Of a stretch of DNA of 64,000 nucleotides, positions 1 through 64,000 are shown one piece after another. The notes beneath the pieces are model-generated. The model searched no databases. It was given only the letters and a program-made list of their open reading frames with translations, and had not been told where the DNA came from. The stretch comes from Schmidtea polychroa (lineage: Eukaryota), in NCBI GenBank assembly GCA_044892525.1, contig CM097885.1, positions 127,968,001-128,032,000 of the forward strand. The letters are read 5' to 3'. The stretch's first letter is position 1; each line of letters opens with the position of its first letter. A program made the translations under genes and the position numbers.

Positions 1-400
1 AGTACTAACTAATTCGTCACTTTCTAGTGTACGTTTATTGTTTTTTATTGTACCAGCTTTCAACCACTGATCTATATTTAATCCTAAATTCATTTAGAAA
101 TTAATTTAAGTTTGAAATTAAAATAATGTTAAAACTTACCGATTGAAAATAAAGTTGTTATTAATTAGTAATATTAATACTGTAATAAGAATTGTGTAAT
201 CGCAAAAACGAGTATTAAATTTGTCACACAACCCGTTGTAATGTAATGCTGCAATTCCGAGGGGCACACATAACTTTGAACAATATTTTGTGTATAAGTA
301 GTGAGCGCTAAAACAATTTTTTGTCCAATATTTGCCACCGATTTGAAATTAAATTGAGGCGGGAGTTATATTTTTAACATCAGCCATTACTAATATATTT

Positions 401-445
401 TCGCGTACCCCCAGGGGTACGCGTACCACGGGTTGGGAATCGCTG
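401..445. mobile_element. Right end of a hAT-type MITE (left end not found)
   Basis: GGGGTACGCGTACCACGGGTTGGGAATCGCTG resembles the right end of the 26678-27110 MITE. It is followed by GTCTACAG, which fits an nnnTAnnn 8-bp target. Confidence 0.45.
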
Positions 446-1373
446 GTCTACAGCATATGCATCATTAGGATCAATAATAAACAATGACATAACATCAGGA
501 CCAAGTCAATAAACATAATCAATCAAACATATGTGCATTCACATATATTAATTTTAGGAGTTAACATGACATGATTTAGGGGATTGTGAAATCAAATATC
601 TCAATACAAAAACATCAGAGCATTACACTGTAAAATAAATTTTGATGTAGCTGATTTTGAAAAATTTTAAATAATTATCCAGTTGATAATATTAAAATAA
701 TAAAATAAAATATTTAAATCAAGCTCAATAAATTTTACTTAGTCCTTTTCCTCACACATGGCCTTACAATATCGTGTTGAATATTATCCTTCTCCTTTTA
801 CAGTCAATGGAGGGTCATTTTTATTGAAAATTGAATAGTTCAATTTTTGCAGCTCTAAACTTTTTTTAAGAACTTTGTAATGCAGCATGTTTTTATGTTA
901 CACGAAATGTCTAAGCAATATCTTTAAAAATATAAAAATTATTCATGATCATAAATGTTTAAAAAAATTTTAAAAAGAAAATTATTGAAAAATATGCTAA
1001 TTGTTTCTTATTAATAAAAAATTTCATTTTTATATTAAAATTCACGATTATTATAACTATATTAAAAAATTTTTATTATTAACACTATTTATAAAATGTT
1101 TATAATATTAAGTAATAAGTCATTTAATAAAAATTATATTTAATTATGATATTAATGAATCTATTGTTTTGTATAACTTATTTCCCTCAAGTTATCTTTA
1201 ATAAAAATTGTCGATGTGAAACCAAATTCAAGTACAAAGTCCCCGAAATCAATCAAATATTTCGAATAATCTATTTCACCGTGTACCTATGACATGTATC
1301 AACTCAAATAAAAAAGTAAACAGCTAAAAACGAAGTAGTTTAGCACAATATTTTTAAATATTTTATATGAAAA

Positions 1374-1920
1374 TCTAATATATAAAGATGAAAGTTTGTG
1401 TGTTTGTTTGTTTTCCATAGAATTCCCCACCGTTGGACCTAGGATGCTGAAACTTTGCATGTGGCCCTCATTTGACTCAGAACAGGTCATGGGCTATGTT
1501 TCACTCCCAGGTGACCACCCCTAGGGTACTCTTAGTCGGTTTTTTGTCTGTCCGGTCAGCAATTTACCATATAAATAATAATTTATTATATGCTTGCTAC
1601 TTGCAGTTGAAAGTAATATAATTTAGTCAAAAGTTTTCAAAGCAGAATTCAAACATGGAGAGTTTGAATTTTATTTGATTGTTGAACTAGTTTGCTATTG
1701 GAAAAATATTGCCAGTTATTTTTCAATTTAAATTGGAGTGCGTTTTCGATTTTACAAATTGAAATTTATTTTGAAAGCTTTTCTTATTGTCAATTAAACA
1801 TGGAATTGAAGCTGTTATAAAATTAATACTGGAACGTAATAACATCATCAAACAAAAAATGAATTTAAATGAATTATTATAATAAATGTAAACTCGGGCG
1901 AAGCCGGATACAACAGCTAG
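1374..1920 (+). mobile_element. Non-autonomous Helitron (DINE-1-like)
   Basis: Lies between A1373 and T1921. Starts TCTAATATATAAAGATGAAAGTTTGTGTGTTTGTTTG and ends CGGGCGAAGCCGGATACAACAGCTAG (GC-rich hairpin-like stretch plus CTAG). No TSD. Confidence 0.7.
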
Positions 1921-2269
1921 TTAATATACAATAATCTTAGTATAACATGAAAAAATATTTTATCAATTTCAATTCATTTAATAAAACAAAAAATGTATGA
2001 ATTTGATTTCAGTTTTGTTCGAGAACAAAATGATAAACCTGAAATACATCAAATTCAAAATTTTAAAAAAAATATCTTTTGATATTCACTCAAAAAATAA
2101 ACAACTTCAATTATAATTAAAAGATAATGTAATAAATGCTATTTTAATTTATTAAAATCAAATTTATATTTTTATAAATTAGAAAACGTCTTTTAACTGT
2201 CGAGAGTTTGTCATTAAAATCTAAATTTTAATATAAATAATTTGTTTATTAATTTTTTCATTTAATTAT

Positions 2270-2422
2270 AGTTAGATATCTTGTTGTTTTAATAATTAGG
2301 AATTTGCGGTTTTTGTGAATTAATTAAAACTTGTTATTTATATATTCTTTGATTAAATATATATTGTTAGTTTCAAGATTTTTGCTGCAAATTTAAAGAT
2401 GGATCTAAAGATGGATTTAACT
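2270..2422 (+). repeat. 5' LTR (153 bp), termini AGTTA...TAACT
   Basis: Differs from the 3' LTR by one substitution and by having 2 rather than 3 copies of the 12-bp unit AAAGATGGAT(C/T)T. Confidence 0.95.
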
Positions 2423-3689
2423 GGCGACCACGCCGAAAATCAAAATATCAACGCCATTTCGAAATCGACAAAATCGCTAATGGAATGCCTACCGAAATCA
2501 TGCCAAGACATGCTCACACTGAACATCAGACGATATGTTGGACGAGGTTTAAAAGAAGCCGAAGAATGGATCAGAGATATGGAAGAATGGTTGCTGACAA
2601 ATGGACAGCGATTGACAAGCACTTTCGATGTGTTATTAGTGGCAGAAGCAAAGACATTGTAGGGAAACGTCAGAGAAACAGAAACAACAGATGTAAAAGC
2701 CAAAACGTGGTTCTTAAATACGTTCACAATTACAAAATCTATAACTGACAAAATCAGAGAATTGGCAGCTATGGAACAGGAAGATGATGAAAGGTTTGCA
2801 GCTTTTGAGATACGGCTAAGAAAAGCTTTAGCTGAAGTTATAAATTCAGGACGATCAGAAGAAGATATTGTTCAAGACCTCATCACAAATAAAGTACGCG
2901 ATGCGAGACTGCGGGAGATACTATTGACGAAACCAGAAACAAAAATTGAAGAAACGAGATCATTGGCGAAAATTTTTGAAAGTAACAAAAATGGAAACCA
3001 TAAAATAGAATTTGTTAAAGCAATCGGTCAAAGAACATACGCTAGCGTGACTGAGGGAGGGCAGAGGAGAATTCAACAGAATACCCAAAATCCCATGCCT
3101 ACATCACCACAAAGAAGGCAATCAGAAGACTGATTTAGTCACCACAGATCAAGAAGAGACGAATATCCTATACGCGGACCAATACAATATGAAGAAATAA
3201 CCATGGTCGTCGAGAACAATTCTTGAGAAATGCGAGAATCCCGAATAGCTCAGAAAGGAAGCTGCCAACAATATCCATGAAGAATATAGCAAGGAGGCTG
3301 TACAACGAAAGTAGAGGACTACCACAAGCATCGGTCCCAAAATTAACGGTAGGTGATTGTTTTTGCTGTGGCGAAAAGGGACACAGAAGGTATGAGTGTC
3401 CACTGGGAAATAAATGCCTGATATGTGGCAAGGAAGGTCACGGTTTCCGAGATTGTTTTTCGTTACGGAAAGAGGTTCCACACCTATATCAAAGGATAGC
3501 GTGCATAGAAGAGAAGATTCAAAATCTGAAAGAAGAGATTACACCGAGAACAGCCAGGATTTCAGAACTGCTCACAGTGACATGGAAGATAGATACAATG
3601 TCCCTGAAAAATATACTATATTGAGAGAAGACGGAAAAAACAACAGCGACTCCATGGGTTTCGTTTCGTCGGTGGAGTCAAGACAATAA
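2399..3689 (+). pseudogene. gag: Gag (capsid plus two CX2CX4HX4C zinc knuckles), disrupted
   Basis: ORFs 2399-2662 and 2762-3133 share a frame, separated by in-frame TAG 2660 and followed by TGA 3131. A frameshift near 3190-3220 leads into the frame carrying CFCCGEKGHRRYEC and CLICGKEGHGFRDC. The C-terminal frame is ambiguous. Confidence 0.85.
2422..2432 (+). promoter_or_regulatory. Primer-binding site, probably tRNA-Arg
   Basis: TGGCGACCACG overlaps the last LTR base. It is complementary to the 3' end (CGTGGTCG-CCA) of animal tRNA-Arg(TCG) as recalled, not searched. Confidence 0.75.
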
Positions 3690-6600
3690 AATGTGAAATA
3701 AGAAATGAACGACGAAGAGGCGAGGCAGAAGAAGAGATGTACCAGACGAAAGATGGAAGAAATTGGAGTAAAATAATGTTGAATAATGCCGAAACAGAGA
3801 TGTTATGGGATTCTGGAGCATCAGTAACAGTCATGAGCAAGAGTTTGTGGGAGAAAATAGGCAAACCAGAACTTAAACGTAGTATGATATTATTGTGCGG
3901 AGTTTTTTCAACTGGAGGTGAAGAAGTAATGGGTAACATGACTATACCGGCCACATGGAATCAGAAAACCAAAATAATCACAGTAGTAGTGGTAAAAGAG
4001 ATCAAACCCGAATTCATAGGGGGCATTGATACAATGAAAGAGTTTGGAGTAAAGTTAGTGAAAATCAATAATATAGAAACGTCATTGATAAACAAAATTT
4101 ACACTGATGAAGAAAGAATAAATAAAGCACTAGTGGCGATGGCAGGTGACAATAATAAAGATATTGAAGGAATGATCAGGAAATACGGCGGAATTTTTAT
4201 GGCATCGAAATTCGATCTGGGATTTACAAACTTAGTTCGACATGAGATGCGGATAACAGGAGGCCCAATAATGCAACATCCTCGACGTCAACCAATGCAC
4301 ATGGAGAAAAAGATTGAAGAACTGATAAAAGAGTTAATGAAAGCAAATGTTATTCGATGTTGCAAGAGTCCTTGGAATGCCCCGTTAGTTATAGTAGGGA
4401 AGAAAGATGGATCTATCAGGATGTGTGTAGATTATCGTGGATTAAATTCCATAACAGAAAAAGAGTCATTTCCTATGCCTAACACCAAATTCTTACTAGA
4501 CTGTCTCGCGAATGCAAAAGTATTTTCGTCAATCGATTTAGGTCAGGCGTATTATCAAGTGGAGTTGGCTCCAGAAATTCAAGAAATGACTGCATTCAGT
4601 ACAAGAGAAGGACAATTTTGCTTCAATAGACTACCGTTTGGCTTAGCAACAGCTCCTGCGACATTCCAGAGACTGATGCACACAGTGCTAGAAGGAATGC
4701 TATTCAAGGGAGTAGTAGTTTATCTAGATGATATCTTGATATATGGTAAAAGTCAAAAAGACCACGATGAGCTATTAAGGGAAATATTCAGAAGAATTAA
4801 ATTGGCAGGACTGAAGATAAATCCAGAAAAATGCAAATTCAATAAAACAGAATTGTGTTTCCTTGGTCACACAATTAACGAGAAGGGTATCCAGACAAAC
4901 AGAAAGAAAGTGGAAGAGATCGAGAAAGCAGAAGTACCAAAATGTTCAAAACAATTGAGATCGTTTCTCGGATTAACGAACTACTATAGAAAATTCATCA
5001 AAGACTATGCCAAAATCGCCGAACCATTATACGCTGCAACATCTGGATGCGATAAAGATATAAATTGGACTAAAGAATGCAATGAGAGCTTCCAATCTCT
5101 GAAGAGACGGTTGTGCGAAGCACCTATCCTTGATTTTCCAAGAGAAGATAGGACTTTTATCCTAGACACAGACGTTAGTTTCGGAGCCATTGGTGCAGTT
5201 TTGAGTCAAATTACAGAAGATGGAGAAGAATCTGTCATAGCTTATGGCTCGAGACATATGTCATCACATGAAAAGGGATACTGTGTAACCAGGAAAGAAC
5301 TGCTCGCCGTACATGAATACGTCATGCATTTTAGAGAATATCTGTACGGAAAAAAATTCATAATTCGCACCGACCACAAGGCATTGGTTTTCATGAACAC
5401 TACAAAAACGCCAATCAGTCCGCAATTCCAAACATGGTTAGCTAACCTGTCGGAATATGATTTTGAACTAAAATATCGGAAAGGCGAAGAACACTCAAAT
5501 GCAGATGGACTATCAAGATTAAAAAGTATGGTTTGCACCCAGTGTCAAACAAGACATGAAGAAGCTAAGGAAGGAAAATCAAAGATTAGATATATATATA
5601 CTATCCAAAGAACAGAAGCTATGGAAAAAGTATGGGAACAACAACAAAAGGACATTCGGTTTCGAGAGCTGCGAGAGATATTGGAAAATGGATGTACTCG
5701 GGAAAAAAAGAATTGTTTTCCTTTTAACGTAAAAAATACACAAATTGATGGAGGATTAATAACAGTAGAAAAGAACAAAAATATCTTAATGTTAGTCCCA
5801 GAAACATTTGCAGGCCTGTTAACAACAACGCTACATGAAGAACTATGTCACATTGGAGTTAAGAAATTATTTCATTATATGGAAAAGATATTTTATTGGC
5901 CGAAAATGCAAGAAACAATCCAACTCTGTTTACAATGTTGCGAGATCTGCGCTAAGAGAAAGATCGATCAGACAAGAACCAAGGAAACATTTATTCCTAG
6001 ATATAGCTCTGAATTCCTAGAACAGATTTTTATAGATGTGGCTTACATGGAAATAAACGCCAAAAAAAATATATGTTAGTAATGGTGGACCGTTTTAGCA
6101 AACTGATTTCTTTAACTGCAATCACAAAGCAAGACGAAGGGACCATTTTCAAAACAATACTTAATAGTTGGATCTATCGATTTGGAAAACCGAAGAGTAT
6201 TTTAACAGATAGAGGCCGAAATTTCGAAGGGAATTTCCTAAGACAGAAGCTACAGAAACTTGGAATCAAACAGGAATTCAGCTCACCTTATCAGCACCAA
6301 TCAAATGGTTTAGCCGAAAGAGCCATACGAACGATAAGAGATCTTATTACAGCAACATTGGCAGGCGGATGTGAAGAGAGAAACTGGCACGAACTTCTAC
6401 CCAGAATAGAGTTCACTATAAATAGCAGTCGACAAAGTGCTACAGGTTTATCACCATTTGAGATAATTTATGGACGGAGTCTTAACCTACACTCTAACCT
6501 GAAACAAGGCGAGATATCAAGAAGCGAAAGAATCAAAGACGTGAGATTTAACTCGAGTAAAGCCGCAGACACCAACAGAGGTATGGATAAGACAAAGAGG

Positions 6601-6795
6601 GACACTCGTGTTTTCGAGGTAGGAGAGGAGATACTCGTACGTAAAGAGCCGCAGAACAGGCACAAGGATGGTATGCAATACGATGGCCCATATAAAATCG
6701 CCAGATTTCTATCACCTCATCGAGTCGAACTACATTCACAAGAAGGAACGAAAGAAAGAAGAATCGAGTGGCTGAAGAAGTGGGAAAAGTCTTAA
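3608..6795 (+). pseudogene. pol: Pol polyprotein (protease, RT, RNase H, integrase) with one frameshift
   Basis: Frame open from 3608. Motifs: protease LWDSGAS, RT YLDD, RNase H ILDTDVS/ELLAV/TDHKAL/NADGLSR, integrase H-H-C-C plus FIDVAY, ILTDRG and NGLAERAI. An apparent extra A in the A8 run at 6062-6069 splits the integrase. Confidence 0.95.
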
Positions 6796-6804
6796 GAAGG
6801 GGAG
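6794..6804 (+). promoter_or_regulatory. Polypurine tract
   Basis: AAGAAGGGGAG lies immediately before the 3' LTR and overlaps the integrase stop codon. Confidence 0.9.
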
Positions 6805-6969
6805 AGTTAGATATCTTGTTGTTTTAATAATTAGGAATTTGCGGTTTTTGTGAATTAATTAAAACTTGTTATTTATAAATTCTTTGATTAAATATATATT
6901 GTTAGTTTCAAGATTTTTGCTGCAAATTTAAAGATGGATCTAAAGATGGATCTAAAGATGGATTTAACT
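6805..6969 (+). repeat. 3' LTR (165 bp)
   Basis: Direct repeat of 2270-2422 with one extra 12-bp unit. Confidence 0.95.
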
Positions 6970-7273
6970 ATTATATTTTGATAATTAAGTTTTTAATTAT
7001 AATTTAATTTTTATTTTAAATTAGCCAATAACGACTGGCTATTAACTTTAAGTTTTGCCCCGGCACCAAAGTTCATGAATAATGTCTTTATCTTAAAATT
7101 TTTCTGGTGAAGAAAATTTGAGAAATAATATGTATTTATCAAATGTCCAATTTTCTTATGTTGAAATTGCCGAAACTGTTTGATGCAAAATAGTAAGGAT
7201 AAATTGCGATTCTCAACAAAAGATAATGTAAATAAAATGATTTTTTATTTATTAAGATTTTCATATCTTTTAA

Positions 7274-9949
7274 CCCTTTCGCGGACACATGAAATTTAGA
7301 AAGTGATTCAAATAATTATTTGGGTTTTAATGCAGATATTTAAATTCGGATTTCAGTTTTGGGTTTGTGGTTTATTTAATATTGCATTTTTACTAAAAAC
7401 AAAATAAATATAATATGTCGAGACACACCGACGCGTCATATTTGGAGATTTTGTTTTGGTATAGGGACACGTCGGATATGCTCGACGTCGAACATTGCCA
7501 ACATGTCATATTTCATGCAAAATGACATTACCATGGGACATGTTGTCATTAACCGACAGATGAATTTTTTATGAAATAGGTATCTCTAAATGCTTAAATA
7601 CAATAAAATATATTATGTTAGAGTATTCAGTTTCATAGACAAATATTTATTTATTTCAAGATTTGAACAAAGTTCGATTTCACAGTCATTTCATTTGGTT
7701 TCTGTATTCATAAAACTAATGTTTATAAAATAAATAGGGTATGTATCTTCAAAAATACACCAATAATCTAAATAATGATATATAAATATATATGTATAAG
7801 ATTAGAAAAAAGGAATCTTCGAATACTTATTCTAGGATTGTTGTTCGTGCCAATTGGTAAAACAATTGCAAACATATAGTCCAGGTTTATCTTCGCAGCC
7901 AGAACATCGAACACTGGTTTCCTTACCAACGCCATTCTTGGAGCATTGAGGGCACCGAATATATTGTTTTTTGCACCCTTACGAGGGATGTTCTCCAAAG
8001 AATGAGCAATATGTATTGGAACTGTCGATTTACGTTTGCGACTAGGTTTTTCTGGGTGGAATTTTGATTTCGGCAAATCTATCATCGTATATATTAATTC
8101 TTGAAAAGTTAAAAATTCCATTTTCGACTTTTCCGAAAATCATTTTTTGTATAACAAGAATGAGTTATAAACTGCCAAATCTAGCACGTGGAAAATTACT
8201 TTTTTATACCACCGAATTGTCTTTCGAGGACTTGAATAATACGAAGTTATTTGATCGGCACGATCTACGCCACCCATAAATTCGTTATATCTGACAATTT
8301 CAAGTGGTTTTGACCTCTCTACGCCAAATCAGTTCTTTGTTGTAACCATCTGTGGACTGTATCCGGTGGTAATGCATAGGACATCTCTTTTGTCGTGCCA
8401 TTTTGATACATATACCTTTACTTGTCTTCTCCATATATGTTGACCCATTTTTAATTTCTTTTTTGTTACTTCATGTGATTTTCCTTTCCGTTTACTTCTT
8501 AACGTTCCAGTGGTGTGTGTATTCATCAGTATTAAATCATTAGACAAATTAATACTATTATACTAATTGTCTAAAAATAGGTGGTTCCCTTTTCCAAGGT
8601 ATAGTGTAACAAACCGATTGACGATTGCATCTATTTTTGAACCTTTAGATGGATCGAATTGCTTGCCTTTATAAACTTCAATATTTAGAACATAGCTATT
8701 CCAATCACAGAGTTCGAAGAACTTTATTCCAAATCGAGCTCTTTTCGATTTTATGTATTGACAAAAAACAAGTCTGCCTTTATGGAGCAACAACGATTCA
8801 TCTAACACAATTTGCTCAGAAGGTTTCAAAGCAGCTTGAAAACTCTGATATAGCAGTTTTATGAAATTTGATATTTTGGCCATATGTGACTCACCTTGCA
8901 CATGGTTAGCAGTGAGACATCTTAAGATTTGTTCAAATTTTCTGCCTGACATTGTCGCAGAAAATGCTGGGTGATAGTATAGAGCCGATTTTGAAAATAG
9001 CTGACGAATCTTTGGAACTCTAATTTGCCCTTGAAGAAGACACAATCCCAAAAAATTAACATTTCAGGACGATTGACAGGTGGAAATCTTATCATCCGTT
9101 TGAATCTGTGCCTCTCTGTTGGTTACATAATTCAAGTCCGTATTCATTCATACAGTGGATAAGTAATTCCATAATACTGTCATTAAAAAAGTTGATTGAA
9201 GACGTCAATCAGAGACGCTGTATCACTTATTTCGATTTGAATACCAGACGAACAAAATTCAAAATTAAAATTTGGTATTTCGCTAACTGTTTCATGCCAA
9301 TCCTTGTCAATAAAATCGCCAATTACATGCACAGTTTCATCAGCTTCTACATCGTTCGTTTCGAAATCAATATCGTCATTCGCTTGTCCATCGCTCTCAA
9401 CGCCATCACTTTTTTGTCACCATCCACATCGTCTTCACTTGATGATAAATTTTCACTGATGTAATCTGGATCATCATCGCCTTCAGTTTCATATGAATCC
9501 CTTTCTGACGAATCGCCAGTATCGCACTCATCAAACAATCTTCTTAGACGTTCTTGTTCTTTTTTGTAATCCATTCCTAAAAATCAATTTATTTCAGTGT
9601 CTAAATATTTAAAATCAAAACAAAACAAACAAAATAGAAAAATAAAACTTACTAAAAATTTTGTGTCCTCGCGCAACGACACTTTTTTCAGAACTACGGA
9701 AACACATGTAACCAGGTTGGCTATAGCCGACATAATGTTTTTGTACCACTCTCGCAAATTTAGATTATGGCTAAACATAAGTGTACAAAAAAATCTAATT
9801 GGGTCACTAACTCAAGTCTGATTGCTTCTGTAAGGGCACAAAATATGCTCCTACATATAAAACCAATGCAATCGCCGCTGGGTATGTCCGACGTGTTTAT
9901 GTATGATATTTTTTATATGTCGGCATATGCCGACGTGTCCACAAAGGGG
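7274..9949 (-). mobile_element. Full-length decayed piggyBac transposon
   Basis: TTAA on both sides (7270-7273, 9950-9953). 15-bp TIRs CCCTTTCGCGGACAC / CCCCTTTGTGGACAC (12/15 match). Subterminal repeats and an internal transposase. Confidence 0.93.
7832..9574 (-). pseudogene. piggyBac transposase with stops and frameshifts
   Basis: Acidic N-terminus; VLDESL, FGIKFF, FLDN*YNS, KWHDKRDV, KP..YNEFMGGVDRADQ..RKTIRWYKK; C-terminal Cys-rich domain RCPQC..RCSGC..CNCFTNWH in a shifted frame. In-frame stops at 8563 and 8329. Confidence 0.92.
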
Positions 9950-10067
9950 TTAACGATGTTCAATGGAAATGCGAGTTTCTAAGGAAATAGAACCCACTTT
10001 GGAAGTATTTATAATGTTGTTTTGTTGTGAAAGCTAAATGAAAAATGTAAATGAAAAATGTTAAATT

Positions 10068-11126
10068 TGTTGAGGTCTGTGAATAAAAATAAATTTAAAT
10101 GAAATTTAGGTTAATAATTTAAATAAAAAGTAAGGGAAAAAAGACAAATAAAAGCGAGATTATGCACAGAATTGATAGTAAAGGAAAGTACGATGGAAGC
10201 AGTATTAGGAAATGGCAAAAGCAGTTACGAAAGGCAAGAATCCGGAAATCCGAGAAAAAACAATAAATTGTAAAATCATCGAAATCGAATGGAGAAAACG
10301 GGACAGGTATAGATTAGCTAATGGTCAACAAGATGATGATTAGGGATTTATCAGAAAATAGTTGGGAAGGGTCGAAAAGCATTCAAATGTGTAAAAACAG
10401 AAAACATTAATTAATTAATTAATTGGCTAATAGAAAACCCGAGCTAATGGGAAACCCGAGCCAATGGAGAACCCGAGAGATGAAGGAAATCCGAGCTGGG
10501 TAAACAAAGAGAAAAGTAAATAAAAGGAAGATTTGGGCCCATTAGCGTGACACAATGATTAATTGGAAAAGAACAAGGAGAAGATAGTGCGTGCAGAAAG
10601 GCCGGACAGGCCGTTAATTATCTTTGTTCGTTGGACCATTATGGGTGACAGCCGAAGCAGATATGTGGAATTGAATATCAAGTGAGAAATTGGCTCGGCA
10701 ATAACCATTTGTCATCCAGATTTTGAAGAGTATATAAGGAATGGGAAAATCTGAGCAAATCGGCATTTTGACTCAGTTAGGGTAAGAAGAAACGAGAGTA
10801 GGCGAAAGGTAAAAACGAATTAAAAAGATTAGGGAAAAGAAGATATAGAATAGGAATATGAAAAAGTGAAAAAGGATCAAATCAAAGAGAAAAAAAGGAA
10901 AACGTTGGTCAAGAAAACCTAAGGAAATAAAAGGTGAATATTATCTTTTGTCAAAGCACCAACACCGAGCGGATAATCGGTCAAACTTAACTGTGATTAT
11001 TGATTGTTTATTGTTGAGAAAAGAATATATTTTTGTGATACAAATATACGTTGGGTAGTTCATTGTTTTGATTAAAAGGACACGAGGAGTCAGAGGTTAC
11101 CGACTTAAATTAACTAAAACCCAACA
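10068..11126 (+). mobile_element. Solo LTR (family A)
   Basis: Termini TGTTGAGG...AACCCAACA, 4-bp TSD AATT (10064-10067, 11127-11130), TATA-like TATATAA at 10731, and 17-bp repeats at 10434-10496. Confidence 0.85.
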
Positions 11127-11687
11127 AATTTGGTAATAATAAACTATTGGTATAATATTTGTATAATATTTTGTCATTCTTCATTTAAAATCATAAATTG
11201 AATATTTTGATTTTTAATTCAATAAATATTTTACAATAAAAAACTTAAAACATAAATTTTCAAATTATTGTCAAGTACTTTTATCTCAGGGATTTATTGA
11301 AACCTTACAATTTTATTCTTCTTAAAATTAATATTAATCTTAAACCGAATTTGTCAAATTATCTCGAAATTTTTATTTCAACTTTAAAATATTTTTACAT
11401 ATTTATTTCAATTTAACGTTTAATTTTTTATTTCCGTATCAAGAACGCAATTTATAACATGAACACTCAATATACATACCAAAACACCACAGTAAGTCAA
11501 AGATATAATAAGATACCCAAAATTCAGCGAACCAATAGGATAAGAGGATTTGGATTGTTTTTATAGAAATTAGAGCTTTTAATTACATGGCAGTTATCAG
11601 GCGGTTTGAAATCAATAATAGTCTATAACTTGCAAACATGTATTCGGCAGTGACAATTTGTTTAATAAGAAGTGCACTCAATCTTAT

Positions 11688-12094
11688 CAGTGCTTTTTTT
11701 TCTGACGGAACACTCCTAAACGGCGTTCCGGCACCTTTTTTTGCTGAATGATTTAAAAAAATTGACATGTTTTGGTTTTGTGTCATATTTCTATTTCTGA
11801 CATTTCAAAAAGTCAATTACAATCAAATTAAAAGTAATAGTCGTACGCCAAAGCGAGTGAATCATAACTTCGTGCTTCCTATGTGTTATTACTATTATAT
11901 AAAACACGCTCACACTAAATATACGCCATTAATATACTACGTCATTAAAATCGCTTCCTGTCATCGGCGTTGTAAATTCACATTGTAAAATAATCAATAT
12001 ATTTAAAATTTCTAAAAATTCAGCGTCATTTTTTTGCATATAAAGGATAGCACAGATACGTTCCGGCACCTTTTTCCCCAGGAAAAAAGCACTG
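11688..12094. mobile_element. hAT MITE
   Basis: TIR CAGTGCTTTTTT and a perfect 8-bp TSD AATCTTAT. Internal direct repeat CGTTCCGGCACCTTTTT. Confidence 0.88.
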
Positions 12095-13453
12095 AATCTT
12101 ATAGATTTTGAATATGAAAGAATATTATTCTTATTTGATTTTTCGGATTCAGTGATATTTGGTTGTATGACCTTTGTAGAAAATGATTTCGTGATAAACG
12201 AGTCTTGAGTTCGTTGAATTGCTCGGTTCATTTGATGGATGTTTGTTGTGGACTATCATGATGTGTTATTGCATAAAAAGGGAGATAAAACAATTTTATG
12301 TCAAATAGCACAACGATAGATAATTTAATCAATCATTTTGTCCGAATAGATTTCATCGAAAAGATCACCAATATTATTTAAAGAGGTGACTGTGAAATGT
12401 ACGAAGAAAACGGTAACGAACGAGTAAACCTGTCACCATTAACTGTGTTAATAAACCCATTTTGATTTGAGAATAAATCTGATAATTAGACAGCTAGCAA
12501 TTTTAGAGAATCATTGCTTAAATTTATAATTAAATAAGGATTTTCTGTCAATGGGACGCCATTTTGGTCCATCCATTGATATTTACTTGTCAAAATTCAA
12601 ATACAATTTATATAGACTTCAAATGACCGTCTAACGACTCATCACACCTACAGTTTTCAATAAATATTCTTTAAATACAAAAGTTAGACCAAAAGATGAA
12701 AATTTAAGAAATTGAGAAAAATAAATAATGAAAAATAAAAAAAAGAATTTTACTGATAATATCTAAAGTAAATTATAATAATTATTAATTTTTTGAATGT
12801 TAAAATGTGATCAAAAACAACAAGTTTGTGGTTGATGAATTCATGTTTAAAATTTCAATTCAATTAATTATTTTGGCGCAACAAAAATGTGGAATTGAAA
12901 AAAAAAACTTTTTTAATAATATGTTTTAGAAATAGATTTTTCAAGTTACGTGTTTCATAATTTCTTATTCGATTTATTTTTCATTTTACCATTTTATATC
13001 ATGGCTTCAAATCAACAATATGCTCATAGTTTGATTGGCAGAAGTCGGGAACAAACGATCTCAACAGGGTCAATAAAATTCATTTTAAATACTAAATGAA
13101 CAGACATTCATTTTTTTTCACATTTTATTAAGAAACTATGAATTTAATGTTAATATTAGTTTAATTTTTTCATAACAAATTCAAAGATATTCAAATAAAT
13201 TATTAACATATAAATTCCTCAAGTCGTGCCAGTAATAAATCTCAAAGAAGAAATAACTAAGTTTTTCTATGTAAGAATTCAAAGATGTCATAGAATCTTT
13301 ATTTAATTTAAAAATCTGTTCGTTGTTAAATCGAATATTTAAACAACCTTTATTTTGATGATTTCGGGTATTTTCTTAAACTTATGCTGAATTGATATAA
13401 ATAGTATATAATATTAATATATAAGTATTTTTTTACTAAATTAAATTACACGT

Positions 13454-13670
13454 ATAAAGTGATTATTTCTTGGTAGCAGCATTAATTAAATTTTAAACAA
13501 TTAAATGATAATTTAAGCCTTTTGCTGCGAATAATATATTTAATTATTTAAAAATTTCGACTGTTAAATAACCCTAATTAATTTTCCAAAAAATTGAGAG
13601 TCGAAAATTTTTTCATTTGTATTAAATATATTTTTCACAGCAAAAGGCTTAAATTGTAATTTAATTGTTT
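13454..13670. repeat. Foldback-type palindromic element, copy 1 (diverged)
   Basis: Inverted arms at 13495-13562 and 13599-13670, homologous to 27577-27776 and 32201-32286. Confidence 0.7.
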
Positions 13671-14268
13671 ATAAATTACACATAGTTTTTAATATTTAAT
13701 TTATTAATAGTTGATTTTAGATATTACATATAATCCAGTGAAATTCATTATACTTGAAATATTTTAAAGGATTTGAGAAAGTGAAAAAGAGTACATTATA
13801 GAAATTTAATTTAATTTCAAAAATTACAGCATTATATAAATAATAAAGAAAATTAACATTTCATTTGTCCAAAAACAAACAAAAATGACATGTCCCATTT
13901 TATTTAACAGTTGTTCTTGATATCGAGGTGAATATTTAAAGATTGAAGTGGCACTGTACAGATGTTTATAAAAGAAATCATATTTATTCCTACTTTGATC
14001 ACTGCAAACAACTATTTCAAAACTTTTCACCAGTTTAATTTTCAAATGTTCATTATAGCAAAATTTTAATGATGATAATTACTTTTTTTTGAAAATGTTC
14101 TTATTTCTAAAAATTGCATATTTTCGGGGCATTGGCAATTAAATATGCAACTTATAGAAATAAGAACGCTTTTAAAAGAAAGTAATTAATTAAATTTATA
14201 AAAAATGTGACAATATTAATAAACTACAATATTAATATAATATTTAATTTTTGATTTTTTTCATGTAG

Positions 14269-14676
14269 TAAATGTTGCCTATTTCGCTGAAAAAACATAC
14301 CAGAGTACAACCCAAGGTAACCAAATAGCATCATTAGCGGTTGATGGTCGTTACAAAGACGGAAAACATACTTGTTCCGAAACCCAGAATGATCATAATC
14401 AGTGGTGGGAAATTGAACTCACTGATCGGTTTTTTATTACTGCAATAGTGATTGTTAGCAAATTTACAAGAGAAACGAACTATAATCATATCAAAATAGA
14501 AATCCGAAATAAAAATGTTCCATATATATTTTCAGAATTTTGCGTTGCAAAGGTTTTATGGATCAGTACCGATGATCCACGAATTTTCAAATGCAACAAA
14601 TGGGGTCAAGTAATACGGATTTTTGTTATCGACCCAATGCCCATGCCCCTTATTTTATGCGAAGTGGAAATTTACA
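14269..14676 (+). CDS. Exon: F-type lectin (FTP)-like domain 1
   Basis: Phase 1-1, 408 nt. NVAYFAEKTYQSTT..ASLAVDG..TCSET..QWWEIEL..FC..FKC..GQVIRI..LILCEVEIY. Confidence 0.9.
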
Positions 14677-17600
14677 GTATGACTTTAAAAATTCCAAATA
14701 CTTAATTTCTATAAATTAAAGTTATAATTAAAGTTATATTAATTAATTGCAATACAATTTTTAGGGTATCACGACAAGTGGTTCACGACAAATGGTTCAT
14801 GACATTTGGTTCACAACATTTGGTTCACGACAGTTGGTTCACGACAATTGATTCACGACAATTGGTTCACTATCTTTTCTCTGTGTTCTCGTAGACTAAC
14901 TGAAATTTATAAACTGCATGCCAGCTTAAATTGGATAAAATTACGTATGATTGTGATCGCTATTTTAAAATAGTTATTGCCACACAATAGTGAACCAAAT
15001 GTCGTGAACCAAAAGTCGTGAACCAAATGCCGTGAACCATTTGTCAGTGAACCAGTTGTCGTGGATACAATCTTTAGTAAAATATATATTTTTAAATAAA
15101 TCAAAAATATTTGTCATCAATAATTGTCTAAATAAGAAATATTTGAAACGAAAATAAATAATTTAATTGCTTTTAAATAATCATTGTGAACATTTCATTA
15201 ATAAAAATTTGAAAAATAAAAACAAAAGTTATAAATTCAAAATACATAGAATACATTAAAATACATCAGAACCAAATCTTATGATGAGAATTATTATAAA
15301 AAAAATCATCATGGCAATAAAATATAAAATGAAATAAAAAATTTCAGTAAAGTAAGTTTTTTATAATTATTTAAATTAAAATTACAAATGCAACATTGAT
15401 ATAATAAACAAAAATGACGTTGTTTAAATATTCACATTATCTGGCCACCTTGTTTTTTCAACTGATCAAAAGAAAATTAAAAATGTATTCAAAAATTTGG
15501 AATATCAACAATTTTTGGAACATCATAACGATTCACCTCAACATCCAATGTATAATTACACAAACATCAATCTCTTTGTTCTTATATTTCTGTGTCGTCA
15601 GTGTTCAAAATTCAACTAATGGAAATATCAGTTCACATTTTAAGTTTGAAAAAGAAAGACCGAACCATTGTTTTGGAAAAATATCCAGTTTAAATTGTAA
15701 AAATCTTCTCTATGCATCAATTTTGCATTTAGTTAAGGCCGTTAGTTTGTTTTGCCAATCTAAGTCGTGGAAAGGGAACAAATATGAAACGAAGCTCTTG
15801 CAACGATGGTCATTCAAATCTCCAAAACTGTATTCTATCAGTTGATAAATATATTTTAAATTCATTTATTGTTCTTATGTCTCCACACGAACAATTACAA
15901 ATTCTTTTATAAAGTTGAAATGGACCAAATATTTGAACTTGAATTTTTTGTCGTTGACGAATACTATAATATTACTATAAAGAAATTTTCCATCTGTGAA
16001 ATAACATATTCTCTTCAATACTCATCAATTTTTATTTTCTTGTTCATTTATTTTTTGATTAGAGAATTTTGATTGGAGAAATTTTTTTTATTTATTAAAC
16101 ACTAAAAATGAATGTGTTGAAAATTTGTTTTAAATAAAAAAATATTAATCTATAGTCTGAGAAAAAGAAAAAAGATATTTTCCATTTAGTAGAATAATCT
16201 AAAAATATTCTGTAGTCATTGAAAATTCATTTTATCATAATTGTTTTTCCCAGCGAAGAGAGTCTGTAAAGTGATAATTAAAATCTCATCGGCGCATAAA
16301 CACGGAAATGTACAAAGCAAGAAGAAATTTTAAATAGTTAATTATTATATTTAATTATATTTTATTTATATTCAAATTATATATTACTAAAAAAAAGAAT
16401 GAAATGAATTTATTAATTTATTATAAATTAATTAAAATTTGTAGGTGTCAGTGTTGTGAAATTTTTAACTCATTCTACTATTCATTAAAATTCATCTAAT
16501 AAGCATTAGTGAAGTTATTTTTAAATAAAGTTTGGTGAGGTTTTAAAGTATATTTGTAAATAAATAATAATTAAATATTTTTATTTAATAATTATTATTT
16601 ATTTTACTTAATTAAGTTTATTATTAAATATTCATTATTTACATCGTAATCTGTTTATTTTTATTTATTATTTTTTAATTACTTTTATATCAAAATAATT
16701 ATTTATGTTAAATATATATAAATAATTAAAAAATTTGATTACAATCGATAGTAGTGATTGGCGGTGTGGGCAAAGGACAGGGACATAATTAGTGCTTAAT
16801 ATGAATTCCTCGTTCATGTGAAATAATTGGAATTCACAATTTCTGAAATGAAAGTGTGTCAAGAGACTACCCGAATATTTCTAGTTTGCAAAACTTGTTA
16901 GTACTGCCATTCTAGTACGCGTCTGGCCTCAGCCATCCAATAGCATCACAAACCTGTATTTCACATTAACTGTAACACTCTGATGAAATATAAATCCAAA
17001 ACTGTCTGACCTGACGGAAAAAGACCTGCTAGATACGCTAAAAGGGCTCAAGAACTTTTGTATGTGGAAATTAAAAGATTCAGCAGCAGACACACCAGAG
17101 AAGATGAAAATGAATAATAACAATTAATGATTGGATTTCTCTAAATGACTTGAAGAATACATAAGTTTTCGATTTTCTCCTCTTCGATGAAGCAGCTACG
17201 TTGAGGCAAAATTTTGAAACAGAAAAAACAACATATAAGTCAACTAAAGAGTAATTCAACGAAACATCCACAATCAAATTTCATATTATGGATAAGAATA
17301 AAGAACTTGCTACAATCATACAAGATGAAAATGAACTATTACTATTTATTAAGAAGGACAGAACAGCATAGCTGCGTATCAGAGAATTATATTCCAAGAT
17401 GAAGAGAGTGAAAGAACTTGCTCTGATAATGCAAAAATTAGAAAAAAAATGATTTATTATACAATTCATAATGTAGAAACTGAACAAAAGCACTAGGAAC
17501 TCTATTGCATACATTTATTCAGTGTGGTTGTGAAGAAAGAAAATCGGAATGACAGAGCGAAAGAAATAGCACAAGCTTCAAACATCAATATTTTTGGGGT

Positions 17601-20600
17601 TTCCTTAACGTCTCTAACACCTTGATGAATCTATTTCTTTCACCGACAAAAGCACCATCTTTAATGTTAAAGCTTCTTTTACGAAGTACTTAAAACTGCA
17701 ACTGAACATGCTCAGTTATCTTAACTAGGCTTCAGGGCTTCTTAAATTAGCAATAAAGAAATTATGTGAATAAAGGGTAAATAATTTACACCAATTCATA
17801 GATTAGCCATATGCAACAATCTTTTAGCTATTTTGACCATCTTCTGCACACATTTCATAGAATCGAAAGATAGATTTTTCACTCCCCAACTCTGAAAGTG
17901 AAATCTCACTTAAAACGCAATTTCCGAAAAGTTTGTATCAAACTAATTTCTAAACGAACATTGGCCTTAAGACATGGCACTAAGAGACAAAGCGACAAAC
18001 AAATAATAATATATCTTCGTATTCCTTTAACACTCTCAGTGCCACAGAAAAAACAGGCCTTTTTAATATCTTATTGTCAACCACATTGACCTGACAAGTT
18101 TATTTAAAGAAAAGTCTCTGTCAGACAAATCTCTGCCGACAAAAATCTGAAACAGGCTGTGGATCTAAGAGAAAATTTCAAATATTTAAAAAGCACTGTC
18201 AGTCAAAAATGACTGACATGGCACCGAGAGTGTTAATTAAATAACACTATCCTTAATACTTCAATAGTCTATTATTAATATGTTACAATAAATTTTAATA
18301 CTTACTTTTCCACAGCTTTATCAACTACTGAAGAATGCTACAATTATGAATACATAAAAATGGACTATCAAGGTTCATTACAATACAGTAAAGCATATTC
18401 AAAAAAGTGTTCTCCATGGAAAAACTTTATCAAATCTAATTATGAACACGAACAAATAATTTTTTTCCCTGAGGGTATGCTAAATAAGGAACAATTTCAG
18501 TGGAGTATTAGTGGAATATATCACACTTACATCGACACTCTTTCAAATTTATTACAAAACTATTGCCGGTTCATTCGACTTTATGCCTATAACTTCAGTC
18601 CTCGAAGTCCCGTTTGTCCGGATGAACATATGAAATTAATGCCATGTGAAAGTCCACCGAAATGTAGTGGTAAGAATTGTTTTTCTTTAAATCGACTATA
18701 AAATTAAATAAAAATAAATAATTTTCAGACAAAATTAAACTCAACACTTGCATGTTTAATTCGAAGGGAGAAAAATATCGTGGAAATGTCAATATCACAA
18801 TCACCGGTAAATTCTGCATTCCGTGGTCAAAATTTGAGGTTATTTAAATTAAATTTTATTTTTCAATAATTATTAAAAAATTTAAATTTTTTTTATGATT
18901 TCAAACTATAAAAGTTTTCACTATAATTTCCTCTTGAAAAATATTTTCAATTTCATAAATATTCATAAATAAATTATTTTATTGATCATAGAAATGTCAA
19001 ACTTTAAAGAAAATTTTAGAAGGACTGAAAAAAAATTAAAAATGCATATATATCTTTATTCATGTATTTACATTAAAACACTGCTTTCCAACCTTTCTGT
19101 ACCTACGCCCGGTTTTATATAAAAAAATGTGGCGCCCGTTTAGTTTTTGTAACAATCTATTTCCTCAAATATTTATCCGGTATTTAAATTAATTTAATGG
19201 GCTACAAAATAATATACTTTAATAAAAAATATACATCAAACATATTTATTTTTTATAAGTAATAACAATTTTAATTGTGTTGAGGATACCTAAAAAACAA
19301 TTTATAAATAAATAAATAAAACTACCTGGGGGAATATCGCAATGACAAACTGAACGATCTGTGGGAACTCAGAAAAGAAAGCGGAAGCAAAAAGAAATGA
19401 GATATGAGGAAGAGGAAAGAAACAAAAGAAATCAAACATGAAAATAAAAACCAAGGTCAGTACTAATTAATTAGTACAAAAAGGAAAAGGAATTTCGAAA
19501 TCGGGAAAACAGAAAAACAACAATATTCTTAACTCAACAGCTTGTCAGATAAGAAAAACAAAACAAATACAGGCCGGAGCCGCAAAAGGAAAAATTTATA
19601 AATATTGCGACAGTTGTCAAAGATAACTCTGTCACAGGGAAAACTGGAATATCATGTTGGAAAAAAGGGTGGAATTGAAGATAAACTGAAGTGCCACAAA
19701 TTGACGAGGTATAAAATGAGGGGGCATAGCAGAAGCAGAGAGAGAAACTATAGAGAGAACGATTTAAAGAATCAAAAAGACGTGGGATAATTGTATTAGC
19801 GAACAATTTGGAGAAGCCATTGAGAGAACAAATTAGAAGAAATATTTGAATAAAATTGAAACAGAGAAACTAAAAAGAAAACAGAATTAAAGAGAATCAG
19901 GAAGAGTTTATTCAGTTGATAATAGAATAAAGTTAGGCGAGTAAAACCAAGTCAAAATCAGAGAACAACCAGTTAAAATTACCAATTATTACACTCCTCG
20001 GTTGTGAAAGATTTGTCAAATCAAAGTTATACGAGTGTGCTATTCCTCACCATAGTGTTGTAATAAGCACGGTATAATAGTTAGCTTGTTTAGTCAATTG
20101 TATCAGTGTGAAAATATTTGTGATATTCAATAAAGTTTCCAGTGTTAATTGTTATTTGTGGGTCAGTCAAAGACACGCTTGGAGTCAGAGTAAGAATTCT
20201 AATTTTATCAGCAACTCTATAACCCAACAATTGTAATTAAAACAAATTATACATAAATACAAAAATCGAATACATAATTGTCACAATTAATTATGAATAA
20301 GCGTATTATAATGTGATGGTTGAACTTGTTTTTCAGCACAAATTTTCTCAAACCGTATTATCATTGAAGATATGATGTTCTCAGGTCTTTCTCAATCACT
20401 AAACGAGATCAATACGTTGTCTTTAAAAAAGCCACTGCAGAAAACCCAGTTTCACACAAATAATAAGGAAAATCTTTCTTTACACGCAACTAAAACGTAA
20501 CTATCGAGACTATTTTCTTGTTAAAACAACTGCAAATATTTGAAAAGTCAAAATTTTCATATTTTTCAATTACCAACAAGTTTCATATCCATTCATATTT

Positions 20601-23600
20601 TGACAAGTCAAGATCTTTAAAGTAAAACGAAAACGGCTTCAATAAACTGGTCAAATGATCACATATAAAAACTTTACTTTCTTCTATTTCATCTTCTAAA
20701 CAAGTTATATTAAATTTTGAAACATGCCACAATGAGAACTTACTAAGAACTCAGCGATAAATCGAGGCATATAACATCTTCTGCCACTCAAAATTTGTAT
20801 TCATACTACAAGCCGAGGAAATTGCAAAAACCCAAGTGGAAAAAATTGACGATAAAGTCAGATTACTAATAAAAAATAAAACAAGTATTCGATCTAACCC
20901 ACAAAAGCTTCCTTATGGACACAGTCATCTACGCCCCTAAAGAAAAGGGAAGCCTGTGTATTACATAAGTGGTGGACGAGCAGTTTATTCAACCAATTAA
21001 CCGATTACTAAACCCAATCAATAGCAACCATGTAGCTATTGTACATATCCTGACAGAAAAGTTAATGGAATTAGCCGAAACCCTAACCCTAACTAATAAA
21101 TAGTCTAAATGATGCCCTAAAATGGCTTGACGGAACCTACTCACACAAACGATCAATCTCGGGGAAAAAATCAGGACTGGACAGAATTATAAATTCCATA
21201 ATCACATTATATAAAGCTCACGATATCCTGGTTACTTTTATAACCAGGAAAATTCATATCAGATGCAGAATCAAGTGTAATACCCAGGAAAAACCAGAAA
21301 AAGTATTTTCTCCTCACCTCGAAAAAATTTCACAGAAGCTACATTCGATGATTTATGAGGCATATTTTAGAAAATGGACCGAAGCCAATTGCCACAATCA
21401 ACAGATACCAAGTGGAAGATGCCAGAAAGCCTGAAATATCATAAATAGCACTTCATCATTAAGGCTTGATCTTAAGGCTATACCTTAATATGAAAAAGTC
21501 AAACCAAGGTGACAGAATAGAAAGCACAAAATGCAGAAATTGTACGCAACATGTGCTTAAGAGGGACTAGGATGAGGACAAATAAACACAACGAAGTCCA
21601 AAAGCCTTGGAATATCTATTAAGAACTAAAGAAATGAGCTTTCAAATCGAACTAAAGCCAAAAGAGTGCAAGGAGATGTTAAAACCTAACATAGTCGGCC
21701 GAATGAAAGATGAGATAATCGCACCTAGCCCGCGATTTGGAAAGTTTATATAATATCATTATTAAATACAAGAAAAAAATTAGAAATTTACACAATGTAT
21801 TAAAATTTCCTTCAATTCAAGCAGTTTCTTTAAAAGTTTATTTTTCTAAAAATGCATTTAAAAAAAATCACAAACATTAAATTTTTAAAATGCCTTTTTA
21901 AACCTAAATGTTTACATTATTATTTTTGTTAATTTAAATTTTTAAAATTTAATGGCTCCCACTTGGTGGAAATTCAGTAGTACTGATTTATAATCTCGGG
22001 TAACTTTTTGCTGCTTGCATTCTCCTCAGAGGGTCAACTTTTCATCTTGTGTTTGTAATCTTTTAAATTAACTAAAGTTATTCCACATTTTTAGTTAATG
22101 AGTCCTGCAGTGATGATATTTCTTTTTAAAGTCATTTATAAGAACAAATATATATATATATATATATATAAATATTTTTTTATTCAAAAACGCACTCAAA
22201 AAATACAAAAAAAATGAGGCAAAGAAACTGCCTTACAATTATTAGATTTATTGAAATTAAAAAATAATTAAAATCATATATTACCAATCTTCAACAGTTA
22301 AATATTTTACAAAAATTTTTAAAATTAACAAAAAATATATATAAAAAAGTGTATAAAAATGCAATTTAGTAATTGAGATTTTACAACCAAATTGACTTCT
22401 AAAAAATATATCTACATGTCGGATTCACTAATAACTATAATAAAAATTTATTTTGAAATGAAAATAAAAATTAATAAAAATTACATAATATTTATATACT
22501 GCACATTTGATAAATAATAAAAATTTAGAAAGTAATATCTACTTATCCATATTTGGAAAATGATGGTAATTACTGCCGCAATCCGAATAGTGACATCAGC
22601 GGACCGTGGTGTTTTGTTGACGCTTATTCATTAGAAAAAGAATTTTGCAATGTTCCTGAATGTGGTAAGACAAAATAATTTTAATGCTTAATGAAAAAAG
22701 TATATTATTTACAACCTAATTAATATGTTTATTTCAACTATATTCACCATTATTTGATTTAGAAAAATTTTGTTTTAATAAAACTCATAAATATAAGTTA
22801 AATTTAGAAATTATTTTCTATAGTAAATACAAAATTTATAATTGTACTATTTGCTATTCTTCTATATAGACATTCTACACAAAACAAAACCATTTATTTT
22901 TTAGATAATTATTTTTTTAGATAATTAGTACTTCTCTCTTTTTTGAGTTACTGTCACTCCTAAAATTTTGAAAGAATATTCTCGCACCAATTACTAAAAT
23001 CATGAAATTTTATAAATTGAAAAGACAAATAAGCATATTTTATGTTAATTTTTTATTTATAGAAAATCTTTATTCTTATGTAAAATATAAATTTTTGGTT
23101 AATGACTTTTTTGTTGTTGTTTTTACTCTATTAGGCTTGAAAATCGGGGAATCTTTACTGAAATAGCTACATGCATATCATCAATCACAATATTTCTATT
23201 TTAGGCCTTGGTTTTTATATATAGTAAAGTTTCTTATCTTCATTTAAAAATTCGGCGTGATCCTCGGCTTGGTAATCATTTTAGTAGCCAGCGGTACGGC
23301 AAAGGTTGGGCAACACTGACTGAGGGGGTTAGACACATTTATGAATCTATAACTTTTATTAAAATATCAGTTAACATTTTAACATTCATAATTGAAATTT
23401 AAATAAAAATCTTTTAAATTTGTATAATGAATTAAATTTTATTAATATTTTTTTTACTCCATTGTCGTCTGAAATTAGTAATTCAATTAATCTCACAATA
23501 GTTCAGTGACTTAATAAAGAAATATTTTTCCAACTCGATTCATTTTGCAGTGGTTAATAAGTTCCAACTCCTTGATAAAATAAAAGATTTAAAAAATAAA

Positions 23601-26600
23601 TAAATATTAAAAATTTTTGAGTTTCATTTAATCTCTATTCTCATTGGTTATATTTAATATTTAATTAATATCATATTCAAAATGCTAACTGCTGATCCTA
23701 TTTTTTCCTGGGTCAAAGGAGAAATTTGTTAATCTATGACACTTACGTCGTTTTATTCATTCTAAAAAATGAAAAATTTCCAATCACTTGTATATAAATA
23801 CTTTAAATTCACTTTACTTTTATTTGGAATAAGTATTTTCATTTTGTTAACACAGTGGTTAATTCCACAATTGACTTCGGCCAGTTTAATGTTTATATTT
23901 AAATTTTTCACATGTTCTTCAAATTTTCTAGAATGAAGCAATAACAAATTCCTTCCTATTATCATAGCATTATTTGATTTCTCACCGTTTTTTCTATATA
24001 CTATTCAAATTTGCTGAACAAAAAACGATAAAATGAGGTGGTTTTTTAAATATTTAATATCTTTCATAATTTTTAACATATTTTAATATAAATTGCACGC
24101 ACAAATATATTTTAATATATTGATTAAAACTAATAAAAATTTATAAGATATTTTTGCAAATAATCTCAAAGTTTGCACGATCATACGTGAGGCACGATGT
24201 TGTTCGCCGCGCTTTTGGCTCAAACAATAAAGAGCATCATCGAGCTTCTCAGCACTCTAATAGATAAAATCAGCACTTAAAACGAAAACAAATCTTGTAA
24301 AAAGATTAAAAGCCTTTATTTTTAAAATTATTTTTTAACATTGCAAAATTGACCAATTTCACCTGGATTTACTAGCATTTTTAGTTTTTTTATTGTTACT
24401 GAACGAACACAAAGTAAAGTAACACAAAAAATAATTTTATGTAAAAATTTATTAATAGAAAAAATTAGCATTTTAAAATCAACGTTGATTATTCTTTAAA
24501 ATTTATTTCTTTTCTAACTATCGATTAATATTTTGTTTTATATTCGTGTTATAATTCTTGTTAAATATAAAAAGAAAAATATTTAAAACAAATGAAAATA
24601 GATTAATTGTGAAAAATATAAAAGATTTTACTGATCAATTATTTCCGATATAAATACTATGAAAAGTTATTATTTAAATTAGAAATTATTTTATAAAGGT
24701 TTTGAATTTCTTTTCAGTAAACATGGCTCAATCAAATTTTGTATTTGAACTATCAGATACTGGGAATAAAGATGCTAAATTATTATGGGATGGTGAGGGA
24801 AAAACAATGTTTTCCAATGACTATGTTACATTAAAACCATTTCTCAATAAACCAGCATTTGTTTTAATTATATTTAAATATCCAATTCTTCTTATAGCGG
24901 TTGTTATTTATCCTTACTATAAAGAAGGTTTATCAAGGGTAAGCAATCTTGGAAGCTTCTTTAAACTAAAAATTCAAACTGGACATGCCATATCCGAGCT
25001 GGAACGAAATAACAGTATATGCAATGAACTACACAATGAAATTTACAAAAAAAAAATTTTCATGGACTGCCCAAGATTAACAAGTATTGTAAAAATTTCG
25101 GCTGCAAATCCTACAGATGAATTAGATATTGCGGAAATAAATCTGTTCTGTGAGTTTCTTATTGTTTTTATTATCATAATGTTAATAAATAATATTTTAT
25201 GAATATTCTTTGGTATTTACTTTTGAATTCGACATAAGTTTTAATAATTATTTTGGTAAAAAAAAGGAATAATGACTTTCTTTTTATTACTCTTTAATTC
25301 TTCTTATCCAACTTTACATAAGGTTTTATTCACATCAAATATTTTGTCTAGTGAATTCATATATTAAAGCTTTCAGTTTGTCATTTGAATCTTTAAATAA
25401 AATACGCTCATTTATCATTTCTATGCAAAATAAACGTTAATGCTAATATTATAATGTTATCAGTGCCCTCTCGAGGTCACTTAACCTCCTTGGCATAGAA
25501 GTAATCGAGCACCCTTTTTGTACTGTTTATCTTCTGATATATAAAAACACCATTGACTTTGATTTGCATATCTAGGAGATTAAGACACCATGTACAAACT
25601 GTTGTATAAGCGATTCAAGATAAAAATAAGGGCCATCTCCGTCATAAACAAATGAAAAGAATATTTTTATAAATGTCATTATGCGAACATAGGAATCGAA
25701 AAAATATTCATTATAAAATAATTTTCCTATACTTTTTACAACACAACACATTTTATTAAAATTTTTATTTTTTGTAACAAATTTTTTTCGAATATTCAGC
25801 GCAAAGCGAGTGTCCATAACTTTTTGGCCTCTTTGCAAATTCCAATTTCACCATAAGGTTTACAAATGAGATTTACTAAATATTAATAAAACCTGAATTT
25901 TAAATTATTTAAACAACAATTAATCAATATTAAAATGATAATAATTATTTAAATAGAACACCCATTTCCGAAGATTTTTCCAAAAAAATTCTTTTAATGT
26001 AGGTCAGATAAGTTGGACACTGGTTACAACGGCAACCTCTAAAGAAAAACAATTTAAGTTTAAAAATATAAGTTCAATGACATTTTTAGATCCACATTAA
26101 ATTGGTGATGTATAAAATTATATAGGTCATATCTAAAATTTAAGAAAGTCACATTAAAGTTAATTTACGGACAATGTCAAGTTAAGGTAAAAGTAATTTT
26201 AAGGTCNNNNNNNNNNNNNNNNNNNNNNNNNNNNNNNNNNNNNNNNNNNNNNNNNNNNNNNNNNNNNNNNNNNNNNNNNNNNNNNNNNNNNNNNNNNNNN
26301 NNNNNNNNNNNNNNNNNNNNNNNNNNNNNNNNNNNNATATGTAACCCATAACAGTCTTGTAATGAAATATATGGGTCATATTATGAACTAAAAGTGTATG
26401 TGAAAAAACTGAAAATTTATTTCACTTTTCATTATTCTTTCTCATTTTTAATACGAAACGTTCCATTGGTGTTTTCTGATGCAGTTACAAGCGATTTATT
26501 TCTAATGTGATGTATTGTAATCACAATTCAGTGAATTCATTTTTAACCAGAAAAAATTGACCCATGGTTTGTAATTCCCGGATGATTGACAACCTTAGGT

Positions 26601-29600
26601 GACAAGGAAGGAAGGCCTCCCAAGTAATCTATAAAGGAATGAAGGTAAATGAAATAGAAAGAAATAGTGGTGTAGATCAGTGCTTCTCAAACTTTCTGAT
26701 GTGGCGTACCGGCAGATGTTTTTTAGATCAGATGGTCGGGACATGGTTCTAAATGACAATCACGTTGATATCCTTGGAAACATGACTCTTTCACTTCTTG
26801 CTGATGACTTACATTCCATGTTACATCTTACTGCTCCACACGTGTGGATCAGGTCAGATGTGTGACATAGAGTAAAATATCAGTCAAATCTTTTAATAAA
26901 GTGCATACAATAACTGTTTCCAATTAAATTACTACCATGCTGTATTTTTATTAGATAAATAAACAAAAAATATCAGTCACATGACCCACCTGTTTCTCAT
27001 GGCATGTAATTTTACATTTGTTTATTTTCCTTTGAAAATCTCTTCGCGTACCGGCAGACTATTGCTTGCGTACCGGCACCGGTACGCGTACCACACTTTG
27101 AGTAGCACTGGTGTAGATGATACAATATAATAATAATCTAATGTCCGCAAGCAAAAAATGTTCAAAAGTAAATATTTATAATCAAACATCCAAGCTAAAT
27201 CATAGACAATATCATATTGAAATGTATTCCATTAGACGAAGTTTTTTTACTCAAGTAACCCATCTACATTAGACATTTTTAAAAATAGGCCTCTCAAATA
27301 CCAATTAAGAATTCTTTTATTTAATTAACAAGATGTTACCCTTCAAAAATGAAGGCGTAATTTTATTTATTAAGTAGTTGCCCCTGATAGTGTCTCTTTA
27401 AATAAAATAGTTTTTTTAATATTTATCTACTTATAATTAGAGTAGTATAAAAAATTATTTATCAATTTAATTTTTTAATAGCGTTATATCCAGACAGACA
27501 GATAACGAACGTTATTATATGTGATTTAATTAATATATCATAAATTTTAATTAATATAAAAAACTATTCTATCTGTAACAATAAAGTGATAATTTAAGGC
27601 TTTTGCTACGAATAATGTATTTAATCAAAAAATTTTCGACTATAAGATAGATTGACAAGGATTATCTTATAGTCGAAAAATTTTTCATTAAATACATTAT
27701 TCGCAGCAAAAGACTTAAATTATCACTTTATTGTTTTAAATAATAAATGCTGATACCAAGAAATCATCACTTTATATTCTATTTATAATTATACAATTAA
27801 TTTTAGCTAGGTATTCCCCTGCCGGATGCATTAATAGTAAGGATATCAGTGTCACAGGGAAAAATTATTTATGCTCCGACATTAGAAACTTAAATATTTG
27901 GAAAATTTCTGACAGTAGTAAAGTTCGATGTAGCTTATGGAAAATGCATCACCCTCATGTATTGGACAATGTCAATAAATATTGTAATATAATAAATTTG
28001 CAACGAACCTTTTATAATTATTCATGGCCGACTCAACAATGCGGGTTTGATGTATGCAGAAGTATGTCAAAAATATATGTATTTCGATATTTATTTGCTT
28101 AATTTATAACGAATTAAATTCAATTAATTTATTTCAATTGTTTAAATTTTATTTTGTCAATGTTGTAATTTATTGCAAATTTTAATAAATCTAATTTTTC
28201 AAGTATGATACTTTATAAAAAACTGAACTAAAATTTTTATAAAATTACATTAACTTTATTAACATAGAAAATGCGTATTCAATTTTCTCAATTTTTCCTA
28301 ACATTATTAATAAAGGAATTTGGTGCAGAACACTTGAAAACACCTAAAGAAAAATAATTAATGTGTACACCATTTTCAAATTCAATCTGCCTGATAAATG
28401 CACATATGCGTACTAGAGACATACAGTCAAAATCGCTAAATAAAAACGAAATAAATCGGTTTCATCTAAAAACATCCTGAAGAAAATCAGTACACAACTT
28501 TAAGTTACGAATTTCTGTATTTTCTATGCAACCACATAAAATGTCAGGTGAATATTATGTCCAAATTGTCTTCTTTGAGTAGATTCAATTGGGAAATGGT
28601 GTATTATACTATAACTTAATTTTCTTACATATAATGATTATGTCAATCATTAGAAAAGCCTAAATCAACTATTCTATTTAATCATAAAACCTTTTCTTGA
28701 TATTTCATTCAATATCTCTTTAATATTGAATGTTATTTTATACAAAACTATTTAATTTCTTCTATGTTTATGATTCTTTTTTTCTATTTTTTTCTATATG
28801 ATTTTAAAAACAAATTAATAATTTATAGTTTAAATGAATATATTTGGATATTCTTTATTAAAACATCCCAAATTCGCCAAGTATTTAAACATATTTAATT
28901 TCAAACTAGTCTTGACATTCTTTTGCATCAAATAATATACAGTTATTGTTTAAATCTTTTGATCAAAATGGATTGCAAATTCAGTTTTTTAATGCCTTTT
29001 ATACTTCATTACTCTAAAAGAGATCTGTTATTACTACTAATTAATGATGCTTCAAGGATTAGCACATGGTACGTTTTACAACAGATTAAAGTATACGTTT
29101 TCAAGGAAGCTAGATTCTATCTAGCAGGAAGACTCTGATTTTGATTATGATGTGCTAGTTATTTACCAAGTGAACAAGGATTTTAAGGATTCGCCTAAAT
29201 ACCGCAATTTTAGAAAATATTTATACAAGAATTTTATACTAAACCGCCTGTGAACATATTTGCCACAAAAGACACTTCGCCTCATCCAAAACATCAAATC
29301 AGCATTATCTCAGAATTTTTCTGTCAGATTTTTCATACCACAAGCAAGAAGAATATTATAGCTGATAAGCTTTCCCTCAATACCAATGCCACATTTTTTA
29401 AGTTAACCTGCCTTAACTTAGCTCACCATCAGAACCTCTGTAGTAGATAATAAAATTTTATAAACAACATTGTAACACTATTATTTAATTATTGAAAGTT
29501 GAAGAAGAAATTTAACCAAATATAAATGTCATTCAAGGGGAAAATATTTTGTTGAAAATATTTGAGCCAAGATTTATAGAGAATTTCTGAAAGGTTTTTG

Positions 29601-32600
29601 AAGAGAATTTGCCTAGATTCAAAATAAAAGAGTACCGATATCAGATATCCATCTCCAGTTGCCAGTCTAGTGTTTATATCGGCCATAAACTAATGAGGCA
29701 TTCTATTGAAATTGTTGGTGTTGCAACCCCTTCCAACTTTAGATGTATTCATTTGAAAGTTGATTATATATTTCGTTGTGATAATAAAAAATAATTTTTA
29801 CCGATTAAAAGTTTTGATTGATACCAAAGAATTCATGTTGATAGAAATAAATAATTATATTTAAATCAAATACTACATTTATATACTACATTATTATATA
29901 CTTAAAAATACCGAAAATATTTAAGACATAAATTTTATTTAGATAAATTAAATTATATATGCAAAATATCGAAATTTGGAATAGAATACCGTGGCAATCA
30001 TTCGGTAACACGATCGGGATATCCTTGTGATAAATGGAAAAATCACAAAAATTATATTAAAAACCACCTGTGGTTAATTTATGAAGAAAATTATTGCAGA
30101 AATCCGACTAATGACCCAAATGGACCTTGGTGCTTTTTAAATCACCCAAAAAAAAATATATCGCACTGTAAAGTTCCGGAATGCAGTAAGTTTTGAAAAA
30201 TTTAATTATAATTGGTATAAGTCTCTATTGCTATATTTTTGCTAACATATAAAATTATATCTATANNNNNNNNNNNNNNNNNNNNNNNNNNNNNNNNNNN
30301 NNNNNNNNNNNNNNNNNNNNNNNNNNNNNNNNNNNNNNNNNNNNNNNNNNNNNNNNNNNNNNNNNNNNNNNNNNNNNNNNNNNNNNNNNNNNNNNNNNNN
30401 NNNNNNNNNNNNNNNNNNNNNNNNNNNNNNNNNNNNNNNNNNNNNNNNNNNNNNNNNNNNNNNNTAAGTAAGCGAAATCTGTAAATAACAAAAATCACGA
30501 GTGATATCCATAAACCTTATTTATTTGATATATATATATATATATAGCCAATTTTTATTGTGGAAACCATTATGAGAAAAGCAGCATTTACTATAGCATT
30601 CAAAAAGGAAGTCATTGAATACAACGAATAAGGAAACTCTTATTACAAGGTTAGAAAATTCTTTAGTGAGCGAGATAAATGCGGTTATAAACAATTTATA
30701 TAGTATTCAAAAACAGACCTCTCTGATGATGAGAGTAGTTAGCGGTGGGAGAAAGACATCGCTTGATTCTCTTGAGGAGATTCTGGCGAATGAAATAATT
30801 GAGCTGAGATTAATGAAAGCAAAAATTATAAGAACCTTCATATCTAATCGTGATTTTTCCTTGACTGAGCAGAATAATATTGTTTCTAAAGCAACAGCCA
30901 ATTGGATCTCGGGTTTTATGGCAAGAAATGGCAAGAAATAGACTTAGAAAAACTACGAATTTCACAACCCTGTCTAATATCTCAAACCATCAACTACATG
31001 CGTTATCTTCAACATGTGCTCAAAGACAATCGAACTAAGACGGTTGATTTAAGGGACCGCAAGCATGTCATCATGAAGTCGACAGGATTTGCTTCTTTGA
31101 GAATAACTGTGATAATATCAGTTTGAGCAATTGATAGAATGGTAGTCCCTCTGATAATACACAAGGTCAAATATTCACAAAATATTATGAAAAATAGAAA
31201 TGTTTTTAATGTGAAACAAAGCAAGGCCTGGGTTAATCAAGAACTGATGATCTTATGGATTGATTTGAAGTTTCCTCTGTTTGATGTTAGTTCTGTTAGA
31301 TATATCGTTTGAAATTCATGCCGACCCATTTCACTGAAAGGATAAAAGAACATTGCCGAATGAGAGATATAAAGTTGGTTGTGATATCTGGTGATCTGAC
31401 ACCGTATCTGCAAGCATATATTAAAATTTAGAAAGAATTTAAAGATAAAATTTGTCATTCAATCAATATTTGGAAGATCTCTGGGATTATATATAGTTCA
31501 CAAGAACAGGTAATCAAAAACATCCAAGTCATCAAACTGTTAACCTTTGGTCGATGAGGCCTGGAGTAGTCTTTTTGCTGAAAATATACTCAATTCAATT
31601 AGTTCGGCAGGATTTTCGACTAATTTTGAAGACATGCATATTTCAAAGCATGATGTTAATGGGGAAATATTTGGTGTCAACTTTCTTAGTTTAAATCATG
31701 AACAGTTAATGGTTAATCAAGATAATGGTGTGGTCGAACCCGATATTATAGATCTAGCCGACAAATTAAATTTTTGTCTATTATTTTTTTGAAACCACCA
31801 AATAGTATGAACCAAAAATTATTTTTTTATGGTCATACAATTTATTAATATAACTTATACTATTTAGCAATATCCACTTTTTATTATACACTTTTTATTA
31901 GATTTAATAATTTTTATATTTTATATTCTTTTTCTGAATTTTTAAAAATTTTATTTAAAATTAAAATAAATATCATAGAATTATAGAAGCTAATGATAGA
32001 AGCTTTAAAAATTTAAAAATTTTAGTTGGTTTTATTTTGAATTTTAAATGATATTTATTTTAATTTGAAATAAAATTTTTAAAAATTCAGAAAAAGAAAG
32101 TATATCATTATATTATATTTATAACCAATGAGAAGTAAGAAAAAGGAAATAAAAGAAAGATAGAAATGTATGTGCGGGAAGAAGATTGCTATATTCCAGG
32201 AGATTAACAAAGACTATCTTATAGTCGAAATTATTTTCATTTAATACATTATTCGTAGCAAAAGGTTTAAATTATCACTTTATTGTATTATTATTATTAT
32301 TATTATAATTATTTGTCAAAATATAGTTCTAACTTTAAATTATTAAAAATATAAAGGTTTAATTTTTAAAAAAACTTTCAGTTAATATTGCACCATTTGG
32401 AGTTGTTTCCATGAGCTCTACAAAGAGTGCAAACAATATATTTTGTTTAGAAGAAGAAACTGGTAAAGATTATAAAGGATTTTTGAATTATACTATTAAT
32501 GGATATTGTAAAATATGGTCAAAACAAAATTTCATAATAAATTTAAATGACAATCATAACTATTGTAGAAATTATGGAAATCGTAAACGTCCTTGGTGTT

Positions 32601-35600
32601 TTGTTTATAATCTTCAATTCGATTGGGCGTATTGCGATATTCCTTTATGCAGTATGGAAATATTTATCCTTTGAGCTTAGTTAAAAAGATAATTTGTAGG
32701 TAACTTTTCTCAAGGCGATATCTTTGGTCCGTCGAGATCTATTGATTACATTTTACAAAGAAATCTGGAATCATGTGCGGTTTCTAAAGAGCATACCGAA
32801 AACGATACTGCATATATCACATGGAAGTGGTTAATTGGAGATGTTGCTAGGATTGTTGGGGTTCGAATTTATCCCCAAGAACAATATCTGGAGGATAATA
32901 AAGGACTAAGTATACTTTTATACAACAGTGGATTTCGTGAGACAGTTATTTGTAAAATGCAAAATCTGCCAAGTTCAATGCCTTTTACCGACTATCCGTG
33001 TATTTACAAAGCTAATAAATTAATGGCCGCCTTAAAAACTGGACAGAATAAATATAAAAATTCAACAACCTTAGCCATTTGTCAAATAGAAATTTATAGT
33101 AATTTAAATTGTTTATAACAGTGATTAGTTAATTTTTTAAACCTAACTACCTTTTTTAAAAGGAAATACGCAAAAAATATGTATAAAGACGATTTTGATG
33201 ACATTATAATAGGAAACTTTTAATTATATAATTTAAAAAAATTTTTAAAATTATATTCAAATTTAAAAATGAAATTTTTAACTTTTATTATACATTTTTG
33301 TCAATACAATTCGTAATACAAAATTTATTCAATGCGCTTTGAAGATAAAAAAATTTCATGGTTGAATTTCTCCAACGGAAATGCTAAAAAAATCAATAGT
33401 AAAAATCAACAAAAATGTTGACAACAAAATATTTATTCTATAATAAAGTAATCATAACACTCAAACATTAAGTATGACCATATTTTAAATAATTTTTCAA
33501 AATATTTTTCTACTCCTTTTTTCTCTGTTATTTTTGAGAATATTATTAATTGTTGCAGTCATAGAACGAAAAATTAATCTTATTAAAAATCGAATAAAAA
33601 ATTATATATAAATCTATAAAAAAAAACTTTGCAAGTTTTGAATGACAAAAAAGCACGAGTCAATCTAGAAAGCATAAAAAGCAAGAAATCGATAATTAAT
33701 TATTAATCATAATTAATTTTTGAAAAATCGGCCTGGGAGGGGCATGATAGAAATGGTTTTGTTACAAAATGCACCGTAGGGCACGAAACACACAAAAATT
33801 TCTAAATATTATTTAATTTCCATGAAAATCTTTTTATAATTTTATAAATATGATTGTTTTATCTGTTGAATAAAAATGTTTATTTATTTTCATTTTAAAA
33901 ATTTGGCTTCTAAATTTTAAACCTTTTAAAATTTATAATCCGTTTTTAGTATGGCTATCCTGAAGTGCTAAAATTTAACTTTGTGTCAAAGCCGAGATTT
34001 TTAAAATTTCAAAAGGATAATAATGAGCTATTTATTAATTATATTATTATAAAATTTATAAAATTTCTTTAACTTCTCCACAAATTCTCATTTTACTGTT
34101 TCGATAAGGCCCTTGTCTTTTATTGAAGAGGAAATTCGGTGCAGTCTTAGTTTCTATAAATTTTATTCAAAATCCAATATTTCGAATAATTGCTGGAATA
34201 ATTTTATTATTAACCATTTGATGTACAATTTTATTTTTAATTTTTGATCAAAAAGTAATCGAATATTCTTAAAGTGAAAAATGTACGTACTGTAGAATCA
34301 TTTAGTCTCTATTGCATCAAGAACAAGCAAGTAAAATTTGGCGAGTAAATATAGTGGTTGGCCGTTTCTCATCCGAGGATGTCAAAATTACTAGTAAACA
34401 GTGCTTGTGTCGGACAAGGCACGTACGTTAACCCTTTCAATACGATTTTTTTATTTTAATAATTCATGTAATATTTATAGCACACGTGTCTACTGTTTGT
34501 TAGCAACATCTAGACTGACAAAATTTTATAGAAAGAAATAAAGCAGACAGCAAACAGCAACAAAGCAGACAGGTTTGGACTTGTTTACGAGTCTATGACC
34601 GTACAGTGCTAAAATAGACTATAAAATTCTCTGGGACAATATGTCCCTACAGTATTGAAAGGGTTAAGTGGTAAAATCCAACATAATTACTCTAAATAAT
34701 TTTAAACACTTGACAAATGATAAATAAGATAATTTATCTCTAATTAAATTTTCATTCAAATCATTATAAACGCATTTCATACTATTAAATTATTCCAATA
34801 TTACCTATAAATTTTCAATAATTATTCTTAGAAATGCCATTATCAAGGGAGCTCATGCGTAAGGCGAAGGATAGTCCCTTGTCCATGTCCTCGGATTAAA
34901 AAACTTAAAATTAAAAACACTTAATTTCTGAATTGTGGTCTGTATATAACTAAATTTTTAAAAAAAAATTTAAAAAATAAAAAAGAGGTTAGGAAAATAA
35001 TAACAAAATATTTTATTTTTAAAAAACGATATATTTTACAATTATTCTTTGGAAAAACTATTCTTGATATGGTTTTGGAGTGGGGCGGCATTTTATTTTC
35101 ACTGTGAAGTAAATTTAATTGTTGCCGATACATTTGATTTTTTATTTTTAATGTTTACTTATTTTTTATAGTAATTTTTGAATATACAAATTAATTTATT
35201 TCTCCCAGCCTGGTATGTTTATTTTTATAAAAATTTTTTTTAGTCATAATATTTTACAATTAAAATTTTAGTATTTAAAATGCATAGAAAAAACCTATAT
35301 AATGTTATTTTCATGCAGAATATAAAGCAAGACACATAATATTTTATTTCAATTTATTTTTATTATATGAAAATATGAATTATTACAATGATTTTACTTT
35401 ATTGTAATTTAATAATCTTCAGTAAATATTTTTCTCTGGCTATTTTTAATACCGTTTTACAATTATTTATCGTGATTTTGATAATGAGCTATTTCTTTAT
35501 CCACCAATTATGTCTTTCTTTTTAATTAATAGCAAAAAATCTTTTTATCATTTATAATAGATATTCGCAAATTCTTTAAAAAGTCGCGGTCAGAGGAATC

Positions 35601-38600
35601 AAAATGATTAACCCTTTCCTTTCTGAATTAAGAGTTGAAGAAAAAATAATCAAAAACGTGTTTTTTATGTACATATAGGGTACCAAAAATGGTTTTTATG
35701 ATTTTTTTGCCATACAAAAAATTTCAAAGCTGGGGGAATTCTCATGTACTGCAGTGGTAATTCCTTTTCAAAATGGTTCATATCGTCTTTGTCATCCGAA
35801 AATTCTATTTCAGAAAGGGATTAAATGATTTTACATTAAAAGTATAGATCTTCTTTATCGATCATAAATTAAAATATTATATCTACCAGTCCATAGATGT
35901 CTATACATGTATGAAATATATCATGATGCCATATGTTATCATTAGCCAGGAAAGGGTTAAGTTCTTCTATAATTATTTCTGAAGAATCAAAAACAATCGG
36001 CAGATAACATTAATATGAATCAGTCTTTGAAGATGGGGTGAATACTTCCACTATTTTTTATATATAACATTTCTTGGAAACTGATATTGTTTCACCAAGG
36101 AAAACTCGATACAAGGCTTTCACACAGCCGTATGATTTTAAGAATGGCTCTCTTGGGTCGCGTACTTTTCGTCATCAATAGGTATTATCAATAGCTATAA
36201 GACTTGTAGACGAAAATATTACTTAGGATGTGTTTCGCTAGAAAGTATGGGCACAAAACCAATTTCAACATATATTTTCATCATTGAGAAATTTTGGCTT
36301 GGATATGACTAAAAATTTAGATCCAAGGTATGATGGATGTTCTGCGATAACAAGGAAAATAAATGGTGTACAAAAGCTCATTCAGAAACAATATTCTTTG
36401 ACAAACTTCTTTCATTGCGCTTTGCATAGACTTAACTTTTTTGTAAATGATTTAAATAATGTTCAAGAAGTATAGAACATAGTAATTTTTTGCGTACAAT
36501 AAAAAATTGTTAAAATTTTTCAAGACAATTTTCATCCGATCTTACAATGACTAATACACTTGTTGGCAAGGTGCTTTTCGATTATATCACGTATGCTCTT
36601 CATATTATGGTGCATATTATGGTACAATACTCAGCTTTACTCTAATCCAGTGATTCTCAACCTTTTATACTGGTGACCCCATTGATATTTTTTTACGACT
36701 TCACGAACCAAATTTCTTTAAGGAAAATATAAAATACCAGAAGGATTGGAAACAATTTTTCACAAATATATATATTTTTATAAATATGGCGACCCCGAGG
36801 TTGAGAACCAGTGCTCTAATCTGTTGTGTAAAACATATTATCTGTTAAAAAGATTAACACGGTAAAGATAACTTTTCAAGATCACCACGGAAATGCCGAA
36901 AAACATTTTCATTGTGTCTTTCAAGTTGTTAAAAAAAGTTCAAATAAATTTCATTATCACATTTGTTTTTTTTCAAACCTAATGTCAACCTTTTTATGAA
37001 ACTTTTAATTATAATTTGATTTAAATAATTTTTAGTCACAGGAGAAACGAGAGATTGTTTTAATTTCTTAAAAGGCATTGATTTTATGGGATTACGTTCC
37101 ATTACTATTTCGGGAAAAATTTGCACGAAATGGAAAATGCACAAAATATCTCAATCATTTCAATTTCCTGAAGGCCCTGGCTCAGATCCAGATATATTGA
37201 ATATAGTTCATAATTATTGCAGAAATCCGGTTTTGAATAACACTGTTACTGGTACTTCACCATACTGTTTTACAGGTGACAATGAGGCTACAGAACCATG
37301 CGATATTAGTCTTTGCACGAGTAAGCATTTAGTTGATATTTGTATACTGCTTTATTTATTATTTATATAAATTTAAAGGTAATGGAAAGGTTGCGTACAC
37401 CAAATACTGTAAAGGATACTATACCTATCTATCCAGGGACGTAACCAGGATTTCAGCTAGGGGGGGCAAAATTATTAATTATTGCAATTCATCGAGCAAT
37501 GTTAAAAGTTGATACAGAAAAATAGAAAAAATATTTTAAAATAATTATCAAATTTATTATTAATTATTTACAATGTATATCACATAGAATATATTACAAT
37601 ATAATATTAATTCGTCCTTGTCCCTTTATTAATTCAAAAAGTTTAACCTTTTTTTATCCATGGTATTTCTAACACCAGTTAATGTATCAAATACGGAGAA
37701 GAGGAGGTAGTTTACGCACGTAGGCGAGCACAACAATACATGTAACCGGGTCGGTTAAACCGGCACCTGTCTATTTACTTTGTTGTGCCGAAAAGAGCAT
37801 AGTTGTACTGTCTTAGATTTGAAAAGACTTAACTAAAAATATACATTGTTTTTTTTAATTTCATACAATTCTCATAAAAAAACCAAAATAAAGGTTTTAT
37901 TAAAATATTTTATCCCAATTTATATTTGATAATCTATAATTTATTTAGGGGGAGTGGGGGTAAAACAAGTAAGCAACAATTTAGAGACCCCAGTATTTTT
38001 CACACTGCCAACTATATGTGACTTTATCATGATCAAGAGTATATATTGATTCGAATCCACATCAAGGAAGATTATTGAATGACTAGAGACGATTCTCAAG
38101 CAAAGTAGTTTTTTAAGAAGCCCTTCATTAAATTTGCATAATATTAGCGGAAATTGAATTTTCAATAAATATTTCATGTATATTAAATTAAAGTATTTGT
38201 TATTTTTCAACGGACGCTTTAATAAAATTAGTAAAATTAGTAAAAATATATTAAAGGCTACAAAGTAAAATAAACAAAACAAGATTAATAACATATACTC
38301 AGAAAACACTCAGCTCAGAACACAGAACATGTTTCATATATTGTAAATTAGGTACTCTTTTCAAATATCTTAATTTATCTTCTGTTTTAATCTCTTTTAT
38401 TAACTCTTAAGCTGTTGCATTTGCTATTGTCAATCGGTGACAAGCTATATCCCATTGCAGTTCAACGAAAAGATTTCACATATTTGGATGTCTACAATGA
38501 TATAAAAAGTTAAATGTGTTAAGAAATCCTTTAGATAATTATTATCTAAAGGATTTCTTAACACATTTATTATAAGCCTCTTAATTTCCGGCCATCACAA

Positions 38601-41600
38601 ATAAACTTATGCATTTGATTTCGTATTTATTACACTGTTATTATTGTACACTTTTAAAAATCGATCAATACTTTCTGAGGTGCCAGCCCTTGCTACCTGT
38701 AAATGGCACGTTTGCAGTTGATGAAAAATGTTTCGTACTTTATCAAAAGTTCTATCCCCAAACATTGTATCTTTCCTGAATTTATTTAAATGTGTAATAT
38801 TTCGTAGTACTAGATTTCTCTGAGGAGTAATTAAGCCTGTATCATAATGAACTAATTCTATATAATCTTATAGTATTGAAAGACTAGATTCTTTAGGCAT
38901 GTATGTCATAAATTCGTTACTGACACGTGAAAGTAATCCATCAATAACAATTCTTGGGGTCGCATTTATTTCAGTGATAGCATGTTTCATTTTCCTTTAC
39001 AAAATAATTACTCTCAATCTTTTGAGGGCAGGAATCGTGACCATGCGCAGAAGGCCGCTGTACAATATTCTCCCTTTCTATAATAGTAAAATATCACTTT
39101 ATAAGTCAATTTTGTTTACATCTCCACGTGATTATTCCATTTTTACGACGAAAACCCAGATATTTTCGTGTCTATTATAGATCAATACTTGATTTCATCT
39201 CTATTGTAAAATGTTATTTATATGGGAAATGAATGGTAGTTATAGTATTTGATATCTTTTTATGGTATCCTTTACAATGTTTCATTTGTGTGCAATTTTT
39301 CTATCATGAATTTTAAACAATCAAATTAGATATGTAATAGTCTTTCCTGTTATTATTTGCTTGATTCGATACATTAATGACATCCATCACTAGAGTTGCC
39401 ACACGTCCTACTTTCGGTAGGACAGTCATGCAATTTGGATATTTGTCCTATGTACTACTGTAGTAGGTTATTGATTTGTCCTACTTTGAGCCTCTCAACA
39501 TGTGGCAACCCTATCCATCACAATACGAAAATTTCCATATTTTTTTTGTATTTAATTTAACAATTATTTTTAATATTTTTATTTTTATTTTTAGCATGAA
39601 TGAGTTAACAATTGTAAAAGGAATATTCATACACAAGGATTCCACAATTATTTTATCTTTATAAATTTTAAACATTTTTAATATGAATTTTACAATTAAA
39701 CCATTTTATCATTCCATATTTTAAATTCACAATTTTTAAATTTATTATATTAATTTAATTATTGTTTTTAACCCTTTTAAATGAGAATTAAATCTTATTC
39801 AAGTAAATTATCCTCACTCTTGCAACATTGAAAATTTGGTTATTCTTAATGTAAAAAATATGAAAAAATAATTTCTATTTTTTATATTTTAATGAATTTG
39901 TAGAAATATCATTAAAGCTATTTTTAGCGACCCATTAGATATATTTCTACTAACAAACATCTCAAACGCTCACATATCAGAAAAATTAAAAAAATATTTA
40001 AATTAAAAAAATACATCTCTCTTCATTTATGTGTTGGAAAGTGAAAATTATTTTCGATTAATATGTTAAGTGTCACTAACCTCATATGAGGTTTTCCTTA
40101 AATGTGACCCAAAAGTATCACTGACATCATATAAAGCTTTTTTATTTTATCGATTACTTTCAAGGTCTCACATGATGTTTGGAGCAGCATCAAAAGGAAA
40201 CTATATATGAGGCCAGTGAGGCTTAGCAAGTTAATTCCCTCGATTGATCTTCATTACATGTGGAAGGCCTTCTTGAGTGTTTTTGATTTTAAAGACTGTA
40301 ATCACCACTTATAAATCTTTTAAACTGCTTGTGAACAGTTCTATCCACTAAAACAACGACCAGTATTCCAATGCACTGGAACACCACAAAACAGATTATT
40401 TAAAGTACTGGCCACACCGCGTTCCACTGAAATAAACTAGAAATCTATATTAAAACAATTTTATTTGTATATAATATGCACACTGCATAAAAACAACAAC
40501 GAAAATAACCTGAAATGACAATTTTGCGTAAATTCAATTGCCCGATTCCAACCAAGCATAGTTTTACTTATTCGCATTAAGAGGAAGTACTAAGATTTTC
40601 ATATTTCGTCATTTTCGAACTGTGTTACTAAAGACTTTTCATGAAATATTTTACTTTTATTATACATTTTTGTAAATACAATTCGTAATACAAAATTTAT
40701 TCATTGCGCTTTGAAGATAAAAAAATGTCATTATCAAATTTCTACAAAGAAAAAGCTAAAAAATGTGGAGTTGCCGACCATTGTACTCGAGTACCTTCAC
40801 TTAAACTGGATATAACTCGTTTGTTGTTTTTATATCATTTTCACTTTTCCTTTAAATGAAGATTTTCACATGTCGCAAATATACTTTATTTTCAGTCATA
40901 TTAAATCGAATTAATTTATTTTAATCAGATTTTGTTTTGAAATACTTTAGACTTCGAAGTTTAGAGTATGTTGATTCAAAATTTGTATAATAATTAAATT
41001 TTATTATATATTATTAACAAATACTAGCATATTAAAATATGTCTACACAAAAGCTCAGCGAGGAGGAGGAAAGCGGGGTCTACCATGCCCCGGGCGCTAA
41101 ATGGTTCTCAATACAAACAAGATTTTCCGGAAGATTTCATTTTTTATTTTAATCGATTTCTGGGATATTTTAAATTATTAATTATTGTAATATAATTAAT
41201 CATTTTCTTTCTTGATTTGTCTAATAAAATATTTTATAAATAATGTTTACAGTAAATCAATCAAATATCACTGTATACAAAACTTTCTTTTTTCTGAATA
41301 CTTTATTTTTCTAAGATAATGATAAATAAGTACAGAAAATGCAACAGAAACATACATTGTAATTCCGGACGTTCTGGAGTTCAAAGGTATTGGTTACTTA
41401 AAATTCAGTAATAATCTTCAAATAATATCGAAATAATTCTTGTAAAATTTCATTTATCCTTCATTTATACATTCCAATCTCTCTATATAAAAAAAGCTAA
41501 GGGTCCCCTCCATCCGAATTTTACTTTTTTTTTATTTTTTTAAATTTTTTTACTTTTTAATTTTTTGATTTTTTAATTTTAATTTAATTTTTTATTTTTT

Positions 41601-42979
41601 TAAAAATTTTTTTAATCATGTATTTTTTATTATGTACTTATCGTTGTATATTACTTTGAAACGATTTATGCTATTGTATTTTATCATAGTTATGTAAACA
41701 TATTAATAAACTGAATCTTACTCCTGTCCAAGAATACCCTGGATATTTAATCCCACGTTCTAACAGGGTTGGTGAAGCGAAACGAACAGGGGCGGAGCCC
41801 CTAGTTTTATTAAAACTTTTAATTATATATTAATTAATAAATAATGTATAATAAATAAGTGTCATTATCTAATTGATAGGGTTGTTTTCGATTTTGAATA
41901 AAATCGGTTTTAGGAAAATATAATAAGCAAGGGTGGGAACAATATTTTCCGTTTCTGTTTCGAACATAAATAAGCGGCAATTTTATCGTTTCCAGTCATT
42001 GATCTAAATTGTTCATTATTTGTTTCGAATTAAGAATTAACCACAATTTCTAATAAATCTAAAAAATATTTAATAAATTTTCATTATGACTACAGATAAA
42101 ATTTCTGATACATATGAAAATAAAATTGATCTATAGTCGCAATGAAAATAAATTAAATGTGTAAAAACACCAAAAACATGGCAAGTGTGAACAAAAAAAA
42201 TCAAATTTTATTTATGATGACATTTCATAAAATTTTAAATTGTTTTAGATGATGAATTTTCAGTATCAATAAAACAACCATCAAATGCCAGATTAAATAA
42301 GTCTTTTGCGTTAATTTGTGTAGCAAATCTGGTTGGATATTATCCCATTGTTATGGTATGGATGACAGGGGTTAATGAACCGATCCAAGAAAACCAAATT
42401 TTCCAAATAACACAAATAAATAGCACAACAACTGAATTAAATATTCAATCATTGACGCAGTCTATGACGACAATAATTTGTCAAGCAACCTATGGTTCTC
42501 ATTTTGCGTCTGCGAAGTTTTCCTATAGCGTTTTGCGTTAGTAGTTTTAATATTGTCTTTATGAAAATGTTAGGTTTTATCATCAATTAGCTGAATGTCG
42601 GTCATGCTGGAATGAAATCAAGAAATTCTGTTCAATAATTTGCGGAATGTTCGATCCTCCTATCAATCAGCCATTGTATAAAAATTGCAAAATGACTTGT
42701 GTTTTAGAAACGGTCAATGTTACTGTTCAATGCGTTGAAAGTCATGGACAATTGTCATGGAAGCCTGTCGACATTTGTACATATGTGCCAATGATAACAG
42801 ATAATATGGCCTTTAAAGAAAACACTATAATAATTCCCAGTAATACTGAATCCTTGAAAGAAAAATATTTGGAATTTCCTGATTATTTAATCATTTATTT
42901 TATTCTTATGTTTTTATTTATTCTTGGTGTGGTCATGTGCTCAATGTATTCCGAATCATTGAGGTTATTGCTGAGATAA
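14269..42979 (+). CDS. Multi-exon gene: kringle / F-type lectin-like / Ig mosaic type I membrane protein (5' end missing)
   Basis: Twelve open exons with canonical splice sites and mutually compatible phases: 14269-14676, 18316-18669, 18729-18838, 22529-22664, 24718-25149, 27807-28061, 29943-30185, 32382-32651, 32700-33098, 37036-37320, 42249-42536, 42591-42979. About 1188 aa with no internal stop. Joining all exons into one transcript is inferred. Confidence 0.8.
14765..15068. mobile_element. MULE/Foldback-like MITE with TIRs built from 14-bp tandem repeats
   Basis: Left arm of (TGGTTCACGACAAN)n at 14765-14873 and inverted arm at 14987-15068. Flanks AATTTTTAG / AATCTTTAG look like a 9-bp TSD with one mismatch. 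Confidence 0.75.
16980..17560 (+). pseudogene. Possible very degenerate retrotransposon gag-like fragment
   Basis: Stop-ridden frame FDFLLFDEAATLRQNFE..TYKSTKE*..QDENELLLFIKK is only loosely capsid-like. Confidence 0.25.
18031..18232. mobile_element. piggyBac-type MITE
   Basis: TTAA flanks on both sides. 14-bp TIR CACTCTC(A/G)GTGCCA and subterminal hairpin TGTCAGTC..GACTGACA. Confidence 0.8.
18316..18669 (+). CDS. Exon: kringle 1 (divergent, long insertion)
   Basis: Phase 1-1, 354 nt. ECY..DYQG..KCSPW..NYCR..PVC..PCE..PKC (six Cys). Confidence 0.85.
18729..18838 (+). CDS. Exon: kringle 2, N-terminal half
   Basis: Follows a 59-bp intron; phase 1-0. TCMFNSKGEKYRGNVNITITGKFCIPW. Confidence 0.9.
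19278..20229 (+). mobile_element. Solo LTR (related to family A)
   Basis: Termini TGTTGAGG...AACCCAACA, 4-bp TSD ATTG, TATAAAA and AATAAA motifs, and the shared 3' motif ACACG..GGAGTCAGAG. Confidence 0.85.
20750..21730 (+). mobile_element. Degenerate 3' part of an RLE-type (R2/R4/NeSL/Utopia-like) non-LTR retrotransposon
   Basis: Broken frames give IEAYNIFCHSKFVFIL, VIYAPKEKGSLCI (GGLG-like motif), KCRNC..RTNKHNEVQ and KPNIV (PD-like nuclease motif). Confidence 0.55.
22529..22664 (+). CDS. Exon: kringle 2, C-terminal half
   Basis: Phase 0-1. NYCRNPNSDISGPWCFV..EFCNVPEC. Confidence 0.93.
24718..25149 (+). CDS. Exon: divergent FTP/discoidin-like domain 2
   Basis: Phase 1-1, 432 nt. NMAQ..AKLLWDG..T..IAVVIY..KIQTG..NSIC..DC..IVKIS..LDIAEINLF. 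Confidence 0.75.
26207..26336. other. Assembly gap
   Basis: Run of N inside an intron of the receptor gene. Confidence 1.
26678..27110. mobile_element. hAT (Buster/Charlie-like) MITE
   Basis: TIR CAGTGCT(T/A)CTCAAA and a perfect 8-bp TSD GTGTAGAT. Confidence 0.9.
27577..27776. repeat. Foldback-type palindromic element, copy 2
   Basis: 73-bp inverted arms at 27577-27649 and 27663-27735 (about 4 mismatches) with a 13-nt loop. Confidence 0.85.
27807..28061 (+). CDS. Exon: atypical kringle 3
   Basis: Phase 1-1, 255 nt. GCI..GKNYLC..RCSLWKMHHPH..NKYC..RTFY..QQCGFDVC. Confidence 0.75.
29943..30185 (+). CDS. Exon: canonical kringle 4
   Basis: Phase 1-1, 243 nt. IC..GIEYRGNHSVTRSGYPCDKW..NYCRNPTNDPNGPWCF..HCKVPEC. 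Confidence 0.95.
30266..30464. other. Assembly gap
   Basis: Run of N. Confidence 1.
30572..31790 (+). pseudogene. Degenerate pogo/Tigger (CENP-B-like, DDE_1) transposase
   Basis: FTIAFKKEVIEY, LEEILANEIIELR..ATANWISGFMAR, STGFASLRITVI, AWVNQELMILW, ISGDLTPYLQA, VDEAWSSL..ILNSISSAGF across several frames. Confidence 0.8.
31926..32098. repeat. AT-rich inverted repeat (MITE-like)
   Basis: 51-bp arms at 31926-31976 and 32048-32098 with one mismatch. No TSD seen. Confidence 0.7.
32201..32286. repeat. Foldback element, copy 3 (loop plus one arm only)
   Basis: About 92% complementary to the 27577-27650 arm. Confidence 0.8.
32382..32651 (+). CDS. Exon: first strand of FTP-like domain 3 plus kringle 5
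   Basis: Phase 1-1, 270 nt. NIAPFGVVSMSST, then FC..GKDYKG..YCKIW..HNYCRN..RPWCF..AYCDIPLC. Confidence 0.92.
32700..33098 (+). CDS. Exon: remainder of FTP-like domain 3
   Basis: Follows a 48-bp intron; phase 1-1, 399 nt open. PSRSID..ESCAVS..TWKWLIG..IVGVRIY..VIC..YPC..LAICQIEIY. Confidence 0.85.
33275..33390. repeat. Dispersed repeat of about 115 bp (second copy at 40647-40762)
   Basis: Shared core ACTTTTATTATACATTTTTGT..ATACAATTCGTAATACAAAATTTATTCA..GCGCTTTGAAGATAAAAAAAT. Confidence 0.75.
34432..34663. mobile_element. piggyBac MITE
   Basis: TTAA flanks and a 12-bp TIR CCCTTTCAATAC. Confidence 0.88.
35612..35956. mobile_element. piggyBac MITE
   Basis: TTAA flanks and TIR CCCTTTCCT. Confidence 0.8.
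36190..36560 (+). pseudogene. hAT (ZMYM1-like) transposase fragment
   Basis: YDGCSAITRKINGVQKLIQKQY..FFHCALHRLNFFV matches the hAT YDGA..NGVQ..HC..H.LNL pattern. Confidence 0.8.
36648..36813. mobile_element. hAT MITE
   Basis: TIRs CAGTGATTCTCAACC / GGTTGAGAACCAGTG and a perfect 8-bp TSD CTCTAATC. Confidence 0.88.
37036..37320 (+). CDS. Exon: kringle 6
   Basis: Phase 1-1, 285 nt. DCF..GIDFMG..ISGKICTKW..HNYCRNP..SPYCF..EPCDISLC. Confidence 0.92.
38511..38569. repeat. 59-bp palindrome
   Basis: Perfect 29-bp arms around a single T at 38540. Confidence 0.9.
38700..39160 (-). pseudogene. MULE (FLYWCH-type) transposase fragment
   Basis: RRKNGIITWRCKQ..HGH (FLYWCH-like) and MFGDRTFDKVRNIFHQLQTCH (DGTF..QLYTIH-like). 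Confidence 0.6.
39391..39513. mobile_element. hAT MITE (123 bp)
   Basis: TIR TAG(A/G)GTTGCCACA and a perfect 8-bp TSD TCCATCAC. Confidence 0.9.
40230..40350 (-). pseudogene. mariner transposase HTH fragment
   Basis: RTVHKQFKRFISGDYSL*NQKHSRRPSTCNED resembles the mariner F.RF..GD.SL.D..RSGRP motif. Confidence 0.45.
41478..41804 (+). mobile_element. Non-autonomous Helitron
   Basis: A|TCTCTCTATATAAAAAAAGCT start; 3' hairpin AGGGGC-GGA-GCCCCT running into CTAG|T. Confidence 0.72.
42249..42536 (+). CDS. Exon: Ig-like domain
   Basis: Phase 1-1, 288 nt. FALICVA..MVWMT..TELNIQSL..IICQATY (C-W-C pattern of an Ig fold). Confidence 0.85.
42591..42979 (+). CDS. Terminal exon: 8-Cys module, transmembrane helix, short tail, stop
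   Basis: Follows a 54-bp intron. ECRSCW..FC..IC..NCKMTC..QC..W..IC, then YLIIYFILMFLFILGVVMCSMY and SESLRLLLR*. Confidence 0.85.
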
Positions 42980-43211
42980 ATTGAAATCGTTTTTTCAAGA
43001 GTTTTAGAATTTATTTTCTCATCAACGAATAATTTACAATTTACACCAAAGCGTATAAATTGTGTCTAAATAATACATGGATATAGTCAGATGATAAATT
43101 AATAGTAATATGTTTTATTAAATTTACATTTTTAAAAGTTTTTTAAAATGGTTTTAATTTTTTTATGTTAATAATAATAAAATTTGGTATTTATTATGAA
43201 TTTCAGGTCAT

Positions 43212-44440
43212 TTATAATATATTTTTGAAAATGGTAAGATTTATTAATTTGTTCTTTAAATACAATTTTGTGTCAGTGAACATTCTGGAAAACAAAAGAA
43301 ACTCATCAGCAAATGTCTCTTCTAGATCTGATGAATGTATCTTAATTAATTCGTTTGCTTTAGAAACTATTTCATTACTTGACAAAGATCTGTCAAGAAG
43401 AAAACTGAACCTGTAATGTATTCCTGCGTAAGCTGCTCGCCGTTTTTCCATCTCAATGATAAGTCTGACCATGATCACATAGAAGGACTGTATACGGAAA
43501 TTGTCACTAGCACTCAGATTTAAACTTATATCAATATGATTCCCATCCATCACGACGTCGTGAAATCTTGTTCGCACATGTTTGCGCTTTGTACATTATT
43601 TATAATTTGATTTTGTATGATCTTTTCCCATACTTTCAAAGCTTCGAATTTATTACGTGTTTGATTTCATCTTTCCAAATCACACACATTAGTGCAGTTT
43701 CATTGGTCTAAATTTTTTATTAACGATTTTGCTTCAGACAGCTGCTGGTGGTTGGCGTTCACTTTCAGCAATATCAAACTATGCTAGGCGAATCTCCAAA
43801 TAGTTTGCACAAAAGCTTTTGTAGAATTACTGCACGCTAACCATCTTGTTTCTGACAGACCTTTTAGAACAGAAGCGTTTGTTTTATCCTTAATTCGCTC
43901 TTTAAATTTTGACCATCTCTGTGTTGAGGCCGAAAAGAATGTATACACTGACTGAACAATACCAAAGTAGTTAACTTCTGCCAAACAATACTCCACCGCA
44001 GATGAACCAACCAAATTTAAGCTGTGAGCACTTTCTAAATTCTGTGAAGGGATATTTTCTGAATAATAGCCTATAACATGTGCATTTTCTTCCCAATCAA
44101 CTGGATCACTGACTCTGCATTTATTACTTTGATTCATCTTTAAATCTTCACTGCTTACTAGTCCTGGATCTGGATCATCAAATTGAATCTATATATCTTT
44201 AGGCTGGTTAATCTGTTCTGGGTGTACATAAGTAACATCTGTTTTACTTTGTTTGACACTTTCGTTAGCAATATTTCTGGTATCGAGACATTGGTCGTGA
44301 CAGTTGTGTCATTGTTGGGCTTATCATCCTTATTTATATATTTCAGTATAGAGCCCTTCATCTTTTTAATGCTTCTTCTTTCTCTTGCTTTTACTTTCGT
44401 TTTACAGATCCAGACTCGGGTTTTCGTTGGTATTCATCAG
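43212..44440 (-). pseudogene. Internally deleted hAT (ZMYM1-like) transposase
   Basis: SAHSLNLVG..YFGIVQSVYTFFSASTQRW..LKGLSETRW and FRIQSFYVI..EMEKR..RFSFL. The basic N-terminus (KMKGSILKY) lies close to the catalytic block. Confidence 0.82.
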
Positions 44441-44869
44441 ACATGATTTCACAAATTAAAATTATTTGTAATTGCCAATACTAATTCAATTTTGATCGAT
44501 TTGAGGCTTACTACAAATGCAGATATGCAAAAGTACCTAGGGCCTACGAAGAATATCTGCAGTTTCTGTAATGGATTGGATTGCTAAATCATGAGGCGTG
44601 TATTGGAAATCGGTAATGATTTCTTACATCTCATTACCAGACATTTACCTGTTTTGACAAATATAATAGGATATTTACCGCTTCTATCCACAATTTGTCG
44701 AGGCTTTCTTCTTAAAAACCTTAGATAAAACACATTAAATATACCTTAATAATTTATATTCGATAACATATTCATAAAATCCTCATCTTGATATATGCAA
44801 GTTCAATAAATATATACAAAAAGAATCAAATTAAGAAACGAATCAGCTTACCAAATTGTTGGTCTAAGT

Positions 44870-45450
44870 AAGAGGTGGAAACCTCCGTTTATATGTATTC
44901 TGTTAGAACCTGGGTTGTTTGAATCAGTTTTACAATATTTATTGGCGCAGAGATGCTGAAGATTGACATAATATAACTCAAGATCAGTTCTGTACGATTA
45001 AAACGACTTTAATAAAAGGATTTGATAAAAATAGTCGTCTAAATTACGACAGAGATATATGATTATTATCGATTATTTTTTACCAGAATGATGATAAAGA
45101 AAAGAACTTTAATAATATATTTTTAAAAAATAGGTAGCCAAAAATGGTGTTACGGTTATTTTTATAACTCAAAACTTGTTTCATCATGATGCGACTTATA
45201 GAATACGTAATATGAATGTTTAATATATAAGTATTTTCAAAGTCTAATGATTATTTAGCACATATTGATTTTCTAGCCCGACAAGTATATCCCAATAATC
45301 GCAAACTTTTAATTGAATTATTTCCAGATGCAACACAAATCTCTCATGAATATATTTTTATTGATTTCACTCAACAATGTCTTGATGACTTTAGGGTTAG
45401 AACTGTTATTTTCAACAAAAAAGGATCCATAGTTTATAAAAAAAGTTGAA
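44870..45450 (+). pseudogene. Polinton/Maverick packaging ATPase remnant
   Basis: RWKPPFICILLEPG (eroded Walker A), MIIID (Walker B), VTVIFITQNLF, IDFLARQVYP..DATQ..YIFIDFTQ..DDFRVRTVIF. Confidence 0.72.
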
Positions 45451-47559
45451 ACAAAATATTTTAGCAATCATGTTACTTAAATCTGGTGCGAAACATCCAA
45501 AATTATCCAAAACATCGAAAAGTTAAATTTGGGCATCTTTCAAAATTGTTCAAATTTCGTTGTGATAGAGCTTAAAGTACTTCCCACTAAACATAGAATA
45601 ATGTCGAAAGTCTTCAAAATTTATATTAATTAAACTTAATCCTTTAATATTTATAAGAACTTTTTTTTCCAATTTCACCACTCATTTCTTTTCCATTGTA
45701 TTTATTAAAATGCTTGAATATATATATATATATATATCGATGTTTTTGATATATTTACTGATTCATAGTCTTCAAGCTTTTTAATACATTTTTAATCCTT
45801 TAATCTTTTAATAAACTTAATTAAAAGAAATTCTTTTCTTTTAATTTCAATCAGTTTTCTTTTAGCTTTTATCACAAAAATATTTCGTAAGACCACTTTT
45901 GAACCAGGTTTTAGGGATTATCGTTGCTCCTGGAAAATTTAACTCAAATTTTGAAATCCCTTTCCAAGCTACTAAATCACATGAAAGTGGATGGATTCAA
46001 ATTAATGAAATTCTCAACAAAATAGTTAAGAATTTAAATTAAAATTATTCATATTATTTATAAAATAAATGTCAGTTAAGTATAAAGAGAAAATTGAATT
46101 TAGACACTATATAAGCAACTCATTAAAAATATGTCATAAATTGTGAATTACGACTGGTAACTTCATTAAATAAAAAGTACAATTTCCGATAACAAACTTA
46201 TTTTTTGTATGATTTTAAATTTTCAAAAAATTACTTTTAAATTAATTAATTTTTTATATTTAAAATTAATTATTAGTTCTATTGATATTATTGATTTTCA
46301 ACATTATTATTATTTGAATAGTTAATTATTTTGATCACCCATAGTTATTAATTTGATCTTGAAAATTATTTCTAGTTTAAAATTAACAAAACCCCTGTAG
46401 TTTCTTTAGATATTATTTTTATAAATAGTATCGATTTTCTTACAGTCAAATAATTTTATTTCTAAAAAAATATTAAATCTAAAAATTGATAATAAATAAT
46501 ATTGCAAAATTGTATTAATAATATTTTATTCTTATGAAAAATTATTATTAGTGTTCTTTTAAGTTGAGAATAATGCTCTATAATAAAATAATTATCTAAC
46601 CAGGTCATTACGCTCTCGATGAATAAGTATGAATAAAATGTCGAAGTCCCTACAAAGAAAGGAATTTTATTTTAGTCAAATAATTCGTTAAAAGTCATTT
46701 TCATTTTTTAAAATGTTTTGTTGGAGTTAGAAAAATAATACAAAAATAATTTAAATGTAAAAAAATATGGGCGCTTCAAAATTTTCTGAAAATCAATATT
46801 TAACTGGAATGGGTTATAAGCAGGGTTGAGGAGCTTGAGTAATATTGACTTAGGCCCAGCTCCGACTCCGGAGCTAATTTTTCAAATGAAAGCTGTGGCT
46901 CCGGGTCCGGCTCCTTTAATACATATTCAATTTTGGGCTTTTTATTTATTTCCTGAAAAAATATTAACCAAAATACTCAATCCTAGAACTTAAATTTATA
47001 AAAATTAAGTATTTTAAATTTATTTAAATCAAGTAATTCATAGTATTTTTACACATAGTATTAAATAACTTATTAATAAAAATTATTGAGATAACATGAT
47101 AGATAATAACAATATAAAATCAAAATTCAAAATGAATTCGTTCTTAAGAACAATATAGCTTCAGTTAAGTCATCCTTCATTGATGCTCGAAGGTCCGAAC
47201 GTATAGAGGCGTAACTAGGGTATGACAGGCTAGATACGTGCCTTGGGCGCCAACTGAAGGGGGCGCGACAAAGCGCTTAACGTATAAATACGCAAATGAA
47301 AATAAAAAAAATGTTTTAATAGATATAAATATGTGTATTAAAAAATTGCGTAAGAAAAAGCACGTGTTCGTTTTTCGTTTGTTTGTCCATGTTCTCCATG
47401 CCTCAAGCTCTCTTTCTCTCTACAAATATGATTTTGTATTTGAAAAAAAGAAATGCAGAATAGTAGCGTGTGTTGTGTTTTGTGCTAAAGCCGTTCCGGA
47501 TTACGGGGAATCCCCGTCGCACAGCACGTGTATCGGTATTCTAACGTAGGTACGATAAA

Positions 47560-47975
47560 CGAGAATCTTGAGAGATAGATTAAATAAAAAGTTCGTGCAT
47601 CAAGGTAATAAAAAATAGGTAAATGTTTTACCAAAAATAATAACCAGTTATAATCATTCATCATATCGAGGATTGAATGGATATAGACCGGTTGATATCA
47701 CATCAAAAACATCATTGAGTTCTATAAAATCTGAAAAAATTACAAAACCAAAATATAAAGTCGGTGACAATGTTATAATTAGTAAAATTAGTGCATCACC
47801 ATTTACTAAAGATTTTGATACAAACTGGAGTGATGAAGTCTTTGTAATTTAGAAAATAAATACTAAACAGAATCCTGTAATGTATGTCATCAAAGACAAT
47901 GATCAAAATATTGAACATGGGAAATTTTATGAGCAGGAATTACAAGTCATTCCTCCCCTAAAAGTATTTCGAATA
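47560..47975 (+). pseudogene. Polinton/Maverick integrase C-terminal remnant
   Basis: VLPKIITSYNHS.YR..RPVDI..PKYKVGDNVIISK..F.K..TNWSDEVFVI..PVMY..GKFYEQELQ, with in-frame stops. Confidence 0.78.
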
Positions 47976-49051
47976 CAATATATATATATATATCCTAATA
48001 AACATTGATAAAATATGAAAACCGTATCTTTTGATTTGACAATGTATTTTTTATTATTGTTTTTATTATAATCTAAAATATTAAAAAAATAACATTATTA
48101 TGTTTTTAGTTTTATTTTTATGAGATATTCAGTTTGAGTTTTACTTCGGGTTAAGGAATGTATTGGTGAAGATATGAACATCTATCCAATGTGGATACAT
48201 TTCTCTTGTTTTCTTTTATGTCAAATATGTACAACATATTGACTAACATTAATGTTATGTTGAAAATATTTTATATGAAAAAAAATGAAATTAGATTCGG
48301 CTATAATTATTAAAGCGTGATAAAAATCGTTTGATGCCAAAATAACAAAAAAAAACTTTTAAAATATAAATATTATTCAACATAAATTCAGAATTTGGTT
48401 TATTAAAAAGTGATTTATAGAGATTTCTTGATTTTGATTTGTTTAAAGATTCTCCAATAAACGAATTTTGTAAGAGCATCGTACTTTGAAATTTTAATAT
48501 TTTCACTTTGAAAAGAATATCAAATGCATTTTCAAGGAAACCAAATTCCGAATTTTATTCATCAAAATTAAAGAAAAGGTAGGATTATATTATTTTCTTT
48601 AATTAATGACATTAGTTATGAAATTGAGGTAAAAATGAAATATATTGTTTATCTACATTTCTTTTAAGCTATGGATCAACGTTTTATTTTTTTCGCAACA
48701 TCAATTTGTTTTCAAAGGTCTGAGAAAGCCTTTGTCGAAATTTCATGTTGAATAGGAAACAAAACATTATATAATATGAATTGAATAAAAATTCAAATAT
48801 TAAATAAATTAGATCAAAGGTAAAGAAGTTAAGAGACATTAATGATAAAAAAAAATAGTAAATTTTTTTTATTAATTTGGCTCAAATTATAATTTAACAA
48901 TTCATTGTCCGAATGTAAATTGATTATAAATAATTGAATTGTCTAAAAGTTTATTAATCCGCTTTTTTATACAGAAATCAAATCAATATGAGATGTAATT
49001 GGTTTTAGAAAAAGACAAAATTATGTAAAATTTTCTCTTATAAAGATTAAT

Positions 49052-49255
49052 NNNNNNNNNNNNNNNNNNNNNNNNNNNNNNNNNNNNNNNNNNNNNNNNN
49101 NNNNNNNNNNNNNNNNNNNNNNNNNNNNNNNNNNNNNNNNNNNNNNNNNNNNNNNNNNNNNNNNNNNNNNNNNNNNNNNNNNNNNNNNNNNNNNNNNNNN
49201 NNNNNNNNNNNNNNNNNNNNNNNNNNNNNNNNNNNNNNNNNNNNNNNNNNNNNNN
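49052..49255. other. Assembly gap
   Basis: Run of N. Confidence 1.
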
Positions 49256-49511
49256 ACGAAATATTATTCAAGGTCATCCTCATTATCAGTCCGTCATCAT
49301 AATATATACGGAAAAATAATGATGGAATAGTTATGATTTAATGAGTTAATAAAATAATCTCAGTAAATGTTAATTGTGGGGAATTGTGATTTAATAACCA
49401 ATGTCTAACATAAATTTATTTCCCACTTATTATTAACGTTTTTATATAAAATTTTGAAAGATTTTAAGTCAGTGACACCTTGATTAATTTTTAAATAAAT
49501 GACTTTTTACT

Positions 49512-49620
49512 ATATGACTCCGCCTTTCAATCGGCTGTGTTCCTGAATTTGTGTACGGTGACGTAAAGTCTCTCCAATGCATGTTGTATTGCACTCATTA
49601 CATGAAAACGTATATACTAG
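49512..49620 (-). pseudogene. Penelope GIY-YIG endonuclease fragment
   Basis: LVYTFSCNECNTTCIGETLRHRTQIQEH. Confidence 0.7.
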
Positions 49621-49621
49621 A

Positions 49622-49884
49622 TCAAACAATAAACCTATTGGGGTTTGTTCCTTTAGAAGCGTTCAATTCTTTACCTACATAAATATTTAGATCATAATCA
49701 TATCCTGTTTATGAATCGGACCGAACCCATATTTTATGATACGTTTTATAGACTTCAGTAGTAAGTTCTTTTTCAGGGAAGATCTACTTTTGAATTTCAT
49801 CATGGATTCGTCAATACTTTCGAAAGTAGAGTCAGTGAAATAAGTCATGATCGTTATCGCTCTAGTCATCTTACATAATTCCAT
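49622..49884 (-). pseudogene. piggyBac transposase fragment
   Basis: SIDESMMKFKSRSSLKK..KSIKR, then GYDYDLNIYVGKE in a shifted frame. Confidence 0.75.
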
Positions 49885-51507
49885 TAGCTTCTTAGTAACA
49901 AATTTTATGTAAACACGATATATGAAAACACGTTCAATGCTTATAACTAACTTTATGGAGCAGATTTAACACAGTTATTGCAATTATACAGTTGTAAATA
50001 CTTCAAATTGATCAAAATTCAAAGAACGTGTTAACTGGACGGACTCCAGCTATTTGTAAACAAATACATGCATAGTGTGCAAAAAAAGACTGGTATATTT
50101 GTGTTTAGTTGAAAATTTGGATCTATTTGTACCATGACACGCACATAATACATGGATGGGACATATATGTTTCGACAAACCCCAAAGGGTAAATAATAAG
50201 TGAGAAATAATTTTATCTGAGACATTGTTTATCAAACCACAATCCCCACAATTAACATTCAATCAGAAACGAATTTATTAGGATTATTTAATTAACTCAT
50301 TAAATCATAACCATTACATCATTATTGTTTCCGTAAATAACTGTTAACATAGATTATGATGGTAAACTGATAATGAGGATATCCTTCAAATATATTTCGT
50401 TTCTTTGGCATTTTCGAGATTTTATCAAAAATGGATTATCATGCCCTCATTTCAAAAGGTTTTCAAGACAAATAAAAATTAAATGGATAAAATATCAAGA
50501 ATTTTGTCTGTCGACAAAGATTTCTTGAATTATTATATGATCTTTATATTTCAATATTGTTAATAATTTAAAATAAACTGTAATTTATAATACATCATGC
50601 CAACAAATTATATTTACATTTTATTTATTTTTTCTTTCCATTTTATTTAATTAATTTTATTTATCATTTTCAAAATTATATAATATTTTATTACATATTA
50701 AAAATGACATAAAAGGATTTATTGTTTAAGTGAGAAGCATTATTTTATTTTTCAGGAAAGTAAAGTAGCACGCAAAAGAAAGATATAACAATAAAAAGGT
50801 TTCATTATTATATTATTTCATTTATAAATATGATATGTTGTTTAAAAATGGTTATTTTGTATTTATTTTCAACTGAATTTGGGATTTATAATAAAAGTTT
50901 TCAGCATAATTATAAATTATCCCTAAATATTTTAACAACTCTCAAACATATATTGCAACCTATATAATTTTTGTGGTCCAAGTTTTACTTTGCTATTAGT
51001 AATTTTTCAACATATGTATCCGTATTTATTATGTTAAATATTGGATGTAAATGGTTAAAATTTGAGTTATTATTTTTTTAAAAGAGTAAAATTAATATAT
51101 AATATTCTTTCAATAATATGCATTTAAATAAAATCGACATTTGATGAAATTAATCAAAAAGATTCAATACCAATTTGCTTTAAATTTTTTTTAGAACTCG
51201 ACCAAATGTATAGCGGAGCCTTGGAGTATTTAAATTATTATTTTGATCAAAACACTACAAGATCAAGTAAAGGGTTATGAAAATATAACAATTGACACAG
51301 ACCTACGATTTGCGTAAAAAATATTGATATCCTCGAAACTAATATTTTATTACTAGATGGTCTTTTTGAATTATTTATATACATCATACACTTTGCACTA
51401 AACACAAAATATGAAATGAGGCTTACATTTTACACAGACCGAAGTGTACATTTACTTGTGACCACTTTTATCTATTTGTTGAGTTTTCTATTAAATACAT
51501 ATATTAA

Positions 51508-52299
51508 AGTTGGGGTTTTTGATTTTATATGTTCTAAAAAAACAATTACACAAACAATACTCAACGTATATTTTTATTTAAATTTGTATAATCTACAATT
51601 TACAAAACTGTGAATATCGCAATAAAATTTCCATTCTGACTATTCGATAAGTCTCGCTTTGACTGCTTTGGTTCTGCACGTTCTTCAATAATAATCACCT
51701 CATTTCTTAAATCCTTTAACTTGATCCTTTTCTTTTCTGTTTCGTTAATTATATTTTCAAATTTTAACAATTTTCCCTTTACCTACTGTCATTTTGTTTG
51801 TACATACCTTAGGCATAAATGCTCATTGTTTTTGGAGTTTGAGTTACTTTATATATTTAAAATAATCGCATTGATTAATGACGTTTTAACTAAGTCATCT
51901 CTATTTGACAAACTTTACCTCGCGGCCTTTTTCATTTAAAAAATAATTAATTGTCCCACATTGCGTCTCCTTTGTGATAATATTTTACCATTTTCCATTG
52001 CTCATGCTGTCATAATAATGATTTGTCAACATCAACTTTATTTACTTCTCTCTTTTTAGGTCCAGTTTTCATTTTATTAATTAATTAACGATTTTCTGTT
52101 TTTGTACATTTTCTTGGATTTCCACAATTTCGAAACATATTCAGACGAATCCATTCTTACCCTGATATTCCTCATTATCTCATCCGCATCTTACCAATTT
52201 TTCAAATTTTAATGCGATGATTTGTTGATCTCTTATAATTTTGAATTTTCCACATTCTTTTTTAATTATATAATAATTTTAAATTTAACAAACCCAACA
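51508..52299 (-). mobile_element. Degraded solo LTR (related to family A)
   Basis: Minus strand starts TGTTGGG and ends AAACCCCAACT. It shares TACAAAAACAGAAAA..TTAATTAATTAAT, GTATATAA and AAATATACGTTG(A/G)GTA blocks with 10068-11126. TSD not intact. Confidence 0.6.
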
Positions 52300-55200
52300 T
52301 TTTTAAATTAATTTACATTATATTTATTAAAAAATTGACTGTGAATTAATATAATGTCAATTGAAAATGAAAAGAAATCAGTTCTTATAATATTTAATAA
52401 ATATAAATAAAGTAAAAATTAATAACTACATTTTAATTAAATGTTATTATATTAAACTAATATAGTATTGAAAATAATAATAATTTAAAATTTATTTTAA
52501 ACTTATTGAAACAATTTTATAATTATTTTTGCAGAAGTAATAGTTTCAATTCCAAGCGATTTAAAAAAATTGGAAAAATTGTTTTAATTTCGAGGATTTC
52601 CATAAATAAAAAGGAATTAAATATTTTCTATTTAAAATGCTTCATATTTTTAAAAAAATGTATTTTAAATAAAACTTACATTTCTTTAATTTTTAAAATA
52701 CTAATATTCCCATCTTGCATGTGCAATAATGTCATGTCACAAAATAAGGCCAAAAGAGATTAAAAAAAATTATAATACAATTTCCTGATAAAAATATTTT
52801 ATTCAAGATGTAAATTTTACAATATATTTCTTGATTTGCAACAAGGTTACTTAATCTAAATAAAAGGTTAAATATTTCTTTTTCAGAAAATGATCCAATT
52901 GAGTGGATTTTTAATAATTACAAAATAATTATAATGCATTAATTATAATACAAATCTTTTAATGTAAATATAAACATTCGAATAACAGTAAACGAATTTA
53001 TTTACAATCTAAAATAACATTCACCTGAATTACTCAAACGATTAAATGCATCCATAAAAAATAAAATGCAAGGTCAGTAAAGTCTGATTTAAACCAACAA
53101 GAAAATACACTTTTTATTTATTAATTTAAATAATTTAAATTAAATAACGAAAAAAGGATACCACATTTATGGAGCATGTAAATTAATAATAAAGTCAATT
53201 GAAATAACCATGCATATTGAAGAATTATTTTGAAGAATTAATATCAACAATTTCAAATTTCAACGAAACATTACTACTTCATTATCTTTTTGTTAAGCAA
53301 CTTTTTCGAGAATCAATTCGCTGCAGTCATTGTGGGGTTGCTTTAAAGCTCATCATAAATAAACAAAGTTGATGCGATTTCAATATCAAGTTGAAAATTA
53401 AAGAGGTAAGAGGATTTACTGATGAAGCATGTTTGTCTTTTTTGGAAGAATTTTAATTTATTGGTACATTTAAAACAGTCTTGATATAATATTTAGTCTA
53501 CTACGGTATAATACTGATTAAATGGTTTGAATTAGTTTATATTTATTGTTATATAAATTTTTGTATTTTTTTAGCGTAGTATTTTTTTACATGATCCACA
53601 TTTATAATAAATAAATGAGTTTTAAGCGTAACATAAATATAAACGTTGTCTTCAATAAACGACTACGCAAAATAACAGAACAATATTTCTGATATTTTAA
53701 TTAATTTAAGTACTATTTACGAAAACCAATAAATATAATTTGATGAAATAGTTAAATAATCTCAATAAAATCGTTGCTGTTCAATAGTAATTGCAAGGAA
53801 ATGTAATTTATTATCAATACAAAAAATAATTAATTTTTCCCAAAAATTATCAAAAATTTACAACCAATTAAAAAATTATTTAAATTTGCTTTCAATTTAC
53901 ATTTTTTTCTATGCACAATAATATTACTCAAATTCTCAATATATTGATGGTATCATTATGGGGTTGTCGATGGCCTGGTGGTTTATGTAATTTCTCAATT
54001 AGAGAATATGATTCCAAATTTTTGTATAATGACTAAAATATTTAAAATATACTTTTATGATATCTTTTCGGTGTATTTTATTGTACTAAAGTTGTTACTT
54101 TTATAAATTATATGAATAGTTTTTGAAAGATAAACATATAGAAAATCAACATCTCGGATTTGAACAATAGCTTCTGGGGTTTTAAGCATAATACGAAATA
54201 TGGTCGATATCTATTGAAAGGCATATAAATCTTTATTCAATCTTGGTTCTCTTTTGATTAAAAATGAATATTCTATATTCCTCAAAGATATATTATCCAA
54301 TGAAACCATTATATAGACTTTTCACTTGTTCGGTAAAGAATTGGAAGATATAGAGCGGAAAGGTAATTAATCCTACAACCGTTGAAATACAAAAGCAAGA
54401 TTAAAAAATCCTCAATTATTTGAAATGCATTCGGAAGACAACGGATTCAAAGACAGTTTTATTTTCAAGAAAGCAAACTGCTATTACTTGGGCCTCTTTA
54501 ATGGAATTGTCTATTCATACAATTTTAAAAGTTTTAACAATATCCTTTTTGAATGTATAACTTCACGTGTAATGGTTCCAATGTTATATAAAATCAAAGT
54601 TCTCTACAATTATTATTCAATCAGCAAAGAATTCATTTTGATTATATGATTAATTTGTCAACTTATTGCGTGTTTAAGTATATATATATATATAGTACTT
54701 GCTGATAATTAAAACTACAAACTCATGATGGAGATCATTACCTTGAAATTTATTAGATTATTTTCTGTTTTCGGTTATTAATTAAAACAATATTTGATAA
54801 ACCATTATTATTCGAAGAACATTCAAAATAGAAGTGAAATAAAATAGAAATTATTAAATGTTTTAAATTAAATTAATTAATTTTCATTTTTATAAAAAGT
54901 TAGTAGCCATTAGAAAATAGACTTCATTTTAGATTGAAATGATAAAAATAATCAATAAAATATTTTTTATTTCATTTGAAAAATTATGATAAAAATTTAA
55001 TTGAAAAATAATATTATAATTATGTATTGATGCCAACTTTTTTTTATTTCATGTAATTTTTTTAAATAATAATTTTTGAAATTTTATTTAATCGAGAAAG
55101 TAAAAGTTTTAATTTATTATTGAAAATTTAAATCTATGCAAATTTTATTTCACTGAATTTTTTTATAATAAGGGTATAAATATCTCATCACCTGAAATTT

Positions 55201-56151
55201 CAAGTAGTAATATTAAATTCAAAAAATCTTTATACTGAATGTTGTTTTAAACATTACAAATATATCTACATTAAACACATTTATTTTCTCTTAAGCAATG
55301 CTATTTCTGGATATAGAAATGTTGATACTCAAAATGATATGGAATAAGCATTCATTACCCTTACTCCCAATGAACACATGTATTATGAACAATCCATGAA
55401 CAATTGGATGAACAAATCCAATCTAAACGTAATAGGATCTTATTAAGTCTCATATTATGAGTTAAAATGTTGAAACCATAACAATTTTAAAAATATTTTA
55501 TTTATTTAGGATTAGATTTAACAAGCATGTAAAATTAACAAAAATCACCTTATACGTTAAATGATTTTTCTAAATAGAAATCCTTGAGTTCATTCATAAT
55601 TCCACTTATGCATCCTTTAAGTTTCATCCGATTGGTATAATAGACCTACTGGAAATGTAATTTTTTTGAGTAACATTTTGCAATCCTCGTTAGGTTCTTT
55701 CTTTGTACCCTTCGTTTATACTATTGTTGGTAATTTAATACATATTCTTAATGTTTGTTAGTTAGTTTTTCAAAAGTCGACGGTTGCAATTTTACTCATA
55801 AGAAAATTCGATATAGTTTTATTTATTCCTTTGTATTTAATGTTGATTTTTCTACAAAAATATCTTCAACGATTTGAATAAGTAAAAATGACTGACCATA
55901 CTTTTTACCTATGTCGTTTATTATTTATAATAACTTTAAGACTTTAAATTCTAGGAACATTTAATTTAAAACGGCAGAAGGATCAGTCATATTCTTCCTC
56001 CTGATATTATTGAAATTCCTCAAAACATATAAATGATCAATTCTGATTAGTAAAATGTATGTAAGTTTTAAATTTTGACGATTTTAATTTTATTTAGACT
56101 TTTGGTTTTATGAAAAAAGTTTTTTTATGAAGTTGTTTAAATAGAATAAGG

Positions 56152-56355
56152 TAGCGCTTCTCAAAGTGTGGTTTGCGGGTCGCAGAAAAATTCAGCTGGG
56201 TCGCGGCAAAAATTGTAAAAACACAAAAAAATTCCTTTACATATTACTAATCACTTATAATAGTGCCCAAAGTGTGGGTTCAGACCCGGCACCGGGTCGC
56301 AGAAAAATTTAGCACCTCGTACCGGGTCGCCGTCAAAAAAAATTGGGAAACGCTG
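56152..56355. mobile_element. hAT MITE
   Basis: Ends TAGCGCTTCTCAAA / TTGGGAAACGCTG, 8-bp TSD GAATAAGG/GAATAAGA, internal GGGTCGC repeats. Confidence 0.8.
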
Positions 56356-58264
56356 GAATAAGAAAATGATAGCTATTAGAGTTACAATTTTTTTCTGAAC
56401 TCCTCGTATTTATACGCATTCATAATTGAGAAATTTGAATCACATAATATTTATTTTTAAGTTAGATAAACAAAGTTCAAGGAGATTTAAATATATTTAC
56501 ACTTAGCGAAGATTTCATTCATTCTTTCAACACAACATATTAGTTTTTATTTATTATTATTTTAAATATTAAAATATATTTTTAGACTTTTATGAAAGCG
56601 TTAAATATATATTTACTTCTAAATTCATTTTTCGTCATTTTAAATTATATTCAATTAATTTTCATTTAAAATTTATAAATTTTTATTTATCAACCTGTAT
56701 GTGCCAGCCAATCAATGAAGGTTGATAATACAGAGGTGATAGAAGATTTTACAGTTGAAAATGATGTAGTTGCAATCGACGATGACCCCATTGAATTACT
56801 GCCCTTCTCAATCACACGAAAAGTAGCTTTTGTACTCAAATACGCAATTGTACTAAATTTAATTAAATAAAATTGTAGTTTAAATTTTTTTTTATGAAAT
56901 ATTGTTTGTATTTTAAATATTATTCACTAGATATTACTTAGTAATAAATATTAAAAATAAACAAAATACTTAATAACATTCGGTAGTATTGTGATTGAAA
57001 ACATGAATGTCTAGTATTTTGTTACAAAATTAGTCATTATACTTTCATTGAAGTTAGGGCCTAACTATTGTAGACTGGGGAATGCGTGGCTAGGCTAGTC
57101 GTAATTGTGAGTCATGGTCGTGATTGGCCCCAGAAAACGAAATCGTAAAACCGGGTGGTCGTAAGGCGAGGGTCTACTGTATATACATATTAAAGTTGCT
57201 ATAATGGTGTATTTTTCAACAAAATATCTTTGTAAAATCTGTACCAATTCCACAGAGTTATGTTAATATACAATCCCTAAAGAAACCGGAACCAAATATC
57301 ATTGAAAGTCTTTCAACGAACATTTGAAATGAAAAACATTTTTTGCAGTTCTATTTTGATGAAATTGATGGTAAAATGAAAATTAACTAATTGTAGTCTT
57401 TCTAAAGAATTTCGCTTTTTCTTTGTACGTATAATTATCAATTTCTTGAAATTCTTTGCAAACTCCAGTTGGAACTCTAAAAGGCCATATTTGTCTTTTA
57501 TGAATTTAACTGCTATTATGTACTATCAGTAAAGTCATTAGTATTATTGTTTACATTTGATCTGTCTTTAATTTCTCTTATAATTTCAATTATTTCAACT
57601 ATGACTATAAAAATTTTTTTTATTTTTTACACAAATTTTCGGCACTTCCTTTTTCAAGTGCTAATAGTTAACTATCATCTGGAAAAATTGTTTTGTCAAT
57701 TGCTGCATCTGAAATTAAATTTCAATATAAATTGTCACAACGCGATCCTATCATCGACAGACCGAATGGCACTTATCGCAATGAAATAATCTTTAAACTT
57801 AATTTTTTTATTGAAATAGCAATTATGAAATTCATTTTAGAAAATATCAGGTCAAACCATAATAAATAAATGAAAAAAAAACTAGTTTTTGTTAATTGCC
57901 ATGCTGTCTACAGACTCCATTTATGGGTTCACTTCTACAAAAATATTATCTGATGATTAAATATCTTAGAATGTCGGCAGATTTCATCCAGATTATAATG
58001 AAATTTATCGTTTACTTTGTAAATTGCTTTTATTTTCTTTCTAATGGTTTGACGTTTTTGACTTGTTTATAATTACAATTACAATTAAGATACAATTTTG
58101 AATAAAAATTCTAAAAATAAATAGTGCAATAGTAATGATAATTTTAAAATATTAATGGAAAATATTTTACATTTCATTCAATGTATACTTTGCAGTAAAA
58201 GGTTTATTTTATCATTTATTTAAAAAAAAAGATTAATAATAATAATAATGACAAATTAGTTGAA

Positions 58265-58905
58265 TTGTTAATGAAGAACGGTTATTCAAAATCCTTTTTA
58301 TTAATTATGGTAAAAGAGACAGTTGACAAATTTATTTAAAATTCTAAGGATTCTTGTTTGAGAAAATCTAAGTGTGATGTTGTTAAGGTGTGTGAGTCTG
58401 ATGAGTTAAAATCTGGGTGTGGTTTTGCTGAGGTGTGTGAGTCTGATGAGTTAAATAAATTAAATAGTGTGAGCAAGGATGATGAGCCTAAATTTGTGTT
58501 AATATTCCCGTACTCAAAAGGTTTTAAGGATTATAAAGTGAAGATAAGAAAGCAGTTAAGGAATTTAAATTATATGATAGTGTCAACTTCATGGAAAGTA
58601 CGCAATATGTTTATTAATAAGTCAAAAACTCCGGTTGAATTGTGTTCCGATCTCGTTTATCAGTTTACATGTAAAGGGTGTAATGCCACATACATTGAAG
58701 AGACTTCCCGTCATCTCTGTATTCGACCCATATTAGTGAACATAGTAAGTGCTGTAAGAGTAAAATAGGAATGTCTGATTTTAAAATTTAAATAAAAAAT
58801 TTCGATAATTATTGGGAACGTGTAATTTGTGAGGCGTTATTGATAAAGTCATTGAATCCGAAAATTAATGTGCAGAATGCAGTGAATAATTGTGTTTTAA
58901 ATGTT
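58265..58905 (+). mobile_element. Penelope-like element 3' fragment (GIY-YIG endonuclease)
   Basis: KNGYSK, LIFPYSKG, LVYQFTCKGCNATYIEETSRHL and CEALLIKSLNPKINVQ. Confidence 0.82.
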
Positions 58906-59267
58906 TTTAAATACATTTTTATATATTGTATGTATTGATTGCTGTTTGTTAAATTAATTAATTAATAAAATTCTTTAAATTATTAACCCTTTAACCACTG
59001 AAATTGAAATACGAGGAATTTCTTCATGATAATTTTTTTTAGTATATGAATTTACCCAAAAACATATAATTATGAAGTTTATTTGAAAAAATACTTACCT
59101 GAGAGCACCAGGTAAAAAAAATGAAAGACCGTCTGTAGACGGTCTTAGTGGGTTAGGCCAAAAAAATAAAACTATGAACTATGTAAAAGATTATAATATT
59201 ATTTATTTATGCATTGTAATACAACTTAAAGCAACTTTTTGTTTTTGAGAAATCTGATACGCATACA

Positions 59268-59374
59268 TGGCGTATGAAAATCATATTCGCCTCTGGAGAC
59301 ACCGTCATATGCACTTGTAAACAGTTTCTGTGTATGACGGTGTCTCCAGAGGCGAATTTGATTTTCATACGCCA
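59268..59374. repeat. Hairpin element with 42-bp arms
   Basis: TGGCGTATGAAAATCA(T/A)ATTCGCCTCTGGAGACACCGTCATA inverted around a spacer of about 23 nt, one mismatch. Confidence 0.88.
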
Positions 59375-59647
59375 AGTTTACAAGTTTGCAGATATTTTCA
59401 TTCTGTGATTTAGAGAATTTTCAAGTGATGTGATTTCCAGTGTACCAGGTAAAGTATACAATAAATTTTAATCAGCAATATTGTAAACTTACCTAGCTCG
59501 AAGAGAAATCTTCGCGTCTCCTGCATAGTACTGATGAGAGCCAAAAGCTCGAAACTAGTCCACTATTGGGATTTGCACTGGTTATCACAAAGCTTGTAAT
59601 CTTTATCATATTTTATTGTTAGACATCCGTAAAAAATATTTTAATCC

Positions 59648-59715
59648 AATATTATTAATATTATTAATATTATTAATATTATTAATATTATTAATAATTT
59701 TAATATTATTAATAT
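59648..59715. repeat. 9-bp tandem repeat (AATATTATT)n
   Basis: About 7 copies, abutting the LTR end at 59716. Confidence 0.9.
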
Positions 59716-60690
59716 TGTTGGGTTTTATGATATCAAAATCAACCGTTGGTTACTCTGACTCCACGTGTTCCAAAATCAATAAACACAAACTCCCAAAGTA
59801 TATTTGTTTTATGAAAATTCACAACTCTCAACAATTATTCACACTGTTGGTTAATCACAATTCTCACACAATTTCAGATCAGACTCCGCTCTGAAGGTTT
59901 CAACATTGTACGATTTAAAATTAAGTTTCACCTTTTAGCTTGATTCCGCTCTCTGATTCGAACTCTTTTAATATTCCTTTCCGACTCCTCGATTCCTCTT
60001 ATAATTCTTTACTTCTTTATTTTATTCCTCGAAATCCTAGCGACTATTTCTTCTTCCCTACAGGCTACCGCCGATTATGTGAATTTTGAGTTTCCTTATA
60101 TACTCCCATAATCATTGTAATTGCCCCATTTTTAACCTAATTGGTTTTGACTTCTTTAGTTATCATTTCCTAATTGGCTATTTCTGTTGACCCTCTTCGT
60201 AATTCCTCATTCCATTCTTTTGTTTACCCTTGTTTATCCGGTTGTTTAGATAATTGCCCTCTGAATTCCTCGTTTGTTTACCCTTCCAAATTGCCGTGCT
60301 CGGGTTTTCTTCATCGCTCGGGTTCTCCATTGGCTGGGGTTTTCCATTAGCTCGGGTTTCCCATTAACCAATTAATTAATTAATTAATATTTTACGTTTT
60401 TTTCACATTTGTCTGTTTTACGACCCTTTCTACACATTTTCTAAAAATTTCCTGCTCACTGTCGTCTTCACCATCCCCTAATCTACCCCTCTCCCGTTTT
60501 CCAGCTTCAATTTCAATAACTTTTTACTTTATTCCACTTCCTCAGGTTTGCGCATTTTCCCATTTCATGTCTGATTGTACCCTTTTATAGTTCTGTTTTT
60601 ATCATATCTTTCTTTGCCATTGCATCTCTGCTTGACCACCATTCAATTTCGGCTTTCCTTTTAATCTGAACTATATAATTTAATAATTTA
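59716..60690 (-). mobile_element. Solo LTR (family A relative), 5' end eroded
   Basis: Minus strand ends AAACCCAACA and carries the same TTAATTAATTAATTGG-(AAACCCGAGC)x4 block and ACACG..GGAGTCAGAG motif as 10068-11126. Confidence 0.8.
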
Positions 60691-63600
60691 CTTTTAAAAC
60701 CTAGTACTAGTAATTACTAGTAATTGCTAGTACTATAATTACTATAAATATTTTTATAAATTTATCATTTACTGAAAGCTGCCAAAATTTTAAATATACA
60801 ATTACAATTATGCCGTAAAATGATTACGCCTGTCCTCTGTGATTATACCCATTTTAATAAAAATATTTGAGCTTGAGTTTTGAACAAGGTATTATTGACA
60901 AATCAACATAAGTAAATATAAGCGAAGTTATAAGTAATTATAAAATAAACAAAAAAGTGGTGAAAATGACAGCATCTGTCTTATGACATAAACTCATTCA
61001 CGTAGCTCAAATTTAAGTATTGGAAATGTTTTTTACCTTTTAAAAAATTCTACCCTATTTGACTATTATTTATCTATAGCTGTAAAATAAATTAATTTAA
61101 TGTAATTAATTAAAACAAATTTGCTTTTTCTAAACGTATCTTTGATCAAGGCCTCGTCACGGTGTAAGATTTTAATTAATTCATCATTAGCAATCTGTGA
61201 AATTATTTTAAAATTACTATAAAAGAAATATTTTCGATTAAAATTTTGCAAATGTTATTTTTACAAGACTAATAAATAATTTTCATAAAATTATTATAAA
61301 ATAGAAAAATTTTTTTTTAATTTAATTTTGTTTTTTTTTATTCAGAAACTATATTTTAAATAATGAAAATTTTACAAAGCAAAATTTTTTTTAAGATTAA
61401 TGACTTTTTAAATATTCTCTTTAACGATCATCAAAAAATTTACAAAAAATTAAGTTGGAGAAGTCTTTTCAAAATAATATTAATTAAATAAATAGATGAC
61501 TAATTTACACATATAAAAGCAACCTAATTTTGTTTTTTAATCACAATTAAAATGATCATATTCTAAAAATGAAACATTAATTGCTTTAAAAGAAATTTTT
61601 TTGACAGTCTGAGCCAACAATGTGAACCTGCCCCAGTCAATCTAGACTTGACTAAATTATTCAAGAGCTCTCATTATACACTAAATATTTAAATTATCGC
61701 ATTTTCTGACGTATAACCCATATAAAATGAATAGCTTGAATCGAATTTTTTTTGTCCAAATTACAATGTTAACCATCGAATAAATTAAAATATCTTTTAT
61801 AAATAGTAAATTAAAATTTAATTATTAGAAGAACTTTTTTTCAAATTTCACCACTGATTTCTTTTCCATTGATATTGTATTTATTAAAATTTAATTGTAA
61901 TTAAATTTTCGAAAATTTCGAGCGACATATACGCGATAAAATAACAAAAATAAAAATTACTTTGATCTAACCTACCTTAATATGTAAACGGTTTTATACT
62001 ATTTATTGCTCTTACCCTATAGTACAAAACTCATTTCTTGTTTGAATGGTTTTACTTGCATTGTAATTAAGTAAATTGAATGTTAAACGCAAATAAACGA
62101 GTCATCACTCAAATGGTTTTGCTTAAACAAAAGCCTCTTTACTTTTGCAAAGACTTTTTAAAACAAAAATGACTTTATTGAGTCAAAAATTTCAAAAATA
62201 TTTTTACAAAAGATATTAAATCAAATCATACCAAAACTATAGTTGATAAAAACTTCTAAACAAACATTGTTTTCAAAAAATTTATAGCTTTTGTGGTGAC
62301 TTTTAAAGGGTCATGATGTTGACACAAAATTAATTTCAAATATCTCCCAATTATCCTACGATACAAAGAACTTTAAAAATTAACTCAAAATAATTTAAAA
62401 TAATTTTATTTATTTTAGAAGCGAGACTTTATTCAAGTTTATAAAATATTTAAAAATGTATAAATTATAGCCTTGCTTCGATTACTCTTTACAAGTCATC
62501 GGAATTCGGACACAATTGCTCATTTTTTTGTGTTTAACCCTCACATCTATCTACTTATGTACTTATGAACTGTTTTCAAAGTCTGATGAAAAATCAAAAA
62601 TATTAATTAGTTTTTGTCATTTGTGTTTTGAATTTCGTTTTTTTGTGCATAGAATACGATTTAGAAATTAATATTTGCAGACATTTTACAATTTAAGCTA
62701 TTTGTGTAAAATATTGCAAAATCTTTAAAATTTATTCCTTAATAATGATGACATTATTACTATATCCAAAACTTTTGAAAATGTTAATGAAGGTTTTTCA
62801 CATAATAATTATTTGACCATCACCACCACCGAAAAAATTGCTAATTATAAATATTATCCTATGATATTATAATAGCATTTTTTTCAAATTTCACCACTGA
62901 TTTTTTCCCCATATTTATTAAAACGCTTGACTATAAATACATTATCCTATAAATTTATGTATTTTTATTTAGCGTGTTTCCATTTTCATAGCATACGCCA
63001 TTTTCCCTACAGAGAAATAAAGATTTCTCTAAAAGATCATAGAGAATATTCATTTATTTGATAGAAAATATTGAAACATCTGATAACAACATTAAATGTA
63101 GTTAAACAAATAAAAAAAGCGAGAGACACATAAATTTGACCATTATTCAAATTTGCTTGTAAATAATAAAATAGGTGTAAGATTAATAATTAATTTTTTT
63201 GCATATTATAAATTAATTTTTTGTATTATACTCCACGGTGCAGTCCTTTTAAATGCATATAATATAACTAAAATTTCTATAATTTTGCATTTTCTATTTA
63301 AAGTCTTTTAAATATCATTCGCCCATAATAATATGAGTTTTCGAAAATCGGTACATATAATAAATGATATAAAAATACATAATGATTATTATAAAAAACA
63401 TACGAAAATGTGCCATAAATTACATCCGTCACTCTCAATTATTTCTTAAGTATATTATTTAAAAAAATACTTTAACGAAATACATTTAGAGAATAAAAAA
63501 ATGATATTTTTTATAATTTCTGTAAATTACAAAACAAGAATAATTAGATTCAGATCATTTCTTAATTGTCCAATAAAAAATTATAAGTAATATATAGTAA

Positions 63601-64000
63601 ATTAAATAAAATAATATTTTATATTTAAAACAATAAACTCATTTAAATAACATAATGTTGAATTAAAAATAACTAAAGAAAAATAAAAAAATGACTTTTT
63701 TAAATCTAATTAAAATTTAACAATTTTAAAATAACTAAATTCGTTCCGATTTAAATTATTGACGCTACCTAATATTTTGTGTTAAAGATGAAACAAATTG
63801 TTAATCTGAGTTTTGAGGCAATGGAAAGAAAATGGAAATTAATTAATGATATTTTATCATAATTTAAAAACAAATTACCAATTTCTTTGCTATTATGTTT
63901 TACATTTAAAACAATTTTTAAAATAATTAAAAATAGTAAATCTCCATTAGAAATTACAATACCAATACTATTAACCGCCCTTCCCAAATGGACGTACGTG

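Follow-up and report, generated by a model that had tools for sequence, protein, structure and literature searches.

Whether one shuffled module can lie inside another is the question raised by two neighbouring exons in the window (the whole 64,000-nucleotide stretch of DNA analysed here). End-to-end exon shuffling has its textbook example in extracellular mosaic proteins; a shuffled module within another is rare. A preliminary description proposed that a complete kringle is nested in an F-type lectin domain (FTLD), in the loop after its first strand. We consider it probable that both exons belong to one F-type-lectin-fold domain in which a complete kringle is embedded. A more specific proposal is made tentatively, as a serious possibility: a natural loop-grafted module, in which an F-type-lectin barrel and the kringle at its CDR1 apex jointly form a composite binding head of a multi-kringle membrane protein, made by a shuffled exon fused into the coding body of another.

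Exon structure and gene context

The features used below are listed here, with a slash marking an exon border in split codons. P0001 is a database protein 96% identical to the product of this locus, with the same two junctions as the exons here.

14269-14676, + strand: FTLD1, which lies uninterrupted in one phase 1-1 exon of this gene and serves as the reference FTLD for exon borders (PDB phmmer, Pfam)
29943-30185, + strand: kringle exon upstream, sharing codon A/TT (Ile) with the exon at 32382 (Pfam 1.1e-16; P0001 residues 1-81)
32382-32651, + strand: composite phase 1-1 exon with FTLD N-terminal piece, short linker and complete kringle (AG/GT borders, translation, P0001 junctions)
32384-32422, + strand: NIAPFGVVSMSST, the N-x-A...[Q/M]-S-S-T segment, strand region ahead of CDR1 (AAA residues ~10-22) (PSSM, hmmsearch, MAFFT)
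32423-32443, + strand: linker KSANNIF (7 residues) before Cys1 (direct reading)
32444-32650, + strand: complete kringle, Cys1-Cys6, 69 residues, six Cys, NYCRN...PWCF core (Pfam PF00051)
32652-32699, + strand: 48-bp GT-AG intron with in-frame stops (missing from P0001)
32700-33098, + strand: FTLD body exon (exon 2) with the rest of CDR1 (SNFSQGDIFGPS), SIDY (cation-motif position), EHT, ITWKW and LAICQIEIY, ending ...EIY + A/gt (language-model features, FTLD HMM, hhalign, structure matches)
37036-37320, + strand: following kringle exon, most likely acceptor 37036 (Pfam 6.2e-11)

The coordinates first given for both exons and the 48-bp intron were exact, with AG/GT sites at every border. Acceptor AG 32380-81 and donor GT 32652-53 bracket exon 32382-32651, and acceptor AG 32698-99 and donor GT 33099-100 bracket exon 32700-33098. 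The intron between them carries in-frame stops and must therefore be spliced out. The frame from 32384 reads NIAPFGVVSMSSTKSANNIF and then a six-Cys stretch; exon 2 translates as (S)NFSQGDIFGPSRSIDY...SCAVSKEHT...ITWKW...LAICQIEIY. Exon 32382 opens 2 nt ahead of the Asn codon, in phase 1, and so do the FTLD1 exon (tag/TA AAT GTT GCA) and the FTLD-like exon at 24718; the terminus of exon 2 (EIY + A/gt) is also the same as in the FTLD1 exon. Phase 1-1 GT-AG borders, pyrimidine tracts and open frames were found in all modules.

At the two junctions ATT codes for Ile and AGT for Ser, corresponding to P0001 residues 81 and 171. P0001 is partial, ends in an out-of-frame reading near 37052 and looks like an automated gene model; no contig encoding it is on record. 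Between the two copies the body differs at 5 of 132 residues and the kringles at 23 of 149, so the body is better conserved (p = 0.0012), which argues for constraint on the body. A search of exon 2 against 1.84 billion representatives returned only P0001 and three spurious bacterial repeat proteins, and word-index searches with FTLD1, P0001 81-303 and the junction-spanning piece gave nothing new. The uninterrupted version in relatives that the preliminary description advised looking for was thus absent from the homologue searches, which yielded only P0001 with the same junctions. Our literature search found no paper naming both F-type lectins and kringles.

FTLD1 is a clear member of its family (PDB phmmer 3cqo 3.8e-10, 2j22 3.9e-7, 1k12 0.0024; Pfam PF22633 4.3e-7). 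Across the whole gene there are some six exons for kringles or kringle-like modules, one Ig-like exon and a TM segment, together with further degenerate modules that have no Pfam match (24718-25149, 18316-18678 and 27807-28061). Introns that bear transposons are abundant in it. When the three kringle exons were aligned as DNA, each with the intron after it, there was no trace of a source copy and no intron homology. The layout is similar to that of Tmed-krg1 (ON323680), a membrane-bound flatworm anchor-cell protein of ~1,360 aa with six ectodomain kringles (PMC9229212), the two being compared by description only; no FTLD is reported in Tmed-krg1, unlike the gene here.

The kringle and the two FTLD pieces

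The six-Cys kringle is full length, as first described: Pfam Kringle PF00051 scored 43.9 bits (cut-off 34.3, E = 3e-11) over residues 24-89 and profile positions 3-79 of 79, and the NYCRN...PWC core is present. Its Cys residues stand at positions 22, 43, 62, 73, 85 and 90 of the joined sequence, and all six are retained in P0001. With the kringles of mosaic proteins (plasminogen, HGF, ROR family) it shares the six Cys and encoding by a phase 1-1 exon, and its donor directly follows Cys6 + 1 nt, as in the kringle exon 29943-30185. It differs from them in that the exon is shared with 13 residues of another domain and the kringle would lie within the loop of that domain. The stretch corresponding to CRN-P-D-x-D, which we take to be the lysine-binding acidic centre of kringles, reads CRNYGNRKR. 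The ANNIFC of the linker resembles the 5′ end of other kringle exons (KLNYIC).

The N-terminal piece was scored with a PSSM derived only from the 13-residue N-termini of bacterial FTLDs, over all 50,636 stop-free six-frame 13-mers of the whole window. NIAPFGVVSMSST ranked first, with 16.95 bits against 8.43 for the runner-up; the real N-terminus of FTLD1 ranked third (8.27 bits). With an alternative profile requiring neither N, A nor M it again ranked first (15.1 against 6.9). The exact tail probability of its score is 1.4e-7 per 13-mer, with 0.007 expected window-wide, and MAFFT placed 38 of 38 FTLD N-termini (set B) on it. Judged by these scores, the first 13 residues resemble an FTLD N-terminus far more closely than chance would allow, and the first-strand match to the start of FTLD1 that had been noticed by eye is borne out. 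The 12 motif residues NIAPFGVVSMSS are unchanged in P0001, including all of the family-invariant N, A, S and S.

The N-[LIV]-A-x6-[QM]-S-S segment is therefore present, on the kringle exon rather than on the body exon. The start of exon 2 itself, NFSQGDIFGPSRS, ranked 2169 in the PSSM scan, and profile and structure alignments of exon 2 begin inside the FTLD, in agreement with the earlier statement that this exon has no NxA strand of its own. NFSQGDIF, at the start of exon 2, was considered as the missing segment and rejected on this rank and on the cation-motif Asp, which is at least 8 residues too near.

The body gave no PF22633 or PF00754 match in Pfam and no sequence match in the PDB. Against the bacterial FTLD HMM it scored 7.0 bits alone, where the FTLD1 body scored 39.8. 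Removing the kringle in silico, a check proposed at the outset, raised the score from 7.0 to 10.2-11.9 bits, above the 6.6-9.0 of 20 shuffled controls. In the joined sequence hmmsearch split the match in two, with HMM 1-17 on residues 1-17, HMM 35-90 on residues 117-172 and the kringle between. Comparison of body and FTLD by hhalign gave E = 0.015-0.02 in the same register. Untrimmed profile alignments begin at body residue ~11, which is profile column 20, so that nothing in exon 2 corresponds to columns 1-9. BLASTP of exon 2 against FTLD1 aligned the C-terminal 37 residues only (E = 0.007). Language-model features of exon 2 lie at 0.95-0.96 to F5/8-C and NedA-like clusters, and those of the joined piece place it next to fucolectin clusters (0.86-0.88), which serves as a lead only. 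As far as these comparisons go, the body is an FTLD that has diverged strongly. Set against FTLD1, it is far less canonical, whereas the N-terminal piece is more so, which is odd for one shared history.

The fucose motif H-x24-R-x-D-x4-R/K (PMC5712786) is not conserved in the body: Q-E-Q stands in place of R-x-D and N/K in place of the last basic residue, the whole R-x-D-x4-R/K being replaced by PQEQ...DNK. Its His is perhaps retained, with EHT on THT in the profile alignment; if Cys116 equals AAA Cys50, Val stands there instead. The cation motif h-h-D-G-x reads S-I-D-Y-I, with Asp kept and Gly changed to Tyr. Since R-x-D-x4-R/K is gone and the body is divergent, a "ligand face" need not imply a sugar site. 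The known FTLDs (AAA 1K12; striped bass FBP32 3CQO; S. pneumoniae SpX/lectinolysin 2J1R, 2J22, 3LEK) have in common with the two pieces N-x-A...Q/M-S-S, the x-D of the cation motif, Trp at the WW position and the C-terminal C-x-[IV]-E-[IV]-Y. Unlike them, the domain here is interrupted in CDR1 by ~77 foreign residues.

Position of the break and competing explanations

Two AlphaFold runs were made, both deliberately without homologue information for the N-terminal piece to avoid bias. This piece stayed undocked at pLDDT 21-34, and residues 1-40 and 1-98 were left at pLDDT 21-37 across both runs. The body was modelled at pLDDT 50-82 from an input alignment consisting of FTLDs, so an FTLD-like shape is partly built in. 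Its best PDB matches are FTLDs, 2j1t (Z 14.6) and 1k12 (Z 12.7), the best with TM 0.70 and rmsd 2.0 A over 116 residues; CBM32 and F5/8-C structures match at Z 11-12. Language-model features, obtained free of any alignment, agree with such a fold. The AlphaFold check put forward in the preliminary description thus gave a body that resembles FTLDs and a first piece, modelled with no homologue rows, that did not dock. MAFFT repeatedly put FTLD rows on the kringle or kringle rows on the FTLD, and no alignment spanning guest and host was obtained.

The body model covers AAA 25-151 only, ~15 residues short of solved FTLDs at the N-terminus; because it aligns to them only from AAA residue 25, it has no N-terminal strands of its own. 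In the structural alignment model residue 93 falls on AAA residue 25 and Asp106 on Asp38, which places the break in CDR1. In AAA the apex of this loop is Glu26/His27, and of the five loops round the FTLD binding pocket CDR1 protrudes farthest and tolerates indels best (PMC5712786). The suggestion that the kringle sits near the ligand-face loops thereby gains a definite position. By sequence and gene structure the FTLD is discontinuous and flanks a complete kringle, and to this extent the nesting first claimed holds; a docked N-terminal piece was obtained in neither AlphaFold run.

That undocked piece would fit a rearrangement scar, an unlikely explanation. The 13 residues would come from another FTLD exon whose body was deleted on fusion to a kringle exon, and exon 2 would be a second FTLD exon that lost its 5′ end independently; the pieces would not complement each other, the body being a truncated or a tolerant barrel, or decaying. 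Unequal divergence from the consensus fits such a history (N-termini 16.95 bits against 8.27 in FTLD1, bodies 7 against 39.8), and other degenerate modules without a Pfam match occur in the same gene. However, a scar requires two breaks at one loop position, conservation between the two copies is highest in the body (5/132 differences), and NIAPFGVVSMSS is identical in both with the invariant N, A, S and S all kept.

It is still less probable that the mRNA is not joined as read, by a gene-model artefact or alternative splicing (the symmetric 270-nt exon skipped, or a pseudogene), so that the nested protein is never made. P0001 is indeed partial and frame-shifted near 37052, and transposon-bearing introns occur throughout the gene, but an independent entry from a 96%-identical copy uses both junctions, the Cys pattern and the body are conserved, and the open frames, consistent phase 1-1 GT-AG borders and pyrimidine tracts extend to all modules. 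Very improbable is a self-complete exon 2 of another galactose-binding-like (discoidin/CBM32) type with a coincidental N-terminal likeness. Exon 2 alone is closest to generic F5/8 type C clusters, and CBM32 and F5/8-C structures reach Z 11-12; yet the motif (P = 1.4e-7) lies exactly at the exon start used by FTLD exons, FTLDs lead both structure rankings, the C-terminal C-x-[IV]-E-[IV]-Y and exon end are as in FTLD1, and the body is ~15 residues short at its N-terminus compared with solved FTLDs.

The proposed composite domain

In the nested-domain reading the first 13 residues, NIAPFGVVSMSST, would be the FTLD N-terminal strand segment, followed by the 7-residue linker and the whole kringle; after the kringle and 12 further residues (SNFSQGDIFGPS) the chain would re-enter the FTLD at ...SIDY and continue to the C-terminal ...CQIEIY strand. 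The first and last Cys of a kringle are disulfide-bonded and bring its two ends side by side, so it can sit on a loop and the host is not pulled apart. The N-terminal piece would then return to the barrel beside the body and the C-terminal strand, and the kringle may project over the former sugar pocket. With R-x-D-x4-R/K lost, a fucose lectin is less likely than a head that binds proteins or polymers and belongs to a multi-kringle membrane protein with a single pass. As to origin, a phase 1-1 kringle exon may have been joined to the 5′ portion of an FTLD exon, or an intron that separated the two may have disappeared; the donor that belongs to the kringle would now lead, through the 48-bp intron, to what is left of the FTLD exon. 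A single insertion or two steps may have been involved.

Nested extracellular modules include the three FN2 repeats inside the catalytic domain of MMP-2/-9 and the integrin alpha I domain inside the beta-propeller. The resemblance, and it is a resemblance only, lies in a compact guest with adjacent termini on a host surface loop near the binding face. Host and guest families are other ones there; here the two are shuffled modules in an ectodomain made up of repeats, and their joint folding is putative.

The locus is a clean, datable example, for the two ends of the host exon can still be recognised, the guest has retained a donor of its own, and the gene also contains a sister domain without interruption. 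If the loop-grafted reading is true, exon shuffling gave a domain within a domain and not beads on a string. Should the two pieces fold as one, a whole 69-residue disulfide-locked domain can be accommodated in CDR1 of the F-type fold, and this would bear on how lectin folds become non-sugar binders and on engineered domain insertions at CDR1.

Organisation of the gene

The window DNA is AT-rich and of animal type with GT-AG introns, and its intergenic and intronic space is filled by transposons. A + strand gene of phase 1-1 exons extends from ~14.2 to 43 kb.

Exons of the + strand gene (FTLD, F-type lectin domain)
14269-14676, +: uninterrupted FTLD, named FTLD1 (PDB matches 3cqo 3.8e-10, 2j22 3.9e-7, 1k12)
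18316-18678, +: kringle-like exon
24718-25149, +: FTLD-like exon
27807-28061, +: kringle-like exon
29943-30185, +: kringle exon
32382-32651 and 32700-33098, +: exon pair under study (composite and body exons)
37036-37320, +: kringle exon
42249-42536, +: weak Ig-like exon
end ~42963, +: exon with hydrophobic transmembrane-like stretch

The exon at 24718-25149 starts x|TA AAT ATG GCA (N-M-A), in the phase of the FTLD exons, and ends ...IAEINLF; similarity to FTLDs was not detectable by HMM (~0 bits), hhalign (E = 0.06) or Pfam (no match), and the exon may be a very degenerate FTLD. A candidate first exon at 11767-11833 has an ATG followed by MFWFCVIFLFLTFQKVNYNQIK and a phase-1 GT donor, and looks like a signal peptide by a hydrophobicity heuristic only. 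The arrangement of gene 14269-42963, in which an Ig-like exon and a TM segment accompany about six exons of kringle or kringle-like type, is similar to that of Tmed-krg1, a flatworm anchor-cell adhesion protein with six kringles and a TM segment whose RNAi phenotype is non-adhesive (PMC9229212).

Upstream of the gene lies an LTR-retrotransposon pol (3608-6792, +) with RT, RNase H and integrase, which is broken between 6013 and 6076. A fragment of a piggyBac-type DDE transposase (8566-9063, -) is also upstream. More transposon-like ORFs without Pfam match are found inside the gene introns, e.g. 30597-31309 and 43215-44433 (minus strand). The 533 N include runs at 26203-26340, 30264-30464 and 49051-49250, the second of which is within the intron separating the 29.9-kb kringle exon from the composite exon.

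The exon pair and its junctions

The exon pair has exactly the coordinates proposed in the preliminary description. The composite exon, translated from 32384, gives NIAPFGVVSMSST-KSANNIF and then a kringle of 69 residues with six Cys, which Pfam scores at 43.9 bits (cut-off 34.3; E = 3e-11). The intron behind it is 48 bp long, begins with GT, ends with AG and carries in-frame stops; the body exon is translated as (S)NFSQGDIFGPSRSIDY...CAVSKEHT...ITWKWLIGD...LAICQIEIY. The same junctions exist in P0001, a UniParc protein of 309 aa from a 96%-identical copy of the locus, in which the 29.9-kb kringle, the composite exon and the body exon are joined at identical sites, and the junction residues Ile and Ser are those predicted from the codons A|TT and A|GT. 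The last six residues of P0001 (NIVLID) match an out-of-frame reading from an AG near 37050-53, within 37036-37075, for which the window sequence is K-IVLIS-stop. Splicing to the acceptor at 37036, which follows a long T tract, leaves the kringle in frame (I-TGETRDCFNF...). Therefore, P0001 is probably an automated gene model rather than a cDNA, and it probably mis-splices and truncates the gene.

A discontinuous F-type lectin domain

A 13-column profile was made from the N-termini of bacterial FTLD loci, retrieved by a WW-x-VDL...EVEV DNA pattern, and every stop-free 13-mer in six frames of the whole window was scanned (50,636 positions). NIAPFGVVSMSST scored 16.95 bits, the highest of all, and the next-best 13-mer 8.43; the genuine FTLD1 N-terminus ranked 3 and the body exon's own start 2169. 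The exact probability of the top score is 1.4e-7 per random 13-mer, and the family-invariant positions N1, A3 and S12 are all retained. A second, QSS-anchored profile, blind to N, A and M, again placed NIAPFGVVSMSST first (15.1 vs 6.9). In the composite exon, as in FTLD1 and the exon at 24718, two bases precede the Asn codon (phase 1), and the 3′ end of the body exon, ...EIY + A|gt, is exactly that of FTLD1. Thus, the composite exon supplies the 5′ end, and the body exon the 3′ end, of an FTLD exon.

The body exon lacks the beginning of the domain: untrimmed FTLD profile alignments start at body residue ~11 (profile column 20), and from exon start to the Asp at the cation-motif position there are 16 residues, against 23-28 in FTLDs. 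In the joined sequence, hmmsearch matched HMM 1-17 before the kringle and HMM 35-90 after it, as separate pieces. Removing the kringle in silico, the check proposed earlier, improved the HMM match from 7.0 to 10.2-11.9 bits, and 20 of 20 shuffled controls were lower (6.6-9.0); the gain is small and in the right direction, the equivalent segment in FTLD1 being worth ~10 bits.

Sequence evidence that the body is an FTLD is weak: no Pfam match and no PDB match by sequence, hhalign E = 0.015 against the FTLD profile, and BLASTP to FTLD1 over the C-terminal 37 residues only (E = 0.007). By language-model features the body lies among F5/8-C and NedA-like clusters (0.95-0.96), and the joined piece falls with the fucolectins (0.86-0.88). 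Among known structures, FTLDs were the best match for the predicted body (pLDDT 50-82; Foldseek TM 0.70, VIA Z 12.7-14.6), with CBM32 behind (Z 11-12), subject to the caveat that the AlphaFold input alignment was itself made up of FTLDs. This model aligns to residues 25-151 of AAA, the eel agglutinin (1K12), with Asp106 on Asp38, and the N-terminal piece is the counterpart of AAA ~10-22, so the gap falls within CDR1. The kringle had been placed near the ligand face, and the alignment narrows this to CDR1, the loop that, of the five round the fucose pocket, protrudes most; its apex is Glu26/His27, and it tolerates indels (Vasta et al. 2017, PMC5712786).

The proposal of a kringle nested in an FTLD thus stands in part. 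At the gene level, an FTLD that is discontinuous and has a kringle embedded in it is real; that the FTLD pieces and the kringle would fold as one nested module is, with some reserve, the most likely reading. The N-terminal piece was disordered in both AlphaFold runs (pLDDT 29-37 and 21-27), in which homologue rows deliberately did not cover it to avoid bias, so the outcome counts neither for nor against complementation, and MAFFT gave no alignment serving kringle and FTLD together. No paper coupling F-type lectins with kringles was found in the literature searched.

Proposed origin and evolution of the embedded kringle

At their 5′ end the other kringle exons read KLNYIC, similar to ANNIFC here, and the donor, placed after Cys6 + 1 nt, belongs to the kringle exon itself, which argues that ~14 FTLD codons were fused to the front of a complete kringle exon; the 48-bp intron leads to what remains of the FTLD exon. 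Nucleotide comparison found no trace of the source of the fused kringle. Relative to its FTLD1 counterpart the N-terminal piece is more canonical, and the body is much less so, which could reflect either rapid evolution of the body after loss of the sugar site or derivation of the two from different FTLD exons.

The fucose motif is not retained in the body: R-x-D is Q-E-Q, and the His is ambiguous (H122 by profile alignment, V118 if Cys116 equals AAA Cys50); the cation-motif position reads SIDYI. With the fucose motif lost, the body is an FTLD-fold relative and not a demonstrable fucose lectin. Only 5 of 132 body residues (32702-33097) differ between the window and P0001, and the 12 motif residues NIAPFGVVSMSS are unchanged, evidence against a decaying body.

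Lysine-binding kringles carry CRNPD-x-D...PWC. At this motif position (32558-32605) the composite-exon kringle reads CRNYGNRKRPWCF; its acidic centre appears to be replaced by basic residues, which would make canonical lysine binding unlikely. The two kringles (29945-30184 and 32444-32650) differ from P0001 at 23 of 149 residues with every Cys kept, more than the body (Fisher p = 0.0012), which suggests a higher rate of evolution for the kringle surfaces than for the lectin-fold body.
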